From positions 16,356 through 80,355 of the forward strand of contig CAZLFP010000002.1 in NCBI GenBank assembly GCA_964558935.1: a stretch of DNA of 64,000 nt. Direction: 5' to 3'. The translations under genes were made by a program, and so were the position numbers. This stretch comes from an uncultured Gammaproteobacteria bacterium (GTDB taxonomy: Bacteria; Patescibacteriota; Patescibacteriia; 2-01-FULL-39-33). The notes beneath the pieces were generated by a model. That model made no database searches and was not told the origin of the DNA. It was given only the letters and a program-made list of their open reading frames with translations. This document shows, piece by piece, positions 1 to 64,000 of the stretch (position 1 is the first letter of the stretch; every line of letters begins with the position of its first letter).

Positions 1-1567
1 TGGTTTAGATAAACAAGATGAACAAGCTTTAATTGATAATTACTACTCTCAATTTGAAATTTCCTTAGCTGAAAAACAACAAGCTTTTGAATTAGCAAAG
101 ACGTTTTTTTCGCTAAATTTAGACAAATATTTGTTTAATCAACCCAAAGGAACCAAGCGAGAAAGAAAGGAAGTGGCCAAAGCATTATTATCAGAGTATT
201 TGGAAAAAGACGAATTAAAAGAAGCACATCCAGAAATAAAAGAGTACATAAAAAATGAGTTTGAAGAGTATTTGGAACAAGCTGTTTCGCAAGCCATTTT
301 GGATCAGGAATTAAGAGTGGATGGTCGTACCTTAACACAGATTCGACCATTGTTGGCTGAAGTTGGCCTATTACCCAGAACACATGGTACAGGCCTGTTT
401 TCACGAGGAGAAACTCAGGTTATGAGTATTGTCACCTTGGGATCACCGGGAGATGCCCAAATTATGGATGAGATGACTCAAGATGACACTAAAAAGCACT
501 ATATGCATTTCTATAACTGCCCTCCGTATGCCTTTGGCGAGGCCGGTGCATTCCGAGGAGCGGGTCGCAGAGAAATTGGACACGGTGCGCTTGCTGAAAA
601 AGCTTTAATCCCGGTTTTACCGACTAAAGATGATTTTCCTTACACCATCTTGGTTGTATCTGAAGTTATGGGCTCAAACGGCTCTTCTTCCATGGCATCA
701 ACCTGCGGTTCAACTTTAGCTCTGATGGATGCCGGTGTACCTCTTAAGAAGCCGGTGGCCGGTATTGCGATGGGATTGGCTTCAAATGACCAAACTTACC
801 GAATTTTAACTGATTTACAAGACTTGGAAGACGGTCCTGGTGGTATGGACTTCAAGATTACAGGCACTGAAGATGGCATTACAGCCATTCAAATGGATAC
901 AAAAACTCAAGGTTTAAGCCTGGAAATATGTCAAAAAACCATTGACCAAGCTAAACAGGCCAGATTAGAGATACTGGATGTTATGGCCAAAGCTATTGCT
1001 GAACCGCGTTCTGAGTTATCTGAATTTGCGCCTAGAATAATTAGTTTTAGAATTGAGCCTGAGAAGATCGGTGAAGTGATTGGACCCAGTGGTAAGGTAA
1101 TAAACGCCATTATTGACGAATGTCAGGTGGAGATAGACATTGAAGATGATGGTTTGGTGATGATAACCGGCTTGCAAGCACAAGGAGCAGCTAAGGCTCA
1201 AGAGATAATCCAAAATATTGTCAAAGAGGTTGAAGTCGGTGAGATTTACGACGGTAAGGTCACTCGCATTATGGATTTTGGTGCTTTTGTGCAAATATTG
1301 CCGGGTAAAGAAGGTATGGTGCATATCTCTGAATTTTCCAACCAGCGCGTTGACAAGATTGGTGATGTGGCTAAAATCGGAGATGTTTTTAAAGTTAAAG
1401 TGATTGAAATTGATAGGATGGGAAGAATTAACTTGTCAGTTAAACAGGCTGATCCTAAGTACCAACCGGATCAGGATTCTAGACGCAGAAAGCCGAATGA
1501 CAGAGGTCCTCAGGATAGACGTCAGCATAAAGATCGAGATAGAAGAAATTTTAACAAGCGCAGATAA
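1..1567 (+). CDS. pnp: Polynucleotide phosphorylase (PNPase), 5'-truncated at window edge; second RNase PH domain, KH domain and S1 domain visible
   Basis: Frame 2 is open from base 2 with no stop. The translation contains RNase PH-like, KH ([12 protein letters not shown]) and S1 ([13 protein letters not shown]) segments. It ends with a basic tail. Confidence 0.88.
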
Positions 1568-1585
1568 AAAGGGTATAATGTAGGA

Positions 1586-2905
1586 ATGATATTCCCTTGG
1601 TTAAGACAAAAAAGGATCTTCCAGCATCACAGACTGATTATTATGTCTGGGTTGGGGGTTCTTTTTTGTTTATTATTGGCTTATTCCATTTACCAACAAT
1701 ATTACAAAGATACCCTCTTAGGGTATATACCGGAATCATCTAAAATCTACCTGCATCTTAATCGTCCGACTTTTAAGACCAGACTCTCATTAGATAATCT
1801 GATTTTCAAGCTTTTTAATTCTTTTGATATACGGGATTTTAAGCCGGCCTGGATTAAAAGAGAAATGGCGGTGATGGAAAAAGACAATCAGTTTTATCTG
1901 GTTGTTCGAACACATAGTCAGCAACTGGTTAAGCGATTTCTGCAAGAAAATGATGTTAACCATGGCTGGTTGGACGGCAGTCGAGTTGTAATTGGAGAAT
2001 TTCCACCGGATTTTCATTTTGACAAGCATAAAATTATCGTTAAACAGCTTAACCGAAGCTTTAGATGGCCTTCAGATCTGAAACTGTATATGAATACTGG
2101 TTTAATTAACGAGTCTCAGGCATTAGATTACCAGATGATCAAACAGATGTTATTCAACACGTCCGGACATCTCTATTTGTCAGGTCGTTTTAAGCAAGAT
2201 AAGCTGCTCGTTAGTATCAACGACACAAAAGCCCATGATTTTGATTTACCGGAGATGTTTGAGGCGTATGATTTTAATCTGTACAGTCATCGTGCCGAAT
2301 ACCTCGATCCTTTTCTAAATCAGATTTTAGCTGTTTCACAGGATGAATACGCCGTAATCCAAGATTATTTGACCGGCTGGCAAACAGATTTTAAATTGGA
2401 TTTGACAAGTTCCCTGTATAAGAAATTAACTCAATCCAAAGTGTTGGTTTTAGTGCAGCAGGCTACCAGTACCGATGATTATCTAACAGATTACCGCTTT
2501 CATGTGAACTTTGAATTGCCCCAGGCTTTGGATTTCGAACAGATTGCACAAATGGAAGAAATCTTAAAAAACATTCTGGCTCAAAAGTATCCAACGCCAG
2601 TCAAGCAATCTTTAACAGATGGCACAATAATAACCGAGTTGTTGCCGGTTACTGACGAATACACTTTTGTCTCACAAAATGGATTTGAAACATTAATTGT
2701 TCAAGATCAGCTACTGGCGTATCAAGTGAGAGACAACCACCTAGCCATCACCAACAGCCGTGATTTAATGGCTAATTACAACGTAGCTGTAGCAAAAGAC
2801 TATTTAAGTCTTAAGACTCAACTCTTACCACAGACCGAGGTACTGGATTGGTTAAAAGCTTTTGAAACAATAGCTTTAGAAAATAATTCTCTGGTGTTGG
2901 AATAA
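1586..2905 (+). CDS. Hypothetical protein with N-terminal transmembrane anchor
   Basis: 439-aa ORF with an N-terminal hydrophobic helix. No recognisable motifs. Confidence 0.5.
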   Translation: MIFPWLRQKRIFQHHRLIIMSGLGVLFCLLLAYSIYQQYYKDTLLGYIPESSKIYLHLNRPTFKTRLSLDNLIFKLFNSFDIRDFKPAWIKREMAVMEKDNQFYLVVRTHSQQLVKRFLQENDVNHGWLDGSRVVIGEFPPDFHFDKHKIIVKQLNRSFRWPSDLKLYMNTGLINESQALDYQMIKQMLFNTSGHLYLSGRFKQDKLLVSINDTKAHDFDLPEMFEAYDFNLYSHRAEYLDPFLNQILAVSQDEYAVIQDYLTGWQTDFKLDLTSSLYKKLTQSKVLVLVQQATSTDDYLTDYRFHVNFELPQALDFEQIAQMEEILKNILAQKYPTPVKQSLTDGTIITELLPVTDEYTFVSQNGFETLIVQDQLLAYQVRDNHLAITNSRDLMANYNVAVAKDYLSLKTQLLPQTEVLDWLKAFETIALENNSLVLE

Positions 2906-2943
2906 TAAAACCCGTCACAAGACAAGTGACGGGTAATTCTTGT

Positions 2944-3510
2944 TTATTGAACAAAAGCTCGTTCGTTGTTTTGTCCAATGGTAATGCCAGCACGCAATCC
3001 CAGTTGAATCGCTTTGCTCAGTAGATACTGACCTTCTTCCGATTGCAGAAAGTCCCGCATTCCCTCCAGCTTGGAACCCGAGATGCCCATTACCAGAAAG
3101 TCGACCACTTGAGTCTCTGGGATCTGTGAGAATTCCTTTTCATACTCAGCTTGAGCTTTCTGGGCTGCTGCTAGCGAGGTATGCTGTGCGACTCGAGCCC
3201 AGTAAAAGGGTTTTGAACAGATCACTTCGAATGTCAGCTTCAATTCAGTCTTTGACTGATCCGTCTCTGACTGATCCGTTAGCACACGGACATCGTGAGC
3301 ATGACAGCGCAACGGGCCAATATGGAATGTGACCAAGATACCAGCCTGAATGGCTTCTAACGGTTGGTCATCTGCATAGCTCGCGACTGAAAAAATACGG
3401 TCTTTGAGTTCATCAGGCGAGATAACTTTCACTCGCCAAGCCTGTTGTTTAGACTGGGTGGGGTCTGTCTCCAAAACCACTCCGGTTAGCATTGGTTCTG
3501 TGTTGCTCAA
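2944..3510 (-). CDS. Hypothetical protein encoded in a GC-rich segment
   Basis: 188-aa ORF. The local GC is clearly above the window background. No recognisable family. Confidence 0.4.
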   Translation of the reverse strand: MSNTEPMLTGVVLETDPTQSKQQAWRVKVISPDELKDRIFSVASYADDQPLEAIQAGILVTFHIGPLRCHAHDVRVLTDQSETDQSKTELKLTFEVICSKPFYWARVAQHTSLAAAQKAQAEYEKEFSQIPETQVVDFLVMGISGSKLEGMRDFLQSEEGQYLLSKAIQLGLRAGITIGQNNERAFVQ

Positions 3511-3589
3511 GATCGCGCCTCCTTTTGGTTTGAAACTAAACTGGACGATCTAACTGTATTATATCTCAGACTGATCGTCAAGAGTCTAT

Positions 3590-3720
3590 TTTATAATCAA
3601 CGATTAATCCACAGCCATATTTATTTAAATTTAGATAAATATATGCTTTGTACACATAATTTGTTCACAAGTGGTGGATAAGTCTGTAGATATCCACAGA
3701 ATCAGATGTGTATAAGTTGG
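3590..3720. promoter_or_regulatory. Cluster of DnaA-box-like 9-mers (four 8/9 matches to TTATCCACA on both strands) next to an AT-rich stretch
   Basis: Near-consensus boxes: TAATCCACA (3605-3613), GTGGATAAG on the opposite strand (3672-3680), ATATCCACA (3691-3699) and TGTGTATAA on the opposite strand (3707-3715). The AT-rich tract 3620-3650 lies alongside. Confidence 0.35.
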
Positions 3721-3763
3721 TGAGAGTGATTTTAATTAGCTAAATTTAGCTATATAATAGTCT

Positions 3764-3792
3764 TGACCCGGTTAAAAAAATATGCTATAATG
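3764..3792 (+). promoter_or_regulatory. Consensus sigma70-type promoter: TTGACC, 17-nt spacer, TATAAT
   Basis: Sequence ttgacc cggttaaaaaaatatgc tataat read directly. No ORF follows for about 400 nt. Confidence 0.6.
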
Positions 3793-3798
3793 ACTACA

Positions 3799-4160
3799 GT
3801 TAGTTGAAATTGTACCTTAGTAATTAATATTTGGAGAAAATTGCGATTAAACCGCGTATTAATCTCAGTTTTCTGTTTTCTACTAGGTTAACACGAAATC
3901 CGGAGGGACCGTGAGCTAACCTCCCAACCCATGCAACTGGTGCGGTCATAGGCTGACCCCAACAGAGAGAGGTACTCCTGTGGCCACAACCAAGGTAGAA
4001 AACTGGCTTCAGCTCAAGAAGCGCTTATACACCCCCTACGATAGTCATTTCTGCCGCTGATCCTCGTGGATTAGTCCAGAACAGTCCTAGGGCCGTAGGC
4101 GCAAGCACCCATACATTAATTATACATATAATAGGGGCGCAGCTTGCGCCTCTTTTTTTT
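3799..4160 (+). ncRNA. Candidate structured non-coding RNA or long leader of about 360 nt; identity unresolved
   Basis: No protein ORF on the + strand between the promoter and the terminator. The GC-rich core 3895-4130 contains a local hairpin (GGAGGG...CCTCCC). It ends with a GC stem plus a T8 run. I could not find tmRNA (tRNA-like end), SRP RNA or RNase P RNA (P4/CR-IV) hallmark motifs. Confidence 0.4.
4134..4160 (+). terminator. Rho-independent terminator
   Basis: GGGGCGCAGCTTGCGCCTC stem-loop followed by TTTTTTTT. Confidence 0.7.
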
Positions 4161-4207
4161 GTTAAATATTTGGTATAATACAATAACTTACTCATAGCAA
4201 TATTCGT

Positions 4208-4555
4208 ATGGATCAAACCACTCTTCAAGAACTCAAACAAATGCTGGAACAGAGAAAGCAAGAATTAATTAAACAGTTGGAAACGGTTGGTCATAAGGCA
4301 GAGGGAGAAGATAACTATGATGCCAATTTTCCTCAATATGGGGATTCAGCTGAAGACAATGCCATTGAAGTGGCGGATTATGCCACTAATTTGTCTTTGG
4401 AAAGAGAATTGGAACCGGAATTGAAAGATATTGACAAAGCTTTGGAAAGGATTAAAGAAGGCACCTATGGTAAATGCGAGAAGTGTGGCCAGGATATTGA
4501 TTTGGCCAGACTAAAAGTTATGCCATCTGCAACTGAATGTGTTAAGTGTAAATAA
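4208..4555 (+). CDS. DksA/TraR-family C4 zinc-finger protein
   Basis: C-terminal CEKCG-x17-CVKC motif. Size 115 aa. An extended -10 (TGGTATAAT at 4171-4179) lies upstream. Confidence 0.7.
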   Translation: MDQTTLQELKQMLEQRKQELIKQLETVGHKAEGEDNYDANFPQYGDSAEDNAIEVADYATNLSLERELEPELKDIDKALERIKEGTYGKCEKCGQDIDLARLKVMPSATECVKCK

Positions 4556-5008
4556 ATGAAGTTGGCAGTCAAAGTGTTGATAATTAATCTGGCTGTGTTT
4601 AGCTTGTATTTAGTTGATAGGGTTTTAAAATATATATTCTCTACCCACGGTGGAGAATATTTTATTTTAGGCAATTGGTTAAAACTACAATTAGCCTATA
4701 ATCCGGGAATTGCGTTTGGGTTGCCGCTGAATTATCTGCTGATTCTGTGTCTGTACTGTTTCATCTTATTTTTCTTAATCAGCCACTTGGTCAGTTGCTA
4801 TCTGCACAAGAAGCTGCTTAAAATACTCAGCTTGTCTCTTATTCTAGTCGGTGCTTTTTCCAATTTGTTGGACAGATTATATGTGGGGCGAGTGATAGAC
4901 TATATAGATGTGAAGTATTACAGTATTTTTAACTTGGCGGATGCCCTGATAGTAACGGGTGTGGTGATTCTGATTTGGTTGGTTTTTAAAGAGAGAGATC
5001 AAGTTTAG
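4556..5008 (+). CDS. lspA: Lipoprotein signal peptidase II
   Basis: Four TM segments. Conserved FNLADALIV motif. 150 aa. Confidence 0.85.
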   Translation: MKLAVKVLIINLAVFSLYLVDRVLKYIFSTHGGEYFILGNWLKLQLAYNPGIAFGLPLNYLLILCLYCFILFFLISHLVSCYLHKKLLKILSLSLILVGAFSNLLDRLYVGRVIDYIDVKYYSIFNLADALIVTGVVILIWLVFKERDQV

Positions 5009-5098
5009 ACAACCAGCCCTGTTTAACTTCACCGGAAGTTAGACAGGGCTTTCTTGTATAAGAGAAAAACGGCTAACCAAGTGTTAGCCGTTTTAAGT

Positions 5099-5611
5099 TT
5101 AGCCTCGCAAGAAGAACGTAGCCATTTTCCGCACCGCCCTATCTGCTGCTTCAGGATTACCTCCCCCGTTTCTGGCCATATCATAGGCCTGTTTGAGTTG
5201 AGTCAAACTCTGAGCGTTCTCAACCATTACAAAAGCTGCTTTTTTGGCAGAACCGGTGTGTGCCGGAGCATATTTTGCCAGCAGCTCGGCTTCTTCAAAG
5301 GAGCCGCAATCTTTAAGCGCTTTGCTGACCAAGATATTGAGCAGTCGGTAAGCGGCCCTTCCTTGGTGGCTGTCTACCCCGAATTCTTTCAGGGTTTGCC
5401 AGCATTGCATCATGCTTAAGGAATTGTCCATTGGAATTTGGCCGAAAGCATCTTCTATTTCAGCCCGGGACAAGCCGGTTTTGTCCATCATGACCGAGAC
5501 GTCTATCTGTGTATAGTCCAAGTCATTGATGGGTTTGGGATGGCCTTTGTACATCGTGTTCCCTCCTGTTGTCATGCCATAACCACCAGTTCTTTCAATA
5601 TATGAGAACAA
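5099..5611 (-). CDS. Hypothetical protein (GC-rich ORFan; true start uncertain)
   Basis: 170-aa ORF with elevated GC. An overlapping + strand ORF was judged less likely. Confidence 0.35.
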   Translation of the reverse strand: MFSYIERTGGYGMTTGGNTMYKGHPKPINDLDYTQIDVSVMMDKTGLSRAEIEDAFGQIPMDNSLSMMQCWQTLKEFGVDSHQGRAAYRLLNILVSKALKDCGSFEEAELLAKYAPAHTGSAKKAAFVMVENAQSLTQLKQAYDMARNGGGNPEAADRAVRKMATFFLRG

Positions 5612-5625
5612 GTCAGATTTGTCAA

Positions 5626-6894
5626 TTATCTGATGTAGTTTAACGGGTTAACCCGATTGCCATTTATTCTAACCTCAAAATGAAGATGGGCACCGGTTGA
5701 ATAACCGGTAGATCCTTCCAAGCCAATTACTTCTCCCTTTTGAACTTTCTGGCCGGGTTGAACCAAGATACGGCTGAAGTGGCCATACAAGGTTTGCAGT
5801 CCATTGCCGTGGTCAATTATAACATTGTAGCCATAACCGTATCTTAAATACTGAGTTCGAGATACAACGCCGGCTTGAACCGCTCGAATGGTTTTGCCAT
5901 TGCCACAGGCGATATCAACACCAGTGTGACGCCAACCACGGTAGTATTGCGTAATGCGACGACATTCACTGGGCCAATACATTTTGCCGTCGCTTGACAA
6001 AGTGGGTACTGTATAGGTAGGTGTGTCCACAGTACTGGCGTAAGTTCTAGGTGCGGAGGTATAGATAATACGTCCGCCCGGCACCATAATGGTTTCTCCA
6101 ACCGCCAGTAAATCATCACTGCCGACACGATTATACTCTCTAATTTTCTCGGCTTCAGCGTCGTATTTCTTGGCAATACTCAACAAGGTGTCCCCGCTTT
6201 TAACAGTGTGCAAAACACCGGAGGTGGGAGGGATGGCCAATTTTTGGCCTGGTTTAATAATGGAGTATGAAGACAGATTGTTGGCCCAGAGCAAGGTGTT
6301 AACAGAGACGTCAAAGTCACTGGCAATACTGCCAATACTGTCTCCTTCCTTGACTTCATATTCTTTAACACTGGTTCTGGTTATCTTAGCCGCTTCTGTA
6401 CTAACCAAATCCGGCTTTACCAAAGTGGTACCGCCTTGAGTGGTAGCTAAGACAGAATCCTGTTGTTCATCTAAGATTTCTTCTTCTCTTTTTTGAGCTT
6501 CAGAGTAAATATGACTTCTTAGGAAGGTATTTTCTCCTTGGTAGCTGGTGATACCGGATTCATCTATGACTGAATATGCATCTTCAATGGTTTCCAAATT
6601 TTCCAAACCCACAATATTGTAGATCAGAGCGTCTTGTCCGTAATTTTCATTGTTCTCATAAGCTAAAATGTTGGAAGTGGTAATTAACACGGCCATGATA
6701 ATCACCACACCATGGATGACATAGTGATTGGTTAAACTTAAGATGATCTTGTCTTGGGTGGTGTCTGCCTTGGATGAGTATTTGATTCTAAACCAACGGT
6801 ATTTATCGTAAACAGGTAGGATCAGGAATTTAAACAGGCCTTTCTGTATAAATTTTAAAGGATAAACGGTTAAATAAAAAAAAGGCTTGAGCAT
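5626..6894 (-). CDS. Membrane-anchored LysM-domain M23-family metallopeptidase
   Basis: N-terminal TM segment. LysM repeats (DSIGSIA, GDTLLSIAKKY). C-terminal M23 motifs HTGVDIA and GYSTGAHLHFEV. Confidence 0.85.
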   Translation of the reverse strand: MLKPFFYLTVYPLKFIQKGLFKFLILPVYDKYRWFRIKYSSKADTTQDKIILSLTNHYVIHGVVIIMAVLITTSNILAYENNENYGQDALIYNIVGLENLETIEDAYSVIDESGITSYQGENTFLRSHIYSEAQKREEEILDEQQDSVLATTQGGTTLVKPDLVSTEAAKITRTSVKEYEVKEGDSIGSIASDFDVSVNTLLWANNLSSYSIIKPGQKLAIPPTSGVLHTVKSGDTLLSIAKKYDAEAEKIREYNRVGSDDLLAVGETIMVPGGRIIYTSAPRTYASTVDTPTYTVPTLSSDGKMYWPSECRRITQYYRGWRHTGVDIACGNGKTIRAVQAGVVSRTQYLRYGYGYNVIIDHGNGLQTLYGHFSRILVQPGQKVQKGEVIGLEGSTGYSTGAHLHFEVRINGNRVNPLNYIR

Positions 6895-7068
6895 TATCCA
6901 TAGCCAGCCGAAGCCCTTGAAAGTAAGGGTTATGAGTCGAGTGATTATTTTTTTCAGTTGAAAACTGATATTATTAACTTATATCAAGATAAATTACGCT
7001 AGTAATTATATAACTATTCTGTCATTTTGTCAATTCAGATAATGACAGATTTATGCTACATTTAGTGT

Positions 7069-7995
7069 ATGTTGAAGCCGGAATTAATTCAAGCTGTTTA
7101 CGCCGTAGTCTGCTATTACGATCTGTTCGACTACCCAGTTACGTGGTTGGAGGTTTTTAAGGTCGTTAAAGTCAGGACGGATTTAATGAGTGTTAAGCAT
7201 GCTTTAACTAATTTACACATACAGGGTAAACTTGAAAGCAAGTTTGGCCATTATTTTTTACCTCACAGATCAAGTTTGGTTGCAGACAAGAAGCGTAAAC
7301 TGTTAATTGCCAATGAAAAATACCAAAAAGCCAAGCGGATTATCCGACTCTTAATTTGTTTTCCATTCATTCGAGCGATAGCCATTAGTGGTTCTTTGGC
7401 TTATTCCAATGCTGAGATCGGCAGTGATATTGATTTGTTCGTCATTACTAAACGGCGCAAAGTTTGGACAGCTCGCTTTTTCGTCCTATTCTTTTTGAAA
7501 ATCTTTAGATTAAGACCCACACAAGAAAAAAAGCAAGATAAAATATGTTTAAGCTTTCTATGTGATGAATCTCATTTAGCTTTGAATACCATATCTCATT
7601 ACACCAGTGGTTACCATTTTCCAGTCTGGCTCAGCCAATTTAACTTTCTATTTCAAACAGATGAGATTTTTTGGTTAGACAACGGTTGGTTGGTCAATCA
7701 TTTACCCAATTTCTATCCTCAGAGGATCAGTCAGAGACGACAGATTAATGACACTTGGCTGAGCTTGGGACTCAGACGAGTGTCGGAATTGGCTTTAAGT
7801 TCACCTGTGATTGAAAAGTGGTTACGGGCCTACCAGTTGAAAGTGATGCCTCAAGTTTACCAAGCACAAGCTGACAACCAGCAGGATGTTGTATTATTAC
7901 AGTACATGGTTAAAACTCATTTAAGCCGGCAAGGTCGGCAATATGATAATTTACTCACTCACAGATTAAACCAGCTTAGGTATGAACAAACTTAA
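7069..7995 (+). CDS. Nucleotidyltransferase-domain protein (Pol-beta superfamily-like)
   Basis: Motif ISGSLAYSNAEIGSDIDLFV matches the GS-x(n)-DhD nucleotidyltransferase signature. Confidence 0.45.
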   Translation: MLKPELIQAVYAVVCYYDLFDYPVTWLEVFKVVKVRTDLMSVKHALTNLHIQGKLESKFGHYFLPHRSSLVADKKRKLLIANEKYQKAKRIIRLLICFPFIRAIAISGSLAYSNAEIGSDIDLFVITKRRKVWTARFFVLFFLKIFRLRPTQEKKQDKICLSFLCDESHLALNTISHYTSGYHFPVWLSQFNFLFQTDEIFWLDNGWLVNHLPNFYPQRISQRRQINDTWLSLGLRRVSELALSSPVIEKWLRAYQLKVMPQVYQAQADNQQDVVLLQYMVKTHLSRQGRQYDNLLTHRLNQLRYEQT

Positions 7996-9259
7996 AAAAC
8001 TCGTCACCCATTTGATTTATTTACTCATTTTATTACTGCCGGTCCAGACCGTTTATCTGATACCGCGTCTCATAGACGGTGAAAAATGGCAGTATGGGAG
8101 TCTCATTATCTATGCCTGGGAGATAGTGCTTTGGCCAACCTTGTTTTTGGGTCTGGTCTACTTAGTCCAAGCCCGGAAAATACAGTTTAAAAAAATAGAG
8201 CTAAATAAGTTTAAGGTGGTGGTTTTAAGCTGGCTACTTGTTATTTTAACTGGTCTGGGCATTATTTGGGCCGGAGATCAATTACTGGCAGCTTATGCTT
8301 GGTTGAGATTAGTTGAGATAATGGCGTTGATGTTTTTGGTTTTAAATTTGGATTTGGAATTGATTAAAATTGCCAAGATTTTGACTTTTGTGGGAGCGGT
8401 GGAAGCTTTACTGGGCAGCTTCCAATTTGTCACTCAACAGGTTATGGCCTGCAAATGGTTGGGTATGGCACAGCATTTACCCGTTGAATTAACTTCATTT
8501 GTGGTCGACACCGGCAGTCATCGTTGGCTGCGAGCCTATGGTACTTTTGCTCATCCCAATATTCTGGGTGGTGTTTTGGTTGTCTGCCTGCTGGCTGCCC
8601 TTTGGTTGTATTTAATTCACAAACCGGGTTGGACTAAAGTTCTGGCAGCTGCTAGTCTGCCCATAATTGCGATTGGTTTGTTTTTTAGTTTTTCCAGGAG
8701 CGCTTGGTTGGCTTTAATGGCCGGTTTAATTATTTTAGTCTGGCAATTAAGATTGGAAAACAAGATTAAGCATTTAATTAGACCCTGTTTGTATTTGTTG
8801 GTTGTTGGCATTATGCTGTGTTTGGTGTATTGGCCTTTGGTCAATACTCGTTTAACCATCAAGGACAGATTGGAAGAGAAATCTGTGGAACAGAGATTGA
8901 GCTACCTAGACCAAGCCAAACTACTCTCCAAACGCAAGATGTTTCAAGGTACGGGCTTAGGCAATTACACGGTTGAGCTCATGTCAGCTTATCCTCGGCA
9001 AGCAGTCTGGGAATACCAGCCGGTTCATAATATCTATCTGCTAGCCTTAGTGGAATTGGGCATATTTGGCTGGCTGGCTTGGTGTTTGATCATCTGGATA
9101 GCCATTTGGCAAAAGCATAACCGGTCAATATCTTTGGCTTGGCTGGTCAGCTTGCTGGTCATTGGTTTTTGGGATCATTATCTATGGACTCAACTGGTTG
9201 GTTTAAGTCTGTTTTGGCTGGTCTTAGCCTTTAATTTTAGAGAAAAATTCGAGACTTGA
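7982..9259 (+). CDS. O-antigen ligase (WaaL/Wzy_C)-like polytopic membrane protein
   Basis: About 10-12 TM helices. Motif FSFSRSAWLALMAGL is typical of O-antigen ligase family loops. Confidence 0.55.
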   Translation: MNKLKKLVTHLIYLLILLLPVQTVYLIPRLIDGEKWQYGSLIIYAWEIVLWPTLFLGLVYLVQARKIQFKKIELNKFKVVVLSWLLVILTGLGIIWAGDQLLAAYAWLRLVEIMALMFLVLNLDLELIKIAKILTFVGAVEALLGSFQFVTQQVMACKWLGMAQHLPVELTSFVVDTGSHRWLRAYGTFAHPNILGGVLVVCLLAALWLYLIHKPGWTKVLAAASLPIIAIGLFFSFSRSAWLALMAGLIILVWQLRLENKIKHLIRPCLYLLVVGIMLCLVYWPLVNTRLTIKDRLEEKSVEQRLSYLDQAKLLSKRKMFQGTGLGNYTVELMSAYPRQAVWEYQPVHNIYLLALVELGIFGWLAWCLIIWIAIWQKHNRSISLAWLVSLLVIGFWDHYLWTQLVGLSLFWLVLAFNFREKFET

Positions 9260-9283
9260 CAGATATCTGGGATTTGTTAAAAT
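9256..9283 (+). promoter_or_regulatory. Putative groESL promoter (TTGACA ... TAAAAT)
   Basis: -35 and -10-like hexamers sit immediately upstream of the CIRCE element. Confidence 0.45.
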
Positions 9284-9299
9284 ACTAATTGATTAATAT

Positions 9300-9326
9300 T
9301 TAGCACTCTATTATATGGAGTGCTAA
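9300..9326 (+). promoter_or_regulatory. CIRCE operator (HrcA binding site): TTAGCACTC-N9-GAGTGCTAA
   Basis: Perfect inverted repeat ttagcactc tattatatg gagtgctaa, about 30 nt upstream of groES. Confidence 0.9.
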
Positions 9327-9357
9327 TTTAACTCACAAGATTCATAATACTAAAACT

Positions 9358-11297
<1,940 letters not shown>

Positions 11298-11311
11298 ATT
11301 TAAGTGACAAA

Positions 11312-11338
11312 GAAGCGGTTAATAACCGCTTCTTTTTG
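11312..11338 (+). terminator. Rho-independent terminator after groEL
   Basis: GAAGCGGTT aata AACCGCTTC followed by TTTTTG. Confidence 0.7.
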
Positions 11339-11441
11339 TATTGACACATTGACAAAAGTGTGTTAAACTCCACCTGGTTCTTTGAATTTTAACACCGGCA
11401 TCTAGCCGAACAAACGCAGGTCTCAACAGAGGAGTCTGAAT

Positions 11442-12671
11442 ATGCGACGTCAGGAATTTAAAGCTTTGAGCTTGCCCAACGGTTTGGACATATATTACTT
11501 GCGAGATAAGACTGTTAGTTTTGTCAGCCTGAAAATACTGCTGGCTGTAGGTAGTGAAGATAATTTGCCTGATCGTAATGGCTATGCCCATGCAGTGGAA
11601 CATCAGTTCTTTCATATCCCTAGCCTTGATGGCAAAAGTTTGTTGGATCATTGCAAAAAACTGGGTTACAAGATTAACGCTTCAACTGGACCCAGTTGGG
11701 TAGAGATTGAGCTTAAAGTGCCAACGACAGCTTTTGTTGAAATCTGGCCGTTGGTTCTGGAAATGATGACCTGTCCTCAATTGGGCACAGGCCTAAAAAA
11801 GGAAAAACAGGTAATTATCCAGGAAAGAATAGGTAATTCCACCATCTCTTTTTACGGCGCTATCTTTGGTCGAGCAGCTGAGGAGTACGGTAATCCTAGC
11901 TTAGCCTGCTTATCCCCTGATTGTCGTTTAGGAACAAACCAGGACATATTGGGGATGACATCACAAAAACTGTCAACTTTTTGGCGAAAGCACTTTGCCA
12001 ATAGCGTCAGATATCTCATAGTAACTGGTAATTGCGATCTGGAGATGATAGCTCATGATCTTAGCCAGTTGCCAGCTTTTGTAGCACCAAACAGGTCAGC
12101 GGAATTACCGATTCCGCCAGACCAAACAGTGCACCGCCTGTCTCTAAAAGAGAGTACTGGGGTGGTCAGACCCGAGCCCGGTGTTCTCATGTCTCCTCTT
12201 ATGATTTGGCCGTGCCGCACTTGTCAGGATTTGGATTTGATCAGTGATCTGATCGAGGATTTACTGCGCCGTCAGTTGTTTGAATTGATTCGCAATCAGA
12301 CAGGTGGTATGTACGACCTTAAATTCGAATCCTTTTTCAAACAGGAGGTTAAAATCATGCTTGGTATGTCTGTTTTACCCTTGAAAACAGGCAGTCAACT
12401 CATACAGCAGGTGGTGGATCAGGTTTTCTGTCAGAAGTTGTCTCAAGAGTGGTTTGCAGTCTCCAAACAGGCTCAGCTAATCGATCTTGAGGTGCTTGAC
12501 CAAACCCTGGGTAACAGGCTGGTTGAAACCAAACAGATGCTGGCAGATCATGGACAGATTCTAACCTTGAAACAACAGGTGGATTTCTATCAGAATTTGA
12601 CCTACCAGCAGGCAGATGAAGTTTGGTCTGTCATGCGTGACAGACTGCTCATGTTTGATATCCAACCCTAA
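11442..12671 (+). CDS. M16-family (pitrilysin/insulinase-like) zinc peptidase
   Basis: Inverted zincin motif HAVEH near the N-terminus. 409 aa. Confidence 0.65.
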   Translation: MRRQEFKALSLPNGLDIYYLRDKTVSFVSLKILLAVGSEDNLPDRNGYAHAVEHQFFHIPSLDGKSLLDHCKKLGYKINASTGPSWVEIELKVPTTAFVEIWPLVLEMMTCPQLGTGLKKEKQVIIQERIGNSTISFYGAIFGRAAEEYGNPSLACLSPDCRLGTNQDILGMTSQKLSTFWRKHFANSVRYLIVTGNCDLEMIAHDLSQLPAFVAPNRSAELPIPPDQTVHRLSLKESTGVVRPEPGVLMSPLMIWPCRTCQDLDLISDLIEDLLRRQLFELIRNQTGGMYDLKFESFFKQEVKIMLGMSVLPLKTGSQLIQQVVDQVFCQKLSQEWFAVSKQAQLIDLEVLDQTLGNRLVETKQMLADHGQILTLKQQVDFYQNLTYQQADEVWSVMRDRLLMFDIQP

Positions 12672-12745
12672 TCCATTTAAGTGGCTACTCAGCTAGTAGC
12701 CACTTTTTTTAATCCTGTAAATATTTATGGTATAATGTAAACAAT

Positions 12746-13159
12746 ATGCAAGACACTCCAAACTGGGAAAAGATAGATTTTACCATTTATTTCTCCTTCT
12801 TAAAATGGCCGGTTATTCTGGCTATTGTCTTGGAATTGTTTTTAAGAAGCTGGGCTTGGTATCAAGTGGGTATTGTTTCAGATAATTTAGATATGCTGGT
12901 TTGGCTGGTCAGATTACTGATCTTAACCGTCATTGGTTGGCGCGTTATCAAGAATTTTGGCGGTCATACAGCCGTCGCAGCCATGGCCGGTGCTTTAGCT
13001 GGTTTGCAAATCGGTTTGGTTGTATCAGTCTCGCGTTTGTTGGGAGGCTTGCAAGTTTGGAAAATATTTAACATTGTAACCGAAACCACTGTCTTAGCTG
13101 TTATTGGATCATTAATGGCCATTGCCATTACTTTTATTTTTACAGATCGTCGTAATTAA
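12746..13159 (+). CDS. Small integral membrane protein (hypothetical)
   Basis: 137 aa with four predicted TM helices. Confidence 0.5.
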   Translation: MQDTPNWEKIDFTIYFSFLKWPVILAIVLELFLRSWAWYQVGIVSDNLDMLVWLVRLLILTVIGWRVIKNFGGHTAVAAMAGALAGLQIGLVVSVSRLLGGLQVWKIFNIVTETTVLAVIGSLMAIAITFIFTDRRN

Positions 13160-13170
13160 TAACATACTAA

Positions 13171-13488
13171 ATGACTAAAAAAACTTTTGACAAAAAAGAT
13201 ATTGAAGACAACAAAGGTGTAGCTGCTATCTCATATCTATTCCTACTTTGTCTGGTACCTTTATTTTTAAAAAAAGACAGTCCTTATGCTCAAGCTCATG
13301 CCAAGCAAGGTTTGTCTATGTGTATTTTGTGGTTACTGGGAGTCTTTTTTTTCTGGATTCCCCTCTTCGGTTGGTTGCTTTGGCTAGTTATGTTTTTTAC
13401 CGCCATCATGTCAGCTTTGAAAGCTTGGAATGGTGAATATTGGGAAATACCTATTATTAAAGAAATTACCAAAGCCCTTAATTTATGA
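13171..13488 (+). CDS. Small integral membrane protein (DUF4870-like, tentative)
   Basis: 105 aa. Two TM helices. HAKQG motif. Confidence 0.45.
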   Translation: MTKKTFDKKDIEDNKGVAAISYLFLLCLVPLFLKKDSPYAQAHAKQGLSMCILWLLGVFFFWIPLFGWLLWLVMFFTAIMSALKAWNGEYWEIPIIKEITKALNL

Positions 13489-14978
13489 AAAGAACTAAAA
13501 TTGTTGCCACCATTGGTCCCGCTTCCGAGACTAAAACCATGATTAAAAGCTTAATTAAGGCCGGTATGAATGTAGCCAGGCTTAATTTTTCTCACGGCAC
13601 CTATGAGCATCACCAGTTGCTGATTAACAACCTAAGATCTGTTTCAGATCAAACAAAAGCCAATTTGGCTTTAATTCAAGATTTACAAGGACCCAGAATT
13701 AGAATCGGAGATGTCGCCGAAGAGGGCATAAAAGTAGACAAGGGTGACCAAGTCATTCTGGTGCCGGAAAACCACATCGTACCCATTAAAGCCTTGAATT
13801 TGTATGTTCCAATTCAATATCCGGAATTATACCAAGAAGTTAAAGTGGGCCACCCGGTTTTAATTGATGATGCCACTATTGAACTGCAAGTTAAAGCCAT
13901 TAAACACAAGGCCATCCATTGCCAGGTTAAGGTTGGAGGTATCATTAAGAGCCACAAGGGCATGAATTTCCCTCAGTCTTTAATTAAATGTCCGCCAATT
14001 ACAGACAAAGACTGGCAGGATTTGGATTTTGGCATAAAGAATAACGTGGAATACGTAGCCATGTCCTTTGTTAAAGACCCGGAAGATATATACAAGTTAA
14101 GACGCAAGATTTTTAGTTTGGAAAGAAAGTATGGACATGTAATCAAAGGCGATCTGAAAAAGCCTTCAGCTACCGGCAAAGTCAGTGGTGTGCATACCAG
14201 AATTATCGCTAAAATAGAAAGAAGAGAGGCGGTCAAGAATTTCAACAAGATTTTGGAAGCAGCTGACGGCATTATGGTGGCGCGAGGAGATCTGGGTATT
14301 GAAATGCCGTTTGAAGATTTACCTTTAATCCAAAAAAAGATCATAGATAAATGTCGCAAAGCCGGCAAGCCGGTAATCGTAGCCACTCAAATGCTTGATT
14401 CCATGATTCGAAATCCGGTTCCAACCAGAGCTGAAGTATCAGACGTCGCCAATGCGATTTTAGACGGCACAGACGCTATAATGCTGTCCGGTGAATCTGC
14501 GACTGGCAAATATCCGCTCAAGGCAGTCCAAGCCATGACTAGAATCGCCAATGAAGTGGAAGACAGGATGATCGCTGACCAAGAAATACAAGAAAACAAG
14601 TTCAAGAATCTAAGCTCCATTACTCAGATTATGAGCTTTATGGCTCAAGATTTGGCGGAAGATGTAACCAATGCCAAGCTGATTGTCTGTGCCACCACCT
14701 CCGGCTTTACAGCCAGAAACATTTCCAGATTCAGATCAGTTGTCCCGATTGTGGCAGTGGCACCTGCCGTTAAAACCATCAATCAGCTAAGCTTGTCTTG
14801 GGGGGCTACTTCTTACCAGGTTAAATTCACTTCTTCTTTTAACACCTTATTAACCAAGATTAAACAATTAGTTTTAACTCACAAGCTGGCCAAAAAAGGA
14901 GATACGATTGTAGCGGTGGCCGGCCATCCTTTTGGCTTCAAGGGCCAGACCAATCTAATTAAAGTTGAAATACTCTAA
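13485..14978 (+). CDS. pyk: Pyruvate kinase
   Basis: N-terminus TKIVATIGPASE ... NVARLNFSHG. 497 aa. Start overlaps the previous stop. Confidence 0.95.
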   Translation: MKRTKIVATIGPASETKTMIKSLIKAGMNVARLNFSHGTYEHHQLLINNLRSVSDQTKANLALIQDLQGPRIRIGDVAEEGIKVDKGDQVILVPENHIVPIKALNLYVPIQYPELYQEVKVGHPVLIDDATIELQVKAIKHKAIHCQVKVGGIIKSHKGMNFPQSLIKCPPITDKDWQDLDFGIKNNVEYVAMSFVKDPEDIYKLRRKIFSLERKYGHVIKGDLKKPSATGKVSGVHTRIIAKIERREAVKNFNKILEAADGIMVARGDLGIEMPFEDLPLIQKKIIDKCRKAGKPVIVATQMLDSMIRNPVPTRAEVSDVANAILDGTDAIMLSGESATGKYPLKAVQAMTRIANEVEDRMIADQEIQENKFKNLSSITQIMSFMAQDLAEDVTNAKLIVCATTSGFTARNISRFRSVVPIVAVAPAVKTINQLSLSWGATSYQVKFTSSFNTLLTKIKQLVLTHKLAKKGDTIVAVAGHPFGFKGQTNLIKVEIL

Positions 14979-14981
14979 GCT

Positions 14982-17357
14982 ATGCTTAAAACAAAGAACA
15001 TTCTATGGTTTAAAGATGTTGGTTTAAAAGATATTGGCTTAGTCGGCGGTAAGAATGCTTCTTTGGGTGAAATGTATCAAAGATTAAAGCCATTAGGTAT
15101 TGAAGTGCCTAATGGTTTTATAGTTACAGCAGCCGCTTACCAAAAATTTATTCGACAGGCGAAATTAAAAAAAATCATTTCTAACTTGCTGAAAACCACC
15201 ACTAAGAAAAATCTAAGTGCCAGAGGTAAAAAAATACGAGGCCTAATCTTGCAAGCAGAACTGCCTCAACTTCTGCAACAAGAGATAATAACCGCTTATG
15301 AACAGCTATCTAAGACATATCAAAATGAATACACGGATGTTGCTGTCAGGTCTTCAGCCACTGCCGAAGATTTGCCAACCGCCTCTTTTGCCGGACAACA
15401 AGAATCATATTTGAATATTCAAGGACAAGAGGCTTTGCTCAAAGCCGTTAGAAGATGTTTTGCTTCCCTCTTTACAGACCGCGCCATTTCATACCGCATG
15501 GACCAGCAGTTTAAACATGACAAAGTCTTGATTTCGGTTGGTGTACAGAAAATGGTTAGGTCTGACCTGGCCAGTGCCGGAGTCATGTTTACCATTGATA
15601 CTGAATCCGGTAACGATAATGTGATTTTAATTAACGCCGCTTATGGCTTGGGAGAATACGTGGTTAAGGGTACGGTTAATCCGGATGAATATTATGTTTT
15701 TAAAGGTACTTTAAATGAGAAATATCAGCCGATAATTTCCAGACAAGTGGGAGACAAGGTTAAAAAATTGGTTTATTCGAAAGATACTAATCAGCCGACT
15801 GTTGGCAAAACGGTTAAGCCTCAAGCTAGATTAAGATATGTGTTAACAGATCAAGAAATTTTACAATTAGCGAAATGGGGTCTTAAGATTGAACAATATT
15901 ACCAAAGACCCATGGACATTGAATGGGCTAAAGATGGATTGGATCATAAACTATATATTGTTCAAGCCAGACCGGAAACAGTTGGTTCTCAAAGAGATAA
16001 AAATGTCTTGGAGGAATATCATTTAAATGCAACGGGTAAACTGATTATAACCGGTGATTCCGTAGGCATGAAGATTGGGCAAGGCCGAGCCAGGGTTATT
16101 AACAGTGTTAAGCAGTTGAAAAGTTTTAAGGCAGGCGAAGTGCTGGTTACAAAAATGACGGATCCGGATTGGGAGCCAATCATGAAGAAAGCGGCTGCGA
16201 TTGTAACGGATTCCGGAGGTAGGGTCTGTCACGCAGCTATTGTCTCACGCGAATTGGGAGTGCCGTGTGTTGTTGGTACTCAAAAAGCAACACGCCAAAT
16301 TAAGACCGGCCAACAAATTACAGTCAGCTGCGCTGAAGGTGAGATCGGTAAAATATACAACGGTCTTATTCCGTTTGAAATTAGAGAAACAAATTTAAAA
16401 AAATTACCCAAGCCCAAAACTAAGATTATGATGAACGTGGGTAATCCTTATTTGGCTCTGTCTGCCTCTTTTATACCCAACGACGGAGTGGGGCTGGCCA
16501 GAGAAGAATTCATTATTTCCAATTACATCAAAGTTCATCCTCTGGCCTTGCTTAAATATGATCAGATAAAAGATGACAAAGTTAAAAAGCAAATAGATAA
16601 GTTAACTGCCAATCATGCTCAGAAGCCGGATTTTTTTACCGATAAATTAGCGGAAGGCATCGGCATGATTGCCGCCGCCTATTATCCCAAGGATGTGATA
16701 ATTAGATTGTCAGATTTTAAATCCAATGAATATGCAAATTTAATCGGTGGTTCTCAGTTTGAACCAGATGAACCCAATCCCATGTTAGGATGGCGAGGAG
16801 CTTCTCGTTACTATTCTGACAATTACAAACAAGCCTTTATCTTGGAATGTAAAGCTCTTAAAAAGGTTAGAGATGATTTTGGTTTGGACAATATTAAAAT
16901 CATGGTACCTTTCTGTAGAACAATTGAAGAAGGTAAGAAGGTTATACAAATTTTAAAAGATAATGATCTAAAACAAGGCGTCAAAGGTTTGGAAATCTAC
17001 GTCATGTGTGAAATACCTTCCAATGTCATTTTAGCTGAAGAATTTGCTCAGATTTTCGATGGTTTTTCCATTGGCTCCAATGATTTAACCCAGTTAGCTT
17101 TGGGTGTAGACAGGGATTCAGAATTAGTGGCTGATGTGTATGATGAGAGAAACCAGGCGGTCAAAGATTTAATCTCTCAGGTGATTAAAGTTGCCAGAAA
17201 ACACAAAAAGAAAATTGGCATTTGCGGACAAGCCCCTTCGGATTTTCCAGACTTTGCTCAATTTTTAGTTTCCCAGAAGATAGACAGTATTTCCTTGGTA
17301 CCAGATACGGTGATTAAGACGACCTTAGCGGTTTTGAAGCAAGAAAAAAAGAAATAA
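14982..17357 (+). CDS. ppsA: Phosphoenolpyruvate synthase (pyruvate, water dikinase)
   Basis: 791 aa. N-terminal ATP-grasp region (GGKNASLGEM). Phospho-histidine motif GGRVCHAAIVSRELGVPCVVG. C-terminal PEP-utilising domain. Confidence 0.9.
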   Translation: MLKTKNILWFKDVGLKDIGLVGGKNASLGEMYQRLKPLGIEVPNGFIVTAAAYQKFIRQAKLKKIISNLLKTTTKKNLSARGKKIRGLILQAELPQLLQQEIITAYEQLSKTYQNEYTDVAVRSSATAEDLPTASFAGQQESYLNIQGQEALLKAVRRCFASLFTDRAISYRMDQQFKHDKVLISVGVQKMVRSDLASAGVMFTIDTESGNDNVILINAAYGLGEYVVKGTVNPDEYYVFKGTLNEKYQPIISRQVGDKVKKLVYSKDTNQPTVGKTVKPQARLRYVLTDQEILQLAKWGLKIEQYYQRPMDIEWAKDGLDHKLYIVQARPETVGSQRDKNVLEEYHLNATGKLIITGDSVGMKIGQGRARVINSVKQLKSFKAGEVLVTKMTDPDWEPIMKKAAAIVTDSGGRVCHAAIVSRELGVPCVVGTQKATRQIKTGQQITVSCAEGEIGKIYNGLIPFEIRETNLKKLPKPKTKIMMNVGNPYLALSASFIPNDGVGLAREEFIISNYIKVHPLALLKYDQIKDDKVKKQIDKLTANHAQKPDFFTDKLAEGIGMIAAAYYPKDVIIRLSDFKSNEYANLIGGSQFEPDEPNPMLGWRGASRYYSDNYKQAFILECKALKKVRDDFGLDNIKIMVPFCRTIEEGKKVIQILKDNDLKQGVKGLEIYVMCEIPSNVILAEEFAQIFDGFSIGSNDLTQLALGVDRDSELVADVYDERNQAVKDLISQVIKVARKHKKKIGICGQAPSDFPDFAQFLVSQKIDSISLVPDTVIKTTLAVLKQEKKK

Positions 17358-17370
17358 TTATTGGTTAGAG

Positions 17371-17402
17371 AGCAGCCTGCTTTTTCGCAGGCTGTTTTTT
17401 GT
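17371..17402 (+). terminator. Rho-independent terminator after ppsA
   Basis: CAGCCTGC tttttc GCAGGCTG followed by TTTTTTG. Confidence 0.75.
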
Positions 17403-17403
17403 T

Positions 17404-17436
17404 TTGACATGATTGAAAAAGTAGTGTACAATGAAA
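17404..17436 (+). promoter_or_regulatory. Promoter TTGACA, 17 nt, TACAAT driving the GC-rich small-ORF locus
   Basis: Read directly. Begins 2 nt after the ppsA terminator. Confidence 0.55.
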
Positions 17437-17469
17437 AGTACGATTTTAAAAAAGAAAGGAGGGATAAGG

Positions 17470-17523
17470 TTGGAAGAGTCGACCAAACGCGGACCGCCGA
17501 AGTACACCAGATTCCATGGTTAG
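17470..17523 (+). CDS. Candidate 17-aa peptide (MEESTKRGPPKYTRFHG) with perfect SD; TTG start
   Basis: AAAGGAGGG lies 6 nt upstream of TTG. It terminates at TAG. Could be a leader peptide or a spurious ORF. Confidence 0.2.
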   Translation: MEESTKRGPPKYTRFHG

Positions 17524-17559
17524 GCCACCAAGGATCACAACAGGAGATGTGTATGAAGG

Positions 17560-17657
17560 CGAAGATTGAGCAGTTGGAACTGGTCAAGGAGAACAAGCGG
17601 AAATCTGGTCGCGAACCTCATCGGCGGCCCAAGCATCTGATCAAGGGAGGGAAGTGA
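17560..17657 (+). CDS. Candidate small basic protein (about 32 aa, K/R-rich)
   Basis: CAGGAG SD lies 6 nt upstream of ATG. Sequence MKAKIEQLELVKENKRKSGREPHRRPKHLIKGGK. GC-rich. Confidence 0.3.
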
Positions 17658-17854
17658 TGGGTCAAAAACAGCTTTATGAGTACCGGGTCAATTGGCTGGA
17701 GAATGGACAAGTTCAGACAGCGCTGTTGGAGATGACCCAAGCCGAGGGGTTGCAGTACCGGAGGGTGCTAATCAACAAGCCCGGCGTTTCGAATGTCAGT
17801 ATCACTAGCAATGGCCCGGTTCGGCCAGAGCTGCAACCGGTCATGACTGGCTAA
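17657..17854 (+). CDS. Hypothetical 65-aa protein, translationally coupled (GTGATGG overlap)
   Basis: AAGGGAGGG SD lies 5 nt upstream of ATG. Elevated GC. No known motif. Confidence 0.45.
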   Translation: MGQKQLYEYRVNWLENGQVQTALLEMTQAEGLQYRRVLINKPGVSNVSITSNGPVRPELQPVMTG

Positions 17855-17862
17855 CACAATTA

Positions 17863-17897
17863 AGCCTGGTTATTTACTCATAATAGCCAGGCTTTTA
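17863..17897 (+). terminator. Putative terminator (7-bp stem AGCCTGG/CCAGGCT, long loop, TTTT)
   Basis: Read directly. Weaker than the other terminators in the window. Confidence 0.35.
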
Positions 17898-17933
17898 AAA
17901 TTGCTTTACAGCTCCAAGTCTATTACAATATAG

Positions 17934-18734
17934 ATGACTATGATAAATTTTTTACACACCTTTAATCCTCAGCCCATTTTTCTGGACTTGGGACCCATCA
18001 GTATTCGGTACTACGGTCTTCTAATTTGCGTGGGTTTAATCTTAGCTCTAATTTTGGTTGAACATTTGGCAAGATTAAAAAAAATTAACTTAGACGTGTA
18101 TGAATTGGGTTTTGTTTTGGCTTTATTTGGAATTTTAGGCGCCAGGTTATATGAAGTGGTGATTATTAATTGGTCATACTATGCTCAAGATTTACTAAGT
18201 ATATACAAAATATGGCAGGGTGGCTTAGCTATTCATGGCGCAGTAATTGCCGGTTTGTTGGTGCTTCTGTTTTACAGTCGTAAATATCATCTGCAATTTT
18301 GGTCTTTAACAGACATTATTGCTCCCGCTTTAGCTCTGGGTCAAGCCATTGGCAGATGGGGTAATTATTTTAACCAAGAATTGTACGGTAGACCAACTGA
18401 CGTAGCTTGGAGTATTCCAATTCAGCCGGCTAACAGATTGCCCGGTTACGAGCAGTTTATGTATTACCACCCGACTTTTTTGTATGAATCCCTTATGAAT
18501 TTAGGCCTATTTATTTTACTTTTTATACTGGTTAAAAAGGTTAAACAACCGGGTATTGTCACCTTGGTTTATTTGGCTGGGTATATGATGATACGGTTTA
18601 TAACTGAATATGTCAGGATAGATCCCACACCTCAGATTCTGGGTTTTAGATTACCTCAGTTGGCCGGTGTAATCATTTTTGGCTTTGTGTTAGGTATATA
18701 TTTATCTAATTTTAAACAAAAAAAGACTGTTTAA
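17934..18734 (+). CDS. lgt: Prolipoprotein diacylglyceryl transferase
   Basis: 266 aa, polytopic. Signature GRWGNYFNQELYG. Confidence 0.9.
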   Translation: MTMINFLHTFNPQPIFLDLGPISIRYYGLLICVGLILALILVEHLARLKKINLDVYELGFVLALFGILGARLYEVVIINWSYYAQDLLSIYKIWQGGLAIHGAVIAGLLVLLFYSRKYHLQFWSLTDIIAPALALGQAIGRWGNYFNQELYGRPTDVAWSIPIQPANRLPGYEQFMYYHPTFLYESLMNLGLFILLFILVKKVKQPGIVTLVYLAGYMMIRFITEYVRIDPTPQILGFRLPQLAGVIIFGFVLGIYLSNFKQKKTV

Positions 18735-18787
18735 ATGTAATTTATGATCAACAACAAATACGTCTGATGGCGTATTAGTTGTTATTA

Positions 18788-18816
18788 TTGACAAAAATCT
18801 TATTTTATGATATAAT
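18788..18816 (+). promoter_or_regulatory. Consensus promoter TTGACA, 17 nt, TATAAT for the GC-rich four-gene cassette
   Basis: ttgaca aaaatcttattttatga tataat read directly. Confidence 0.6.
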
Positions 18817-18926
18817 TATATATTCAATTAATCGTATTTATTCCCTTATTTGGCCTCTTTTCTGCCAAGTAAAAAGGGTGAAAGGAGGGAGTAATTTGAC
18901 AATGTATCAAATACAGGAGACTGTAA

Positions 18927-19181
18927 ATGGAGATTCGCGAAGTAGGTCGCAACTACCTGGCAGTCTTTGTTCAGGTAGTGAAAGAGAACAAACAGGGCAG
19001 AAAGGTCCCGGTGCCACGCATTGGGGTCTTGCAAGATTATGCCGGCAAAGTTCGGCGCCGTGTGACCAGTCGGGATGGTCATCTGACCTTGTGGATCCAT
19101 GCCTTTCATGGTACGGAAAAGCAAGTGAGGTTGACTGTCCACAACCAACCCAACGTAACTAAGCTGGTTAGTTGGGAATAG
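18927..19181 (+). CDS. Hypothetical 84-aa basic protein (cassette gene 1)
   Basis: CAGGAG SD lies 7 nt upstream of ATG. Its stop sits immediately before the next gene's SD. An alternative-frame ORF (18896-19162) was judged spurious. Confidence 0.5.
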   Translation: MEIREVGRNYLAVFVQVVKENKQGRKVPVPRIGVLQDYAGKVRRRVTSRDGHLTLWIHAFHGTEKQVRLTVHNQPNVTKLVSWE

Positions 19182-19190
19182 GAGGTAGTA

Positions 19191-19718
19191 ATGGCTCGAA
19201 ACCAGGGAGGCCAACCAGGCCAACAAACCAAGAAGGTGACCTGCAAAGGATGCGGTCGCCTCAATGAGGACGGTAATAAGTATTGCCCGTCCTGCGGCTG
19301 TGATCCAAAGTCCGGTAAGAAAGCCGGACCGACGAAAATCGAGTTCGAGATCGAGGTTACCTATAGTGGTGACTTTGGTCGCTACAACATCCGAGTCCAG
19401 GTCACCAAGAACGGCCAGGGTGAGGATGATGGAAAGGTATGGGTCAGCGGTTTTAAGCCGACTGACAAGGTGGTTGTTGGTTCAAATACCAACACATCCG
19501 GTGGGTGTCCCACCCACCTGGAACTGGATTTGGTCAAGGGCTTTACCACCTTTGACTATGAGTTTCAGGGTGGTAAACGTTTGCTTGAGTTTGCCGCCTG
19601 CGGTAACCAGGCTAACACCTATCTCAAGCTGCGTGGTCCCAAGTATACCTCGCAGCCTAACCAACGTTTTTGGCAGCGGTTGCGTGAGAGCATCCGCCAC
19701 AAACAAGGGAGAGATTAA
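19191..19718 (+). CDS. Hypothetical protein with N-terminal zinc ribbon (CKGCG-x10-CPSCGC) and beta-rich C-terminal domain (cassette gene 2)
   Basis: Strong SD TAGGAGGT lies 4 nt upstream of ATG. 175 aa. GC about 55-60%. Confidence 0.6.
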   Translation: MARNQGGQPGQQTKKVTCKGCGRLNEDGNKYCPSCGCDPKSGKKAGPTKIEFEIEVTYSGDFGRYNIRVQVTKNGQGEDDGKVWVSGFKPTDKVVVGSNTNTSGGCPTHLELDLVKGFTTFDYEFQGGKRLLEFAACGNQANTYLKLRGPKYTSQPNQRFWQRLRESIRHKQGRD

Positions 19719-19719
19719 C

Positions 19720-20412
19720 ATGTTTCTTTACTTCCTGCTGTTTGGGCTGGCCTGTTTGGCAGCCGTATTCTGTCTGGTTTGCCAGTGTATCTGGGGAGAC
19801 AGGCAGGAACCAGACGCGAATGGCCAGATCCGGATCTACAATCCGGGCATCGAGTTCCTTGCGTCGGTTCGAACCAATAATAACTGGTGGCCACTTCTGA
19901 CCCTGGTTATTCCAACCTTCTTTTGGGGAGCTTTTCTGGTCAGTGGTTTCGGCAGTCCCCCAATCACCACCACTGTGCGGGAAGCCTACGATTGGAGTTA
20001 CCAGCAGGCACAACCGCTGGGACAATCCAGTCGATTCAAGCGCACGGTGTTGGCTGTCGTGAGTGGCGGCAACACAGAATTGGAAGAGCTGCAAACTGAT
20101 ACCCAGCAAAAAAACTGGGTAGAACAGCTTGCACCTAAACCAATTCCCATTGTCTACCGGACCTGGTTTTGGTTTAAGGCGGCTCTGTTAACCAGCTTTC
20201 TCTGGTTGATGTTGTCGCCACTCTGCTTGGTTGACGAGCTGGTGATGGCCGCTAAAGAAGCGACCAAGCGCCAGACTGCGAAAGGAAAGGCGAAGGGTAG
20301 TTCCGGAGAGGCCGGAACAAGTTCCGGCGGATATAACATGACGTGGGACTGGATCGGTGATTTCGGTTCTGCGTTCTTTGGATACTGGTTGTCGTCGCTC
20401 AGTCGGCGATAA
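19720..20412 (+). CDS. Hypothetical polytopic membrane protein (cassette gene 3)
   Basis: ATG is 1 nt after the upstream stop (taaCatg) with GGGAGAG upstream. At least three hydrophobic helices. The ORF-track N-terminal extension from 19264 overlaps gene 2 and was rejected. Confidence 0.55.
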   Translation: MFLYFLLFGLACLAAVFCLVCQCIWGDRQEPDANGQIRIYNPGIEFLASVRTNNNWWPLLTLVIPTFFWGAFLVSGFGSPPITTTVREAYDWSYQQAQPLGQSSRFKRTVLAVVSGGNTELEELQTDTQQKNWVEQLAPKPIPIVYRTWFWFKAALLTSFLWLMLSPLCLVDELVMAAKEATKRQTAKGKAKGSSGEAGTSSGGYNMTWDWIGDFGSAFFGYWLSSLSRR

Positions 20413-20428
20413 AGCAAGGAGAACAGTT

Positions 20429-21277
20429 ATGGCTGATAACGAAGTCAAATTCTCTTTCGGAGTGAAAGAGATTATCGTCACGGTGGTGACCTTGGTGTTG
20501 GTGGTTTTGTTGGTTTCCGCCACCGTGGGAAATCACAAACTGGGCTTTTTGGCGGCATCGGTCGTGTTGAGCATCGTGCTCAACAAGTATCTGTTGTCTG
20601 TCGAGAAGCAGGGTACAGCCATCGGCAGGTGGCTAAAGCAAAACAAGGTTAAGGAGTGGTGTCTGTTTGGCATCATTCTGCTGATCTTGCTCTTCCTGTT
20701 TATCAGTACGCTGGCTATCGATCCGTTTGACATGCTCAGGCAGATCGGCAGTCAGCCTAATCAAGGACAAGCTGACAACCAGCGAATCACCTTTCTCTTG
20801 CTGGCAGTCATTGTCTTCGGCTGCATAAGCTATGAGATGATTTTTGCCAACAAGCACAAGAAGAAGTTTTGGTTCTTGTGCGCAGTATTGCTGGCGTTGA
20901 TGCTGCCCACCTACAGTCTGCCGACTCAGGAGGCTGTCAAGAGTGTAAAGCAGGTCAGCAGTCATGTAAATCATTGGGTTAAGGCAGAGTCGGCTGCTTT
21001 AAAACCTAAGCCTCAAGCTCCGAGGGGGCCACGCGTGGTCTGCCGTAAGGAGGTTGAGGTAAAACCGGGTGAAAATACGACCGATGTGCTGCTGACTCAA
21101 GGCCAGCTCATTCGGCACTATTTCACACCCACAACCCCCACGATTTCATGGGCACCGGACGGAGAACCGACCAAGCAAGGTCAGCTGTTCGGTCCGGTGA
21201 GTGGTACCTACTACCACAACATCCACGTAATAGATCAAAGGTCGGGTTCGGTCATCGTCGAGGTGATTGAGCCCTAA
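20429..21277 (+). CDS. Hypothetical polytopic membrane protein with C-terminal soluble domain (cassette gene 4)
   Basis: AAGGAGA SD lies 6 nt upstream of ATG (MADNEVKF). Five predicted TM helices followed by an approximately 100-aa hydrophilic tail. Confidence 0.55.
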   Translation: MADNEVKFSFGVKEIIVTVVTLVLVVLLVSATVGNHKLGFLAASVVLSIVLNKYLLSVEKQGTAIGRWLKQNKVKEWCLFGIILLILLFLFISTLAIDPFDMLRQIGSQPNQGQADNQRITFLLLAVIVFGCISYEMIFANKHKKKFWFLCAVLLALMLPTYSLPTQEAVKSVKQVSSHVNHWVKAESAALKPKPQAPRGPRVVCRKEVEVKPGENTTDVLLTQGQLIRHYFTPTTPTISWAPDGEPTKQGQLFGPVSGTYYHNIHVIDQRSGSVIVEVIEP

Positions 21278-21283
21278 CCGCAA

Positions 21284-21334
21284 CGGCGGGAAAGTTCGTA
21301 TACTTTCCTGCCGTTTTCTATTTATCTTTTTTTT
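21284..21334 (+). terminator. Rho-independent terminator closing the cassette
   Basis: CGGCGGGAAAGT tcgtat ACTTTCCTGCCG (12-bp stem with one G:U pair) followed by a T-rich tract. Confidence 0.75.
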
Positions 21335-21353
21335 GGTATAATACACTATAATA

Positions 21354-21809
21354 ATGAATACTAAAATTATGCAAAAAATTATCATTTTCTTAATGCTATT
21401 TACAGCCTTGTTTTCACTGGCTGCTACTGTAAACGCGCAACCCGCCATGATGACAGCTGGTCCAGGTGGTGGTATCGGAGGAGGAAACACTCCACCCTTG
21501 GGCGGTGGTAACACTCCCCCAGCAGTTTCAGGTGGCGGCTCTGCTGTTGAATTGAGCAATCCTTTGAATAATGAAGGCAGTCTTGAAAAAACGGTTAATA
21601 ATATCATCACTTCAGTTTTGGGAATTACCGGTGTACTGGCTTTACTGGCTTTTATTTACGGCGGTGTACTTTGGATGATTTCATATGGAGACACGGCCAA
21701 AATTCAAAAAGGCAGAACCACCATGATTTGGGCAGTGGCCGGTCTGCTCATAATCTTCAGTGCCTACGCCATTATTAATTTGGTCTTTGACGCTTTGGGA
21801 GTACAGTAA
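21354..21809 (+). CDS. TrbC/VirB2-like (T4SS-type) pilin candidate
   Basis: Signal peptide ending AATVNA. Gly/Pro-rich linker. Two C-terminal TM helices separated by a short loop. 151 aa. Extended -10 TGGTATAAT upstream. Terminator downstream. Confidence 0.55.
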   Translation: MNTKIMQKIIIFLMLFTALFSLAATVNAQPAMMTAGPGGGIGGGNTPPLGGGNTPPAVSGGGSAVELSNPLNNEGSLEKTVNNIITSVLGITGVLALLAFIYGGVLWMISYGDTAKIQKGRTTMIWAVAGLLIIFSAYAIINLVFDALGVQ

Positions 21810-21824
21810 ATAGTCAATCATCTA

Positions 21825-21850
21825 ACCACCCTGCTCAGGGTGGTTTTTTA
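21825..21850 (+). terminator. Rho-independent terminator after pilin gene
   Basis: ACCACCC tgctca GGGTGGT followed by TTTTTT. Confidence 0.75.
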
Positions 21851-21913
21851 TTTACTTGACAAAAATATATAATGGGTATATATTCATAATATATTAAGTC
21901 ATAACATAAATAT

Positions 21914-22162
21914 ATGCCAAGATTAGACGGCAGTGGACCACAAGGTCTGGGAGCCGGGACTGGCTGGGGTATGGGCCCTTGCGGTGCTGGTCTGAGAAGA
22001 GGTCGTACAGGTTTGGGTAGAGTGTTTGGCTGGCCAAAGTCTGGCTATGGCCGCAGATACTTGAGCCGATCTGAAGAATTAAATGCTTTAAAGGAAGAGA
22101 AGGCTGATCTGCAAGCAGATCTAAAGGTTTTGGAAGAAGAAATTAAGACGTTGAGCAAGTAA
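21914..22162 (+). CDS. DUF5320-family protein (N-terminal MPRxDGSGP...G-x-G...C motif and C-terminal coiled coil)
   Basis: Start MPRLDGSGPQGLGAGTGWGMGPCGAGL then heptad-like ELNALKEEKADLQADLKVLEEEIKTL. 82 aa. Confidence 0.5.
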   Translation: MPRLDGSGPQGLGAGTGWGMGPCGAGLRRGRTGLGRVFGWPKSGYGRRYLSRSEELNALKEEKADLQADLKVLEEEIKTLSK

Positions 22163-22225
22163 AGATGATACAAAATAACTCCCGTAACTAAAGTTACGGG
22201 AGTTATGATATAATATACGATATAT

Positions 22226-22510
22226 ATGACCAGACCTAGATTATGTCGCCGAATCAAATTTAATCCGGCAATCAAATACTTTAAACCTCAGGGCGTACCT
22301 TTGCGTGAGCTAGAAGTGATCTATCTAACAGCTGAAGAAGTTGAAGCTTTGAGATTAAAGAACATTAAGAAACTAAGTCAGGTCGAGTCTGCTCGTCAGA
22401 TGAAAACTTCACAAAGTACCTTCCAAAGAATATTGTCTTCAGCTTACTCGAAAATATCATTGGCTATCATTCAAGGTAAGGCGATTCAAATCAGTTCAAC
22501 CACCAAATAG
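22226..22510 (+). CDS. DUF134/UPF0251-family predicted DNA-binding protein
   Basis: MTRPRLCRRIKFNPAIKYFKPQGVP ... AEEVEALRL ... resembles the DUF134 N-terminal pattern. 94 aa. Confidence 0.55.
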   Translation: MTRPRLCRRIKFNPAIKYFKPQGVPLRELEVIYLTAEEVEALRLKNIKKLSQVESARQMKTSQSTFQRILSSAYSKISLAIIQGKAIQISSTTK

Positions 22511-22988
22511 TGAAGTTTAAGACCGAGGCAAAACTGACCCAGGCCAGATAGGGAATCAGTAGATAAGCAGCCGGTTTAGATAGTCGGTAGAAAAGCAACA
22601 TAGTCCAAATAATGGCAATGATTAGTACCACGATTTCACATACAGCAGCTAAAGGATTTTGCAGGCCAAAGAACAGTACAGACCACAGAATATTTAACAT
22701 TAATTGAAAACCAAAAACAACGACCGCTGATCTGATCAGTGGTTTTTTAATACCTTGTCTGATAACTAAAAACAAGCTGATTCCCATTAGAATAAAGAGG
22801 GTGGTCCAAACAGGTGCAAACACCCAGTTAGGAGGATTAAAAACCGGTTTGTTTAGATCAGCATACCAATTGGGTATTTGAGGAGTTGTAAAAAAACTAC
22901 CGATAAAACCGGCGGCGTTTGTTAAGAGAATACAACCTATTAAGAGCGTACCTTGTTTAAGTGAGTTGTTAGATTGGATTTTTTCCAT
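22491..22988 (-). CDS. tspO: TspO/MBR family (tryptophan-rich sensory protein) membrane protein
   Basis: 165 aa. Five TM helices. Trp-rich loops (PNWYADL, NPPNWVFAPVWT). Family-typical length. Confidence 0.75.
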   Translation of the reverse strand: MEKIQSNNSLKQGTLLIGCILLTNAAGFIGSFFTTPQIPNWYADLNKPVFNPPNWVFAPVWTTLFILMGISLFLVIRQGIKKPLIRSAVVVFGFQLMLNILWSVLFFGLQNPLAAVCEIVVLIIAIIWTMLLFYRLSKPAAYLLIPYLAWVSFASVLNFTIWWLN

Positions 22989-23081
22989 ATTAGTATTATA
23001 CCATATAGATTTGACATCTGGGTATTCTCAGATTAAGATACAAACAGTAGTTTGTTCTTATCCAACCAGGAGGGTTTCTGT

Positions 23082-23541
23082 TATGGCTCTAACCAACCAC
23101 ACTTGGTATGAATGGTCAATGCAGCAAAGAGTGGATCAGTCTTTGAAGTATTGCCGACCAACCCTAGTATCTTCTCATGTTGTGGGTGTTTTGTTTGATA
23201 TCCTCTTTTCCTTTGTCTCAACTCTGGAGAAGATGCTGGAGTTTGAAACGGGACAGATTTTGGTGTGCAAGGCCAGTATCTGGGATGACAGGATTGTGAT
23301 CGAAGTCTGTCGTGCTCTGGCCAGACAGGTGTGTGCAGATCCCAAACAGTCTGCCGGAGTTCTGTTTGAGCCAAAATTGGAGTATGTCAGCTTGAGCCGG
23401 TATTGCTCATGTTCAATCACCAATACCAGAATCGCCTACCATCATCATGGCTGTAATTTAACCAGCCAAGAATTGGGAGGACTGGAATCGCTGGCTAAGG
23501 TGATTGCTGATGTCTTACAGACAGATCTGCCCAACTCGTAG
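23082..23541 (+). CDS. Hypothetical protein (start uncertain)
   Basis: ORF open from 22966 but overlapping tspO. Internal Met at 23082 was chosen as the start. No motifs. Confidence 0.3.
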
Positions 23542-23630
23542 TCGACAATTAGCTCATCATAGCGATGAGCTTTTTTATTGCTGATTGGCTTGTCATCAGG
23601 TACAATAGATGTGTAAAGATAAACAACTAT

Positions 23631-25142
23631 ATGACAAACAAACCGATTGTTTTAATTATTTTGGATGGTTGGGGTTACTCTGAAGAAACACAGTATAACG
23701 CCATCTTTGAAGCAGAAACACCTTTTTTTGATCAACTCTGGCAAAAATATCCCCACACTCTGTTAGAGGCCAGTGGTCAAGCGGTTGGCTTGCCTGAAGG
23801 TCAGATGGGTAACAGTGAAGTTGGTCATACCACCATTGGCGCCGGCAAGATCATTGACACAGATTTGGTCAGAATCTCTAAAGCAGCTCAAGCGGGTGAA
23901 TTTGCCACCAATCCGGCCTTTGTGCAATTATTTGATCATGTTAAAGAACACAATTCCACCTTGCATATTCAAGGTTTAATCGGTCCCGGTGGTATTCATA
24001 GCCATAGTCAGCATCTGGAGTATTTCTTGAAAGCAGCCAAGTCTGCCGGCATCACAAAAATTGCCATCGATGCCTTTACCGATGGCAGAGACACGCCTCC
24101 GCAAAGTGCAGCTGATTACCTGAAAGAGTTGGAAGATATTCTAGACGATATTGGCATCGGCTTTATTGCCACCGCAACCGGTCGCTTTTATGCTATGGAC
24201 AGGGATAATAATTGGGAGCGCGTTAAAAAAGCCGAGTCAGCCATCTTTGACTGCGACGGCAGAGTCTGTCGCAACCAGAGGCCATCTCAGGTAGTGAAAG
24301 AACTGTACCAGACAGGGGTCATTGATGAATATTTGGAACCGATTGTTTTCTTGGATGACCATAATGATGCTTACCCCATTCGCCAGAATGATGGTGTCTT
24401 GTTTTTCAATTTTCGAGCTGATCGAGCCAAAATGATTTCCCAAACAATTTTAAATAAAGCTCAAAATCTGAATCTCCGTTTTGTCACCATGACTAAATAT
24501 GATGATAATTACAACTGTTTGGTCGCTTTTGAGCCGGTTGAAATTGAAACAACTCTGGCCAAGGAAATCTCGCAAGCCGGTTATAGTCAAGCTCATATTG
24601 CCGAAACAGAGAAATTTGCTCACGCCACTTATTTTCTAAATGGAGGTCAAACCCAACCTTATCCTCAAGAAAAACACATATTAATTGAGAGTCATAAAGA
24701 TGTGGAATCCCATGCCTTAAAGCCCCAAATGAGAGCTTCGGAAATTACTCAAGCAGCACTAACTGCCATTCAAGAAGGTACAGATTTTATTTTCATCAAC
24801 TATGCCAATCCAGACATGGTGGGTCATACGGCAGATATACCGGCGATCATCCAGGCTCTGGAAGAAGTAGATCGACAGCTCCAGCTGTTGATACCGGCCA
24901 TAGAACAGGCCGGCGGTTTGGCCATTATCACCGCTGATCATGGCAATGCTGAATTCAATCTAGACGTACAAACGGGTCAAAAGCATACTGCCCACACTGC
25001 TAACTTGGTACCGTGTCTGATCACGGATGCTCAGGTTACTTTGCAAACAGGTGGTTTAGCGGATGTTGCCCCCACTATTCTTAAATTGATGGGAATTGAA
25101 AAACCAGTCAGTATGACTGGACAATCGCTGTTAGACAATTGA
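23631..25142 (+). CDS. gpmI: 2,3-bisphosphoglycerate-independent phosphoglycerate mutase
   Basis: Start MTNKPIVLIILDGWGYS. Metal-binding and Ser-phosphotransfer motifs present. About 503 aa from the internal ATG. Confidence 0.92.
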   Translation: MTNKPIVLIILDGWGYSEETQYNAIFEAETPFFDQLWQKYPHTLLEASGQAVGLPEGQMGNSEVGHTTIGAGKIIDTDLVRISKAAQAGEFATNPAFVQLFDHVKEHNSTLHIQGLIGPGGIHSHSQHLEYFLKAAKSAGITKIAIDAFTDGRDTPPQSAADYLKELEDILDDIGIGFIATATGRFYAMDRDNNWERVKKAESAIFDCDGRVCRNQRPSQVVKELYQTGVIDEYLEPIVFLDDHNDAYPIRQNDGVLFFNFRADRAKMISQTILNKAQNLNLRFVTMTKYDDNYNCLVAFEPVEIETTLAKEISQAGYSQAHIAETEKFAHATYFLNGGQTQPYPQEKHILIESHKDVESHALKPQMRASEITQAALTAIQEGTDFIFINYANPDMVGHTADIPAIIQALEEVDRQLQLLIPAIEQAGGLAIITADHGNAEFNLDVQTGQKHTAHTANLVPCLITDAQVTLQTGGLADVAPTILKLMGIEKPVSMTGQSLLDN

Positions 25143-25203
25143 CTACATGTATAAATTCGGCTAAAATACAGCTGGTTGAAAATCAATCTGTCAGGAGGTT
25201 AAC

Positions 25204-25671
25204 ATGGTACGAGGTGTGATTTGGGATTTTATGCGCACGTTGTATGATCCTGAATCAGGATCATTGACGGCCGGAGCCAGGTCGGTCTTAGAGCATTGTA
25301 AACAGCATGATTTACCCATGTGTTTACTCAGCAGTCAAGGGTCAGGCAATCGAGAACAGCAGATTCAAGCTTGCGGTATCCAACACTTCTTTGTTGATAT
25401 TCAGATAATTGCAGGTCATAAGACGGCAGAGCATTTCATCTGGGCGTCTTACGCCATGGATGTTATACCCAGAGATATTCTATTGATCGGAGATCGGGTT
25501 AAGAAAGAGATTGTCTTGGGTAACCGATTTGATGCCACAACTGTATGGTACCGCAGGGGTAAATTCGCTCAGGAAGAACCCGGCAGTCAGATTGAAAAGC
25601 CAAATTATACGATTACGGATCTCAAGCAAGTTATTGAGATTCTGTTACAGCTTACGGCCTGTCCGAGTTAG
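25204..25671 (+). CDS. HAD-like hydrolase family protein (degenerate motif I)
   Basis: N-terminal VIWDFMRTL resembles the DxDGT motif. C-terminal LLIGDRVKKEI resembles HAD motif IV. 155 aa. Confidence 0.4.
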   Translation: MVRGVIWDFMRTLYDPESGSLTAGARSVLEHCKQHDLPMCLLSSQGSGNREQQIQACGIQHFFVDIQIIAGHKTAEHFIWASYAMDVIPRDILLIGDRVKKEIVLGNRFDATTVWYRRGKFAQEEPGSQIEKPNYTITDLKQVIEILLQLTACPS

Positions 25672-25683
25672 GACAGGTCTTTT

Positions 25684-27027
25684 TTATATCACTGAACCCA
25701 GCAAAGGAATGGCCAATCTTTTTCTGAGAGTTTCGCCTGGCAATAGATTAATAGAGCGTTGCGTTTTGGTGCCTCTGTCATTCTGATGAGTAGCTTTGGT
25801 CATAGCCTCAAAGCTAGAGCCCATAAACAAAGTGTGCTTACCATAACGCTTAGACAGCTTATCTAAACTACCAAAGACAGTTTCCATTTTTTCAGCTTTT
25901 AAGACTTGTCCAAATAAATCCAATTGGTAGTCTTTCTGATCGGTTAGTCCCAGTAAGACAGCACCAGTGGCTCTGTATTCAATTTTAGGATTGTAAACGA
26001 ATTTAAAATATTTATCTACCAAATCTATAATTTCAGTCGGAATAATGGTAGCCCTGGATAGTTTAACTTCTAATCCATAATATCTGAAATCCTGACTCTT
26101 TAGGTAAAAGAAAAATTTAGTGGCAGCTAGTCCATGGCGCCTGGCTTTAATACAGGCATTTTCAATATTCTTAGACAATTGAGAAAAAACCATTTGTCTG
26201 GCACTAGAGGGTGGAGTAAAAGTTTTAGTTTTACTAATTGACTGATATTTATGTTTAGGTTTTTTATCTAACTCATACACTACCTTACCTCTTAGCTCCT
26301 GCCAAATCTCATAATGAGGTTTAGTCATTTTAGCTTTAACCCAATCTTCAGATTTGGTAGCAAACTCTAAAGTAGTGTTAATACCAAACTGTTTTAAGTA
26401 AGCACTGGTTTGAGGTCCAATGCCCCACACTTTATCTATGGGTAGTTTAGCTAAGAATTTATGAATGTCTCTACCTGGAATAGGAGTGTAACCAGAAGGC
26501 TTTTTCCATTTAGAAGCAATCTTAGCTAAAGATTTAGTTGGGGCTAAGCCTAAAGAAAAAGTAATGCCCAGTTCTTCATCTAAAGTGTATTTAATTTTGG
26601 CTGCTATTTGTTGGTAAGACATGTTAAGCGGACGCCTTAATCCGGTGAGTTCCGCAAAGCATTCATCAATACTGTATTCTTCTACAGCTGAAGTAAAACG
26701 TCTGACAATATTATACATGCGCATGGAAAACAAACTGTATTTCTCATAATCTGAAGGTAAAAAAACAGCCTCCGGGCAGATTTTTTTAACTTCAAATAAT
26801 CTCATTGCTCTGGTAATGCCCCTGGCCTTAGCCTCATAGCTCATAGAAGAGACAATGCCTCTTTCCATGCCGGTTACCACTGGTTTGCCTCTCAGTTTGG
26901 GATTAGTTGCAATTTCACAAGAGGCAAAAAAACAATCTCCATCTATGTGGATTATAGCTCTGGGATAATTGAATAAGTTTAAGGGTTGGGTCATAAGTTT
27001 AATATTTTCTGATAACAGCTTTGACAA
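25684..27027 (-). CDS. dinB: Y-family translesion DNA polymerase (DinB/UmuC-like)
   Basis: N-terminal IIHIDGDCFFASCE ... GKPVVTG catalytic motif. 447 aa. Overlaps the lexA stop, so they form an operon. Confidence 0.88.
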   Translation of the reverse strand: MSKLLSENIKLMTQPLNLFNYPRAIIHIDGDCFFASCEIATNPKLRGKPVVTGMERGIVSSMSYEAKARGITRAMRLFEVKKICPEAVFLPSDYEKYSLFSMRMYNIVRRFTSAVEEYSIDECFAELTGLRRPLNMSYQQIAAKIKYTLDEELGITFSLGLAPTKSLAKIASKWKKPSGYTPIPGRDIHKFLAKLPIDKVWGIGPQTSAYLKQFGINTTLEFATKSEDWVKAKMTKPHYEIWQELRGKVVYELDKKPKHKYQSISKTKTFTPPSSARQMVFSQLSKNIENACIKARRHGLAATKFFFYLKSQDFRYYGLEVKLSRATIIPTEIIDLVDKYFKFVYNPKIEYRATGAVLLGLTDQKDYQLDLFGQVLKAEKMETVFGSLDKLSKRYGKHTLFMGSSFEAMTKATHQNDRGTKTQRSINLLPGETLRKRLAIPLLGSVI

Positions 27028-27565
27028 TCGCAGTCACCTTTAATTCCGTATCCGGCATGATTGTCTTATATTTCTTATTAGCCGGAATTAAAAATATTTT
27101 GTTGTTTTCTTTTTTAAAATATTTCATGGTCCATTCACTATCTACTTCAGCAATGACAATATCTCCGTTCCTGGGTTCTAGCCCTCTCTCCACTAGGACT
27201 AGATCCCCAGGAACAATACCTGCCTCGATCATGGAATCGCCACTGACCTTTAGCATAAACGTGGCCTCTTGGTTATTAATTAAAAAATCATCTAAAGACA
27301 TGGTATCTGCTAATTCTTCTTCAGCGGCAGTAGGAAACCCAGCTTGAACAGTGCCTAAAATCTTAACACTCTCAGCTAAAGAATCAGGGATGAGCTTGCC
27401 ACTTTCATCTTTTCTCACAAATCCCTGGTCAACTAATTTATTAACTAGCTTAAAAACAGAATTCTTAGATTTAAAACTAAACAAGTCCATCATCTCCTGG
27501 TAACTAGGAAGGCGTCTGAACTTAGAATAGAATTTTCTAATTTTGTTTTTTTCTCTTTCGTTCAT
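26999..27565 (-). CDS. lexA: LexA repressor (wHTH plus S24 peptidase)
   Basis: 188 aa. N-terminal wHTH. Cleavage and catalytic region VQAGFPTAAEE ... KVSGDSMIEAGI ... with Ser/Lys dyad. Confidence 0.85.
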   Translation of the reverse strand: MNEREKNKIRKFYSKFRRLPSYQEMMDLFSFKSKNSVFKLVNKLVDQGFVRKDESGKLIPDSLAESVKILGTVQAGFPTAAEEELADTMSLDDFLINNQEATFMLKVSGDSMIEAGIVPGDLVLVERGLEPRNGDIVIAEVDSEWTMKYFKKENNKIFLIPANKKYKTIMPDTELKVTAIVKAVIRKY

Positions 27566-27577
27566 AATCTCAGTATA

Positions 27578-27593
27578 GTGAACGATTGTTCAC
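27578..27593. promoter_or_regulatory. LexA (Cheo-type) box GAAC-N4-GTTC in the lexA / SRAP divergent region
   Basis: gtGAACGATTGTTCac, 13 nt upstream of the lexA start. Palindromic. Confidence 0.65.
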
Positions 27594-27655
27594 CTGTCAA
27601 GTGGATAACTATCTTTGGTTTGTTTATCTTTAAAAATGTATTACAATATAGACAT

Positions 27656-28303
27656 ATGTGTGGAAGACTATCACTGGGAGTAACTAAAAAAGACTTGGAA
27701 AACTATTACAATTCCAAGCTGACTTTTAGTTTCAGACCGACTTACAATGCAGCTCCTTCTCAGACACTCCCTATTGTTAAAAACAATAATCCTAACAAGA
27801 TAGTACCTGCTACTTGGGGTTTTCTACCTGAGTGGATGCAAGATCAAAGACCAGCTGGATTCATAAATGCTAGGTCAGAAACTATCTTTGAAAAACCAGC
27901 TTTTAAAAAAGCTGCTAACTCACAAAGATGTTTAATACCAGCTGATGGTTTTTTTGAATGGAAGAAGATTGGAAACAGAAAACAACCATACTACATACAT
28001 TTAAAAGATAAAGGTATTTTTTCTTTGGCAGGACTCTGGGAATCTTTTAAAAAAGGATCTAAAGAAATATTAACTTTTACCATTCTGACAGTAGAACCTA
28101 ATTCTCTTATAAAAAAAATACATAACAGAATGCCTGTTATGTTAGACAAAAAACAAGAACAGATTTGGTTACAAGAAAATAACACATCTCAATTAAAAAA
28201 AATACTAGATCCCTTTAATTCTTTAAAGATGAAAGCTTATCCCATAAGTCTCTCAATAAACACTCCTGCTAACAATGACCCCAAGTATTTAGAACCAGTC
28301 TAA
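27656..28303 (+). CDS. SOS-response-associated peptidase (SRAP/YedK/HMCES family, DUF159)
   Basis: Starts MCGR (catalytic Cys2). Motifs PSQTLPIV, INARSET, PADGFFEWKK and HNRMPV. The ORF-track start at 27578 was trimmed to this ATG. Confidence 0.85.
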   Translation: MCGRLSLGVTKKDLENYYNSKLTFSFRPTYNAAPSQTLPIVKNNNPNKIVPATWGFLPEWMQDQRPAGFINARSETIFEKPAFKKAANSQRCLIPADGFFEWKKIGNRKQPYYIHLKDKGIFSLAGLWESFKKGSKEILTFTILTVEPNSLIKKIHNRMPVMLDKKQEQIWLQENNTSQLKKILDPFNSLKMKAYPISLSINTPANNDPKYLEPV

Positions 28304-28354
28304 TATTGACTTATTCTAACTATTGTGTTACCATAAGATGGTAGTAAGAATCCT

Positions 28355-28429
28355 GGGGGCGTAGCTCAGTTTGGTTAGAGCGCCTGCCTGTCACGCAGGA
28401 GGTCGAGGGTTCAAGTCCCTTCGTCCCCG
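28355..28429 (+). tRNA. tRNA-Asp (GUC)
   Basis: Cloverleaf read by hand. Acceptor GGGGGCG/CGTCCCC. Anticodon loop CTGTCAC. T-arm GGTTCAAGTCC. CCA not encoded. Confidence 0.88.
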
Positions 28430-28485
28430 CATTACAATGCAATATTAAACTCCCTGACAAGGGAGTTTTACTGTATAATAAAAAC

Positions 28486-28878
28486 ATGAAAAAGATAAAT
28501 AAAAAAATAAAAGACAGAACTGATAAGTGGATGTTGAGTAACGTGGTTAATGCTTGGGATAATCCCATTTTGTTTATATTTGTTATGGGCCTGAATCTAT
28601 TTTTTTGGTTTGATCAATTCGGTTCAAATTACTCAATTGTATTTTTATATTTCATTGGACTGATATCTTTATTATTAATACAATTAATAAAATTTAAAAT
28701 AATTCCATTAAATGAGTTGGCTCAAAGTAAAAGCAGGGTAAATGATATCATCTTGTATTTAATAATATTGCTTATGATTTATGGAGCAGTCTCGATTATC
28801 GTCTTGACTGTGATAGGTACAATGTTGGAACTAATGATTTTAATTGAATTGATAATGGATTTTAGAAGTATAGCTTAA
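28486..28878 (+). CDS. Hypothetical small membrane protein
   Basis: 130 aa, AT-rich, 3-4 TM helices. Confidence 0.45.
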   Translation: MKKINKKIKDRTDKWMLSNVVNAWDNPILFIFVMGLNLFFWFDQFGSNYSIVFLYFIGLISLLLIQLIKFKIIPLNELAQSKSRVNDIILYLIILLMIYGAVSIIVLTVIGTMLELMILIELIMDFRSIA

Positions 28879-28939
28879 TCTCTTGTTGGTCATCAAAGAA
28901 AACACCCCCGAAGCCTATCTTAGACTTCGGGGGTAAAGG

Positions 28940-30025
28940 TTACTTTTTGCCCAGGCGCTTCCAAGGCAACGGGCGTTGACGCTCGATGTGTTCGAGACGC
29001 CCGTAAATATCGTTCAGCTCTTGCTGAACGGTTGCTCCAGCAGCAGTCATAGCCGCTTCAGTCACCGCATTGGCTTGATCATGGACAGCCTGTTGGGCTG
29101 CCTGAGCCGATGTTGCAGCCGACTCTGCCGCAGCAGTCGAGGCGGCCAGCGAAGAGAAAGCTGTTCTCAAAGCCTTATCTTCGAAGTCGTTATTCTTGTC
29201 ATTGCAGAGCAAGTCCACCTCGCTCTCTCCATAGACTCCAGCCACTGCGGCCTCTTCGATAACCCTCACTCTGCCCATAATCTTGTCCAGCTCAGTCCGG
29301 GAGCGGGACTTATGGGTGTTCAAATCCGTTTGTACGGATTTGATGGACCTGGCATTGGCCTGGATGTCGGTGTAGAGGTCTGAGTAAACCTTGTCGATAC
29401 TGTCCAGGCTTCTAATGCCTGCTTGTAAGACATAGGTTTGGACCTCGGTAAATTTTTCCGTGTTAGCCAGGTCATTGATTTCCAGGTCAGTGGCTTCCGG
29501 ATAGGCAGCCTTGGCAAGAATCTTCTTGTCTTGCTTCAACTCACCCTGGACATCTAGCAGGTTCGAGTCCAGAACCTGGATCTGGTCTGCCGCATCCGTG
29601 AGTGTGATGGGGCACTCTTCCTGTTCGAAGTTCCAGAATTCTTTGAACTTGCCGCTGATATTGGCGGCCAGTTCACCGGCATCCTGGGCTTCTCTCGTCG
29701 CCGCCCTGGCCGTCTGGTTCGCTCGGTAGGTGAACCAAGCGGACACGAGAAGTCCGGCGATCAGCATGCACATTAGGACCCAGGCCAGACCAAGACTCAC
29801 TCCCAGCCTGTTGATCCGCCAAGACTCATTCGGTTGCGGTTGGGTATCATCTACCGCGTCGGCCGTCTTGTTGAGCTCAGAGATGTCTTTCTCTGTCTGC
29901 TTAATGGCCGTTGACACGGCCATCATTTCTTCCTGCTCTTCATCTGTCGGCTTCTCGATTGACTCGAGAGCCGCCAACTGCCCTTTCAGGCGTTGTAGAT
30001 CTGCCTGCAGTTCATCCAGGTTCAT
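28940..30025 (-). CDS. Hypothetical coiled-coil membrane protein encoded in a GC-rich (about 55%) segment
   Basis: 361 aa. N-terminal coiled coil. Single TM (LGVSLGLAWVLMCMLIAGLLVSAWF). Long extracytoplasmic coiled-coil and Ala-rich tail. Confidence 0.55.
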   Translation of the reverse strand: MNLDELQADLQRLKGQLAALESIEKPTDEEQEEMMAVSTAIKQTEKDISELNKTADAVDDTQPQPNESWRINRLGVSLGLAWVLMCMLIAGLLVSAWFTYRANQTARAATREAQDAGELAANISGKFKEFWNFEQEECPITLTDAADQIQVLDSNLLDVQGELKQDKKILAKAAYPEATDLEINDLANTEKFTEVQTYVLQAGIRSLDSIDKVYSDLYTDIQANARSIKSVQTDLNTHKSRSRTELDKIMGRVRVIEEAAVAGVYGESEVDLLCNDKNNDFEDKALRTAFSSLAASTAAAESAATSAQAAQQAVHDQANAVTEAAMTAAGATVQQELNDIYGRLEHIERQRPLPWKRLGKK

Positions 30026-30274
30026 TCTTTCTTCCTCCTCATTTTTCCCGGCAAGACTATCTTGCCAGGATTTTGTGGTTGTCAGTGAACATCAGCAAAC
30101 ACCATGTTTACCGAATATATTAGTGTATCATAAATATTCAAAAATGTCAATGTTTTGAAACAAAATTTGTTTAAATTTAGATAAATTATCTTTAACTCGA
30201 GAAGATTAATATTCTTCCTCTCTCTTTTGATATAAATATGGTATAATATATGCAAGAAAATATCTTTAATTAAT

Positions 30275-33200
30275 ATGGCTACTAAGCAAAAGTCAGAAAC
30301 CCCTGCTGCACAAGAACAGTTGTCAGCTCAAGAGGGAGGCGATTTATCTCAGATGAGATCAAGCACTCTTGGCATGTTGCAAGAAACGATAGCTGAAGCA
30401 GATCCCACCCATCAACATTTTGAGGATTTTACTGAAACTGATCTAGCTGGATTAGATGAGGATCAGTTAAGTGAGTTACAAGTATACTTTGAGGTGTTAC
30501 AAGATAAATTCAGCTCGGAAAACATAGATGAGCAACAGACTGAGTATATTGAACAGATTGTGGCGGCTCTGGCACAATTCTTACCTGAAAAACTGGTGCG
30601 AGAAAAGTGTCTGGATTATCGGGAAGTGGAAGAACCATCGGGTGAGGTTGAGTCTTCATCTGTGACAACTGCAGAACAACGGGAGCAAAAGACTCAACAG
30701 GCAGTTGAGTATTTTAAGTATTTATTTGATCAGGCGGTGCGAGATCATGACCTGACTACCGTTGAAGCCATTAAAGATTTCAATGCCGGTGATGGTACAC
30801 AGGAGGTGGGCGTGGATCTGATTTACAAACGAGTGTATGAAGAATACAAGCGAGCGGAGATGGATGACCAGAGTTTTGATGAACAAACCGAAACATATTT
30901 AATTAATCATATGAGAAGACTAATTGACCGCAGACCAGATCGTCAGCCAACAAAGCCAGAAACCGTAGAAGACAAAACACAAGAGCTGACTGATGCCCTG
31001 ATCACAGAATTTGAGCGTGAGGTCGAGCAATATAATTTGATGGAATATTCCAATCTGAAACAGTACATACAAAATAGAGAAGTTGCTTCTTTGACCAAGA
31101 GAATCTTAGAACAGCATGCTGATTGGCAGTTTAATAAAAACCAAGCTATAGATGATTTCCAAGAATATGTTGCAAGGTTTGTCAGCGAAATTAAAGATGG
31201 TCGTGAACAGGTAACAACAGCTGAAAATTCAGCTGAACAAGAGCAGAATGAAGTTGCAGAAGCAGTCGCTTACTTTCAAGAATTATTGGACTATTATGTA
31301 GAAAACAAAGTTTCCAACAAAATAGAATTTAATAGTTCAGTTATGCTTGGCTTAAGAGACAAGCTTAAAGATGATGTTTTGCATCGGTATGATTTAAAAG
31401 GTCAGGCTTTGGATGATTTTGATCAGCAAGTGCAAGCATATTACAAACAAGTTTTTGAGGCTTTACCTGATGAAGAAACAGATTCAGGATCTACTAAAGT
31501 TAATCCATTTAGAGATAAATTGAAAAGAATAAAAGAGCAAGAACAAAAACCACCGGCGGCAACTCCTGAACAAACACCACCGGCGGCAACTCCTGAAGCT
31601 CCAGATGAAACAAGTGTGAGTCCTCAAGAACAGCAGCCTCAAGAGCCAGAACCAGTTAAGGTTAAAGTTACAGATCGTAGAGCTGGTAATGTAGAAAGGC
31701 AAACAATAGTAAAGGAAGCTAACCAGCGTGAAATAAAAGAAACACAACCTGAAGAGCAAGATGATTTTTATCCTGCGGAAGCTGAAGCTCACGGTTGGGA
31801 ACCAGATGGTGAGCAACCCAAATCAATTACTCCAGAAGAAAGCGCTAAACCAATTGCCCCAGAAGTAAGCGCTGAGTTAGAAGTCAACCTAGAACAAGCC
31901 AGAATCGCCTATTACCAAGCTAGAATGCAAAACAAAAAACCGGCAGACTTAGAGCCTTTAAGACAAGCCTACGAAGCAGCTTTAAGAGTTAAGATTGAAG
32001 CTCAAGTGGATCGTGGCAATACAGAGTCAGCAATTGCAAATCAAATGTTGGAGGCATATCAACAGGAAGAAAAACAGATTGAAGAGCTATATGGAGAGCA
32101 TACCGGATCTTGGTGGGAAAAGAAACTGGCTTGGATTAATAAGCAGGCTGGTAAACGTATGGCTGTAGGTTTAAGCATGTTGGGTGCAAATACAGCTTTA
32201 TGGGGAGTAACTAAATTGGCGCCTGAGCTGTTATCTGCCGTACCGGTAGTTGGTACAGTAACAACTATTACTCGTATTCCTTTAAGCTTTTTAGGTGGAG
32301 TGGCATTAGCTGAAGGTTTAATGGCTAGATCATATGAAAGAGGTATAACCACAGATGTTTACAATAAGTTAAAGAAAAAACATTCCAAAGGCATTTTGTG
32401 GTGGCGGAAAACAGATCATGATGCGATAAAACAAGAAATTCCTGATGCTATCGGGAACATTGAGTTACCTGAATTGCAGAAGGAACTGTCTAAATTAAGA
32501 GTGATTGCCGAGCGCAAAGGCGGTAGACGGCAAGAGGTGTTTGGAGCGGGCTATTCGGATGTCGCTGAAGCTATCTACCAGAAAGCTATTGTGGAAATGG
32601 CAGCTCGTTTTACCAGGATGGAACAAGAGCAGCGCGATGATTCTCAAGAGGATGAACAGGTTAAGGCTCAGTTGCTAAACAGCATGTTAGACGACTACCT
32701 GGGTGATGTACATCTGGCAGAAGAAGCCGAGGGTCGCAAAGATAAAGCGGTTGCAAAAAGACGTATGGCCATCTCCCTAGCGGCTGGTACAGCTTTAGCC
32801 GCCTTTCCGGCTAATCGTTTAATTACCGGTTGGGGCGGAGCAGAAATCGCTGACGCCAGCGGTGTGGATTCTGAATTAATGGCTTATAATACTCCACCGG
32901 CAGTTGACACTCCGTCCGAATTAGACATGGCCCCAGATCAGACAGGTGTGGAAGCTTCTGTCGGGCCCAGAGATCTTGTATTACCAGCTGAACCGGATTT
33001 AACACTGGCTCAAGAGTTTGGTCAATCCCATGCTTTACTTGAAGCAACCGGAGCAGAAATTCAGGTTGAAGCGGGTGGCCCTATCCAAGTTACTTACGAG
33101 ATTGGAGCCGGCAAAGACTTTGCGCACTTAGACCAAGCCTTAAGAAGATTGGTCGTTCAAGAGTTCAATGTCGGACAGGATAATACTTTCAGTGCTCTTG

Positions 33201-34687
33201 AAGCCGGACAGGCTGAAAACGTTTTAGCTAATTTAAGAACTTTGTTGGAAGGTAATCCGGTAGCCGGTTTTAAACCCGAAGATATTAAGGGGGTGGTGAG
33301 TTATGCGGACGGTAAGCTGGTGGTACAGGATTACGAGCAATTTGAAGGCTTGTATGGTAAGTTGTTAGGCCATGCGCAAGAAATCATCACTGAAGAGTCA
33401 GGAGCTTTGGATCATATAAATGCTACCTCAGTTAAAAACTGGGAAAAGATGTTTGCTCTCAAAGATTCGGTCAACACTGCTGATGTAGATTTTAATAGCT
33501 TTGTGTCTGACGCTGGCCCAACCCAGCCCGGCATGTCCATGCCTCAGCCAGTAGATGGTGCTGCGCCTGAGCCAACTCCCTTGGCGATGAGTGAAGCAGC
33601 TGCTGTGCCAGAAGTAGGAGTCGAGGTGGAAATACCGACAGCTGAAACACCATCACCGGTAGAGGTTCAAATTGAACCAGACAGCATGTCTGAAACCGTG
33701 CCGGTTGAAACAAGTGGTTCACTTGACAGTTTGTATGCACCATCTGCGGAAGTACCTGCTGAATCAGTCGGGGAGGCTGCAGTTCTATCTGCAGAAAACA
33801 TGGATCACATAACTAGCGAGATGTTGGCTGACATGCAGACACCACAGAACGATATAACCCAGATGTTTCTAAACAATGAACTTGAGAAATTAAATGCCCA
33901 GGTTCAGGGTAAACTTCATGTTTTTAAAGAAATAACGGATGGTAAGCTTGCGATTACTTTAAGTATAGGAAATGAGCCGGTTGAAATGATAATCGATGGC
34001 TCATCTGTCGCTGATCTAAATGATCAATTTTCACCTGAGTTACAAAGTCAAGTTGCAACCATTGTTAAGAATATAGTTGAAGTTAAAGAAACCGCTGGAT
34101 TTGACAACGGAGAAGAAGCGTTGAAATTCATGAATTTGATTAGTGCCGTACAAGACACAGATGAAAGTCAGATGGCAGTTTTTTACCAAGGCGTAAAGTG
34201 TGAGCCAGTGGGTATATTAGCCAAGGAATATGTAGGTAGTTGGCTTCAAACAGCTAAGCAGCAAGAGATATTTGAACATTTGTTAGCTACATCTAAAGAA
34301 AATATTGATTACCAACAAATTGCCAATATTATCAAAGTCACAGGTAAAAGTGTTCTACCAGGCGGAGGAGAAGTCTTTTTGATGGAGAGTATAGTAGAGG
34401 GTACTACAGAGTCGTTAGAACCAATTTTGGGAGATTTAGTACATAGCGACACTACCGTACCGGTTGTTGACAATTTGCGTAACGTAACGATTGAAAATCT
34501 GGGTCCGCATAATTTAAAGCTGACTCTAGAGTATGGAATGCGAAGGCCACAAGCGATTATCGAATATATTCAAGGAGATAGATTGGTTAGAGAGCAATTT
34601 GATGTTTCCGGAACGTTTGGTAACAGTTTTGATAATGCTTTAGAATACATGCGAAATTTCGATCCCAAGGTAAGACTTGAATTGTAA
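30275..34687 (+). CDS. Giant (1470-aa) highly acidic hypothetical protein with central TM hairpin
   Basis: Uninterrupted ORF. Glu/Asp/Gln-rich. Tandem repeat PPAATPE(Q/A). Hydrophobic segment around residues 620-680. Extended -10 TGGTATAAT upstream. Confidence 0.7.
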   Translation: MATKQKSETPAAQEQLSAQEGGDLSQMRSSTLGMLQETIAEADPTHQHFEDFTETDLAGLDEDQLSELQVYFEVLQDKFSSENIDEQQTEYIEQIVAALAQFLPEKLVREKCLDYREVEEPSGEVESSSVTTAEQREQKTQQAVEYFKYLFDQAVRDHDLTTVEAIKDFNAGDGTQEVGVDLIYKRVYEEYKRAEMDDQSFDEQTETYLINHMRRLIDRRPDRQPTKPETVEDKTQELTDALITEFEREVEQYNLMEYSNLKQYIQNREVASLTKRILEQHADWQFNKNQAIDDFQEYVARFVSEIKDGREQVTTAENSAEQEQNEVAEAVAYFQELLDYYVENKVSNKIEFNSSVMLGLRDKLKDDVLHRYDLKGQALDDFDQQVQAYYKQVFEALPDEETDSGSTKVNPFRDKLKRIKEQEQKPPAATPEQTPPAATPEAPDETSVSPQEQQPQEPEPVKVKVTDRRAGNVERQTIVKEANQREIKETQPEEQDDFYPAEAEAHGWEPDGEQPKSITPEESAKPIAPEVSAELEVNLEQARIAYYQARMQNKKPADLEPLRQAYEAALRVKIEAQVDRGNTESAIANQMLEAYQQEEKQIEELYGEHTGSWWEKKLAWINKQAGKRMAVGLSMLGANTALWGVTKLAPELLSAVPVVGTVTTITRIPLSFLGGVALAEGLMARSYERGITTDVYNKLKKKHSKGILWWRKTDHDAIKQEIPDAIGNIELPELQKELSKLRVIAERKGGRRQEVFGAGYSDVAEAIYQKAIVEMAARFTRMEQEQRDDSQEDEQVKAQLLNSMLDDYLGDVHLAEEAEGRKDKAVAKRRMAISLAAGTALAAFPANRLITGWGGAEIADASGVDSELMAYNTPPAVDTPSELDMAPDQTGVEASVGPRDLVLPAEPDLTLAQEFGQSHALLEATGAEIQVEAGGPIQVTYEIGAGKDFAHLDQALRRLVVQEFNVGQDNTFSALEAGQAENVLANLRTLLEGNPVAGFKPEDIKGVVSYADGKLVVQDYEQFEGLYGKLLGHAQEIITEESGALDHINATSVKNWEKMFALKDSVNTADVDFNSFVSDAGPTQPGMSMPQPVDGAAPEPTPLAMSEAAAVPEVGVEVEIPTAETPSPVEVQIEPDSMSETVPVETSGSLDSLYAPSAEVPAESVGEAAVLSAENMDHITSEMLADMQTPQNDITQMFLNNELEKLNAQVQGKLHVFKEITDGKLAITLSIGNEPVEMIIDGSSVADLNDQFSPELQSQVATIVKNIVEVKETAGFDNGEEALKFMNLISAVQDTDESQMAVFYQGVKCEPVGILAKEYVGSWLQTAKQQEIFEHLLATSKENIDYQQIANIIKVTGKSVLPGGGEVFLMESIVEGTTESLEPILGDLVHSDTTVPVVDNLRNVTIENLGPHNLKLTLEYGMRRPQAIIEYIQGDRLVREQFDVSGTFGNSFDNALEYMRNFDPKVRLEL

Positions 34688-34717
34688 ATAGTGTTTAATT
34701 TAACCTAACTCAAACAT

Positions 34718-35038
34718 ATGAAATTAAAATTCCTAGCTGCCGATATCTTTGATCTGATGGGTATGAGTAATTTACCGGATGATCAAAAGATTGCCATGTT
34801 AACCAAAATGAATGCCATTGTCGGGCAAAGAATCATGTTCCGAGTCATGGATCAATTGTCTGAAGCAGACAATGAAGCTTTGGACAAATTAATTCAAGCA
34901 GAGGCCGGTCAAGATGAGATCAATAATTTCCTCAAAGGCAAAGTAGATCTGGAGATGATCATTACCGAGGAAATCACCCAGTTTAAACAGCAGCTCAGCC
35001 AAGACTTCAACGCTATTATCCAATCTGCCAAGCAGTAA
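34718..35038 (+). CDS. Hypothetical 106-aa protein
   Basis: ORF immediately downstream of the giant gene. Acidic and helical. No motif. Confidence 0.45.
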   Translation: MKLKFLAADIFDLMGMSNLPDDQKIAMLTKMNAIVGQRIMFRVMDQLSEADNEALDKLIQAEAGQDEINNFLKGKVDLEMIITEEITQFKQQLSQDFNAIIQSAKQ

Positions 35039-35086
35039 GATGAATCAAAAAACCACTCCGGCCAGGAGTGGTTTTGTAGTTGATGG

Positions 35087-35431
35087 TTATTTCAGTTTCT
35101 CAACAATTTGAGCAAAGACCTGAGGTTCTTTTTCTGCCAGTTGAGACAAGACTTTTCTGTCCAGCTCCACCTGGTTTTTCTTAAGTTTGTCTATGAATTG
35201 AGAATAACTCAAGCCGTGTTGTCTGACAGCAGCGTTTAATTTTGTCTGCCATAATCTTCTGTTGACTCTTTTTTTGGCTCTTCTGTCTCTTAAGGCATAA
35301 GCTCCGGCTTTGGTGGTGGCAGTCTTAGCCAACTTGATCAAATTCTTTCTGCCCCACTTGTAGCCCTTGGCCTGCTTTAAAATATTTTTTCTAGTTTTTG
35401 AATGGATTACGCCACGTTTAACTCTCGGCAT
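35087..35431 (-). CDS. rplT: 50S ribosomal protein L20
   Basis: 114 aa. Starts MPRVKRGV ... KRRLWIARINAA-like, basic. Confidence 0.95.
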   Translation of the reverse strand: MPRVKRGVIHSKTRKNILKQAKGYKWGRKNLIKLAKTATTKAGAYALRDRRAKKRVNRRLWQTKLNAAVRQHGLSYSQFIDKLKKNQVELDRKVLSQLAEKEPQVFAQIVEKLK

Positions 35432-35436
35432 ATGTT

Positions 35437-35637
35437 TTAATTATACGGTATCATTTTCTTAATATTCTTCACATCAGCTTTAGCGATCTGTGAATCCCGT
35501 CTTTTGTTTCTTTTGGTGTTGCCGGATTCACGAGCATTAAAATGATCTTGGCCACCGGTTCTTTTAAGAATTTTTTTCTTTTTAGTGACCTTAAATCTCT
35601 TAGCAACCGCTTGTCTGGTTTTTAATTTTTTAGGCAT
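35437..35637 (-). CDS. rpmI: 50S ribosomal protein L35
   Basis: 66 aa, basic. Starts MPKKLKTRQAVAKRFKVT. Confidence 0.9.
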   Translation of the reverse strand: MPKKLKTRQAVAKRFKVTKKKKILKRTGGQDHFNARESGNTKRNKRRDSQIAKADVKNIKKMIPYN

Positions 35638-35645
35638 ATGATTAG

Positions 35646-36209
35646 TTACAGACTGATAACAGCAGACAATTTGTTACCTTGTTTTTTAACTGTCTGTTCT
35701 GTTTTAAGTTCTTTATCTTCAATTAAATTATTAATCTCTGAGATAAACCGGATAATTTGTTCTTCAGCCAGATCCGCATGCTGATTTTCTCTGCCTCTGA
35801 GTTGCATTTCAATCTTAACCTTGTGACCTTCTTGCAGAAATTTAAGAGCTTGTTTGCCTCTGAATTCTTGGTCATGCTGGGAAATTCTGGCAGATAGCTT
35901 AACCGTTTTGGTTTCGGTGGTTTTTTGTTTGGCTTTCTGTTTTCTTTCTTGTTTGTCTCGCTGGTATTTGAAACTGCCGTAGTCCATAATCTTACAAATT
36001 GGCGGCTGGCTTTTGGGTGAAACTTCGACTAAGTCCAAGTCTCTCTCACGAGCCAAAGCCAAAGCTTGGCGGACATTGACCACTCCCAGGCTTTCTCCTT
36101 GGTCATCGATTAACATGACTTGTTGAGCCAAGATTTTCTCGTTGGCTCTAAATTCTTTGTGGCTTTTGGATTGTTGTTGTTTTTTACGACCGCGAAAAGA
36201 TCTGCGCAT
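35646..36209 (-). CDS. infC: Translation initiation factor IF-3
   Basis: EKILAQQVMLIDDQGESLGV ... DLDLVEVSPKSQPPICKIMDYGSFKY. The ORF is open to 36287. The true start is probably at or after the internal ATG at 36209. IF-3 often uses non-ATG starts. Confidence 0.82.
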   Translation of the reverse strand: MRRSFRGRKKQQQSKSHKEFRANEKILAQQVMLIDDQGESLGVVNVRQALALARERDLDLVEVSPKSQPPICKIMDYGSFKYQRDKQERKQKAKQKTTETKTVKLSARISQHDQEFRGKQALKFLQEGHKVKIEMQLRGRENQHADLAEEQIIRFISEINNLIEDKELKTEQTVKKQGNKLSAVISL

Positions 36210-36620
36210 TAGCTGAATTATTAATCGGGTGGAGATGAGGAGTAATGAACTCCTGTCTGGCAATAAGCGAAGTAAATCAGTTGACAAGTTTTTGCTCTTT
36301 GAATGTTTTAAGCTACAACCTAACTAAAGAGCGAGATAGTCATAGCCGAAGTCTGTAAGTTTAAATAACTTACCCAGACTAAGCAAGTTACCGAGCCTAA
36401 GAATATGACACCGCTACCAACCATATAGGCCTAAGCTGGGCGATGGCTGTCAGCTTATTTAAGCAACAGCTGGTGCCAAAGCTAAACCGCTAAAAGCAGT
36501 TTTGACTCTAGCTAATAAGTTTTTTGCACTTATCTGGTGATGGTTTTTGACCTGGTTGCCAACAAACCGGACTTGCTGATTTACCTGTTATTCCCATCGA
36601 ATCATAACATCCCCAAGATA
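36210..36620 (-). promoter_or_regulatory. Long (about 400-nt), moderately GC-rich 5' UTR of the infC-rpmI-rplT operon; candidate L20-leader-type autoregulatory RNA
   Basis: No ORF in the segment. Position equivalent to the L20 leader of Firmicutes. Not verified by motif. Confidence 0.25.
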
Positions 36621-36624
36621 GGAA

Positions 36625-37092
36625 TCAGGATCTTTTTAAAGATCGGTTAATTTCACGCTCAGCCTCTCTTTTCTTGATAGTCTGGCGCTTATCTAGCTTG
36701 GTTTTACCTTTGGCTAGACCAATATCTAATTTAATTAATCCTTTCTTAGTATATACGGAAATTGGTATAATTGTCAAGCCCTTTTGGCTTAATTTACCAA
36801 TTAAAGATTTAATTTCCTTTTTTTTAAGTAAAAGTTTGCGCGGTTTTTCCGGTAGATAGTTTTTTTGCTGGCTTTGAGCCGGTTTGTAAGCAGAAATATG
36901 GCTATTTTTCAGCCAGACCTCACCTTGGCCGTCAATGGTTACATAACTGCCTTTTAAGCTAATTTGACCGTTTTTTACCGCTTTGACTTCCGGCCCGGTC
37001 AAAGCAATGCCGGCTTGGTAGGTCTGGATCAGTTCATAATTGAACAAACCCTGTTTGTTGGTTTGAATTATACCCATAGATAGAATTGACAC
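36625..37092 (-). CDS. smpB: SsrA-binding protein SmpB
   Basis: 155 aa. GIALTGPEVKAV ... and a C-terminal basic tail. Confidence 0.92.
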   Translation of the reverse strand: MSILSMGIIQTNKQGLFNYELIQTYQAGIALTGPEVKAVKNGQISLKGSYVTIDGQGEVWLKNSHISAYKPAQSQQKNYLPEKPRKLLLKKKEIKSLIGKLSQKGLTIIPISVYTKKGLIKLDIGLAKGKTKLDKRQTIKKREAEREINRSLKRS

Positions 37093-37156
37093 TTAGACTA
37101 ATGGTTAGTATAATTTTAGTAAAGATAACTCATTTAGGCAATATTTTATTTGCTCC

Positions 37157-38200
37157 ATGCCTGCCTCACAAGATAAAATTACGATTGAAATCTCTTCTTT
37201 GACCATGATTAAGGTGTTAATCATCATTTTGTTGGTCTTCTTTTTGTTTTTCATTCGTCAAATAATCTTATTGGTTTTTGTCTCATTAATACTAGCTTCG
37301 GCTTTTGATCCCTGGGTGGATTACATGCAAAAGCATAAGATGCCCAGAGTAGTTGGTGTCTTAATCATTTATGCGATTGTGTTTTTAGTTCTGGGTTTTG
37401 CCACTTATTCCATTATCCCTCCGATTGCCATTGAAGTCAGTCAGTTGGCCAATGACTTCCCGGTTTATTGGGAGAACATCAATAGCAGTTTGCAAAATTT
37501 TCGTGCCTTCAGTACTGACCATGGCCTAAATGATAATATCAGCGGATCATTGAAAGCCGTGCAAGATGCTTTAAGCGGTGGCGTATTCAGTACCATCTGG
37601 TCATTCTTTGGTGGAGTTGTGTCGTTCTTTATTATTATGATGATTACTTTTTACATGACGGTGGATGAACAAGCTCTGAAAAGAATGTTAAGATCCACCA
37701 TTCCGGTTAAATACCAGCCTTACTTCACTTACATTGTCAATCGCATGCAAGAGAAGATTGGATTGTGGCTCAGAGGCCAGCTCCTGCTTTCTTTCATTAT
37801 CTTTATTCTAACTTTGATTGTTTTAACCATTGCCGGCGTTAAATACGCTTTAGTCCTGGCTCTGTTTGCCGGCATTACGGAGATCATTCCTTATATCGGA
37901 CCTTTTATTGGGTTGGTGCCGGCTGTTTTCATTGCTTTTACCCAGTCCCCCATGTTGGCCTTAATTATTTTAATTGCTTATCTGATTATTCAACAGTTAG
38001 AAAATAATTTTATCGTGCCTCAGGTAATGAAAAAAGCGGTTGGCTTGAATCCAATCGTGACTATTGTGGTCATGTTGGTTGGTTTCCAGATTGCCGGAGT
38101 ATTGGGTGTGTTATTGGCGATTCCAGTCACCACAGCCGCTGGAGTTTTATTTGAAGATATCTTTTTTTCCAAAGATAAAGAAATTAAAAAAACCACTTAG
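37157..38200 (+). CDS. AI-2E family (UPF0118/PerM-like) transporter
   Basis: 347 aa. 7-8 TM helices. Conserved GITEIIPYIGPFIGLVPAV segment. Confidence 0.8.
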   Translation: MPASQDKITIEISSLTMIKVLIIILLVFFLFFIRQIILLVFVSLILASAFDPWVDYMQKHKMPRVVGVLIIYAIVFLVLGFATYSIIPPIAIEVSQLANDFPVYWENINSSLQNFRAFSTDHGLNDNISGSLKAVQDALSGGVFSTIWSFFGGVVSFFIIMMITFYMTVDEQALKRMLRSTIPVKYQPYFTYIVNRMQEKIGLWLRGQLLLSFIIFILTLIVLTIAGVKYALVLALFAGITEIIPYIGPFIGLVPAVFIAFTQSPMLALIILIAYLIIQQLENNFIVPQVMKKAVGLNPIVTIVVMLVGFQIAGVLGVLLAIPVTTAAGVLFEDIFFSKDKEIKKTT

Positions 38201-38249
38201 TTTATAAATAATGTCTGATGGTTAAACTGTTAGACAAGGAGAAAAATAA

Positions 38250-38822
38250 ATGCCAAGACGAACTAATCGGGACGTCTCCGAAATGGTAGACGACCAAGAT
38301 CAAGACTTTGCCAGTGAAGTTGAGCAAGACTTTGAAGCACAAGTCGAAGCTCACTCACCCAGGAAGGGCGGCAACTTGATGAAAATCATTATCACCATCA
38401 TCGTGATCGTTGTTGTGGTTATTGGTGGCTGGTATGTTTTAAGCCTGTTTACTGACATTAGTTTTCCTGGACAGGGCGGTAGCGTTCAGGGCGTGTCAGA
38501 TGACTGGCAGGCGGTTTTCTTAGACAATGGCCAGGTGTATTTTGGTCAGATTAAATCTGTTAGTGACCGAGAATTGGTCTTAACCAACATTTACTATTTG
38601 CAGGTGATTAACAAGCCGTTGCAAATGACAGCAGATGGTACAGAAGACGCCACTCAACAGACTCAACAGGAATTAACGCTGGTTAAGTTGGGCAATGAAT
38701 TACACGGACCAACCGATGAAATGGTTATTAACCGGGATCGGGTTTTGTTAACTGAAAAGTTAAAGGCAGACTCTCCGGTGGTTAAAGGTATTCAAGATTA
38801 CATCAATAAACAGCAAGAATAG
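38250..38822 (+). CDS. Hypothetical membrane-anchored protein
   Basis: 190 aa. Acidic N-terminus. Single TM (IIITIIVIVVVVIGGW). Extracytoplasmic domain. Confidence 0.45.
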   Translation: MPRRTNRDVSEMVDDQDQDFASEVEQDFEAQVEAHSPRKGGNLMKIIITIIVIVVVVIGGWYVLSLFTDISFPGQGGSVQGVSDDWQAVFLDNGQVYFGQIKSVSDRELVLTNIYYLQVINKPLQMTADGTEDATQQTQQELTLVKLGNELHGPTDEMVINRDRVLLTEKLKADSPVVKGIQDYINKQQE

Positions 38823-38899
38823 TGCTTAGTTATTAGTTAAATCCCGTCGCCTCTCAGCGGCGGGATTTTATGATATAATAAGGATATAGATATCTAATT

Positions 38900-39412
38900 A
38901 TGACTCAAAACCATTGGGAGACAGACAATGACTATTTAACGCTTGAGCAGGCAGCTCAGTTACTTAAGTGTCGAGTAGATTTTGTGGAAAGACTGGTTGA
39001 ACAGCACCGACTCAAGGCTTTTAAGATGGGTTATGATTGGCTGACCACCTCAGACTGGTTGCAAGAATACCGCCGGTCGTTGCAAGTTGAATTTGAGCAA
39101 GCCATCAAACACACAGGAGATAATAGCCGGGAGACTTCACCCTATGTTTTGCCGGTTGTTTCTTTTTTTCAGACACCGGCATGGAAATGGTCGGTTATAT
39201 CCATTGGTTTGACTCTGGTATTTTCCATTGTTTTGGGAGTGATCGGTTTGGTGGTGTTGGATTGGGATCTGCCTCAAATCAATGACGAGAGATTAACTTT
39301 AGGTTTTCGGACTTTAATGTCAGATATCTGGCAGCCAAACGGCCAAGTGGCTGGGATAAGTGAGAATGTTTGCTCGCTTGACACCCCTGGTTGTCAAATA
39401 ATGGATTATTAG
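38900..39412 (+). CDS. Hypothetical HTH-domain protein with C-terminal TM segment
   Basis: The N-terminal LTLEQAAQLLKCRVDFVERLV resembles the excisionase/MerR-type HTH. TM at about residues 95-120. Confidence 0.4.
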   Translation: MTQNHWETDNDYLTLEQAAQLLKCRVDFVERLVEQHRLKAFKMGYDWLTTSDWLQEYRRSLQVEFEQAIKHTGDNSRETSPYVLPVVSFFQTPAWKWSVISIGLTLVFSIVLGVIGLVVLDWDLPQINDERLTLGFRTLMSDIWQPNGQVAGISENVCSLDTPGCQIMDY

Positions 39413-39451
39413 TTAAAATTACACCACTTAAAAGATTGACCTATACATCAT

Positions 39452-40828
39452 ATGGCTGACAAAAAATCAGATATTATGTCTCAGATTGTGGCTTTGGCCA
39501 AGAGACGTGGCTTTATTTATCCCTGTTGTGAAATCTATGGCGGTTTAGCCAACGCCTACAGCTATGGTCCGTATGGAACAGAGTTAAAAAACAACATTAA
39601 GCAATTGTGGTGGAAGACGTTTGTAAAAGACCGGGCAGATATTGTGGGTTTAGATGGACCGATTTTGCTTCATCCCAAGCTATGGGAAGCTTCAGGCCAC
39701 ACCACCGGCTTCAATGACGCTCTGGTGGATTGTAAGGCATGTCAAAAAAGATTCCGGGCAGATCATTTGGTCGAGCAGGCCACCGGACAGGATTTGGAAG
39801 GCAATCTCAGAGCTTTGTCCGAAGTTTTGGTTAAGGAGCAGGTTGCCTGTCCCAATTGCGGTAATTCCAATTGGACAGAGGTGAGAAATATGAATTTGAT
39901 GTTTGAGACTCAGATGAACGGCATTGACCAACCAATTTTTCTAAGACCAGAAACGGCCGGAGCAATCTTTGTGGATTTCAAAAATGTCGTGGATTCAATG
40001 CGTGTTAAAATTCCATTTGGTATAGCTCAGATCGGCAAGGCTTTTCGCAACGAGATTGTTGCCGGTAACTTTATTTTTCGAGTTAGAGAGTTTGAACAAA
40101 TGGAAATTGAGTATTTTATAGACCCGGAAGAGGAATGGGAAAAATTGTTTGACACCTGGCTGGACCAGCAAGAAGCTTTTACTTTAGCTTTGGGAGCCAG
40201 TCAGACAGATATTCGCAGATACCAGCATCCCCAAGAGAAGCTCTCTCATTATTCCAGAAAAACCGTGGATATTGAATATAATTTTCCCTTTGGTTTTGCT
40301 GAATTGTACGGCTTGGCTCACCGGGGAGATTTTGATCTGTCTGCTCATGCTAAATACGCCAACACGGATTTAAGCTATTTTGACCAAGCTCATGACAGAA
40401 AGTATGTGCCGCATGTCTTGGAACCGACTTTTGGAGTGGACAGGTCTGTTTTGGTGGCCCTGTGTGCCGCCTACACCTCAGAGCAGGTGGAAGAAGGTGA
40501 GCGAGTGGTGATGAAATTTCCGTATGCTCTGGCACCGGTTAAGATTGCGATTTTTCCATTGCTCAAAAACAAGCCAGCATTGGTTGAAAAAGCTCAAGAA
40601 TTGTTCAATGATTTGAAAGATGATTATGTGTGCGAATTCGATGATAACGGCAATATTGGCAAGCGATACCGACGACAGGATGAAATTGGTACCCCGGTGT
40701 GTTTAACTGTCGATTTTGATTCTTTACAAAACGAAGATGTTACTGTCCGGGATCGTGACAGTATGCAGCAGGAGAGAGTTAAATTGGCGGATCTAAAACA
40801 TTATTTAGCTAACAAATTTAATGTATAA
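39452..40828 (+). CDS. glyQS: Glycyl-tRNA synthetase (dimeric alpha2 type)
   Basis: 458 aa. N-terminus ALAKRRGFIYPCCEIYGGLANAYSYGPYG. Class II motifs. Confidence 0.93.
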   Translation: MADKKSDIMSQIVALAKRRGFIYPCCEIYGGLANAYSYGPYGTELKNNIKQLWWKTFVKDRADIVGLDGPILLHPKLWEASGHTTGFNDALVDCKACQKRFRADHLVEQATGQDLEGNLRALSEVLVKEQVACPNCGNSNWTEVRNMNLMFETQMNGIDQPIFLRPETAGAIFVDFKNVVDSMRVKIPFGIAQIGKAFRNEIVAGNFIFRVREFEQMEIEYFIDPEEEWEKLFDTWLDQQEAFTLALGASQTDIRRYQHPQEKLSHYSRKTVDIEYNFPFGFAELYGLAHRGDFDLSAHAKYANTDLSYFDQAHDRKYVPHVLEPTFGVDRSVLVALCAAYTSEQVEEGERVVMKFPYALAPVKIAIFPLLKNKPALVEKAQELFNDLKDDYVCEFDDNGNIGKRYRRQDEIGTPVCLTVDFDSLQNEDVTVRDRDSMQQERVKLADLKHYLANKFNV

Positions 40829-42083
40829 AACTAAACAATTCGATAACGGAGTTAGATTAATCACTGCTCCTTTGTCTGAAACCAAAACAGCGACTTTGTT
40901 GGCTTTGGTTAAAACCGGTTCGCGTTGCGAGTCAGTGGATAATAACGGTGTTTCCCATTTCATTGAGCACATGATGTTTAAGGGAACCAAGAAGCGGCCG
41001 ACAGCATTGGATCTGACCAAAGCTTTGGATGGCGTCGGAGCGGAATTCAATGCTTTTACCGGCAAAGATTATACCGGTTACTATGTTAAAGCGGATACTA
41101 AACATTTGGATTTAGCCATTGATGTGTTATCTGACATGTTGCTCAATTCCAAGTTTGAAACCAAAGAGATTAATCGTGAGAAAAAAGTGATCATTGAAGA
41201 AATTAACATGTATGAGGACAATCCGGTTATGTACGTGGAAGACTTATTGGAGCAGACCATGTTCGACAAAAAACCGCTGGGCTATTTCATTGCCGGTCGT
41301 CGCGAAAGTGTTTTTCATCTTGATCGGTCAAAATTGGTCAGCTACCGTGACCAATACTATACTGGTCCGCAAACTGTAATTACTTTAGCCGGTAAGTTTG
41401 CAGACAGTCATATCAGTCAAATTGAGAAGAAATTCAAGTTCAGCCACAGTGGTCAGCCAACGACTTTTGATAAATACAAATTCAACCAGAAAAAACCCCA
41501 GGTCAAGATTAAATACAAAGATACGGAACAAACACAAATTGCTTTGGGCTTTCCCGCCTATGCCTACACCAACAAAAAAATCTATCCTTTAACTGTTTTG
41601 TCCGTTATTTTAGGGGGTAATATGAGTTCCAGATTGTTCATGAATGTCAGAGAAAAAAAGGGCTGGGCCTATTTTGTCCATTCTGATTTGAATATCTATG
41701 AAGATATTGGTAGTTTGGTTATACAAGCCGGTTTGGATAAATTAAGATTAGAACAGGCCCTGTCTTTAATTGTTTGTGAATTGCAAAAAATCATTAAAGG
41801 TGTAACCGGCGAAGAGTTGACTAGGGCTAAAGAATATTTGGCCGGCCGAACCGCTTTAAGCCTAGAAGACACTTCCAGATTGGCTCAATGGTATGGTAAG
41901 CAAGAATTGTTGACCAACCAGATTCTAACTCCGGAACGCAAAATCAAGAAGATTATGGCGGTAACCGGCAGTCAGGTTAAACAGGTGGCTAAAGAAGTGA
42001 TTAATTTCAACAAGGCGAGTTTAGCCATTATTGGACCTTACACCAATCGTCAACCTTTCAGGGATATTTTAAAAGTTAAATAG
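40821..42083 (+). CDS. M16-family zinc peptidase
   Basis: HFIEHMMFKGT inverted zincin motif. 420 aa. Confidence 0.72.
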   Translation: MYKTKQFDNGVRLITAPLSETKTATLLALVKTGSRCESVDNNGVSHFIEHMMFKGTKKRPTALDLTKALDGVGAEFNAFTGKDYTGYYVKADTKHLDLAIDVLSDMLLNSKFETKEINREKKVIIEEINMYEDNPVMYVEDLLEQTMFDKKPLGYFIAGRRESVFHLDRSKLVSYRDQYYTGPQTVITLAGKFADSHISQIEKKFKFSHSGQPTTFDKYKFNQKKPQVKIKYKDTEQTQIALGFPAYAYTNKKIYPLTVLSVILGGNMSSRLFMNVREKKGWAYFVHSDLNIYEDIGSLVIQAGLDKLRLEQALSLIVCELQKIIKGVTGEELTRAKEYLAGRTALSLEDTSRLAQWYGKQELLTNQILTPERKIKKIMAVTGSQVKQVAKEVINFNKASLAIIGPYTNRQPFRDILKVK

Positions 42084-42084
42084 T

Positions 42085-43371
42085 ATGAAAATTGGAATAG
42101 ATTGCCGTACAATTTTAGATCCAGGTCGGGGAGAACAGGCTGGTATTGGTCACTACACCCATTATTTAATTAAAAATTTAATTAAATTGGACTCGACCAA
42201 CCAGTACGTACTTTTTTTTGACAGTCGTTACCAAAAAACCAAGCAGTACCAAGCTCCTAACGTTAAGATTAAATATTTTCCTTTCTACCAATACAAAACC
42301 TATTTGCCCATTACCTATTCACAAATGCTAATGAGCGCTTTTTTGGGACAAGAAAAGTTGGATGTTTACCATTCACCGGCCAATACCCTACCCCTGCCAT
42401 ACAACCGTCCCTCCGTCATAACCATCCATAATTTGGCTGTCTACAAGTACCCCAAGTTTTTCCCCGCCCAATTGTTGAGTCGAGAAGGTTTTTCCAATAA
42501 GATTTTGTTGCCACAATCGCTGAAAAAAGCTCACAAGATTATTGCCAATTCCAAAAGCACCAAAAAGGATATTATTGAAGAATTCGGTATCGAAGAGGAC
42601 AAGATTGAAGTGGTATACCTTGGAGTCTTAAAGGCTGGTCAAAGAGAAGAGGTGGACTTTGAAGCTGTTAAGGCTAAATATGGTTTGGGAAATAAATATT
42701 TTTTGTTTTTGGGTACAATTGAACCAAGAAAAAACTTAGTCACCTTAGTCAAAGCTTTTCGCAATTTAAAGATGGAATATGACACCCCGGCTCAGGACTG
42801 CCAGCTGGTTTTAGCCGGTGCTCCCGGTTGGAAAGACAAGCCAGTTTACCAAGAAATTACCAATGCCAATGCCGCCATTATTGGTTCAGACAACAAGCGA
42901 AGTGGCAGAGAAAGAAGATCCGGCTTCGATACCCGCAGTGACAAGCAAAAACAAAAACAAGGTGAAAGAAGAAAAACCGGAGACAGAAGAAACAACCAAC
43001 CGGTTAAGCATATTGGCTATGTCACTCACCAGGAAAAGATCGCTTTGCTTAAAAATGCAGTTGGCTTTGTTTTTCCCAGTTGGTATGAAGGATTTGGACT
43101 CCCGATAATCGAAGCTATGAGTTTTGGCATTCCGGTTATTACTTCCAACCTAAGTTCCATGCCAGAGGTTGTTGGTGAAAAGAATGCCCTTCTGGTCAAT
43201 CCCGGCAAAGAATCCGACATAGTCGATGCCATGACGCAAATTTTAACAGACGAAGGACTAAGGGAAGAATTAAGTATTAATGGCGTTAAAAGAGCGGGCG
43301 ATTTTACTTGGGATAAATGCGCGGAGCGCACTTTAAAAGTTTACCAGCAAGTTTACCAGGGTACAAAATAA
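42085..43371 (+). CDS. GT4-family (GT-B) glycosyltransferase with a charged low-complexity insert
   Basis: C-terminal SWYEGFGLPIIEAMSFGIPVITS motif. An approximately 45-aa insert, RSGRERRSGFDTRSDKQKQKQGERRKTGDRRNN, precedes it. Confidence 0.8.
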   Translation: MKIGIDCRTILDPGRGEQAGIGHYTHYLIKNLIKLDSTNQYVLFFDSRYQKTKQYQAPNVKIKYFPFYQYKTYLPITYSQMLMSAFLGQEKLDVYHSPANTLPLPYNRPSVITIHNLAVYKYPKFFPAQLLSREGFSNKILLPQSLKKAHKIIANSKSTKKDIIEEFGIEEDKIEVVYLGVLKAGQREEVDFEAVKAKYGLGNKYFLFLGTIEPRKNLVTLVKAFRNLKMEYDTPAQDCQLVLAGAPGWKDKPVYQEITNANAAIIGSDNKRSGRERRSGFDTRSDKQKQKQGERRKTGDRRNNQPVKHIGYVTHQEKIALLKNAVGFVFPSWYEGFGLPIIEAMSFGIPVITSNLSSMPEVVGEKNALLVNPGKESDIVDAMTQILTDEGLREELSINGVKRAGDFTWDKCAERTLKVYQQVYQGTK

Positions 43372-43407
43372 GCAGAGAGAATAAAACTCGGAACTGATCC
43401 GAGTTTT

Positions 43408-43896
43408 TTAGATGAAGGAAATAATGGAAGTTAGAAAGATTAAGATGGCAATTTGCAGTATGATGCCAATTTTAATTGGCATAGTGTATTTAATTCTTTG
43501 AGTTATGCAACGATGGATTTTGGAATGCAGTAGATAGAACCATTCCAAAGCTTTAATGTTTTTTATTTTGTAAATGGCGACCAACAGATCCGGCAAAATA
43601 GCTCCAATGATAGCCAGATTAACCGGGTCGTTTTGGGCAAAAGGATACGTTTTAAAAATAAAGATCAGATAGAGAGCCAAAACCACAGCATCCACTGAAC
43701 CGTATAAAGCCATCAGACGTTCTTTGGCAATATCATTGACTTTGATGCCAAAGAATTTTTTTTCCAATATTTCATCTCCATGTGGAATAATATCCAACAA
43801 GAAGTGAGATAGAAAGGCCAAAACAAAGGCCCAAACACGATGATTAATTTTTTTGCCAATAATGGCTCCGGCGGCCGCATGTATGGTAATAAACAT
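43408..43896 (-). CDS. Small membrane protein, possibly DUF457/YdjM-like metal-dependent hydrolase
   Basis: 162 aa, 4-5 TM helices. HFLLDIIPHGD motif. Confidence 0.35.
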   Translation of the reverse strand: MFITIHAAAGAIIGKKINHRVWAFVLAFLSHFLLDIIPHGDEILEKKFFGIKVNDIAKERLMALYGSVDAVVLALYLIFIFKTYPFAQNDPVNLAIIGAILPDLLVAIYKIKNIKALEWFYLLHSKIHRCITQRIKYTMPIKIGIILQIAILIFLTSIISFI

Positions 43897-43985
43897 AAGC
43901 TAAATAATACCTTTTTCTGATTATATCAAGCTTTCTTAAATAAAAAAAGGGTGTTGTTGTCTTGACAATAACACCCTAAAATGGG

Positions 43986-44642
43986 TTAGCTTTGAGGCTG
44001 TTTAGTCTTCTTTTCCTCCAGGAATTGGCGTCCCTTGCCCACATCCGTGTTGACCGGAGTGTTTGTCTGACACAGCGGGCACTCATCTGCCGACCAGCTC
44101 TTGATCTCTTGCTGAACCAAGCTGACAATCTTGGGCGGCTCGCCAACTTGTTCGTAGCCGGTTACATCCCGCTCCCAGAGTAGAGCCAGACCGGTAATGA
44201 TACCACCATGCTGTCTGCCCAGTTCCACCACTTGCTTGGCAGATTTGCCGGTAGTCATGATATCTTCCACCACCAGGATTCTCTGGTCTTTGATCCACTG
44301 GTCGTAACCGCGACGGATTTCAAAGCCACCTTCCTGATTCTTCTCAGCGTAGATCGCTTTGACTTGTCGTCCCGTAATCAGGGACAGATGCAGGGCAACA
44401 TACTGAGCCAGAATAATGCCACCCAAGGCCGGTCCCAAAACCGTGTTAATCTTGTCAGTGGCAAATTCCCAAGCCAGCAGACTGCACATGCCTGAGATAA
44501 CTCCGGGATCGGTGTAGACCGCATCCTTGTTAACATAGGTGTCACTGTGACGACCTGAGTTTAGGACAAAGTGACCTTGTCGCAAAGCTCCGGCTCGCTT
44601 GAAAAGATCCTTGATCTGTTCATGTGCTTGATGTCCCGGCAT
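43986..44642 (-). CDS. pyrE: Orotate phosphoribosyltransferase with C-terminal extension
   Basis: PRPP-binding motif ILVVEDIMTTGKS. 218 aa. GC-rich coding relative to the background. Confidence 0.85.
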   Translation of the reverse strand: MPGHQAHEQIKDLFKRAGALRQGHFVLNSGRHSDTYVNKDAVYTDPGVISGMCSLLAWEFATDKINTVLGPALGGIILAQYVALHLSLITGRQVKAIYAEKNQEGGFEIRRGYDQWIKDQRILVVEDIMTTGKSAKQVVELGRQHGGIITGLALLWERDVTGYEQVGEPPKIVSLVQQEIKSWSADECPLCQTNTPVNTDVGKGRQFLEEKKTKQPQS

Positions 44643-44644
44643 GA

Positions 44645-45382
44645 TTATTCTCCTCGTCCTGCCTGTGAGATTTCTTCGGCAATGCGTTTGGCCGCTTCCA
44701 CCGGTGAACCCATTTCCTCCGGCGGTTGGGTAATGGGTCGTCCAATGACCAAGTAATCTGCTCCGTCTTCAATCGCTTGCTCGGGAGTGGTGATTCTCTG
44801 CTGGTCATTGGAAGCTGCCCACTTGGGACGGATGCCCGGGGTAATGAATTCCAATTCCTGCAATTCCAGTTGCTGTCTAAGGAGTTTCAGTTCCTGCGGT
44901 GAACAGATAATGCCGTCACAACAGGCCGAGTCAGCATCGCGTGCCAACTGTAAAACCTTGGCCTTGCTGGGCGCTCCGAATATGAGGTGAGCCTGGTTTT
45001 CTTCCAGTGAAGTCAGGACCGTAACAGCCCAGATAAAGGTTGATTCTTGGAGCAACTTTGCGGTCTCGCTCGCTTGAACTGCTTGTTGCATAGCTTTGAT
45101 ACCGCAGGACGCATGGACATTTAAGGCATAGACGCCCAAATCAATTGCAGCTTGGGTAGCCGCTTTAACCGTATTGGGAATGTCACAGAACTTGCCGTCA
45201 TAGAAAACCTTGCCTCCGAGCTGGTGAACAGTTTCAACAACTTGAGGCGCTCCAAATTTGGTAATGGCTTCCAAGCCGATCTTGAACAGCCCGACCTGGT
45301 CATGTAATTGTTCGACCAGCTTTTTGAGCTGATCCAAATCGCTGACATCCAGAGCTACAATAATTCTGTCTTTGGGTTGCAT
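44645..45382 (-). CDS. pyrF: Orotidine-5'-phosphate decarboxylase
   Basis: DRIIVALDV ... LFKIGLE N-terminus, catalytic Asp/Lys region. 245 aa. GC-rich. Confidence 0.85.
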   Translation of the reverse strand: MQPKDRIIVALDVSDLDQLKKLVEQLHDQVGLFKIGLEAITKFGAPQVVETVHQLGGKVFYDGKFCDIPNTVKAATQAAIDLGVYALNVHASCGIKAMQQAVQASETAKLLQESTFIWAVTVLTSLEENQAHLIFGAPSKAKVLQLARDADSACCDGIICSPQELKLLRQQLELQELEFITPGIRPKWAASNDQQRITTPEQAIEDGADYLVIGRPITQPPEEMGSPVEAAKRIAEEISQAGRGE

Positions 45383-45472
45383 GTTTCCCTCCTAAGGTTG
45401 GGTTAAAAAGAACACCGAGCCTTACATAGCTCAATATGAGAGTTTAGATTAGTTTAGAGAAAAAGTCAAGAC

Positions 45473-45820
45473 TTAAGACTTAAGATAATCTTTCTTGTAT
45501 TTTACTATTAGAATCAGAATTAGAAGATCTGTTATGAGAGATATAATATCTATTGCTCCAACTTCATCTGTAACGGTTAGAATAATGTTGCCAAAGATAA
45601 AGAGTAAAGTCAGCCAAAGAATTATTTTTTTTGTATTCCATAGCAATCCCAGAACAAAGTAGATAATTGAATTTATAAGCAGTAGTAGAGCAACTACATA
45701 AAAACTAGCTTTGGAATTAGGACTAGCTTGATAGAAAAAATAAAAAAAAGAAAGCCCCAGCCAAATTAGAGACTTTAGATAAAGTAGATATTGTATATTT
45801 CCAAAATTCAATATCTTCAT
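45473..45820 (-). CDS. Hypothetical small membrane protein
   Basis: Start moved to the internal Met (MKILNF) to avoid overlap with tRNA-Leu. 3-4 TM helices. Confidence 0.4.
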   Translation of the reverse strand: MKILNFGNIQYLLYLKSLIWLGLSFFYFFYQASPNSKASFYVVALLLLINSIIYFVLGLLWNTKKIILWLTLLFIFGNIILTVTDEVGAIDIISLITDLLILILIVKYKKDYLKS

Positions 45821-45823
45821 GTG

Positions 45824-45905
45824 TGCCGAAGGAGGGAGTCGAACCCTCACACCCGAAGGTACACGATTTTGAGTCGTGCGTGTCTACCAGTTCCACCACT
45901 TCGGC
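45824..45905 (-). tRNA. tRNA-Leu (CAA), long variable arm
   Basis: The reverse complement reads GCCGAAGTGGTGGAACTGGTAGACACGCACGACTCAAAATCGTG ... GGTTCGACTCC ... CTTCGGCA. Anticodon CAA. Confidence 0.85.
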
Positions 45906-45911
45906 TAATGT

Positions 45912-45986
<75 letters not shown>

Positions 45987-45994
45987 CTGTCTTG

Positions 45995-46067
45995 TTGCGG
46001 GGGCCGGACTCGAACCGGCGACCTGCGGGTTATGGGCCCGCCGAGCTGCCAACTGCTCTACCCCGCG
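45995..46067 (-). tRNA. Initiator tRNA-fMet (CAU)
   Basis: The reverse complement reads CGCGGGGTAGAGCAGTTGGCAGCTCGGCGGGCCCATAACCCGCAGGTCGCCGGTTCGAGTCCGGCCCCCGCAA. C1:A72 mismatch. GGG/CCC anticodon stem. Confidence 0.9.
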
Positions 46068-46178
46068 TCACTAGTGATTAGTATTGTAGCATAAATAGTA
46101 ATTTTTGGCAATATTTAGTTCTTTTTTATTTATACCCAATGCATCTTTCACCTATATGTGGTATAATATAAACAAATT

Positions 46179-46943
46179 ATGGGACAAATCATTTCGGTTG
46201 TAAATCAAAAAGGTGGAGTCGGAAAGACCACCACATCGGTCAATCTGGCAGCTTATTTAAGCTTGCTGGGTAAATTTGTGTTGCTCATAGATTTAGATCC
46301 TCAAGCCAATGCCACTTCTAATTTAGGAATTTCCAAAGAACTGGATAAAGGCGTGTATGAAGTCTTAACCGGTCCTTATTCTTTTAGAGAAGTAGTTTTA
46401 GATACCAAGCATGATTTTTACAAACTGGTGCCTTCCACCACCTCTTTGGCCGGAGCCAATGTGGAGTTTGTAAACTTAGATCGAAGAGAGTTTAGATTAT
46501 ATGACAATCTGTTGGAAATTAAAAACGATTACGATTACATCATTATTGACTGTCCTCCTTCGTTGGGACTTTTAACCATTAACGGGTTGGTGGCTTCTGA
46601 CCAGATTTTAATCCCGGTGCAAGCTGAATATTTCGCCTTGGAAGGCTTGGGCCAGCTCATGAACACAATTGGTTTAATCCAAAAACACATTAAACCGGAA
46701 TTGGACGTGATGGGGGCGGTCTTAACCATGTATGATTCCCGTTACAGATTGGCCAATGATGTCTTACAGGAATTGTACAGATATTTCCCGAATAAAATTT
46801 TTAGATCCGTCATTCCCAGAACCGTTAGACTGTCTGAAGCACCATCTCATGGTAAAACCATCTTAGAGTACGATCCTCAGGGTAAAGGGGCTAAAGCTTA
46901 TGAAAGATTAGCCAGAGAAGTATTATATAATCATAATTATTAA
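46179..46943 (+). CDS. parA: Chromosome partitioning ATPase ParA/Soj
   Basis: Deviant Walker A NQKGGVGKTT. 254 aa. Confidence 0.9.
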   Translation: MGQIISVVNQKGGVGKTTTSVNLAAYLSLLGKFVLLIDLDPQANATSNLGISKELDKGVYEVLTGPYSFREVVLDTKHDFYKLVPSTTSLAGANVEFVNLDRREFRLYDNLLEIKNDYDYIIIDCPPSLGLLTINGLVASDQILIPVQAEYFALEGLGQLMNTIGLIQKHIKPELDVMGAVLTMYDSRYRLANDVLQELYRYFPNKIFRSVIPRTVRLSEAPSHGKTILEYDPQGKGAKAYERLAREVLYNHNY

Positions 46944-46947
46944 ACAT

Positions 46948-47826
46948 ATGGCAGGTTTAGGTCGAGGATTAGATTCCTTAATACCCAATAAAAAAATAAC
47001 TCCCTCCAACTTAGATAAAGAGATAGACAGTTCTTTAAAGACTTTAACCGGACAAGCCAATGAGCAAGTTCAGGAGATCGAGGTTGGTAAAATTGTACCC
47101 AATCCTCATCAACCGAGATCGGATTTTGACCAAAAAGAATTAGATGAACTCACAGAGTCAATTAAGATTCATGGCGTACTTCAGCCATTAATCGTGACTC
47201 AAGTTGAAGATCAATACCAAATTATTGCGGGAGAGCGAAGGTATCGGGCGGCCAAGTCAGCCGGTCTGAAAAAGGTACCATGTATTGTTAGAGATGTAGA
47301 TGAGCAAAAGAAATTTGAATTGGCTTTAATTGAGAATGTGCAGAGACAAAATTTAAATGCGGTCGAAACCGCCATTGCTTACAAAAAGCTGATGGATGAT
47401 TTTAATCTGTCTCAAGCTGAATTGGCTAAGCAAATTGGCAAAAGCCGAGTCGCTATTACCAACACTTTAAGAATCTTGAAATCTCCGGATGAAGTTAAAC
47501 AGGCGATGATTAAAGGCAAGATCAGCGAAGGTCACGCCAGAGTGATTGTTTCTTTGCCGGAAGAAGATCAGTTAAATATTTTAAATCAGATAATCTCCAA
47601 CAAAATGAGTGTTAGGGATACGGAGAAAGAAACCAAGAAAGTGATGTTGGCAAAAAAGATCGGCAAGGCTAAGATAGATCCGGAAGTGATGGCTAAAGAA
47701 GATAAACTGGAAAAATATTTGGAAGCCAAGGTTAATATTATTAAATCCGGAGGGCGGGGTAAGATAGTTATTACCTTTCATACCGATGAAGAGTTAAATG
47801 ATGTCTTAAATAAGATATTTAAGTAG
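46948..47826 (+). CDS. parB: Chromosome partitioning protein ParB/Spo0J
   Basis: GERRYRAA ParB box. HTH segment. 292 aa. Confidence 0.9.
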   Translation: MAGLGRGLDSLIPNKKITPSNLDKEIDSSLKTLTGQANEQVQEIEVGKIVPNPHQPRSDFDQKELDELTESIKIHGVLQPLIVTQVEDQYQIIAGERRYRAAKSAGLKKVPCIVRDVDEQKKFELALIENVQRQNLNAVETAIAYKKLMDDFNLSQAELAKQIGKSRVAITNTLRILKSPDEVKQAMIKGKISEGHARVIVSLPEEDQLNILNQIISNKMSVRDTEKETKKVMLAKKIGKAKIDPEVMAKEDKLEKYLEAKVNIIKSGGRGKIVITFHTDEELNDVLNKIFK

Positions 47827-47887
47827 TTGATATATCTGTAAAGAGCAAAAAAGGAGTGTCTGACTACACTCCTTTTTAGTCTGTCAA

Positions 47888-50074
47888 TTATTGACACTCC
47901 CGATTACTACACTTAGATCCGTTTTTCGTTTCAGTCATGGGATAACCGCATTTATCACACTTATCTCCGGTTGGTTTACCCCAAAAAGCAAAGTCACAAT
48001 TTGGGTACTGGTCACAGCCGTAAAATATTCCTTTGCGACTTCTCTTGGTTGCAATTTTACCCTTGCCGCACTTCGGACAATCCAGGTTCAAATCCTGAGC
48101 TTGTTCTTTTTTAATGTATTTGCATTTGGGATAATTGGAACAGCCCACAAAAGCTCCATATCTGCCATGTCTTTCAACCAAGTCAGATCCACAGTCAGGA
48201 CACTTCTCATCTATTTTTTTAGGTGGTTCTTTTTCTCCGTTATCTCCAATGTTAATGGTATTCTTGCAGTCCGGATAATTGGAACAAGCCAGGAACTTGC
48301 CAAACCTGCCCATTTTAATTACCATCTCAGCTCCGCATTTATCACACTTTTCATCTGTTTTTTCTTCAGTTAAGTCTTTCTTATTTAATTCTTGGTCTTT
48401 GGTCATAAGATTTTTGTTAAAAGGTGTATAAAAGTCTTTGATGACGGGTTGCCACTTTCTTGTGCCTTCTTCAATCTTATCCAAGTCGTCTTCCATTTCA
48501 GCCGTGAAATCATAATCTACAATTTCCTTAAAGTGATCTACCAACAGATCATTAACCACAAAGGCAATGTCTGTGGGAGCTAATCTTTTTTGGTCATTTC
48601 TTTCCACATAGTTTCTGGCAATGATGGTGGCAATGGTGGGAGCATAGGTTGAAGGCCGGCCAATGCCTTTTTCTTCCAGAGCTTTGACCAGGGTAGCATC
48701 GCTGTATCTGGCCGGAGGTTGAGTGAATTTTTGTTGCGGATCTATTTTTAATAAATCCAATTTATCTTGACTTTCCAAATCCGGCAAAATTTCTTCTTTG
48801 GTGGAAGCCGGATAAATCTTAAGGAAACCATCGAATTTAATAATCTGACCGGTCATCTTAAATATGTATCGCTGTTTGTCATCCGTAATTTCCAACGAGC
48901 TGTTTTCCAATTCAGCCGGAGCCATTTGACAAGCAATCGCTCTTTGCCAGATTAATTGGTAGAGTTTAAATTGTCTGGGATCTAATTTAGATTCAATTTC
49001 TTGAGGTGTTCTTAAAGCAGAAGTTGGTCTAATCGCTTCATGCGCTTCTTGCGCACCTTTGGATTTGGCTTTATATACCTGAGCTTTATAGTATTTGTCG
49101 CCCAATTTATTATTTATGAAATCCTTGGCTTCATTTAGGAATTTGGCAGACAAATTCAAAGAGTCTGTTCTCATGTAGGTGATTAATCCAACAGAGTCTC
49201 CGTCTAATTCCACTCCCTCATATAACCGTTGGGCCAGCATCATGGTCTGTTTGGCGGAAAAACCCAATCTGCGGTTAGCTTCTTGTTGCAAAGTGGAAGT
49301 GGTGAAAGGCGGTAGCGGTTTTTTGGTGGTTTGTCTCTTGGTAATCTCTCCAACTTGGTATTGTTGCTTTTCAATATCTTTGACTAATTTGGTTGCTGCT
49401 TTTTCAGAACCGATGGCCAGTTTATCTAAAGTCTTGCCGTCTACTTTTCTCAGCTGAGCAGTAAATGGCTCAGACGTGTCATGTTTGAAATCCCCAAATA
49501 TTTCCCAGTATTCATCGCTTTTAAAAGCTTGAATTTCTCGTTCTTTTTCAACAATCAGTCTCACCGCAACTGACTGCACTCGACCGGCTGACAGGCCTCG
49601 GGCAATTTTTTTCCATAACAAAGGAGACAGTTTGTAGCCAACCAATCTGTCTAACACCCGTCTGGCTTGTTGTGAATCCACCACAGCCATGTTGATGTGG
49701 CGAGGATTGTCCAAAGCTTCCTTAATGGCTTCTTCGGTAATTTCATGAAAAGTGATTCTTTTGGTTTGGTCAACCGGTACTTTCAAGATATGCGCCAGAT
49801 GCCAAGCAATGGCTTCCCCTTCACGATCTTCATCAGTCGCGAAGTAGATGTCATCCGCCTTTTTAGCCAACTCTTTCAATTTGGCAACTTGTTTTTTGGA
49901 TTTGGCCGGAACGGTATAGCTGGGTTCAAAATTATTGTCGATATCCACTCCCAATTTGGATTTCGGCAAATCTCGGATATGGCCAAACGAGGATTCTACT
50001 TTGTAATCCCGGCCTAAAAATTTGGAAATAGTTTTTGCTTTGGTGGGAGACTCAACAATAACTAATTTAGACAT
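47888..50074 (-). CDS. topA: DNA topoisomerase I with C-terminal zinc ribbons
   Basis: Toprim N-terminus LVIVESPTKAKTI. Catalytic Tyr region. Multiple C4 zinc ribbons at the C-terminus. Confidence 0.92.
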   Translation of the reverse strand: MSKLVIVESPTKAKTISKFLGRDYKVESSFGHIRDLPKSKLGVDIDNNFEPSYTVPAKSKKQVAKLKELAKKADDIYFATDEDREGEAIAWHLAHILKVPVDQTKRITFHEITEEAIKEALDNPRHINMAVVDSQQARRVLDRLVGYKLSPLLWKKIARGLSAGRVQSVAVRLIVEKEREIQAFKSDEYWEIFGDFKHDTSEPFTAQLRKVDGKTLDKLAIGSEKAATKLVKDIEKQQYQVGEITKRQTTKKPLPPFTTSTLQQEANRRLGFSAKQTMMLAQRLYEGVELDGDSVGLITYMRTDSLNLSAKFLNEAKDFINNKLGDKYYKAQVYKAKSKGAQEAHEAIRPTSALRTPQEIESKLDPRQFKLYQLIWQRAIACQMAPAELENSSLEITDDKQRYIFKMTGQIIKFDGFLKIYPASTKEEILPDLESQDKLDLLKIDPQQKFTQPPARYSDATLVKALEEKGIGRPSTYAPTIATIIARNYVERNDQKRLAPTDIAFVVNDLLVDHFKEIVDYDFTAEMEDDLDKIEEGTRKWQPVIKDFYTPFNKNLMTKDQELNKKDLTEEKTDEKCDKCGAEMVIKMGRFGKFLACSNYPDCKNTINIGDNGEKEPPKKIDEKCPDCGSDLVERHGRYGAFVGCSNYPKCKYIKKEQAQDLNLDCPKCGKGKIATKRSRKGIFYGCDQYPNCDFAFWGKPTGDKCDKCGYPMTETKNGSKCSNRECQ

Positions 50075-50082
50075 ATACAACT

Positions 50083-51024
50083 TTATAGTTTAAAGACATT
50101 AGTTTTAATATTACAGGATTTGGCTGGTTTGTCAATGTTGGATTGTAAATTGAGTGTTTCCAGCACATCTTTTGGGTTTAATATCAGCTTGGCTCCCAAC
50201 TGGATTAAGCGGTTGGTACCTTGGTTTTGAGGATTAAAAATATTAGCCGGAATAGCCATAACTTCTCGGTTTTGTTCCAGGGCTTGGTAAGCCGTGATCA
50301 AAGAACCGGAACGCTCCGGAGCCTCAATGACCAGAGTGCCCAGGGCTAAACCGGAAATGACGCAATTTCTAATTGGAAAGGTGTAGATGCTGGCCGGTGT
50401 GAATAATGGAAATTGGGAGAGAACACAGCCTTGAGTCGCTAATATATGTTGCAGATAAGGTCGCTTGTTTTGACTGATTAAATCCGTACCTAAGACAGCC
50501 ACGGTCGGCTGATGATTCTGCCAACAGACCTGATGCGCGATAGTGTCAATGCCTTGGGCTAAACCGGATACAATGGTGATGTGATGTAAGCATAAGTCTT
50601 GAGTTATCTTGTGGGTGACTGACTGAGCATAACCTGATGGCTGGCGAGTGCCAACCACTGCCAAGGTTGGTTGTTGTAAACACTTTAAGTTGCCTTGGTA
50701 ATACAAGATCCAAGGCGGGTTTTTAATCTGCTTCAACAAGTAGGGATAATCTTGATCCAACCAGCTGGTAACTTGAATTCGGTAATGCTTCAGTTTAGCC
50801 AATTCTTGGTCCGGATCAATTCTCTTCTTGAGTCCTGCTAAAGTTTGAGCCAGCTCCGGCTTAAAGCCGGCTTTTAACCAGTCTGGATAACTGGCCTGCC
50901 AAGCGGCTTCCATGTCTCGCTGAAAGTGGCTTAAGATTCTTTGGAAGCGCAGGAAGGATATTTTACGACTGACTGAGAAGGCTATTAAATACTTAAGATT
51001 GGTGGTATTTTGACAGCTTGACAT
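50083..51024 (-). CDS. dprA: DNA processing protein DprA/Smf
   Basis: LAVVGTRQPSGYA ... GLAQGIDTIAHQ Rossmann-like DprA core. Adjacent to topA as in many Firmicutes. Confidence 0.85.
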   Translation of the reverse strand: MSSCQNTTNLKYLIAFSVSRKISFLRFQRILSHFQRDMEAAWQASYPDWLKAGFKPELAQTLAGLKKRIDPDQELAKLKHYRIQVTSWLDQDYPYLLKQIKNPPWILYYQGNLKCLQQPTLAVVGTRQPSGYAQSVTHKITQDLCLHHITIVSGLAQGIDTIAHQVCWQNHQPTVAVLGTDLISQNKRPYLQHILATQGCVLSQFPLFTPASIYTFPIRNCVISGLALGTLVIEAPERSGSLITAYQALEQNREVMAIPANIFNPQNQGTNRLIQLGAKLILNPKDVLETLNLQSNIDKPAKSCNIKTNVFKL

Positions 51025-51049
51025 ATGTGACTTGACTTTTTAGGTAAAG

Positions 51050-51507
51050 GGTGTTAAACTTAGCTATTGAGAGCACTTTACAGGCAGATTTCTGTCTGTT
51101 AGTTGGTGGATTTGGCTGCCCCCCTCCTGCAGTCAAACTACCGTGAATTATGGCCCCATCTTTTTGGATGGAGTCATATACTAACAGGCAGTGATCTGCT
51201 TGTCAGTGCCAGATCTTGGAGAGGATGAGTCGACCAGGAAACTCAATTCCTCCTTTAGTTACCAACAACGGTCACTCTTGGTCCTCATCCTCTCCAACCT
51301 CAATAGTTTCTTCTATGGGGCAGCTACGTAGTGCTAAATAGCTCGTAGGCGCCTAAGGGCTTTTTTAGCTTACCTGTCCCACCAATTTACTGCCGGGAGT
51401 AGAGCAGAACAACAGTGCGCAACCAGATGCATTGCACACCATCCATCCAGAGATGCTCTACTCCCGACCAGACAATACAACGGTTACTTGCGCAAGTAAC
51501 CGTTTTT
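51050..51507 (+). ncRNA. Candidate highly structured non-coding RNA (about 450 nt), antisense to the flanking minus-strand genes; identity unresolved
   Basis: No ORF of 60 aa or more in dprA/pth orientation. Two perfect 12-bp long-range inverted repeats (GGAGAGGATGAG ... CTCATCCTCTCC and GGGAGTAGAGCA ... TGCTCTACTCCC). Terminal + strand terminator. Possible promoter TTGACT-16-TTAAAC at 51036-51063. Confidence 0.35.
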
Positions 51508-51510
51508 TTA
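51482..51510 (+). terminator. Rho-independent terminator (plus-strand)
   Basis: GGTTACTTGCGCAAGTAACC palindrome followed by TTTTTTT. Confidence 0.7.
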
Positions 51511-51517
51511 TTATCTT

Positions 51518-52084
51518 TCAATTATGCAAGTTCATGGCTTCAGGTAATGATTTTGTCAGCAGGTCCTGTACAGCCAGTGATGTTTTGCCCAGGACCGCTC
51601 TTAGTTTTATACCATGTAAGAGATGAATATTTTCTAAAACGTAATCGGCAGTATCCACACGTGCCAATTTTGGTGTTTTAACACCAATTCTAAGTCTGAC
51701 AAAATCTTGAGAACCCAGGGCATGAATAATGGATTTGACACCATTATGACCTCCAGCTGATGAGTTACGGCTGATTCTAATCTGACCAAAGTTTAAATCT
51801 ATATCGTCATGAATAATAATTATATCTGTTAGTTGAGCATGGTAATACTGAGTCACCAGTTGTACGGCCTGTCCCGAATTGTTCATGTAAGTCAGGGGTT
51901 TTGCCAGGATGACTTTTTGTTGTTGCCAATGACCTTCGGTTAGACTGGCTTGCAGTTTGGATTGGTCTTTGAAATTATTTAAATCCAAGTCCTGTTTTAA
52001 TGTGTCTAAAGCCAGAAAACCCAAATTGTGCCAATTTTTACGGTATTGAGGACCGGGATTGCCCAGGCCAATGATGATTTTCAT
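51518..52084 (-). CDS. pth: Peptidyl-tRNA hydrolase
   Basis: MKIIIGLGNPGPQYRKNWHNLGF. The ORF-track N-terminal extension was trimmed. Confidence 0.88.
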   Translation of the reverse strand: MKIIIGLGNPGPQYRKNWHNLGFLALDTLKQDLDLNNFKDQSKLQASLTEGHWQQQKVILAKPLTYMNNSGQAVQLVTQYYHAQLTDIIIIHDDIDLNFGQIRISRNSSAGGHNGVKSIIHALGSQDFVRLRIGVKTPKLARVDTADYVLENIHLLHGIKLRAVLGKTSLAVQDLLTKSLPEAMNLHN

Positions 52085-52085
52085 A

Positions 52086-53447
52086 CTATTTCTTTTTTGT
52101 ACTCCATTTTTTAACTTCCATTTGAAGGGGAGTGCCAATGATGTTGAATTTTTTTCTTAAGTTGTTTTGAATAAATCTGATGTAAGAGAAATGTAAGATT
52201 GCAGGATCATTTACGTAAATGATAAAGCGAGGCGGATTGGTTTTAACCTGCTCGATGGCGTAGATATACGGGTTCTTCAAGCCCTTGCCTCGAGATGGTC
52301 TGTGTTTCTTAATGTTAGATTTTAAGAATAACTCAAGTTGCTTCTTAGTCAGCTTAATCTTTTTAGCCTGATTAATGTCTAAAATCAGGTCTAAGATTTT
52401 TTTAGTTCTTTGGTTTTCTAAGGCTGAGGTGAAGATGATGGGAGCCCACCACAGGTAAGGAAAATGCTTTTGGTAGTAGTCTATGTATTCTTGAATGGTA
52501 TTGGTTTCTTTGTCAGGAATTAAATCCCATTTATTGGCTACAATCACCAAAGGTTTGGAAGCTTCTAAGATAGCTTGAGTTATCTTTTTATCTTGAGCAT
52601 CGATTTTTTTTTGAGCTTCGGTGACAAACATGACAATGTCCGCGTCTTCAATGGCAGATAAAGATTTCAGGATGGATTTTTTTTCCAAGGTTTCATTATT
52701 AATCTTGCTTTTTCTTCTAATGCCGGCTGTATCAATTAAAACAAAATTCTGATCCTGGTATTCAAATTCAATGTCATGGGCTTCACGGGTCGTGTGCGCA
52801 ATGTCGGTGACAATCACTCGTTCTTCGCCCAAAATGGAGTTTAACAAAGAAGATTTACCGACATTGGGTTTGCCGACAATAGCGATTTTAATCTGTTCTT
52901 TTTGGTCGGCTTTTTTAATTCGAGTATCTTTTTTCGGCAAGCGACTGAAAATGATGTCCAACAGATCTCCACAACCGGAACCGTTGACAGCTGAGATCAT
53001 AATGGGTTCATCCAGGCCCAGTTTGTAGACCTCGGAATCTGCCTGGTGCCACCGAATTGAATCTGCTTTGTTGCCGATTAATAAAGTTCTATCTTTTAAT
53101 TTGCTCTTAATTAAATCCCTGGCCAGTTCTTTATCCTGAGGTAGAATGCCGACTTTGGCATCATAGACAAATAAGATTAAATCTGCTTCCGCAATCGCTT
53201 GCTTGGCTTGTTTTACAATATTGGCTTCAATTGGATTATCCTTTTTGTTATCTATATCCAAGCCACCAGTGTCGATTAAGATAAATTCCCGACCCTGCCA
53301 TTTAACCTTGTCGATGTTGCGGTCTCTAGTTGTACCGGCTATATCTGAAACCAGCGCTTTATTTTTTTCAATTAAGCGATTGAACAAGGTAGATTTGCCG
53401 ACATTGGCTCTTCCAATTATGGCAACTTGCGGTATAGTGGTTTTCAT
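52086..53447 (-). CDS. der: Ribosome-biogenesis GTPase Der (EngA), tandem G domains plus KH-like domain
   Basis: Two P-loops (GRANVGKST, GKPNVGKSS). 453 aa. Confidence 0.92.
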   Translation of the reverse strand: MKTTIPQVAIIGRANVGKSTLFNRLIEKNKALVSDIAGTTRDRNIDKVKWQGREFILIDTGGLDIDNKKDNPIEANIVKQAKQAIAEADLILFVYDAKVGILPQDKELARDLIKSKLKDRTLLIGNKADSIRWHQADSEVYKLGLDEPIMISAVNGSGCGDLLDIIFSRLPKKDTRIKKADQKEQIKIAIVGKPNVGKSSLLNSILGEERVIVTDIAHTTREAHDIEFEYQDQNFVLIDTAGIRRKSKINNETLEKKSILKSLSAIEDADIVMFVTEAQKKIDAQDKKITQAILEASKPLVIVANKWDLIPDKETNTIQEYIDYYQKHFPYLWWAPIIFTSALENQRTKKILDLILDINQAKKIKLTKKQLELFLKSNIKKHRPSRGKGLKNPYIYAIEQVKTNPPRFIIYVNDPAILHFSYIRFIQNNLRKKFNIIGTPLQMEVKKWSTKKK

Positions 53448-53526
53448 GTCTTTAATGGTAGCTTAAAATGGGTTTTTTTTCAATGAAAAGTAAAACCCAC
53501 CTTAGTGCGTAAGGTGGGTGGGTTGG

Positions 53527-53958
53527 CTAGTCGTACCAATAGCCTTCGTCTTCCAGTATTTGCCGAATGGAATCCGGCAGATATGGCAAGACGATCTGGA
53601 CTTTTTTCTGGGAGGTGGTGGTTATAACCAGCTCACAAGATTCGATTGAGTCTTCGCACATACTTTTGCAGTAGTCTGACTCATAGTACGAATCATTGTA
53701 GTCTGGCTCATCTTCCCAGAAATCGTAAGAGTCATCGCAAAGATTAACTCTGGCCTGTCGCCACACTTTCAGGGGCAGGCCTGGGAGTAGACGCTCGAAC
53801 TGATTACGAGTCATCTCTCCGATACTGAGATTGACCGAACGTCGCCCCAGATTGCGACGCTTGGCCAAATCTTTCTTACGATTCCGTTCAAAACGAAACC
53901 GCCGTGTCTGTTTTTCCGCCTCGACACGGATAGGCGAAGGGGGTCGTAACATGCTCAT
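53527..53958 (-). CDS. Hypothetical protein (basic N-terminus, acidic Cys-containing C-terminus) in GC-rich island
   Basis: 143-aa ORF. The opposite-strand ORF 53831-54277 overlaps it. Confidence 0.4.
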   Translation of the reverse strand: MSMLRPPSPIRVEAEKQTRRFRFERNRKKDLAKRRNLGRRSVNLSIGEMTRNQFERLLPGLPLKVWRQARVNLCDDSYDFWEDEPDYNDSYYESDYCKSMCEDSIESCELVITTTSQKKVQIVLPYLPDSIRQILEDEGYWYD

Positions 53959-54343
53959 TCCTCTTGGCGTTGCCGAAGCTCAGCCTTGCCGGATCTGCGA
54001 TCCTGGCGGCTGTAGTGCTTCTTGCCATGTTTGGAGGACATGGGTCCTCCTACCTGGATCAGGTGAAGTTAAATCAACCCCAGATGGGGATAGGTTAAAA
54101 ATACCCAGTAAATACCAGATTAAAGCGGATATTAATATTTACGGTGAAATAGTCAGAATTGCTTCTTTGGGTAAGAAATTACCGGCGATTCTCATTAAAG
54201 ATAAGGAGATCGCAGAAACATTTAAATCTATTTTTGAACTGGCTTGGGAAGGCGTTAAGAATCAGTCTAAGAAGTAAGTCAGATATAAGAAACTACCTTG
54301 TCAGGTGGTTTTATAATTAAAAAAAGGAACGAGTGGCTCGTTC

Positions 54344-54634
54344 CTAAGATTTGGGTTTGTCTTTAAATTCGGCATCAGAGAATCGGTCATGACAGGATAA
54401 ACAGCGTTTGACGGAAATGTACTTATCCGTCGTGTCTGGAACTTGCAGTTCCAGAATCCTGGCAAATTTTTTTAATCCCTCAGGATCTGTACCTCTGGTT
54501 CTACCGCAGCCGGTACAAAAAATGGCAATACCCTGAGACAGCTCTTCAGCTTCGTTTAGCTTTCTGAGCACCGGTTTATGATTACCGGTCGGTTTACTCT
54601 TGACTGCTTGGCCAAGTAATTCTGCTTTGTTCAT
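54344..54634 (-). CDS. Hypothetical zinc-ribbon protein (C-x2-C ... C-x2-H)
   Basis: IFCTGCG ... CLSCH motifs. 96 aa. The hairpin GGAACGAG-tgg-CTCGTTCC immediately downstream (54322-54342) serves as a terminator. Confidence 0.45.
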   Translation of the reverse strand: MNKAELLGQAVKSKPTGNHKPVLRKLNEAEELSQGIAIFCTGCGRTRGTDPEGLKKFARILELQVPDTTDKYISVKRCLSCHDRFSDAEFKDKPKS

Positions 54635-54692
54635 ACGGCCTCCTTTCTGATTGCGTGACTATATATGATACTGGCGATTTCACTGCCAGCGT

Positions 54693-55193
54693 TCACAATA
54701 ATTTCATCCAGATCTGTCTGTCGTGTTCATCGCCTTCCGGATCAAGGCTTTTGGGATATACAATGTCCACATCTGTCTTGGTATCTCCGCCTTTGTCATA
54801 AGTGGAAACCCCCAAAGTTACGCGAATGACTCCGTCGCTGACCTCGTAATCAAAGAAAGCATCAGTGGCAACGTGAGAAGCATAATCTGCATAAGTACCA
54901 ACTGCTGTATAGAATTTAAGCCTCTCGTTCACTTCTGCATAACTTCCCAGTTGCAACTGTTCAAGGATAGAAGCGAGATATTGCCTGAGATAATTGGCAA
55001 AGTAAGCTTTGGGCTCTTTGGGATCACTGGGTTGTCTGTCCATGACATCAGCCAAAGCTTCTTCTTCTGTCATGAAATCGTGTTTTTGTTCTTTCCACTC
55101 TTCCCATTCCACGGCATCGACAACTGCCTCAAAAGCTTCTCTTTCTGCCAAACGGCCGGTCCATTTTTCCGGTTCGTACTTGCGATAAGCCAT
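54693..55193 (-). CDS. Hypothetical acidic protein
   Basis: 166-aa ORF, Glu/Asp-rich. No recognisable motif. Confidence 0.45.
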   Translation of the reverse strand: MAYRKYEPEKWTGRLAEREAFEAVVDAVEWEEWKEQKHDFMTEEEALADVMDRQPSDPKEPKAYFANYLRQYLASILEQLQLGSYAEVNERLKFYTAVGTYADYASHVATDAFFDYEVSDGVIRVTLGVSTYDKGGDTKTDVDIVYPKSLDPEGDEHDRQIWMKLL

Positions 55194-55251
55194 ATCATTG
55201 GATTATTGCTTAATGAGTATATCTTACCATGAAATTTATGTCAAGACAAGG

Positions 55252-55280
55252 TTGACTTGTGACTTAAAATAAGATATAAT
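55252..55280 (+). promoter_or_regulatory. Promoter TTGACT, 17 nt, TATAAT for tRNA-Glu
   Basis: ttgact tgtgacttaaaataaga tataat. The tRNA begins about 15 nt downstream. Confidence 0.6.
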
Positions 55281-55294
55281 CTTGTTTGTACCTT

Positions 55295-55366
55295 GGGGCT
55301 ATCGTCTAGTGGTTAGGACACCAGGTTTTCATCCTGGTAACCGGGGTTCGATTCCCCGTGGCCCTA
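55295..55366 (+). tRNA. tRNA-Glu (UUC)
   Basis: GGGGCTATCGTCTAGTGGTTAGGACACCAGGTTTTCATCCTGG ... GGTTCGATTCC ... TGGCCCTA. Anticodon TTC. Followed by the terminator ACAACCA aaca TGGTTGT TTTTTTT. Confidence 0.88.
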
Positions 55367-55379
55367 CTTGGATAAATAA

Positions 55380-55407
55380 AAAACAACCAAACATGGTTGT
55401 TTTTTTA
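55380..55407 (+). terminator. Rho-independent terminator after tRNA-Glu
   Basis: Stem ACAACCA/TGGTTGT plus T7. Confidence 0.7.
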
Positions 55408-55419
55408 TAGATCAGAAAA

Positions 55420-55455
55420 ACCTCATTTCACGTTTGAAATGAGGTTAAGTGCTTT
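55420..55455 (-). terminator. Candidate minus-strand terminator: perfect 12-bp stem AACCTCATTTCA/TGAAATGAGGTT
   Basis: On the minus strand it is followed by TTTTCTGATC. The stem abuts the stop of the 55455-55658 ORF. Confidence 0.45.
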
Positions 55456-55658
55456 TAGTCTTCTTCCAATTTTATCATCTGTTCCAGGCACATTAAGGTC
55501 GAGATCAGATGACCAGCCCGCTTGGCTTTTTCCAAATTTTCTGTGGAAATCTGGCAGACTTGCCAGTCTTGGCAAATCAAGATATTCTCGCATTGAACAT
55601 GCGGATCAAAGGCAAGCGACATTTCTGTCAAAAACAGATGTTCAATGAGGGGGAGCAA
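55455..55658 (-). CDS. Hypothetical 67-aa Cys-containing protein
   Basis: Overlaps the upstream ORF end by 17 nt, suggesting a two-gene minus-strand unit. Confidence 0.3.
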   Translation of the reverse strand: MLPLIEHLFLTEMSLAFDPHVQCENILICQDWQVCQISTENLEKAKRAGHLISTLMCLEQMIKLEED

Positions 55659-55980
55659 CCCTAATCAGATTGGCGTTCTCACTTATGAATTTGGCTTTGA
55701 TAGCCGTTCGCTTTTTAACGCTGTCTTCAGCTTCAAGCTGTTGTCGTAGCTGTCTGAATACACGATCACACCGATCTTTATTCTGAGCTCGAATGATCGA
55801 AAGGCGTTTTTGGTAGTCGTTGAGAGTACCAAGGAATGTAGTGCCAAAAATGCCTTCAATCGTAGGATTCCATTCACTAATAGTTGCTTCGCTTAAGCAA
55901 CTCATCTGATGTTGAAGTTGGTCTAAGAAACTCATCGCTTTCCTCCTGTGTTGGTTGAAATAGCTTCTTACTTGTATCAT
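55642..55980 (-). CDS. Hypothetical protein (112 aa; start uncertain)
   Basis: Open frame with a helical basic C-terminus. No motif. Confidence 0.35.
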   Translation of the reverse strand: MIQVRSYFNQHRRKAMSFLDQLQHQMSCLSEATISEWNPTIEGIFGTTFLGTLNDYQKRLSIIRAQNKDRCDRVFRQLRQQLEAEDSVKKRTAIKAKFISENANLIRVAPPH

Positions 55981-56046
55981 AAAACATTAAATTTGTCAAT
56001 GTGAGCATTGAATATTCTCTGCCAGCATGCTATAATCCCAAGGATT

Positions 56047-57057
56047 ATGCATATCTTAGCCATTGAAACATCTTGCGATGAAACTGCAGCGGCCGTTATT
56101 TGTCACAGCCGTGGTCAACTTAACATTGTCTCAAATTTGGTTTCTTCCCAAATAGACATTCATAAACAATATGGAGGTGTTGTGCCAGAAGTGGCGGCGC
56201 GGGAGCATGTTAAGAATATTATTCCGGTTATTGAGCAAGCTCTTTGCCAGGCCAAAGTCAAACCGGATAAAATTGATCTGTTAGCCACTGTATCTGGTCC
56301 CGGTCTGATTACCTCGCTTATGGTGGGAGTAGAAGCCGCGAAAGCTTTGTCTTACGCCTGGCAAATACCACTGCTGCCAGTCAATCATATGTATGCCCAT
56401 ATGGCTGGTAATTTTTTAACAGCTTTGGAATTTCCGGCTTTGTGTTTGATTGTGTCCGGTGGTCATACCGAATTAATTTATTTAAAGGATTATTTTAGCT
56501 TTGAAAAGCTGGGAGCCACCATTGATGATGCGGCGGGAGAAGCATTTGATAAAGTGGCTAAGTTACTGGATTTAGGCTATCCGGGTGGACCCATTGTGTC
56601 TAAGTTGGCTTTAGATGGTGATCCCAAAGCTTTCGCCTTCCCCAGGCCGATGCTAAACCGTCAGAACTCTGACTTTAGTTTCTCTGGTTTAAAAACAGCT
56701 GTTTTGTATGCAGTACAAAAACACACAGGCAGATCTCGACAGTTTCAGGCAGACATTTGTGCTTCTTTCCAACAAGCAGTGATAGATACATTGGTTGGTA
56801 AGACTGTGAAGGCAGCCAAAGAGTATGATGTTAAAACTGTCATGTTGGCCGGTGGAGTGGCAGCTAACCAGGCATTAAGGTCAACTTTAGAGCAAAGAGT
56901 TACGGATTTGAATCTGGAATTTAAGGTGCCGGAATTCAAGCTTTGTACCGATAATGCTGCTATGGTTGGCATTGCTGCCTATTTTTTGTCTCAAAAGCAA
57001 AAGATTAAACTGGATAATTGGAAAAAAATAAGTGTAGATCCTAATTGGGAATTATGA
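56047..57057 (+). CDS. tsaD: tRNA N6-threonylcarbamoyladenosine synthase TsaD (Kae1/YgjD)
   Basis: MHILAIETSCDETAAAV ... HMYAHM ... metal-binding motifs. The ORF-track N-terminal extension was trimmed. Confidence 0.9.
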   Translation: MHILAIETSCDETAAAVICHSRGQLNIVSNLVSSQIDIHKQYGGVVPEVAAREHVKNIIPVIEQALCQAKVKPDKIDLLATVSGPGLITSLMVGVEAAKALSYAWQIPLLPVNHMYAHMAGNFLTALEFPALCLIVSGGHTELIYLKDYFSFEKLGATIDDAAGEAFDKVAKLLDLGYPGGPIVSKLALDGDPKAFAFPRPMLNRQNSDFSFSGLKTAVLYAVQKHTGRSRQFQADICASFQQAVIDTLVGKTVKAAKEYDVKTVMLAGGVAANQALRSTLEQRVTDLNLEFKVPEFKLCTDNAAMVGIAAYFLSQKQKIKLDNWKKISVDPNWEL

Positions 57058-57461
57058 AAATAATCTCTAAAAGTGAAAAAGAAACTTTGAAAATCGCTCA
57101 GGCTTTGACTGCCAAACTGCAAGGTGGAGAAGTCTTGTGTTTAATGGGAGATCTGGGTTCCGGTAAGACAGTTTTCACCAAAGGCGTAGCCAAAGCTTTA
57201 AAGATCAAACAAACAATTACCAGTCCGACCTTTGTGTTAATGAAAGTTTATGAAGGAACTAAGCAGTTGGTGCATATTGATGCGTATCGGTTGAGATCAG
57301 GTGATGAATTGGAGGCGATCGGAGCTACCGATTACTTTCATGATCCCAAGACCATTACCGTAATTGAATGGGCAGAACGCGTCAAAGATATTTGGCCGGA
57401 TAACCGGCGAGTCATTGAATTCAAAGTACAGGGAGATAACAGGCAGATTATAATCAAGTAG
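57045..57461 (+). CDS. tsaE: t6A biosynthesis ATPase TsaE (YjeE)
   Basis: P-loop GDLGSGKTVFTKG. 138 aa. Overlaps the tsaD stop. Confidence 0.85.
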   Translation: MGIMKIISKSEKETLKIAQALTAKLQGGEVLCLMGDLGSGKTVFTKGVAKALKIKQTITSPTFVLMKVYEGTKQLVHIDAYRLRSGDELEAIGATDYFHDPKTITVIEWAERVKDIWPDNRRVIEFKVQGDNRQIIIK

Positions 57462-57533
57462 ACAAGATCAAACAATAAACTCGGGCTTAACCCGAGTTTT
57501 TTTAATCTCATTACCAAACCAATGGTCCGTTCT

Positions 57534-59237
57534 CTATTCAGCCACTCTAAAGACTTCTTCAACTGTGGTAATCCCGTCCAAAGCTTTTAATAAGCCGTCT
57601 TGAGCCATGGTTATTACACCCTTGTCATGAGCTATTTTCTTAACTTCCACCTCAGATATGTCAGAATTAATTTTTTGTTTAACATCATCATCTATGGGCA
57701 TGATTTCGTAAATGCCAATTCTGCCTTTAAAAGTCAGACCCTGACATTTGTCACAACCTTGGCCGGCATAAAACTTTAGATTATTAATATCCACTTGTTC
57801 ACCTGAGGCTGCAGGTATTTTGGCCAGTAAATTTTTAGCTCTTTCCAGCAGTTCAGACTCCAGTTCTACTTCTTGTTTGCAGTGATCACAAATACGTCTG
57901 ACCAGTCTTTGTCCAATGGCTACGTTTAAAGCTGGTGCTAGTAAGAACGGTTTAACGCCCATAGATAGAAATCTGGGAATAGTGCCAAAGGCATCATTGG
58001 TATGAATGGTGGATAGCACTAAGTGTCCGGTTAATGCGGCTTGAATGGCAATTTCAGCCGTTTCCAAGTCTCTGATTTCACCCACCATAATAATATCCGG
58101 ATCTTGGCGCACAATCGATCTTAAACCTTTGGCAAAAGTATAGTCTTTGTTGACTTGACTTTGGTTAATGCCTTCCAGCTCGTATTCGATTGGATCCTCA
58201 ATGGTAATAATTTTCGTTTCCGGATTGTTCAATTTTCTCAAGATCGAATACAGAGTGGTGGTTTTACCGGAACCGGTTGGACCGGTCGTAATGATCATGC
58301 CATTGGGACGACTAATTTCTCTTTGTAGAACCTTAAAAGCTTGTCCTCTCAGGCCTAAATCTTCAAACGCCAAACCAACAGCTGTTGACATGAGAAGACG
58401 CATTACAATGCTTTCTCCAAAAGCAGTTGGCAGAGCAGAGACACGCACATCCACCTTGCCTTGGTCTAAATAGATAGTAAATCTACCATCTTGTGGTCGG
58501 TCTGTGATATTGATTTTCAACTGAGCCAATTGTTTCATTCTGGAAGCCACCTTGGGCCAGATTTCTTTATTTAAAATGGCAGCATCGTTTAATACACCGT
58601 CAATTCTGTATCTAATCTTGACATCTTTTTCTTCAGCTTCAATATGAATATCTGACGAACGTGCCTTAATGGCGGCAGCGATCAGCAGGGTTACCATGTC
58701 TGTAATGGAGGTTTTTTGAATGGTTTGGTTTAAAGTTGTAAAGTCAGCGATTTCTTTTTCAAAGCGGTCCAAGTCAGCTTGCTTAATGTCTAAACCGGAT
58801 TTGAATTCCCTTAATTTGGGAAGAATTTGGTATAGTTTGTAGGCGGATTGAAAGCTGTTTTCCGACATCAGGCTGATTGAAACTTGGGCATGTAATTTAT
58901 CTGACAGCTCTTTAGCCAAATTCTTAATATTTTGGTTGTAGTCTGTGGTCGCAATTTTAATGGTTGCCCCGTCGTTTAAATAACAAATGACTTTGTGTTT
59001 TTGGGAGGTGGCTTCATCTAGTGTTCGAATACTTTCCGGGCTGATTTGAAAGCCAACCAAATTAACATAGCCAATACCAAGTAAAGCGGCTTTGTTTTCC
59101 GTTTCTTCTTCTATGTCTTTTAAGGTGATTTGTTTGATCTTGGATTGTAATTCTTGTTCAGTTGAAGCGTCCTCATCTGCCTGGCCTTTATGGCTGGGCA
59201 GCAAGTCTTCAATGGATGGACCGATTCCCATAGTCAA
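57534..59237 (-). CDS. pilB: GspE/PilB-family secretion/pilus assembly ATPase
   Basis: Walker A TGPTGSGKTTTLYS. Asp and His boxes. C-terminal CxxC ... CxxC. 567 aa. Confidence 0.85.
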   Translation of the reverse strand: MTMGIGPSIEDLLPSHKGQADEDASTEQELQSKIKQITLKDIEEETENKAALLGIGYVNLVGFQISPESIRTLDEATSQKHKVICYLNDGATIKIATTDYNQNIKNLAKELSDKLHAQVSISLMSENSFQSAYKLYQILPKLREFKSGLDIKQADLDRFEKEIADFTTLNQTIQKTSITDMVTLLIAAAIKARSSDIHIEAEEKDVKIRYRIDGVLNDAAILNKEIWPKVASRMKQLAQLKINITDRPQDGRFTIYLDQGKVDVRVSALPTAFGESIVMRLLMSTAVGLAFEDLGLRGQAFKVLQREISRPNGMIITTGPTGSGKTTTLYSILRKLNNPETKIITIEDPIEYELEGINQSQVNKDYTFAKGLRSIVRQDPDIIMVGEIRDLETAEIAIQAALTGHLVLSTIHTNDAFGTIPRFLSMGVKPFLLAPALNVAIGQRLVRRICDHCKQEVELESELLERAKNLLAKIPAASGEQVDINNLKFYAGQGCDKCQGLTFKGRIGIYEIMPIDDDVKQKINSDISEVEVKKIAHDKGVITMAQDGLLKALDGITTVEEVFRVAE

Positions 59238-59340
59238 AGTTAGGATAATAATTATTTGTATTATAGACTTTTTAAACTGTCTTTACAAGCATAAACCCCG
59301 CCTTGAATGAGGGCGGGGTTGAGTGAATATTAGCTTGAAG

Positions 59341-60360
59341 TTATTTACTGGCTAGGCGGTCTGTAAATTTTTGGTATGTCCTGATAATCTTAGCTATTCC
59401 GTCATTACTACTGATTTTGTTAAATAAAATTGTCCAGCATGACCATTGAAAAACACTTAAAATAGCTGTTGAGAAAACCACCAAAGCGACAGCTAGGAAG
59501 AAAGTTAAGCCGGCAATAATCAATTTTAAGTAATATGGTATGCCAATGTAAAAAGGTAAGACTACAATCGTAGTGGCGGTTAAGATGGTTGTTAGTAGAG
59601 TAACTGTGACAAAGGTTAAAAAGTAGATGATAAAGAGTAAGAACGCCATTTCCAATGAGACCAACCAATTGCGTTTAAAGAGTTCCCAGGCTTGGTCCAT
59701 AGCTTGGAAGATGGGTTTTTTCTTCAGGACAATGTACAGAATTTGGAAACGCACCAAAAAAGCGACAATAACAGCCAAGAAGACGAAAAGAATGAAAGAT
59801 AGGTAATAGACAATGCGACCAGCGAGTTCCAAATCTGCCAAAAGCAGCAACTCTTTGCCCAAGATATATACGGCTAGCCCTAAGATGACTTTCAGTGTGA
59901 TATCCACCGCCAAGACCGGCCAAAAATATTTATTGCCCTGAACCAGAGCTTGGTTTAAGGATGTTTTACGGTTACGGCTTAAGGTGTTGATGCTGTTGAT
60001 TAAACCAGCTTGCGAGACAACAGAGAGCCAGAGTATAAAGATGGCAAAAGCTATGACTAGCAGCAGCATTAAAAGGGAAGCTAAGATATTTAAAGGATGA
60101 CTGCTCAAACCGGCGTAAATGCCAGTCCATGCATTGCCGCTAATCGCCAGTCCCTCTTGCCAACCGGTGGCAAAACCAACCCAGATACTGTTAAGGAAAC
60201 TGTTCTCCAGCTCTGGATCAGATAAGGTTCTGAACAAAACTTCAAATTCACCACTTGTAACTAAAGCTGCAAAAAAGCCTAGAAACCAAATTGCCTTGAA
60301 TTTCTTGGTAATTGACCAAGCCTGAGCAAAGATTGGTCGGTATAGTTGGTCTGTTCGCAT
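59341..60360 (-). CDS. Hypothetical polytopic membrane protein
   Basis: 339 aa with about 7 TM helices. Not PilC-like (no GspF repeats). Confidence 0.5.
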   Translation of the reverse strand: MRTDQLYRPIFAQAWSITKKFKAIWFLGFFAALVTSGEFEVLFRTLSDPELENSFLNSIWVGFATGWQEGLAISGNAWTGIYAGLSSHPLNILASLLMLLLVIAFAIFILWLSVVSQAGLINSINTLSRNRKTSLNQALVQGNKYFWPVLAVDITLKVILGLAVYILGKELLLLADLELAGRIVYYLSFILFVFLAVIVAFLVRFQILYIVLKKKPIFQAMDQAWELFKRNWLVSLEMAFLLFIIYFLTFVTVTLLTTILTATTIVVLPFYIGIPYYLKLIIAGLTFFLAVALVVFSTAILSVFQWSCWTILFNKISSNDGIAKIIRTYQKFTDRLASK

Positions 60361-60473
60361 ATCTTAGATTATTTTTTATCTCCCTTATATTATAACATAA
60401 AAAAGAAAATGTAGAAATAAAAAAGAATATCAATTAAAAAAACTCCCCATACAGGGGAGTTTTAGATCTAACC

Positions 60474-62306
60474 TTATTTAACCTCTTCTTTCTTTTCTTC
60501 AAACAAAGCTTTAAATTCTTCTGCTTCAATAGTTTCTTTTTCCAGCAGTTCATTAGCTATCTTGTCCAGCATCTCCCTATTCTCAGTAATGATTTTGGTG
60601 GCTAAAGCAGCCGCTTCATCTGTTAAGCGTTTAATTTCTTCATCTATTTCCTGAGCTGTTTTTTCCGAATAATCTCTTTGTTCATGCAGTTCTCTACCCA
60701 AGAAAACCAATTCTTCTTTTTGACCAAAAGTTCTTAGTCCCATTTTGTCACTCATGCCGTACTCCGTAATTAACTGTTTGGCTAACTGGGTTACTTGTCT
60801 TAAATCTCCTTGAGCTCCGGTGGTAACTTGGTTAAAGACCACATCTTCAGCAATTCTACCACCCAAACTAACAGCCAAGTCTTCCAGGAATTCTTCTTTA
60901 GTGTGTAGTTTTCGGTCTTCCAATGGCAGTTTTAAAGTAAAACCGGCTGCGCTACCTCGTGAGATAATGGATACTTTGGAAACCGGATCGGTGTTCGGCA
61001 AGAGATGGGCGACCAAAGCATGACCGGCTTCATGGTAAGCAGTAATTTTCTTTTCTTGTTCGTTTAAGATGTGACTCTTTCTTTCCGGCCCCAACATAAC
61101 CTTATCTATACTTCTTAAAATATGATCATTGGTAACTTGTTTCTTATTTTCCAAAGCGGTTAAAATGGCTGCTTCATTTAACAGATTAGCCAGATCTGCT
61201 CCGGAAAAACCAGGTGTTCTCTCGGCTGTTAATCTTAGATTAACCTCAGGAGATAAGGGTTTGGTTTTGGCGTGTACTTTTAGAATGGCTTCTCTGTCAT
61301 TGATATCCGGTAAGTCTAAAATAACTCTTCGGTCAAAACGACCTGGTCGCAGCAGTGCTTTGTCTAAAACGTCTGGTCGGTTGGTGGCAGCAATGACGAT
61401 AACATTGGCGTTGGGTTCAAAACCATCCATTTCAACCAAGATTTGGTTTAAGGTTTGTTCTCTTTCATCATGAGAACCGCCCAGGCCAGCCCCTCGTTGT
61501 CTGCCCACTGCATCTATTTCATCGATAAAGATAATACAGGGAGAATTCTTTTTGGCTTTTTTAAACAAATCTCTAACTCTGGAAGCACCCACACCGACAA
61601 ACATTTCCACAAATTCTGAACCGGAAATAGAAAAGAATGGCACACTGGCTTCACCGGCTACGGCTTTAGCCAATAAAGTTTTACCGGTTCCAGGAGCGCC
61701 TAAAAGCAGAACGCCTTTTGGAATCTTAGCTCCCAAGGCAATGAATTTTTTGGGATTCTTTAAAAAATCCACTACCTCAGTTAATTCTTGCTTGGCCTCT
61801 TTAACACCAGCTACATCTTTAAAAGCCACTTTGGTGTTTTTGTTGGGATTAAATTCTTTGGCCTGGCTTTGTCCAAAACTCATGGCTTTGTTGTTGGCAC
61901 CTTGAGCTTGTCGCATAATGAACCAAAAAAAGGCGACAAAAAAGATAATGGGAATAACAAAAGGCAAAACAGTCACTAAAACAATTTGCCAATCGCTATC
62001 CGTTTGCACTTCAATATCTATTTGTCTGATTTTTTCAGGATCAACACTGTAATTGTTTAAAAGTGAGCTCAAGCTTTCAGTCATTTCCTTTTTTGCAATT
62101 TCCTGTCTTTGATCTTTTAAAGTAATTAAGAGCTTCGTGTCCTGAACTTCAATTTTTTGAACCTGGTCGGTTTCTATCTGGTTGATTAAAGTTGTAATAT
62201 CTACCGGTTCGATATTATCTTCAGACAAATTAAAAAAACTGAGCAAGGCGCCGATTAGAATTAGCACCAAAAAAAAGATTAATACATTTTTAGTCACACT
62301 TTTCAT
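60474..62306 (-). CDS. ftsH: ATP-dependent zinc metalloprotease FtsH
   Basis: Two N-terminal TM helices. AAA Walker [21 protein letters not shown] region. Zinc motif HEAGHA. Confidence 0.95.
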
Positions 62307-62368
62307 GAGTTTATTTCAAGTTAGATATGAGTTATAATATATGCATATAATAATGATTTTGACTCAAA

Positions 62369-62956
62369 ATGTCAAATAAGTTGAAAAAAATTACGGATCA
62401 GGTACTGGCTACCAGTCTATTAAAGTTAATTCCTGGTTGGTTAAGCCCCAATTTCTTTTCGGTCTTAAGGTTGGTACTCATCCCTTTTGTGGTTCTGTTT
62501 ATCGTTCTAAATTGGTTTGGTTTAAGCTTAAGTCTGTTTATTTTGGCAGCTGTCTCAGACAGTATAGACGGAGCTTTAGCCAGAACCAGGCATCAGATAT
62601 CTGACAAAGGTGTTTTAATGGATCCGGTGGCAGATAAGTTGTTAATCATCTTAACTATTTTGTTTTTAATGTTATATTATCCAGAACCTGTCTTGTTTAT
62701 TGCAATCATTGTTATTAATATCATCTTAGGCTTGGGTGCGTTCATATCCTTGGTTATTAAAGGGCAAGCTCCAACTTCTAATGTAGTTGGCAATCTAAAG
62801 ATGATGTTGGAATCTTTAGGCATTGTTTGTGTTTTTATCTTCTTAGCTTTCCCAACCATCTATACCTACTGGTTATCCGTTGCTGTTTTAATAACCGCAT
62901 TGTTGCTTGGCATGTTAAGCATTCTAGTCTACACTTACCGACATGTTATGGAATAA
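62369..62956 (+). CDS. CDP-alcohol phosphatidyltransferase family protein
   Basis: Motif DSIDGALAR-x8-G-x3-DPVADK, i.e. D-G-x2-AR ... G-x3-D-x3-D. 195 aa. Membrane-embedded. Confidence 0.8.
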   Translation: MSNKLKKITDQVLATSLLKLIPGWLSPNFFSVLRLVLIPFVVLFIVLNWFGLSLSLFILAAVSDSIDGALARTRHQISDKGVLMDPVADKLLIILTILFLMLYYPEPVLFIAIIVINIILGLGAFISLVIKGQAPTSNVVGNLKMMLESLGIVCVFIFLAFPTIYTYWLSVAVLITALLLGMLSILVYTYRHVME

Positions 62957-62987
62957 AAAAACTCCCTAGCCATAGGGAGTTTTTTAT

Positions 62988-63986
62988 TTAAGCTTGTTCT
63001 TCTGCTTGAGGTGTATCAGCCGGAACTGCTTTTTTGTCTTCAGCCGGCTCTTCTGCTTTAGGTTCTTGAGATGTTTCTTCAACTTTTGGTTCTTCTTGTG
63101 TTTCCTTCTTTACTTCTTCCGGTTTAGGTTCAACCAAACTTAAGCCCAATCGATGATTCTTGGGTTCCATGGAAACAATGAAGAAATCCAGTTCATCACC
63201 AGCCTTGGCTACATCATGGATGTTGTTAACCGGCTTGTCTGTTAATTGGGAAATATGGGCCAAGCCTTGAATATCTTCATCGATTTTGACAAATAATCCA
63301 AAGGGATTGGCTTTCACTACCTTGCCTTTAACTTTTTGTCCAATTTTGTATTTCTTGTCTAATTCAGCCCAGGGATCAGTGGCTAATTTCTTCATAGATA
63401 AAAAGATTTTGGAATTTTCAATGCCAATGATCTCAGCTTTAACGCTCTGGCCAACTTTGACAAAATCATTCGGATCATCAATTCGTTGCCAAGCGATTTC
63501 AGAGATATGGATCAAGCCTTCCAACTTGTCGAATTCCACAAACACTCCAAAGTCAGTTACGGCTGTCACCTTACCTTCAATGACATCGCCTACTTGGTAT
63601 TTGTTGATCACATGCTGTTGAGTTTGTTCCCACGCCGCCTTCTCTGAGACGATTAACTTATCTTCGTTTTCATTGGCATCAATAATTTTAGCTTCAAACT
63701 TTTGTCCAATGTAGCTTTTGAGAATTTCCAAGATTCTGTTCTTGTCACCACCCTGAACTCTAGGATAGTGTTCCGGAGATAATTGAGAAACCGGTAGAAA
63801 GCCGATGGTGTTTTCGACTTTAATCATCAAGCCGCCTTTATTGGCGTCAGTAATTAATGCTTCCACCACGGCACCGTCTTGCTCATACTGTTTAATGTTT
63901 TTCCAAGCTTTTTGTCTGCCTGCGTAACGGAAAGACAGTTCCATTTCACCATTTTCATTTTCCAATTCCAAAACGGTCGCTTCCAC
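62988..63986 (-). CDS. rpsA: 30S ribosomal protein S1 (may extend past window end)
   Basis: Multiple S1 repeats (GDVIEGKVTAVTDFGVFVEF, GQKVKGKVVKANPFGLFVKI). Acidic C-terminal tail. Frame still open near 64000. Confidence 0.8.
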   Translation of the reverse strand: MEATVLELENENGEMELSFRYAGRQKAWKNIKQYEQDGAVVEALITDANKGGLMIKVENTIGFLPVSQLSPEHYPRVQGGDKNRILEILKSYIGQKFEAKIIDANENEDKLIVSEKAAWEQTQQHVINKYQVGDVIEGKVTAVTDFGVFVEFDKLEGLIHISEIAWQRIDDPNDFVKVGQSVKAEIIGIENSKIFLSMKKLATDPWAELDKKYKIGQKVKGKVVKANPFGLFVKIDEDIQGLAHISQLTDKPVNNIHDVAKAGDELDFFIVSMEPKNHRLGLSLVEPKPEEVKKETQEEPKVEETSQEPKAEEPAEDKKAVPADTPQAEEQA

Positions 63987-64000
63987 TTGGTCACCCGGTT

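Follow-up and report, generated by a model that had tools for sequence, protein, structure and literature searches.

Patescibacteria account for a large share of bacterial diversity, and most of their envelope proteins are unannotated. FtsN and RodZ are bitopic envelope scaffolds, and HubP and FimV are acidic polar hubs whose cytoplasmic regions are very large, very acidic and repeat-bearing. Giant or hypervariable surface proteins are also carried by ultra-small symbionts, the SPEARE protein of Nanohaloarchaeota among them. A PTD-repeat surface protein described in Gracilibacteria has one N-terminal transmembrane (TM) helix and is otherwise extracellular (PMC6851277). We analysed a 64,000-nt stretch of DNA (the window) that encodes p1470, a giant acidic membrane protein of 1470 residues (30275..34687, plus strand), followed 30 nt downstream by the 106-aa p106 (34718..35038, plus strand). 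We propose, at a probability of about 0.5, that p1470 and p106 form a Patescibacteria-specific module in which p1470 may act as an envelope-spanning scaffold, with the divergently transcribed p361 (28940..30025, minus strand; 361 aa) standing apart. The window derives from a member of the Patescibacteria close to Candidatus Buchananbacteria. An ORF listing confirmed the coordinates that a sequence-only reading had given for all three ORFs.

The architecture of p1470 would follow a logic like that of FtsN and RodZ, in which a region for interactions in the cytoplasm is joined through membrane anchor(s) and a Pro-rich linker to a wall-facing globular domain, and its likeness to HubP and FimV is limited to the acidic, repeat-bearing region predicted to be cytoplasmic. 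It shows no sequence or detected fold similarity to any of the four, however, and has three hydrophobic segments, not one. SPOR, LysM, HTH and TPR domains were absent from p1470 and from the scanned homologues, and a HubP/FimV-type hub was rejected as an identity on the lack of LysM or any other Pfam domain and on a predicted orientation opposite to theirs. We read the scaffold or hub likeness as a resemblance in possible working, not as membership. With the symbiont surface proteins p1470 shares large size, lineage restriction, poor annotation, a presumed envelope location in reduced genomes and Pro/Thr-type repeats or stalks, and no homology to them was detected; unlike the Gracilibacteria protein, it has a predicted cytoplasmic part of ~630 aa, a conserved partner gene and a repeat of two copies. 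A small acidic ~105-aa gene and a ~60-aa gene followed by a giant helical protein also recall phage tape measures, as do the Gly-rich hydrophobic segments of the giants and a wall-active enzyme domain in one homologue. A tape measure with its chaperones was rejected as an identity: p1470, 31 homologues and 7 partners gave no PHROG match, no tail genes lie nearby, the neighbours being housekeeping genes (rplT, infC, tRNA), and no viral contigs encode relatives.

p1470 had been described as a giant ORFan, a description that did not survive an exhaustive HMMER/phmmer search, which recovered 63 cluster representatives, all of them large, at E ≤ 1e-3; 43 of these reach E ≤ 1e-10. At the first threshold p1470 has 62 non-self relatives, the best of them at E 3.8e-44 and 43% identity, and those members that have a name are listed as hypothetical proteins from MAGs of Patescibacteria or Parcubacteria. 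By these matches p1470 is a member of an undescribed Patescibacteria family of giant membrane proteins, so that what had looked like an orphan now has a defined family of at least 60 sequence clusters. A ~163-aa alpha/beta domain, delimited from the phmmer family (residues 910-1072; 33002..33490, plus strand), recurs in 60 of the 62 relatives; alignment revealed the motifs G.DF..LDQALRR and ENxLANLR...G..VAG...DY..F...WQEM, with Gly944, Asn982, Asn986 and Gly993 (p1470 numbering) nearly invariant. AlphaFold2 modelled this domain with a pLDDT of 92.7 and a pTM of 0.87, and searches of Pfam, NCBIfam, PHROGs, PDB sequences, Foldseek-PDB and BFVD returned no match, suggesting a new-looking fold with no detectable known analogue. 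The giants of locus L001 and P0059 have the central membrane module and lack the conserved domain, which makes the family mosaic and a single function for all its members an assumption.

As had been claimed, p1470 is acidic, with a pI of 4.47 and 18.1% E+D vs 9.3% K+R. Its N-terminal acidic helical region (30674..31537, plus strand) contains an internal duplication of residues 134-240 and 321-421 (26.6% identity over 109 aa, E 4.6e-6 by self-BLAST); this region matched none of the other 62 family proteins and is lineage-specific, and the N-terminal 440 residues lack a match even in the nearest syntenic relative. The tandem PPAATPE repeat noted earlier is present, corrected to two tandem 27-nt copies of (K/T)PPAATPE (31541..31594, plus strand; 96% identical), placed inside a Pro/Glu/Gln-rich linker. 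The central membrane module (residues 537-860; 31883..32854, plus strand), delimited by homologue alignments and hydrophobicity, runs from a helical segment through a Gly/Ala-rich hydrophobic hairpin (residues 629-686; nt 32159-32332, plus strand) and a K/R-flanked loop of ~140 aa with the motif ALAERKG.R..EVFG to a third hydrophobic segment (residues 831-851; nt 32765-32827, plus strand), which the earlier reading had overlooked. The TM hairpin that it did propose is there at 629-686, but is weak, reaching a maximum Kyte-Doolittle value of 1.44 vs the usual 1.6; the hydrophobic segments of p1470 as a whole span 1.0-1.44, and the hairpin of the L001 homologue lies above the usual TM threshold. 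A hydrophobicity scan revealed no signal-like segment at the N-terminus. The full-length module is common to P0045 (the L001 giant) and P0059, and part of it to P0019, P0035 and P0018. At the other end of the protein, an alpha+beta module (approximately residues 1327-1465; 34253..34669, plus strand) was delimited from a weak independent match to a profile (12-14 bits; in a space of 62 proteins, E 1e-4 to 1e-3), from a collinear alignment and from AlphaFold2, which modelled the last ~140 residues at a pLDDT of 72-95. It has no fold match in the PDB and is probably homologous to the ~140-aa C-terminal module of 13 family members, to which residues 1327-1420 align weakly, the last ~285 residues having no full-length family match.

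Across the family, at least one hydrophobic segment precedes the conserved domain in 50 of 60 members, and none follows it in 59 of 60. In p1470 the last such segment ends 60 residues ahead of the domain, which is placed after a Pro/Thr/Ser/Glu-rich linker, an arrangement that fits membership of the family. The family offers a confidently modelled domain whose place with respect to the membrane is fixed. Two of the 31 homologues scanned carry domain fusions: a PP2C phosphatase at residues 373-596 of P0012, N-terminal to the hydrophobic segment, and a YkuD L,D-transpeptidase domain at the C-terminal end of P0036. Their placement suggests an N-in, C-out topology, which, together with hydrophobicity, we infer for p1470. 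Some 630 acidic, helical, fast-diverging residues would then lie in the cytoplasm, the Gly/Ala-rich hairpin and the third hydrophobic segment would take the chain through the membrane, and the last ~600 residues would stand outside the cell as Pro/Glu-rich stalks, the membrane-proximal ~163-aa domain and the C-terminal module. p106 would be a small cytosolic partner of DUF5663 type, serving an acidic cytoplasmic platform that p1470 might tie to the wall or surface. The data show to which family p1470 belongs, how its domains are ordered, which genes are linked to it and how it is composed; such a scaffold or wall-facing function is our hypothesis.

Contrary to the view that none of the three proteins has recognisable motifs, p1470 has the relatives described above and p106 could be placed in a family. 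Small, acidic and helical with no hydrophobic segment, p106 aligned to 78 of the 84 positions of the Pfam profile PF18908 (DUF5663, a function-unknown family of which we found no mention in the literature searched) at 17.7 bits and E 0.005, below the gathering cut-off of 23.7 bits; its L001 orthologue, 44% identical, scored 18.6 bits, likewise under the cut-off. A profile of four DUF5663-like genes from beside other giants, with the window left out, matched p106 at E 6.3e-8, a significant similarity, and on these profile matches p106 is a divergent DUF5663-family member. It is predicted to be co-transcribed with p1470 across the 30-nt gap. A DUF5663-like gene adjoins a giant in 8 of 14 distinct loci (the window, L001, L018, L021, L022, L023/24, L030 and L034), precomputed PF18908 matches label the giant-adjoining genes in L018, L021 and L022, and no DUF5663-like ORFs were found elsewhere in the examined sequence. 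p106 is downstream of p1470 in the window, whereas the DUF5663 gene is upstream of the giant in all the other loci that bear one. A homologous helical ORF of ~60 aa lies just 5' of the giant in seven loci (pairwise E down to 1e-9) and was not found in the window; in 12 of the 14 distinct loci the giant has one or more small helical partner genes next to it. The adjacency in 8 of 14 loci indicates that the conserved unit is p1470 with p106, not the divergent p361/p1470 pair put forward earlier, p361-like genes standing beside giants in no locus other than the window and L001. DUF5663, until now without context, gains a link to the giants as a partner family, and the two- or three-gene module becomes a concrete target in cultivable Patescibacteria.

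p361 lies outside this module; it is probably a helical surface protein anchored at its N-terminal end, and its codon usage is foreign. As the sequence-only reading had reported, its GC content is far above background: 54.1% overall (GC1 0.60, GC2 0.39), with a GC3 of 0.63 against ~0.32-0.48 for the window background, and its compositional contrast with p1470 (GC3 0.33) is real and unusual. The GC-rich block is sharply bounded at ~28900-30100 by flanks of 18-31% GC, and its codons are rich in CTG, AAG and ATC, unlike those of p1470 and 11 background genes; GC, GC3 and codon usage are all foreign to the genome. The protein is acidic and, with 14% Ala, indeed Ala-rich; an N-terminal helical region of 70 aa precedes one strong hydrophobic helix (residues 71-101, Kyte-Doolittle 2.49), in agreement with the single TM helix proposed, and the helix-rich, Ala/Gln/Thr-rich C-terminal region of 260 aa is probably outside the cell. 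The coiled coil attributed to p361 was not verified: matches to coiled-coil families were all sub-threshold, and on a crude heptad score p361 did no better than shuffles. A 5.8-billion-protein word-index search returned p361 itself only. p361-like neighbour genes were found in L001 and L005 only, and the L001 analogue matches EzrA at 18.9 bits against a cut-off of 39.6 bits; EzrA and an Rz-type spanin were both rejected as identities for p361, with no above-threshold profile match. The corresponding position in two related genomes likewise holds GC3-rich genes.

The divergent intergenic region (30026..30274), analysed by reading the sequence and by a consensus scan, holds candidate start signals for both genes. 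On the minus strand, p361 has an RBS, GAGGAGG, ahead of its ATG; its leader contains a hairpin (30050-30066), and TTGACA-17-TACACT with TG at 30150-30122 resembles a promoter (consensus match only). A strong hairpin terminator of 15 pairs (28903..28935, minus strand) lies directly 3' of its stop codon; this own set of signals indicates an independently transcribed unit. On the plus strand, p1470 has an extended -10, TGGTATAAT, near 30238-30246 (consensus match only).

The slot that p361 fills, between rplT and tRNA-Asp (GTC; 28355..28430, plus strand; ARAGORN and Rfam), is variable, and tRNA-Asp forms one border of it. A serious minority possibility is that a mobile element linked to tRNA-Asp brought in p361, and possibly the whole 6.6-kb tRNA-Asp-rplT stretch, by horizontal transfer. 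rplT and tRNA-Asp are immediate neighbours in L007 and L008, as at an empty site, and in L005 and L007 large serine recombinases lie right beside tRNA-Asp. The sharp edges and foreign codon usage of the GC-rich block point the same way, as do p361 matches in PHROGs, weak to a tape measure (E 1.5e-4) and weaker still to an Rz-like spanin (E 0.023). The window itself, however, contains neither an integrase nor a direct repeat of the tRNA 3' end, and the codon usage of p1470 and p106 is native, confining the atypical composition to p361. Searches for phage or viral relatives of p361 and of the conserved domain found none, and PHROGs matched 0 of 31 giants and 0 of 7 DUF5663-like proteins. A giant also adjoins rplT-rpmI-infC-smpB in L001 and in L036, a distant family member, suggesting that the linkage is old. 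A mobile element would at most cover the origin of p361, not that of the module.

More tentatively, and in our judgement somewhat improbably as a whole, the giant, its DUF5663 partner and often the ~60-aa protein could constitute an as yet undescribed, Patescibacteria-only envelope system with an outward domain of new fold, the tRNA-Asp slot being a hot spot. Such a system might serve as a landmark or hub linking cytoplasmic machinery to the wall or to a cell-cell contact site of these ultra-small episymbionts. The surface gene in the slot would stay GC3-rich in three diverged genomes, perhaps kept so by recurrent exchange or biased gene conversion. A GC3-rich gene recurring beside tRNA-Asp in AT-rich reduced genomes offers a small, clean case for the persistence of foreign or fast-exchanging surface genes.

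A part in the surface or envelope machinery of a bacterium with a reduced genome, as suggested earlier, is plausible; the specific appeal to host interaction was not supported. That p1470 is an adhesin whose exposed C-terminal region touches the host of an episymbiotic Patescibacteria cell is unlikely, even with a family restricted to Patescibacteria, N-terminal 440 and last ~285 residues largely without family match, and Pro-rich stalks typical of exposed proteins. Many large extracellular proteins, together with a hypervariable one at the surface, have been reported from CPR genomes (PMC6851277), which also speaks for an adhesin. Yet p1470 and 31 homologues contain no adhesin, Ig-like, lectin or toxin domains, the domain that the giants conserve is the membrane-proximal one, and a pure adhesin needs neither ~630 predicted cytoplasmic residues nor a cytosolic partner. 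The YkuD cell-wall enzyme in one homologue indicates the organism's own wall. An adhesin would nonetheless overlap with the envelope-spanning scaffold, and the two are not mutually exclusive.

Variable termini around a conserved core, enzymatic C-terminal domains in a few homologues and a small gene directly 3' of p1470 would also fit a reading of p1470 as a polymorphic toxin or an effector whose C-terminal domain varies, with p106 as the immunity protein. We consider this very improbable: p106 belongs to a conserved family, whose genes precede the giant in every other locus that has a DUF5663 gene, the C-terminal module of p1470 is apparently common to 13 members, no toxin domain was detected in p1470 or 31 homologues, and no secretion-system genes lie near p1470. 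It is scarcely credible that the large ORF is a frameshift fusion or non-coding and the GC-rich ORF a product of chance, for although GC-rich DNA gives long spurious ORFs in several frames (overlapping ORFs of 135 and 142 aa are listed), a fusion artefact is already refuted for p1470 by relatives of similar size, each an uninterrupted single ORF whose modules are collinear with its own (300-2432 aa; 1948 aa in the nearest syntenic one), and by the codon-position pattern of a real gene (GC1 0.59, GC2 0.36, GC3 0.33), p361 has its own codon-position GC pattern, strong RBS, promoter-like site and terminator, and Rfam gave no match in the region.

p130 (28486..28878, plus strand) is a small, very AT-rich ORFan of 26.5% GC with 3-4 hydrophobic segments, a singleton cluster with no Pfam family above threshold; it is context only, outside the conserved module, and is convergent with p361, the 28903..28935 terminator sitting between them. 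A second hairpin (35040..35084) between the convergent p106 and rplT is likely a bidirectional terminator.

The acidic 1470-aa protein p1470 had been taken from its sequence for a giant ORFan, and word-index searches with it, with the divergent 361-aa protein p361 or with an alignment of the conserved domain of p1470 returned self matches only or nothing. We defined the p1470 family by an exhaustive HMMER search (query residues 271-1470), which recovered 63, 43 and 7 cluster representatives at E ≤ 1e-3, 1e-10 and 1e-30, respectively, all of them 303-2432 residues long. With 62 non-self representatives at E ≤ 1e-3, p1470 is not an ORFan. The word index was blind to the family even when given a 43-sequence alignment, whereas exhaustive HMMER gave 60 members; an index "singleton" is thus no proof of orphan status. 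Members that have a name come from MAGs of Patescibacteria or Parcubacteria and are called "hypothetical protein", except that the PP2C domain within one of them has given it the name PrpC. No relatives turned up among viral, phage or plasmid sequences, and searches of Pfam, NCBIfam, PHROGs and PDB sequences with p361, p1470 and p106 (the 106-aa protein encoded after p1470) gave noise only.

A domain of approximately 163 residues (p1470 910-1072) is common to 60 of the 62 non-self matches. It displays the motifs G.DF..LDQALRR and ENxLANLR...G..VAG...DY..F...WQEM, and Gly944, Asn982, Asn986 and Gly993 are nearly invariant. AlphaFold2, supplied with the 43-sequence alignment, produced an alpha/beta model of the domain (pLDDT 92.7, pTM 0.87), for which Foldseek found no fold match in the PDB (best E 0.54, TM about 0.2) or BFVD. 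The domain has no match in Pfam, NCBIfam or PHROGs, and profiles of the domain, of the central module described below and of the DUF5663 set retrieved nothing significant from PDB sequences.

Around this domain, p1470 is built from several distinct regions. Residues 1-~440 are acidic and helical and contain an internally duplicated segment (134-240 and 321-421, E 4.6e-6), and this region, N-terminal repeats included, has no counterpart in other family members. A Pro/Glu/Gln-rich linker follows (~440-535), in which the previously noted PPAATPE repeat is present as two copies of a 27-nt unit. The central module (537-860) comprises a Gly/Ala-rich hydrophobic hairpin, a Lys/Arg-flanked loop and a third hydrophobic segment; it is found at full length in p1470, P0059 and P0045 (the giant homologue of related locus L001), and partially in three other proteins. 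The L001 and P0059 giants carry this module with a different outer domain, and the family is therefore mosaic. Beyond the conserved domain lie an acidic Pro-rich stalk (~1075-1190) and a C-terminal module (~1327-1465), which aligns collinearly, if weakly, with a ~140-aa C-terminal module present in 13 members (12-14 bits; E 1e-4 to 1e-3 for a search of 62 proteins). The last ~140 residues of p1470 were modelled with pLDDT 72-95 and have no PDB fold match.

The central TM hairpin proposed in the sequence-only reading was located at residues 629-686, but the hydrophobic segments of p1470 are weak (maximum Kyte-Doolittle 1.44) and a third lies at 831-851; the hairpin of the L001 homologue is above the usual TM threshold. 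No N-terminal signal-like segment was found in p1470. At least one hydrophobic segment precedes the domain in 50 of 60 proteins, and none follows it in 59 of the 60. Across 31 full-length homologues scanned with Pfam, one contains a PP2C phosphatase on the N-terminal side (residues 373-596) and another carries a YkuD L,D-transpeptidase domain at its very C-terminal end. These fusions, two in number, would fit an N-in, C-out p1470-type protein, in which the cytoplasmic enzyme and the peptidoglycan enzyme lie on opposite sides of the membrane.

Comparison of 14 distinct loci (the window, L001, L018-L023, L028, L030, L031 and L034-L036) revealed small genes next to the giants. In eight of the 14 (the window, L001, L018, L021, L022, L023/24, L030 and L034) a DUF5663-like gene of ~105-115 aa directly adjoins the giant, and no DUF5663-like ORF occurs elsewhere in the roughly half-megabase of sequence compared. 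In the window this gene encodes p106, which scores 17.7 bits against Pfam DUF5663, under the 23.7-bit cut-off, matches a profile of four DUF5663-like giant neighbours (window left out) at E 6.3e-8, and shares 44% identity with its L001 counterpart beside the giant. Two further loci carry a different upstream partner of ~105 aa with the motif LPKMSLEQ(L/I)D (L031 1668-1985; L036 2447-2776), which is not detected by the DUF5663 profile and takes the place of DUF5663 in one giant subfamily. Seven of the 14 loci have, directly upstream of the giant, a homologous helical ORF of ~60 aa (54-72 aa, pairwise E down to 1e-9; L019 4799-4990, L021 4834-4998, L022 1587-1766, L030 541-723, L034 479-667, L035 2807-2992, L036 2778-2996), placed between the giant and the ~105-aa partner gene where such a partner is present. 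This ORF is absent from L001 and from the window, which is peculiar twice over, its DUF5663 gene lying downstream of the giant. Two loci (L020, L028/29) are without a small partner gene, and the remaining neighbours are housekeeping genes that vary by locus.

These data best support a reading of p1470 as a protein that spans the membrane, is specific to Patescibacteria and has a cytosolic partner. In the cytoplasm it would form a large, acidic, fast-evolving helical platform, and its outer part would carry the conserved, membrane-proximal domain on Pro-rich stalks; the whole may act as a scaffold spanning the envelope and facing the cell surface or the wall. Such a scaffold would follow a logic like that of FtsN or RodZ and of the acidic hubs HubP and FimV, proteins that it does not resemble in sequence. 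Alternatively, p1470 may be a host adhesin, a reading that overlaps with the scaffold. Readings of p1470 as a toxin or as an artefact are poorly supported, as is that of a phage-type tape measure, which we ruled out because no PHROG family matched. The p1470 family, its domain and its linkage to DUF5663 appear undescribed: a literature search for DUF5663 found nothing. Large unannotated envelope proteins are already known from these organisms (PMC6851277).

All three ORFs are present in the ORF listing of the window as had been described: p361 (28940-30025, minus strand), p1470 (30275-34687, plus strand) and p106 (34718-35038, plus strand), flanked by tRNA-Asp (28355-28430, plus strand) and rplT (35087-35431, minus strand). 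The compositional contrast between the divergent genes, noted previously, is real. p361 is a GC-rich outlier (GC 54.1%, GC3 0.63), p1470 has the native pattern (GC 42.6%, GC3 0.33), and GC3 is 0.32-0.48 in most window genes; the GC-rich block extends from ~28900 to 30100 between flanks of 18-31% GC. For most amino acids, p361 departs from the codon usage of 11 background genes, as with CTG (Leu, 0.44 vs 0.18), TTA (Leu, 0.03 vs 0.33), AAG (Lys, 0.71 vs 0.31) and ATC (Ile, 0.72 vs 0.25), while p1470 codons match the background; amino-acid content is therefore not what causes the contrast.

p361 has a promoter-like site matching the consensus (30150-30122, minus strand), a GAGGAGG ribosome-binding site and a 15-pair terminator (28935-28903). 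Its 5' leader also contains, between promoter-like site and ribosome-binding site, a hairpin with a perfect 7-bp stem (GGCAAGACTATCTTGCC, 30050-30066). The protein had been described as a coiled-coil membrane protein: one strong hydrophobic helix (residues 71-101) is present, followed by an Ala/Gln/Thr-rich C-terminal 260 residues, but as its crude heptad score is not above shuffles and its family-library matches are all sub-threshold, of the sort usual for helical low-complexity proteins, we describe it as helix-rich and not as a coiled coil. No relatives were found by word-index search or in phage records and viral contigs. Two related genomes have similarly built genes at this position: L001 encodes a 375-aa protein (17674-18654) divergent from the DUF5663-giant pair, whose basic RPKRK before the TM helix argues for a predicted N-in, C-out orientation, and L005 has a pair of them (253 and 334 aa) without a giant. 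GC3 is 0.63 for p361 (own-genome background ~0.40), 0.74 for the L001 gene (~0.48) and 0.65 for the 253-aa L005 gene (12506-13267; ~0.40), an excess of ~0.23-0.26 in all three genomes having such a gene in the slot between rplT and tRNA-Asp, even though the three proteins are barely alignable with each other. Expression bias does not account for this excess, as GC3 is not elevated in GroEL, rplT or infC; its source may be recurrent gene gain at a hot spot or, alternatively, a process that keeps raising GC.

In L007 and L008, tRNA-Asp directly adjoins rplT with nothing between, and large serine recombinases with Resolvase, Recombinase and Zn-ribbon domains adjoin or overlap tRNA-Asp in L005 (14016-15545) and L007 (11230-12930). 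We therefore regard the slot as variable and the tRNA as a site of integration within this lineage. Neither an integrase nor a flanking repeat was found in the window, nor were att-type repeats around its tRNA-Asp. That the whole block is an island is weakened by the native codon usage of p1470, shared by p106, and by the linkage of giants to rplT in L001 and L036, where the distant family member P0029 adjoins rplT-rpmI-infC-smpB. The giant-rplT linkage is probably old, and p361 alone in the block looks like a recent acquisition or the product of some other compositional drive.

Past rplT in the window lie infC, the tmRNA gene (36227-36614, minus strand) and smpB; IF3 shares at most 65% identity with "Patescibacteria group" and Candidatus Buchananbacteria MAG sequences, so that the organism falls within the Candidate Phyla Radiation as a lineage not sampled before. 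A long TTG-initiated infC ORF (35646-36287) overlaps the tmRNA gene, and the real infC start must therefore be a codon downstream of this TTG, perhaps a non-standard one. Just before tRNA-Asp is an AT-rich, SOS-type trio (25684-28303) of Y-family polymerase (IMS), S24 LexA-like peptidase and SRAP peptidase; a LexA-like gene comes after rplT in L002. Between tRNA-Asp and p361 is a small membrane ORFan of 26.5% GC, p130 (28486-28878), a singleton cluster.

A second GC-rich island (0.51-0.52; 19191-21277) encodes ORFans of 175 aa, with CxxC...CxxC motifs, and 306 aa, with multiple TM segments, neither matching Pfam; its genes share the CTG, AAG and ATC bias of p361. Adjoining it is a 151-aa T4SS_pilin/TrbC protein (21354-21809; PF18895, E 1e-9), and clusters of the same family flank the giants in L019 and L035. 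Finally, pyrE-like and pyrF (OMPdecase E 9e-49) genes on the minus strand (43986-45382) have 50-52% GC and p361-type foreign codon usage, and were probably acquired horizontally.

Follow-up and report, generated by a model that had tools for sequence, protein, structure and literature searches.

Introduction

What lies in the gap between pth and dprA in a genome of the CPR/Patescibacteria, and what does it encode? The CPR/Patescibacteria constitute a large share of bacterial diversity, and to our knowledge almost nothing is known of their regulatory RNAs. In the stretch of DNA analysed here, 64 kb in length and referred to as the window, this gap (51030-51510) is surrounded by genes that all lie on the minus strand. 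A preliminary description, made from the letters alone, had interpreted the gap as a single structured element of ~450 nt and as an independent non-coding RNA gene read opposite to its neighbours. The latter statement is upheld by the conservation of promoter, orientation and terminator in homologous loci. As to the former, a structured RNA locus is indeed present, but instead of one RNA it is better read as a modular operon.

Results

A non-coding gap at a conserved position

The gap is tightly enclosed (Table 1): the dprA start codon is separated from the -35 box of the predicted RNA promoter by 8 nt, and the pth stop codon lies 7 nt past the T-run of the terminator. As the Pth in the database has 188 aa, the true pth start is probably at ~52084 rather than at the start of the 206-aa ORF. 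It had been stated earlier that no ORF in the orientation of the operon spans the gap, and only ORFs of 31-47 aa are found there. When these were compared with the homologous gaps by tblastn, the matches were confined to the most conserved RNA segment and fell in two plus-strand frames and also on the minus strand; matches in several frames and on both strands, in the best-conserved RNA segment only, point to conservation at the nucleotide level and not at the protein level. A protein-coding gap, with short ORFs lacking protein conservation, was therefore rejected. One of these "ORFs" begins within the -10 box.

The synteny der-pth-gap-dprA-topA, with an antisense RNA unit in the gap, was found in 12 lineages of the Parcubacteria group, namely the window, L001, L023, L031, L032, L034, L038, L039, L043, L046, L048 and L049. 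Neighbouring proteins are ~50% identical across these lineages, and 57% identical between the window and L023. A putative operon of this type fills the gap in a subclade of the Parcubacteria group (Patescibacteria/CPR). A metagenome search with the pattern CCCTCCT-N16-18-AATTATG-N33-35-GGCAGT returned only the L023 contig and four chance matches (L027-L030); since spacing and motifs differ in Buchananbacteria and Falkowbacteria, the pattern is too strict and is uninformative on abundance. In a viral collection, the motif pattern gave 0 matches.

Table 1. Features of the pth/dprA gap and of the genes around it, in window coordinates
Feature	Position	Strand	Basis and remarks
TopA	47888-50080	-	Pfam
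DprA	50083-51024	-	Pfam PF02481, E = 3e-68; divergent from RNA promoter
Promoter (predicted)	51032-51060	+	Consensus scan; TTGACT-17-TAAACT with upstream TG
-35 box, TTGACT	51032-51037	+	
Extended -10	51052-51053 (TG), 51055-51060 (TAAACT)	+	
Possible closing helix	51062-51071 with 51299-51308	+	10 bp, MFE
Leader RNA domain	51080-51204	+	Family-defining; model R1, covariation; helix coordinates from MFE
Leader outer stem	51080-51103/51180-51203	+	23 bp, two-part; MFE
Leader hairpin A	51105-51142	+	9-nt loop CCCCCUCCU at 51120-51128
Leader junction GUGAAU	between hairpins A and B	+	
Leader hairpin B	51149-51178	+	MFE
Module c	51216-51297	+	14-bp stem and inner 8-bp helix; inverted repeat I3, MFE
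Module a	51317-51384	+	Hairpin; stem GGGGCAG/CUGUCCC (51317-51323/51374-51380); ACCA 51381-51384; MFE
Module b	51394-51470	+	13-bp stem; outer 7 bp CGGGAGU/ACUCCCG; ACCA 51467-51470; inverted repeat I5
Intrinsic terminator (predicted)	51479-51511	+	Scan; 11-bp stem, 4-nt loop (hairpin 51479-51504), T7 tail
Pth	51518-52138	-	Pfam PF01195, E = 1e-56; convergent with RNA operon
Der	52086-53447	-	Pfam

Transcription signals and overall folding

The preliminary description had placed a TTGACT-16-TTAAAC promoter at the dprA side of the gap. The site stands, in a slightly different register (TTGACT-17-TAAACT), and transcription from it would start at ~51066-51069. In all eleven relatives, the homologous RNA is preceded by TTGAC[A/T/G]-17-TGnTAnnnT. 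At the opposite end, the predicted structure has the make-up of a Rho-independent terminator, a GC-containing hairpin followed by a U-run on the transcribed strand, and a homologous hairpin with its U-run is present in L023. The plus-strand terminator proposed earlier is thus found at 51479-51504 with T7; a lenient scan flags the same hairpin on the minus strand as well, with a poor tail of only GTATTGTCTG. A promoter-like site is also seen on the minus strand inside the leader (51206-51178).

On the plus strand, the MFE of 51030-51510 is -193.9 kcal/mol, as opposed to -122 +/- 6.9 for shuffles (z = -10.4), and on the minus strand the folding z is -9.0. The closing helix in the MFE fold would enclose the leader and module c as a single domain, which is uncertain: by our reading of the sequence, L023 retains ~6 bp of it with one compensatory change, and its 5' strand begins 2 nt past the -10 box, so that part of it may be untranscribed.

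Two long stems kept by compensatory changes

Two perfect 12-bp stems had been noted in the gap and had been thought very unlikely to arise by chance. Both are present and are longer than described: the first pairs 51216-51229 with 51284-51297 (14 perfect bp, 54 nt between the arms) and the second 51394-51406 with 51454-51466 (13 perfect bp, 47 nt between the arms). When 51030-51510 was shuffled 1,000 times with its dinucleotide content preserved, 2 of the shuffles contained a perfect stem of 12 bp or more with a loop of at most 100 nt, and none contained two (0/1,000), which bears out the earlier judgement. Wherever else in the 64-kb window a perfect stem reaches 12 bp, its loop is short and terminator-like.

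The two stems are parts of separate modules, c and b, respectively. Relative to L023, the nearest relative, 3 of 12 pairs in the first and 4 of 13 in the second have changed on both sides and 0 are broken in either. The long stems, whose lack of conservation in related genomes would have counted against the preliminary description, are thus kept in this relative through compensatory changes. That the long inverted repeats stem from a repeat element or MITE was rejected in view of these changes in a syntenic homologue and of the lack of a second leader copy in the window.

A leader RNA that defines a new family

The promoter-proximal part of the unit is a leader of ~125 nt, in which an outer stem encloses two hairpins joined by a short junction. 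Folding with covariation from homologous loci, one of the checks that the preliminary description had proposed, gives a consensus fold of 45 pairs over 11 sequences, with 24 of the 45 changed on both sides; 94.3% of cells pair, compared with 32-54% in slid controls, and among 500 shuffles the observed values were never attained (0/500). The fold is rich in G:U pairs, in place of which the other strand would have A-C mismatches. The leader represents a new predicted RNA family, supported by covariation and absent from Rfam 15.

A covariance model of the leader, R1, scores the window at 117.1 bits (E = 2e-31) on the plus strand and 28.7 bits on the minus strand, the former by construction, as the window sequence belongs to the R1 seed. 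The sequences from which R1 was built score 56-121 bits on the sense strand versus 20-43 bits on the antisense strand. The L049 copy, which R1 had not seen, is an independent match (24 bits, E = 7e-4), and R1 has no match in 20 unrelated loci, L003 included. By R1, there is exactly one copy in each related locus and no second copy in the window. The antisense orientation claimed at the outset is supported by these strand scores (117 versus 29 bits in the window) and with the tRNA genes on the same strand in relatives.

Counted from the alignment, the leader is ~88% identical to that of L023. Its most constant element is the loop of hairpin A, in which CCCUCCU (51122-51128) is invariant in the 11 aligned sequences (alignment A3) and is also present in L049; in its sequence, it resembles the anti-Shine-Dalgarno (anti-SD) tail of 16S rRNA. 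The loop was considered as the SD complement of a small minus-strand ORF, a possibility rejected because, by our reading of the sequence, no start codon is within reach of AGGAGGG on that strand. As proposed here, the family is recognised by a long outer stem enclosing hairpin A (usually also hairpin B) with covariation, by the invariant CCCUCCU in the loop of hairpin A, and by a sigma-70 promoter of its own that diverges from dprA and reads antisense to pth and dprA, all of which the window has as predicted features. In L048 and L049, the leader occurs alone, without tRNAs, which makes it an independent gene rather than a mere leader of tRNA genes.

tRNA-like modules and variable cargo

Downstream of the leader, the cargo is variable and ranges from zero to seven tRNAs plus tRNA-like modules. 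Canonical tRNAs on the strand of the RNA unit are Gln in L023, Cys in L032, Cys and Leu in L034, Asn, Asn and Ala in L038, and seven in L043, whereas the window, L031, L048 and L049 are tRNA-free. The tRNA-Gln of L023 sits between modules a and b, and in L032, L034, L039 and L043 a tRNA-Cys lies between the leader and the remainder. Several lineages lack modules c and a or have other elements in their place, and tRNA-like genes with elongated or missing anticodon arms are found in L032, L034 and L046. In the relatives, the shared strand, one upstream promoter and one terminal terminator are consistent with an RNA that is co-transcribed with the tRNAs and freed by tRNA-processing RNases.

Module c carries a second anti-SD-like motif, UUCCUCCUUU (CCUCC at 51249-51253), predicted to be unpaired in the MFE fold, and YCCUCCUU motifs are present in the corresponding modules of L023, L032 and L043. 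Module a has an acceptor-like closing stem of 7 bp, and its design, with AU, a 7-bp stem starting with G, an NCCA-like tail and a U-rich linker, recurs in L023, L031, L032, L034 and L043. Its closing stem covaries and its interior is variable, which may mean that the module is a structural spacer only. A start GGAUUUCUG, shared in L032 and L034, had raised the suspicion that module a is a paralogue of the leader; R1 found no second match in any locus, and the idea was dropped.

At the position of module b, L032, L034, L039 and L043 have a tRNA-like gene, with which the module has C1:G72, G2:C71, G3:C70 and the ACCA tail in common. The positional homologue in L034 scores 38.1 bits with the Rfam tRNA model (gathering score 29), and that in L039 is called a tRNA by ARAGORN. 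The T arm GGUGG UCCAAAU CCRCC, present in L032, L034, L039 and L043, is absent from the window, where module b has neither a D arm nor a T arm and consists of a continuous 13-bp stem with a 47-nt insert. From this comparison, module b emerges as a presumptive tRNA-derived minihelix, homologous to the tRNA-like gene of the relatives. Both modules possess a 7-bp acceptor stem, a discriminator base and CCA, and over six loci their closing stems covary and CCA-type tails are conserved. Neither is recognised as a tRNA in the window by Rfam RF00005 (E <= 10, 50950-51600) or by ARAGORN, so their role as RNase P substrates is an extrapolation.

Relation to known RNA families

No RNase P, tmRNA or SRP motifs had been seen in the gap originally, and an Rfam search has yielded no clean family assignment either. 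With Rfam 15 at gathering scores over the whole window, no family falls on the interval; at E <= 10 the interval has scattered chance matches only, to families that differ between sub-segments, and five homologous loci at E <= 1 have only tRNAs. RNase P, tmRNA, SRP, 6S, riboswitches and GOLLD/ROOL/OLE were rejected for want of an Rfam model match. The models of GOLLD, ROOL, OLE, HEARO and raiA give no match; in addition, the module content varies and the leader occurs alone. A tmRNA of normal type lies elsewhere in the window (36227-36614). A full-text literature search retrieved no description of this RNA of the pth/dprA gap. Gene callers have put spurious ORFs on it, for example an 82-aa call in L023, and the family would therefore improve annotation.

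Discussion

A probable modular stable-RNA operon and its possible action

Taken together, the comparisons support the interpretation of the interval as a modular operon, in which a leader RNA would be followed by tRNA-derived or tRNA-like hairpin modules. In the window, this would be a stable-RNA unit of ~445 nt on the plus strand (~51067-51511), a tRNA-less version of the operon, and, with the processing and the action of the C-rich motifs proposed below, we consider it probable, albeit with considerable reserve. Leader and modules would be co-transcribed from the single promoter as one precursor, as we infer, and the precursor would be cut by the tRNA-maturation machinery, with RNase P acting 5' of the acceptor-like stems under the guidance of the RCCA tails, followed by 3' trimming. 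It has been reported that bacterial RNase P requires a 3' RCCA motif for cleavage of non-tRNA substrates (PMC12710915) and that it separates polycistronic tRNA transcripts (PMC2190699). Cleavage would be expected to yield the leader, either by itself or joined to module c, together with two hairpin RNAs that end in CCA and are ~68 and ~77 nt long.

The motifs CCCCCUCCU of the leader and UUCCUCCUUU of module c could then pair with the G-rich SD regions of mRNAs and damp translation initiation; alternatively, they could be decoys for a factor specific to the 3' end of 16S rRNA. As in RsaE/RoxS, C-rich motifs would be exposed: CCCCCUCCU fills the loop of hairpin A, and the CCUCC of module c is unpaired in the MFE fold not only in the window, but also in L023, L032 and L043. 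Outside the leader, CCUCC is modestly enriched (11 observed versus 5.5 +/- 2.4, with 6 of 200 shuffles as high or higher). A duplex scan of 73 start regions in the window found generic SD-like matches, such as CAGGAGGG upstream of two ORFs, and no outstanding or conserved mRNA target of the loop.

A bolder proposal, which we put forward only as a speculation and hold to be improbable, is a dedicated control of translation in Parcubacteria through an abundant RNA mimicking the 16S 3' tail and two CCA-tailed, tRNA-derived minihelix RNAs. Both exposed CCUCC(U) motifs would titrate SD sequences or a factor that binds the 16S tail, e.g., Era, while the minihelices would be charged, or bound by tRNA-handling enzymes, and act as amino-acid carriers or decoys off the ribosome. 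If true, ultra-small symbionts would thereby have a new means of tuning or protecting the machinery with which they translate.

Other readings of the locus

The interval might instead act in cis, strong antisense transcription insulating or throttling dprA-topA by interference or by pairing with the dprA 5' UTR or a read-through transcript. The only invariant neighbour relation of the unit is that of the leader beside the dprA start, divergent in all 12 lineages sampled; moreover, the RNA promoter of L049 overlaps the first dprA codons, and that of the window begins, as noted, only 8 nt from the start codon. The minus-strand promoter-like site within the leader fits this picture, and because the hairpin that follows pth would terminate poorly on the minus strand, read-through across the gap is plausible. 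However, interference needs the promoter alone and leaves the covariation of the RNA fold, the invariant loop and the CCA-tailed modules unexplained, for which reason we find a role in cis unlikely as the explanation of the locus. It is nevertheless compatible with a stable-RNA operon, and the two are not mutually exclusive.

Whether the ~450 nt form one integrally folded RNA, a single working molecule that is ribozyme-like or ornate after the manner of RNase P, OLE, GOLLD or ROOL, appears doubtful on several grounds. The low folding energy of the whole interval (z = -10.4 versus shuffles) and the 10-bp helix that possibly closes the leader with module c would suit such a molecule, as would the tRNA neighbours in relatives, since GOLLD and ROOL often lie beside tRNA genes, too. 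Yet the layout is modular, with tRNA genes inserted between modules in relatives; the leader is on its own in L048 and L049, and several lineages dispense with modules c and a or exchange them. Moreover, large-RNA models of Rfam do not match even at E <= 10, and conservation of the closing helix is weak, with part of the helix preceding the likely start site, all of which makes a single large RNA quite unlikely.

Given that the leader is always promoter-proximal and upstream of the cargo, and that a U-rich tract follows its outer stem in L001, L032, L034 and L039, it could be conceived as a cis-acting attenuator or riboswitch controlling read-through into downstream tRNAs. In L048 and L049, though, nothing lies downstream that could be regulated, and the window and L031 are devoid of tRNAs. 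The outer stem is not followed by a U-tract in the window and L023, an alternative anti-terminator fold is not evident, and riboswitch models give no match, so that we regard this role as very unlikely. Least credible of all is a decaying remnant of a tRNA operon, its hairpins being tRNA pseudogenes devoid of present function: the window does lack canonical tRNAs where most relatives have one to seven, and module b is a tRNA-like gene whose D and T arms are lost in the window and L023, but promoter and terminator are intact, the 14-bp and 13-bp stems are kept with 3 + 4 compensatory pairs and 0 mismatches relative to L023 at 57% protein identity, the leader is still ~88% identical, and 450 nt of dead sequence are not expected in a reduced CPR genome.

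Significance

In a stable-RNA operon as favoured here, what is new is the RNA family, while its genomic setting is already known. The family is covariation-supported, has no counterpart in Rfam 15 and keeps to a single syntenic position across lineages with only ~50% identity in the neighbouring proteins. Three traits are unusual: an invariant loop that copies the anti-SD sequence, a gradient from true tRNAs via tRNA-like genes whose anticodon arms are aberrant to bare minihelices with CCA tails, and versions of a "tRNA operon" without any tRNA. If expressed and processed as predicted, the operon would provide a testable entry into translation control and the evolution of tRNA genes in organisms not yet grown alone.

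Comparison with known systems

GOLLD and ROOL are often adjacent to tRNA genes, and the present locus is, like them, highly structured, non-coding and frequently found beside tRNAs; it differs in having no match to their Rfam models and in being modular, chromosomal, syntenic and much smaller per module. In tmRNA and 4.5S RNA, which are non-tRNA stable RNAs processed by RNase P and endowed with acceptor-like ends (PMC3985003), the 5' end starting with G, the 7-bp terminal helix and the 3' (A/G)CCA are the same as in modules a and b, whereas the interiors of the modules are not conserved and match no tmRNA or SRP model.

Pseudo-tRNAs and non-canonical tRNAs, such as tRNA-Other of Bacillus cereus (PMC3399842; reviewed in PMC7609411), retain the acceptor end and CCA and are unlikely to decode, a description that fits module b and the tRNA-like genes of L032, L034 and L046. 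In the derivative of the window and L023, by contrast, both the D and T arms have given way to a continuous 13-bp helix with a 47-nt insert, and it is always part of the leader operon. RsaE/RoxS of Gram-positive bacteria pair their C-rich motifs with G-rich ribosome-binding regions of mRNAs (PMC6158497, PMC5419742), and here, too, several C-rich motifs are predicted in unpaired regions of a stable hairpin RNA. The Rfam RsaE model, however, matches neither the window nor the homologous loci, the leader folds into a long outer stem and a two- or three-way junction, and its motif is longer and 16S-tail-like (CCCUCCU/CCUCCUU) rather than UCCC/CCCC.

A further parallel is offered by regulatory RNAs embedded in tRNA operons. 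Lalaouna et al. reportedly found in 2015 that the 3' external transcribed spacer of E. coli glyW-cysT-leuZ acts as an sRNA sponge; neither sequence nor Rfam relates the leader to a spacer of this type. The class as a whole has been reviewed (PMC8383071), and it has in common with the present operon that a non-tRNA segment shares its promoter with tRNA genes and that this segment is released by tRNA-processing enzymes and base-pairs in trans, as the leader would. What sets the present operon apart is the 5' position of its non-tRNA part. This part is a covarying fold as large as ~125 nt, its hairpin loop is invariant, it is conserved among lineages that share only ~50% identity in the neighbouring proteins, and it persists without any tRNA in L048, L049 and the window.

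A modular RNA operon between pth and dprA

The gap between the minus-strand genes pth and dprA is better viewed as a modular operon of stable RNAs than as a single RNA of 450 nt. The preliminary description had proposed a single independent structured RNA gene transcribed antisense to its neighbours; the finding is real and that interpretation essentially right, in that a conserved promoter, fold and terminator and a fixed strand uphold the antisense gene, while the single RNA gives way to a leader of ~125 nt followed by three hairpin modules (c, a and b). Der and TopA are encoded farther out, beyond pth and dprA respectively, and all four genes lie on the minus strand according to Pfam. The gap itself holds only ORFs of 31-47 aa. 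On the plus strand its MFE is -193.9 kcal/mol, against -122 +/- 7 in shuffles (z = -10.4); the minus strand folds at z = -9.0. The promoter-like sequence at the 5' side and the plus-strand terminator reported previously are both found, and the two long perfect stems, reported as 12 bp, prove slightly longer, at 14 bp in module c (spacing 54 nt) and 13 bp in module b (spacing 47 nt). They are indeed unlikely by chance: a perfect stem of 12 bp or longer arose in 2/1,000 dinucleotide-preserving shuffles of the interval and two such stems in 0/1,000. Elsewhere in the 64-kb window, perfect stems of this length all have short loops of the terminator kind.

Features of the pth/dprA gap and related sites in the window
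Feature	Position	Strand	Basis or remark
tmRNA, one-piece	36227-36614	-	RF00023, 102.6 bits, full length
dprA	50083-51024	-	Pfam
pth/dprA gap	51025-51517		between two minus-strand genes
Promoter TTGACT-17-TAAACT with TG upstream	51032-51060	+	sequence scan
Possible 10-bp helix closing leader and module c	51062-51071/51299-51308		MFE
Leader domain	51080-51204	+	R1 match, MFE
Hairpin A loop CCCCCUCCU	51120-51128	+	MFE
Promoter-like CTGACA-17-TAGTAT with TG	51206-51178	-	
Module c	51216-51297		stem 51216-51229/51284-51297
Module b stem	51394-51406/51454-51466		
Terminator, 11-bp hairpin then T7	51479-51504 (hairpin)	+	sequence scan
pth	51518-52138	-	Pfam
tRNA-Glu	55295-55367		
Tandem 12-bp hairpins	55378-55405 and 55419-55446	+	

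Some features of the neighbourhood deserve mention in their own right. The pth reading frame at its longest (206 aa, from a TTG) shares 53 nt with der, and the true start is probably near 52084 because the identical database protein has 188 aa. DprA is short (313 aa) with PF02481 as its sole domain, most relatives of ~365 aa also having a C-terminal winged-helix PF17782, whose loss is common to the nearest relatives (P0002 and P0003) and to another protein, P0054. Directly 3' of tRNA-Glu, a tandem pair of perfect short-loop hairpins could be a double terminator or a repeated element.

Homologous loci

The closest DprA and Pth relatives are just 53-57% identical to those of the window, and those that are named belong to Candidatus Buchananbacteria, Falkowbacteria, Parcubacteria or "Patescibacteria group". 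In all loci whose DNA around these relatives was fetched, the order is der (or another gene)-pth-gap-dprA-topA, with gaps of 237 to 1,359 nt. Each gap, on the strand antisense to pth/dprA, opens with a strong promoter sequence, TTGAC[A/T/G]-17-TGnTAnnnT, followed by a conserved structured segment. Across the 12 lineages sampled, the RNA locus appears confined to a subclade, since neither a gap nor a tRNA nor the leader segment is present in L003, a Patescibacteria genome farther removed (Pth 43% identical); the metagenome scan used one pattern stricter than the family's real variation. In locus L031, a 23S rRNA intervening-sequence protein gene (PF05635; 445-792, +) replaces der directly upstream of pth. 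Locus L001 (CAYGKC010000004.1) is titled 'uncultured Gammaproteobacteria bacterium' and has a Parcubacteria-type der-pth-RNA-dprA-topA locus with a 91-bit leader match; its taxonomic label is probably wrong.

The leader RNA

Eleven distinct versions of the 5' segment were aligned. In the consensus fold, a long outer stem in two parts surrounds hairpin A, with hairpin B also enclosed in 9/11 (the L043 leader is without hairpin B). Pairing is kept with changes on both sides at 24 of 45 predicted pairs, and 94.3% of cells pair, a figure that drops to 32-54% in controls with the 3' partners shifted by 1-3 columns; in 500 column shuffles, neither the pairing nor the compensatory counts nor the covariation score ever reached that of the real alignment. 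The distal outer stem covaries freely. Sequence conservation marks the inner 12 bp and the loop of hairpin A, whose CCCUCCU is invariant in all 11 sequences. The covariance model built from this alignment, R1, finds exactly one copy in each related locus, including the L049 copy from outside its seed (24 bits, E = 7e-4); it matches none of 20 unrelated loci, and the window yields no further copy. On its own seed sequences it scores 56-121 bits sense and 20-43 bits antisense, and the many G:U pairs of the fold fix the sense strand as the transcribed one. The 10-bp helix that might close leader and module c is doubtful, as its 5' strand would start 2 nt past the -10 box.

Since the leader is the sole RNA of the gaps in L048 and L049, it is an independent gene, and the only constant of the locus is that the leader adjoins the start of dprA; the promoter of the L049 leader extends into the opening codons of dprA. 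A serious and non-exclusive alternative to a trans-acting product is that the unit acts in cis, by transcriptional interference or by antisense pairing with pth-dprA read-through; in its favour are the constant divergent overlap of the unit with the region where dprA starts and the weakness of the minus-strand terminator behind pth. A minus-strand promoter-like site directed at dprA also lies within the 3' outer stem, and the leader's conserved CATATACTAG reads CTAGTATATG on the minus strand, so that part of the leader's sequence conservation might serve dprA transcription. Two further observations concern leader surroundings. In L049, the leader is followed on its own strand by a hydrophobic ORF of 87 aa (2083-2346, -) that has a separate SD and may be genuine. 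In L043, two copies of a ~160-nt element (3919-4078 and 4223-4382; 80-85% identical) flank promoter and leader, and the two ends of the element are mutual inverted repeats (TAGACCTACTGTAGAA...TTCTACAGTAGGTCT), giving a MITE-like look.

Cargo and modules

After the leader, the cargo is tRNA-Gln in L023, tRNA-Cys in L032, tRNA-Cys and tRNA-Leu in L034, the same two with two odd tRNAs in L039, two tRNA-Asn and one tRNA-Ala in L038, tRNA-Phe with two tRNA-like genes in L046, seven tRNAs in L043 and two tRNA-like genes in L001; the window, L031, L048 and L049 have no tRNA. Non-tRNA modules recur, interspersed among these tRNAs. Module a, present in the window, L023, L031, L032, L034 and L043, starts with a G preceded by AU and has a covarying 7-bp closing helix, a structured, highly variable interior and an (A/G/U)CC(A/C) tail. 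Module b follows after a U-rich linker; its C1:G72, G2:C71 and G3:C70 are invariant, pairs 4-7 covary and the tail is ACCA. It is a complete cloverleaf called by ARAGORN in L039, has a long anticodon arm in L034 (still 38 bits with the Rfam tRNA model), consists of acceptor stem, one long hairpin and T arm in L032, and in the window and L023 takes the form of an unbroken 13-bp helix with a 47-nt insert and ACCA after it. Module c is a long hairpin predicted to expose UUCCUCCUUU (MFE), with akin YCCUCCUU motifs in L023, L032 and L043. Between window and L023, pairs changed on both sides number 3/12 in stem c, 4/13 in stem b and 1/7 in stem a, and none is broken, so the loss of the long stems in relatives, which had been named as grounds for refutation, is not seen.

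The tRNA-like genes in L046 (3068-3733, -), L034 (3238-3323, -) and the L032 gap have normal acceptor and T arms, with the anticodon arm turned into a long tiny-loop hairpin or a 22-29-nt insert, and probably do not decode. Among the ARAGORN calls for L001 and L039 are tRNAs with 2-nt 'anticodons'. An 82-aa gene-caller ORF in L023 (611-859, -), spanning module b and tRNA-Gln, is almost certainly spurious.

Known families and coding alternatives

At gathering scores Rfam 15 gives no match in the interval, in agreement with the earlier failure to recognize RNase P, tmRNA or SRP, and at E <= 10 only scattered chance matches to unrelated families; ARAGORN finds no tRNA in the window's gap. The window has a standard tmRNA gene elsewhere, and the element is therefore not the genome's tmRNA. 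Protein coding is rejected: short-ORF peptides match other gaps only at the conserved leader, in two plus frames and on the minus strand, which is nucleotide-level conservation, and one such ORF starts within the promoter's -10 box. A repeat origin is dismissed, there being no second copy of the element within the window. No description of this RNA was found in the literature. The operon contains an RNA family that is new, backed by covariation and restricted to a subclade of Parcubacteria, plus tRNA-derived CCA-tailed hairpins.

Proposed processing and mode of action

Promoter, fold and terminator are conserved, the locus is homologous to tRNA operons, and the acceptor-like stems have encoded CCA tails; the operon architecture and homology are highly probable. 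Bacterial RNase P recognises the 3' RCCA of substrates, non-tRNA substrates included (PMC12710915), and separates polycistronic tRNA transcripts (PMC2190699). RNase P would cut the predicted ~445-nt primary transcript before 51317 (5' of module a) and before 51394 (5' of module b), with 3' trimming back to the CCA tails at 51384 (module a) and 51470 (module b); the leader, alone or still joined to module c, and a pair of CCA-tailed hairpins would result. Confidence in this processing is moderate.

Confidence in the molecular function of the RNAs is low. The invariant CCCUCCU loop and the CCUCCUU of module c resemble the anti-Shine-Dalgarno 3' tail of 16S rRNA. CCUCC is about two-fold enriched in the non-leader, non-tRNA parts of the operons (11 vs 5.5 +/- 2.4; at least the observed number in 6/200 shuffles) and stays single-stranded in the folds predicted for four lineages. 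On the most economical reading, both motifs would pair with G-rich ribosome-binding sites, as RsaE/RoxS do (PMC6158497, PMC5419742); alternatively, they would mimic the 16S tail towards a protein. Action through the C-rich motifs in either way is a tentative hypothesis, rather unlikely as it stands. GGAG-type SDs precede about a third of window genes and sites such as CAGGAGGG lie upstream of a few window ORFs, among which no specific target stands out.

Comparison with known systems

By Rfam models, the element belongs to none of the known systems compared here. The locus would work in the manner of a tRNA operon that harbours a regulatory RNA, and its leader is like C-rich-loop sRNAs in the motifs displayed. 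Modules a and b are like pseudo-tRNAs (PMC3399842) and non-canonical tRNAs (PMC7609411), and resemble the acceptor-like ends of tmRNA and 4.5S RNA (PMC3985003).
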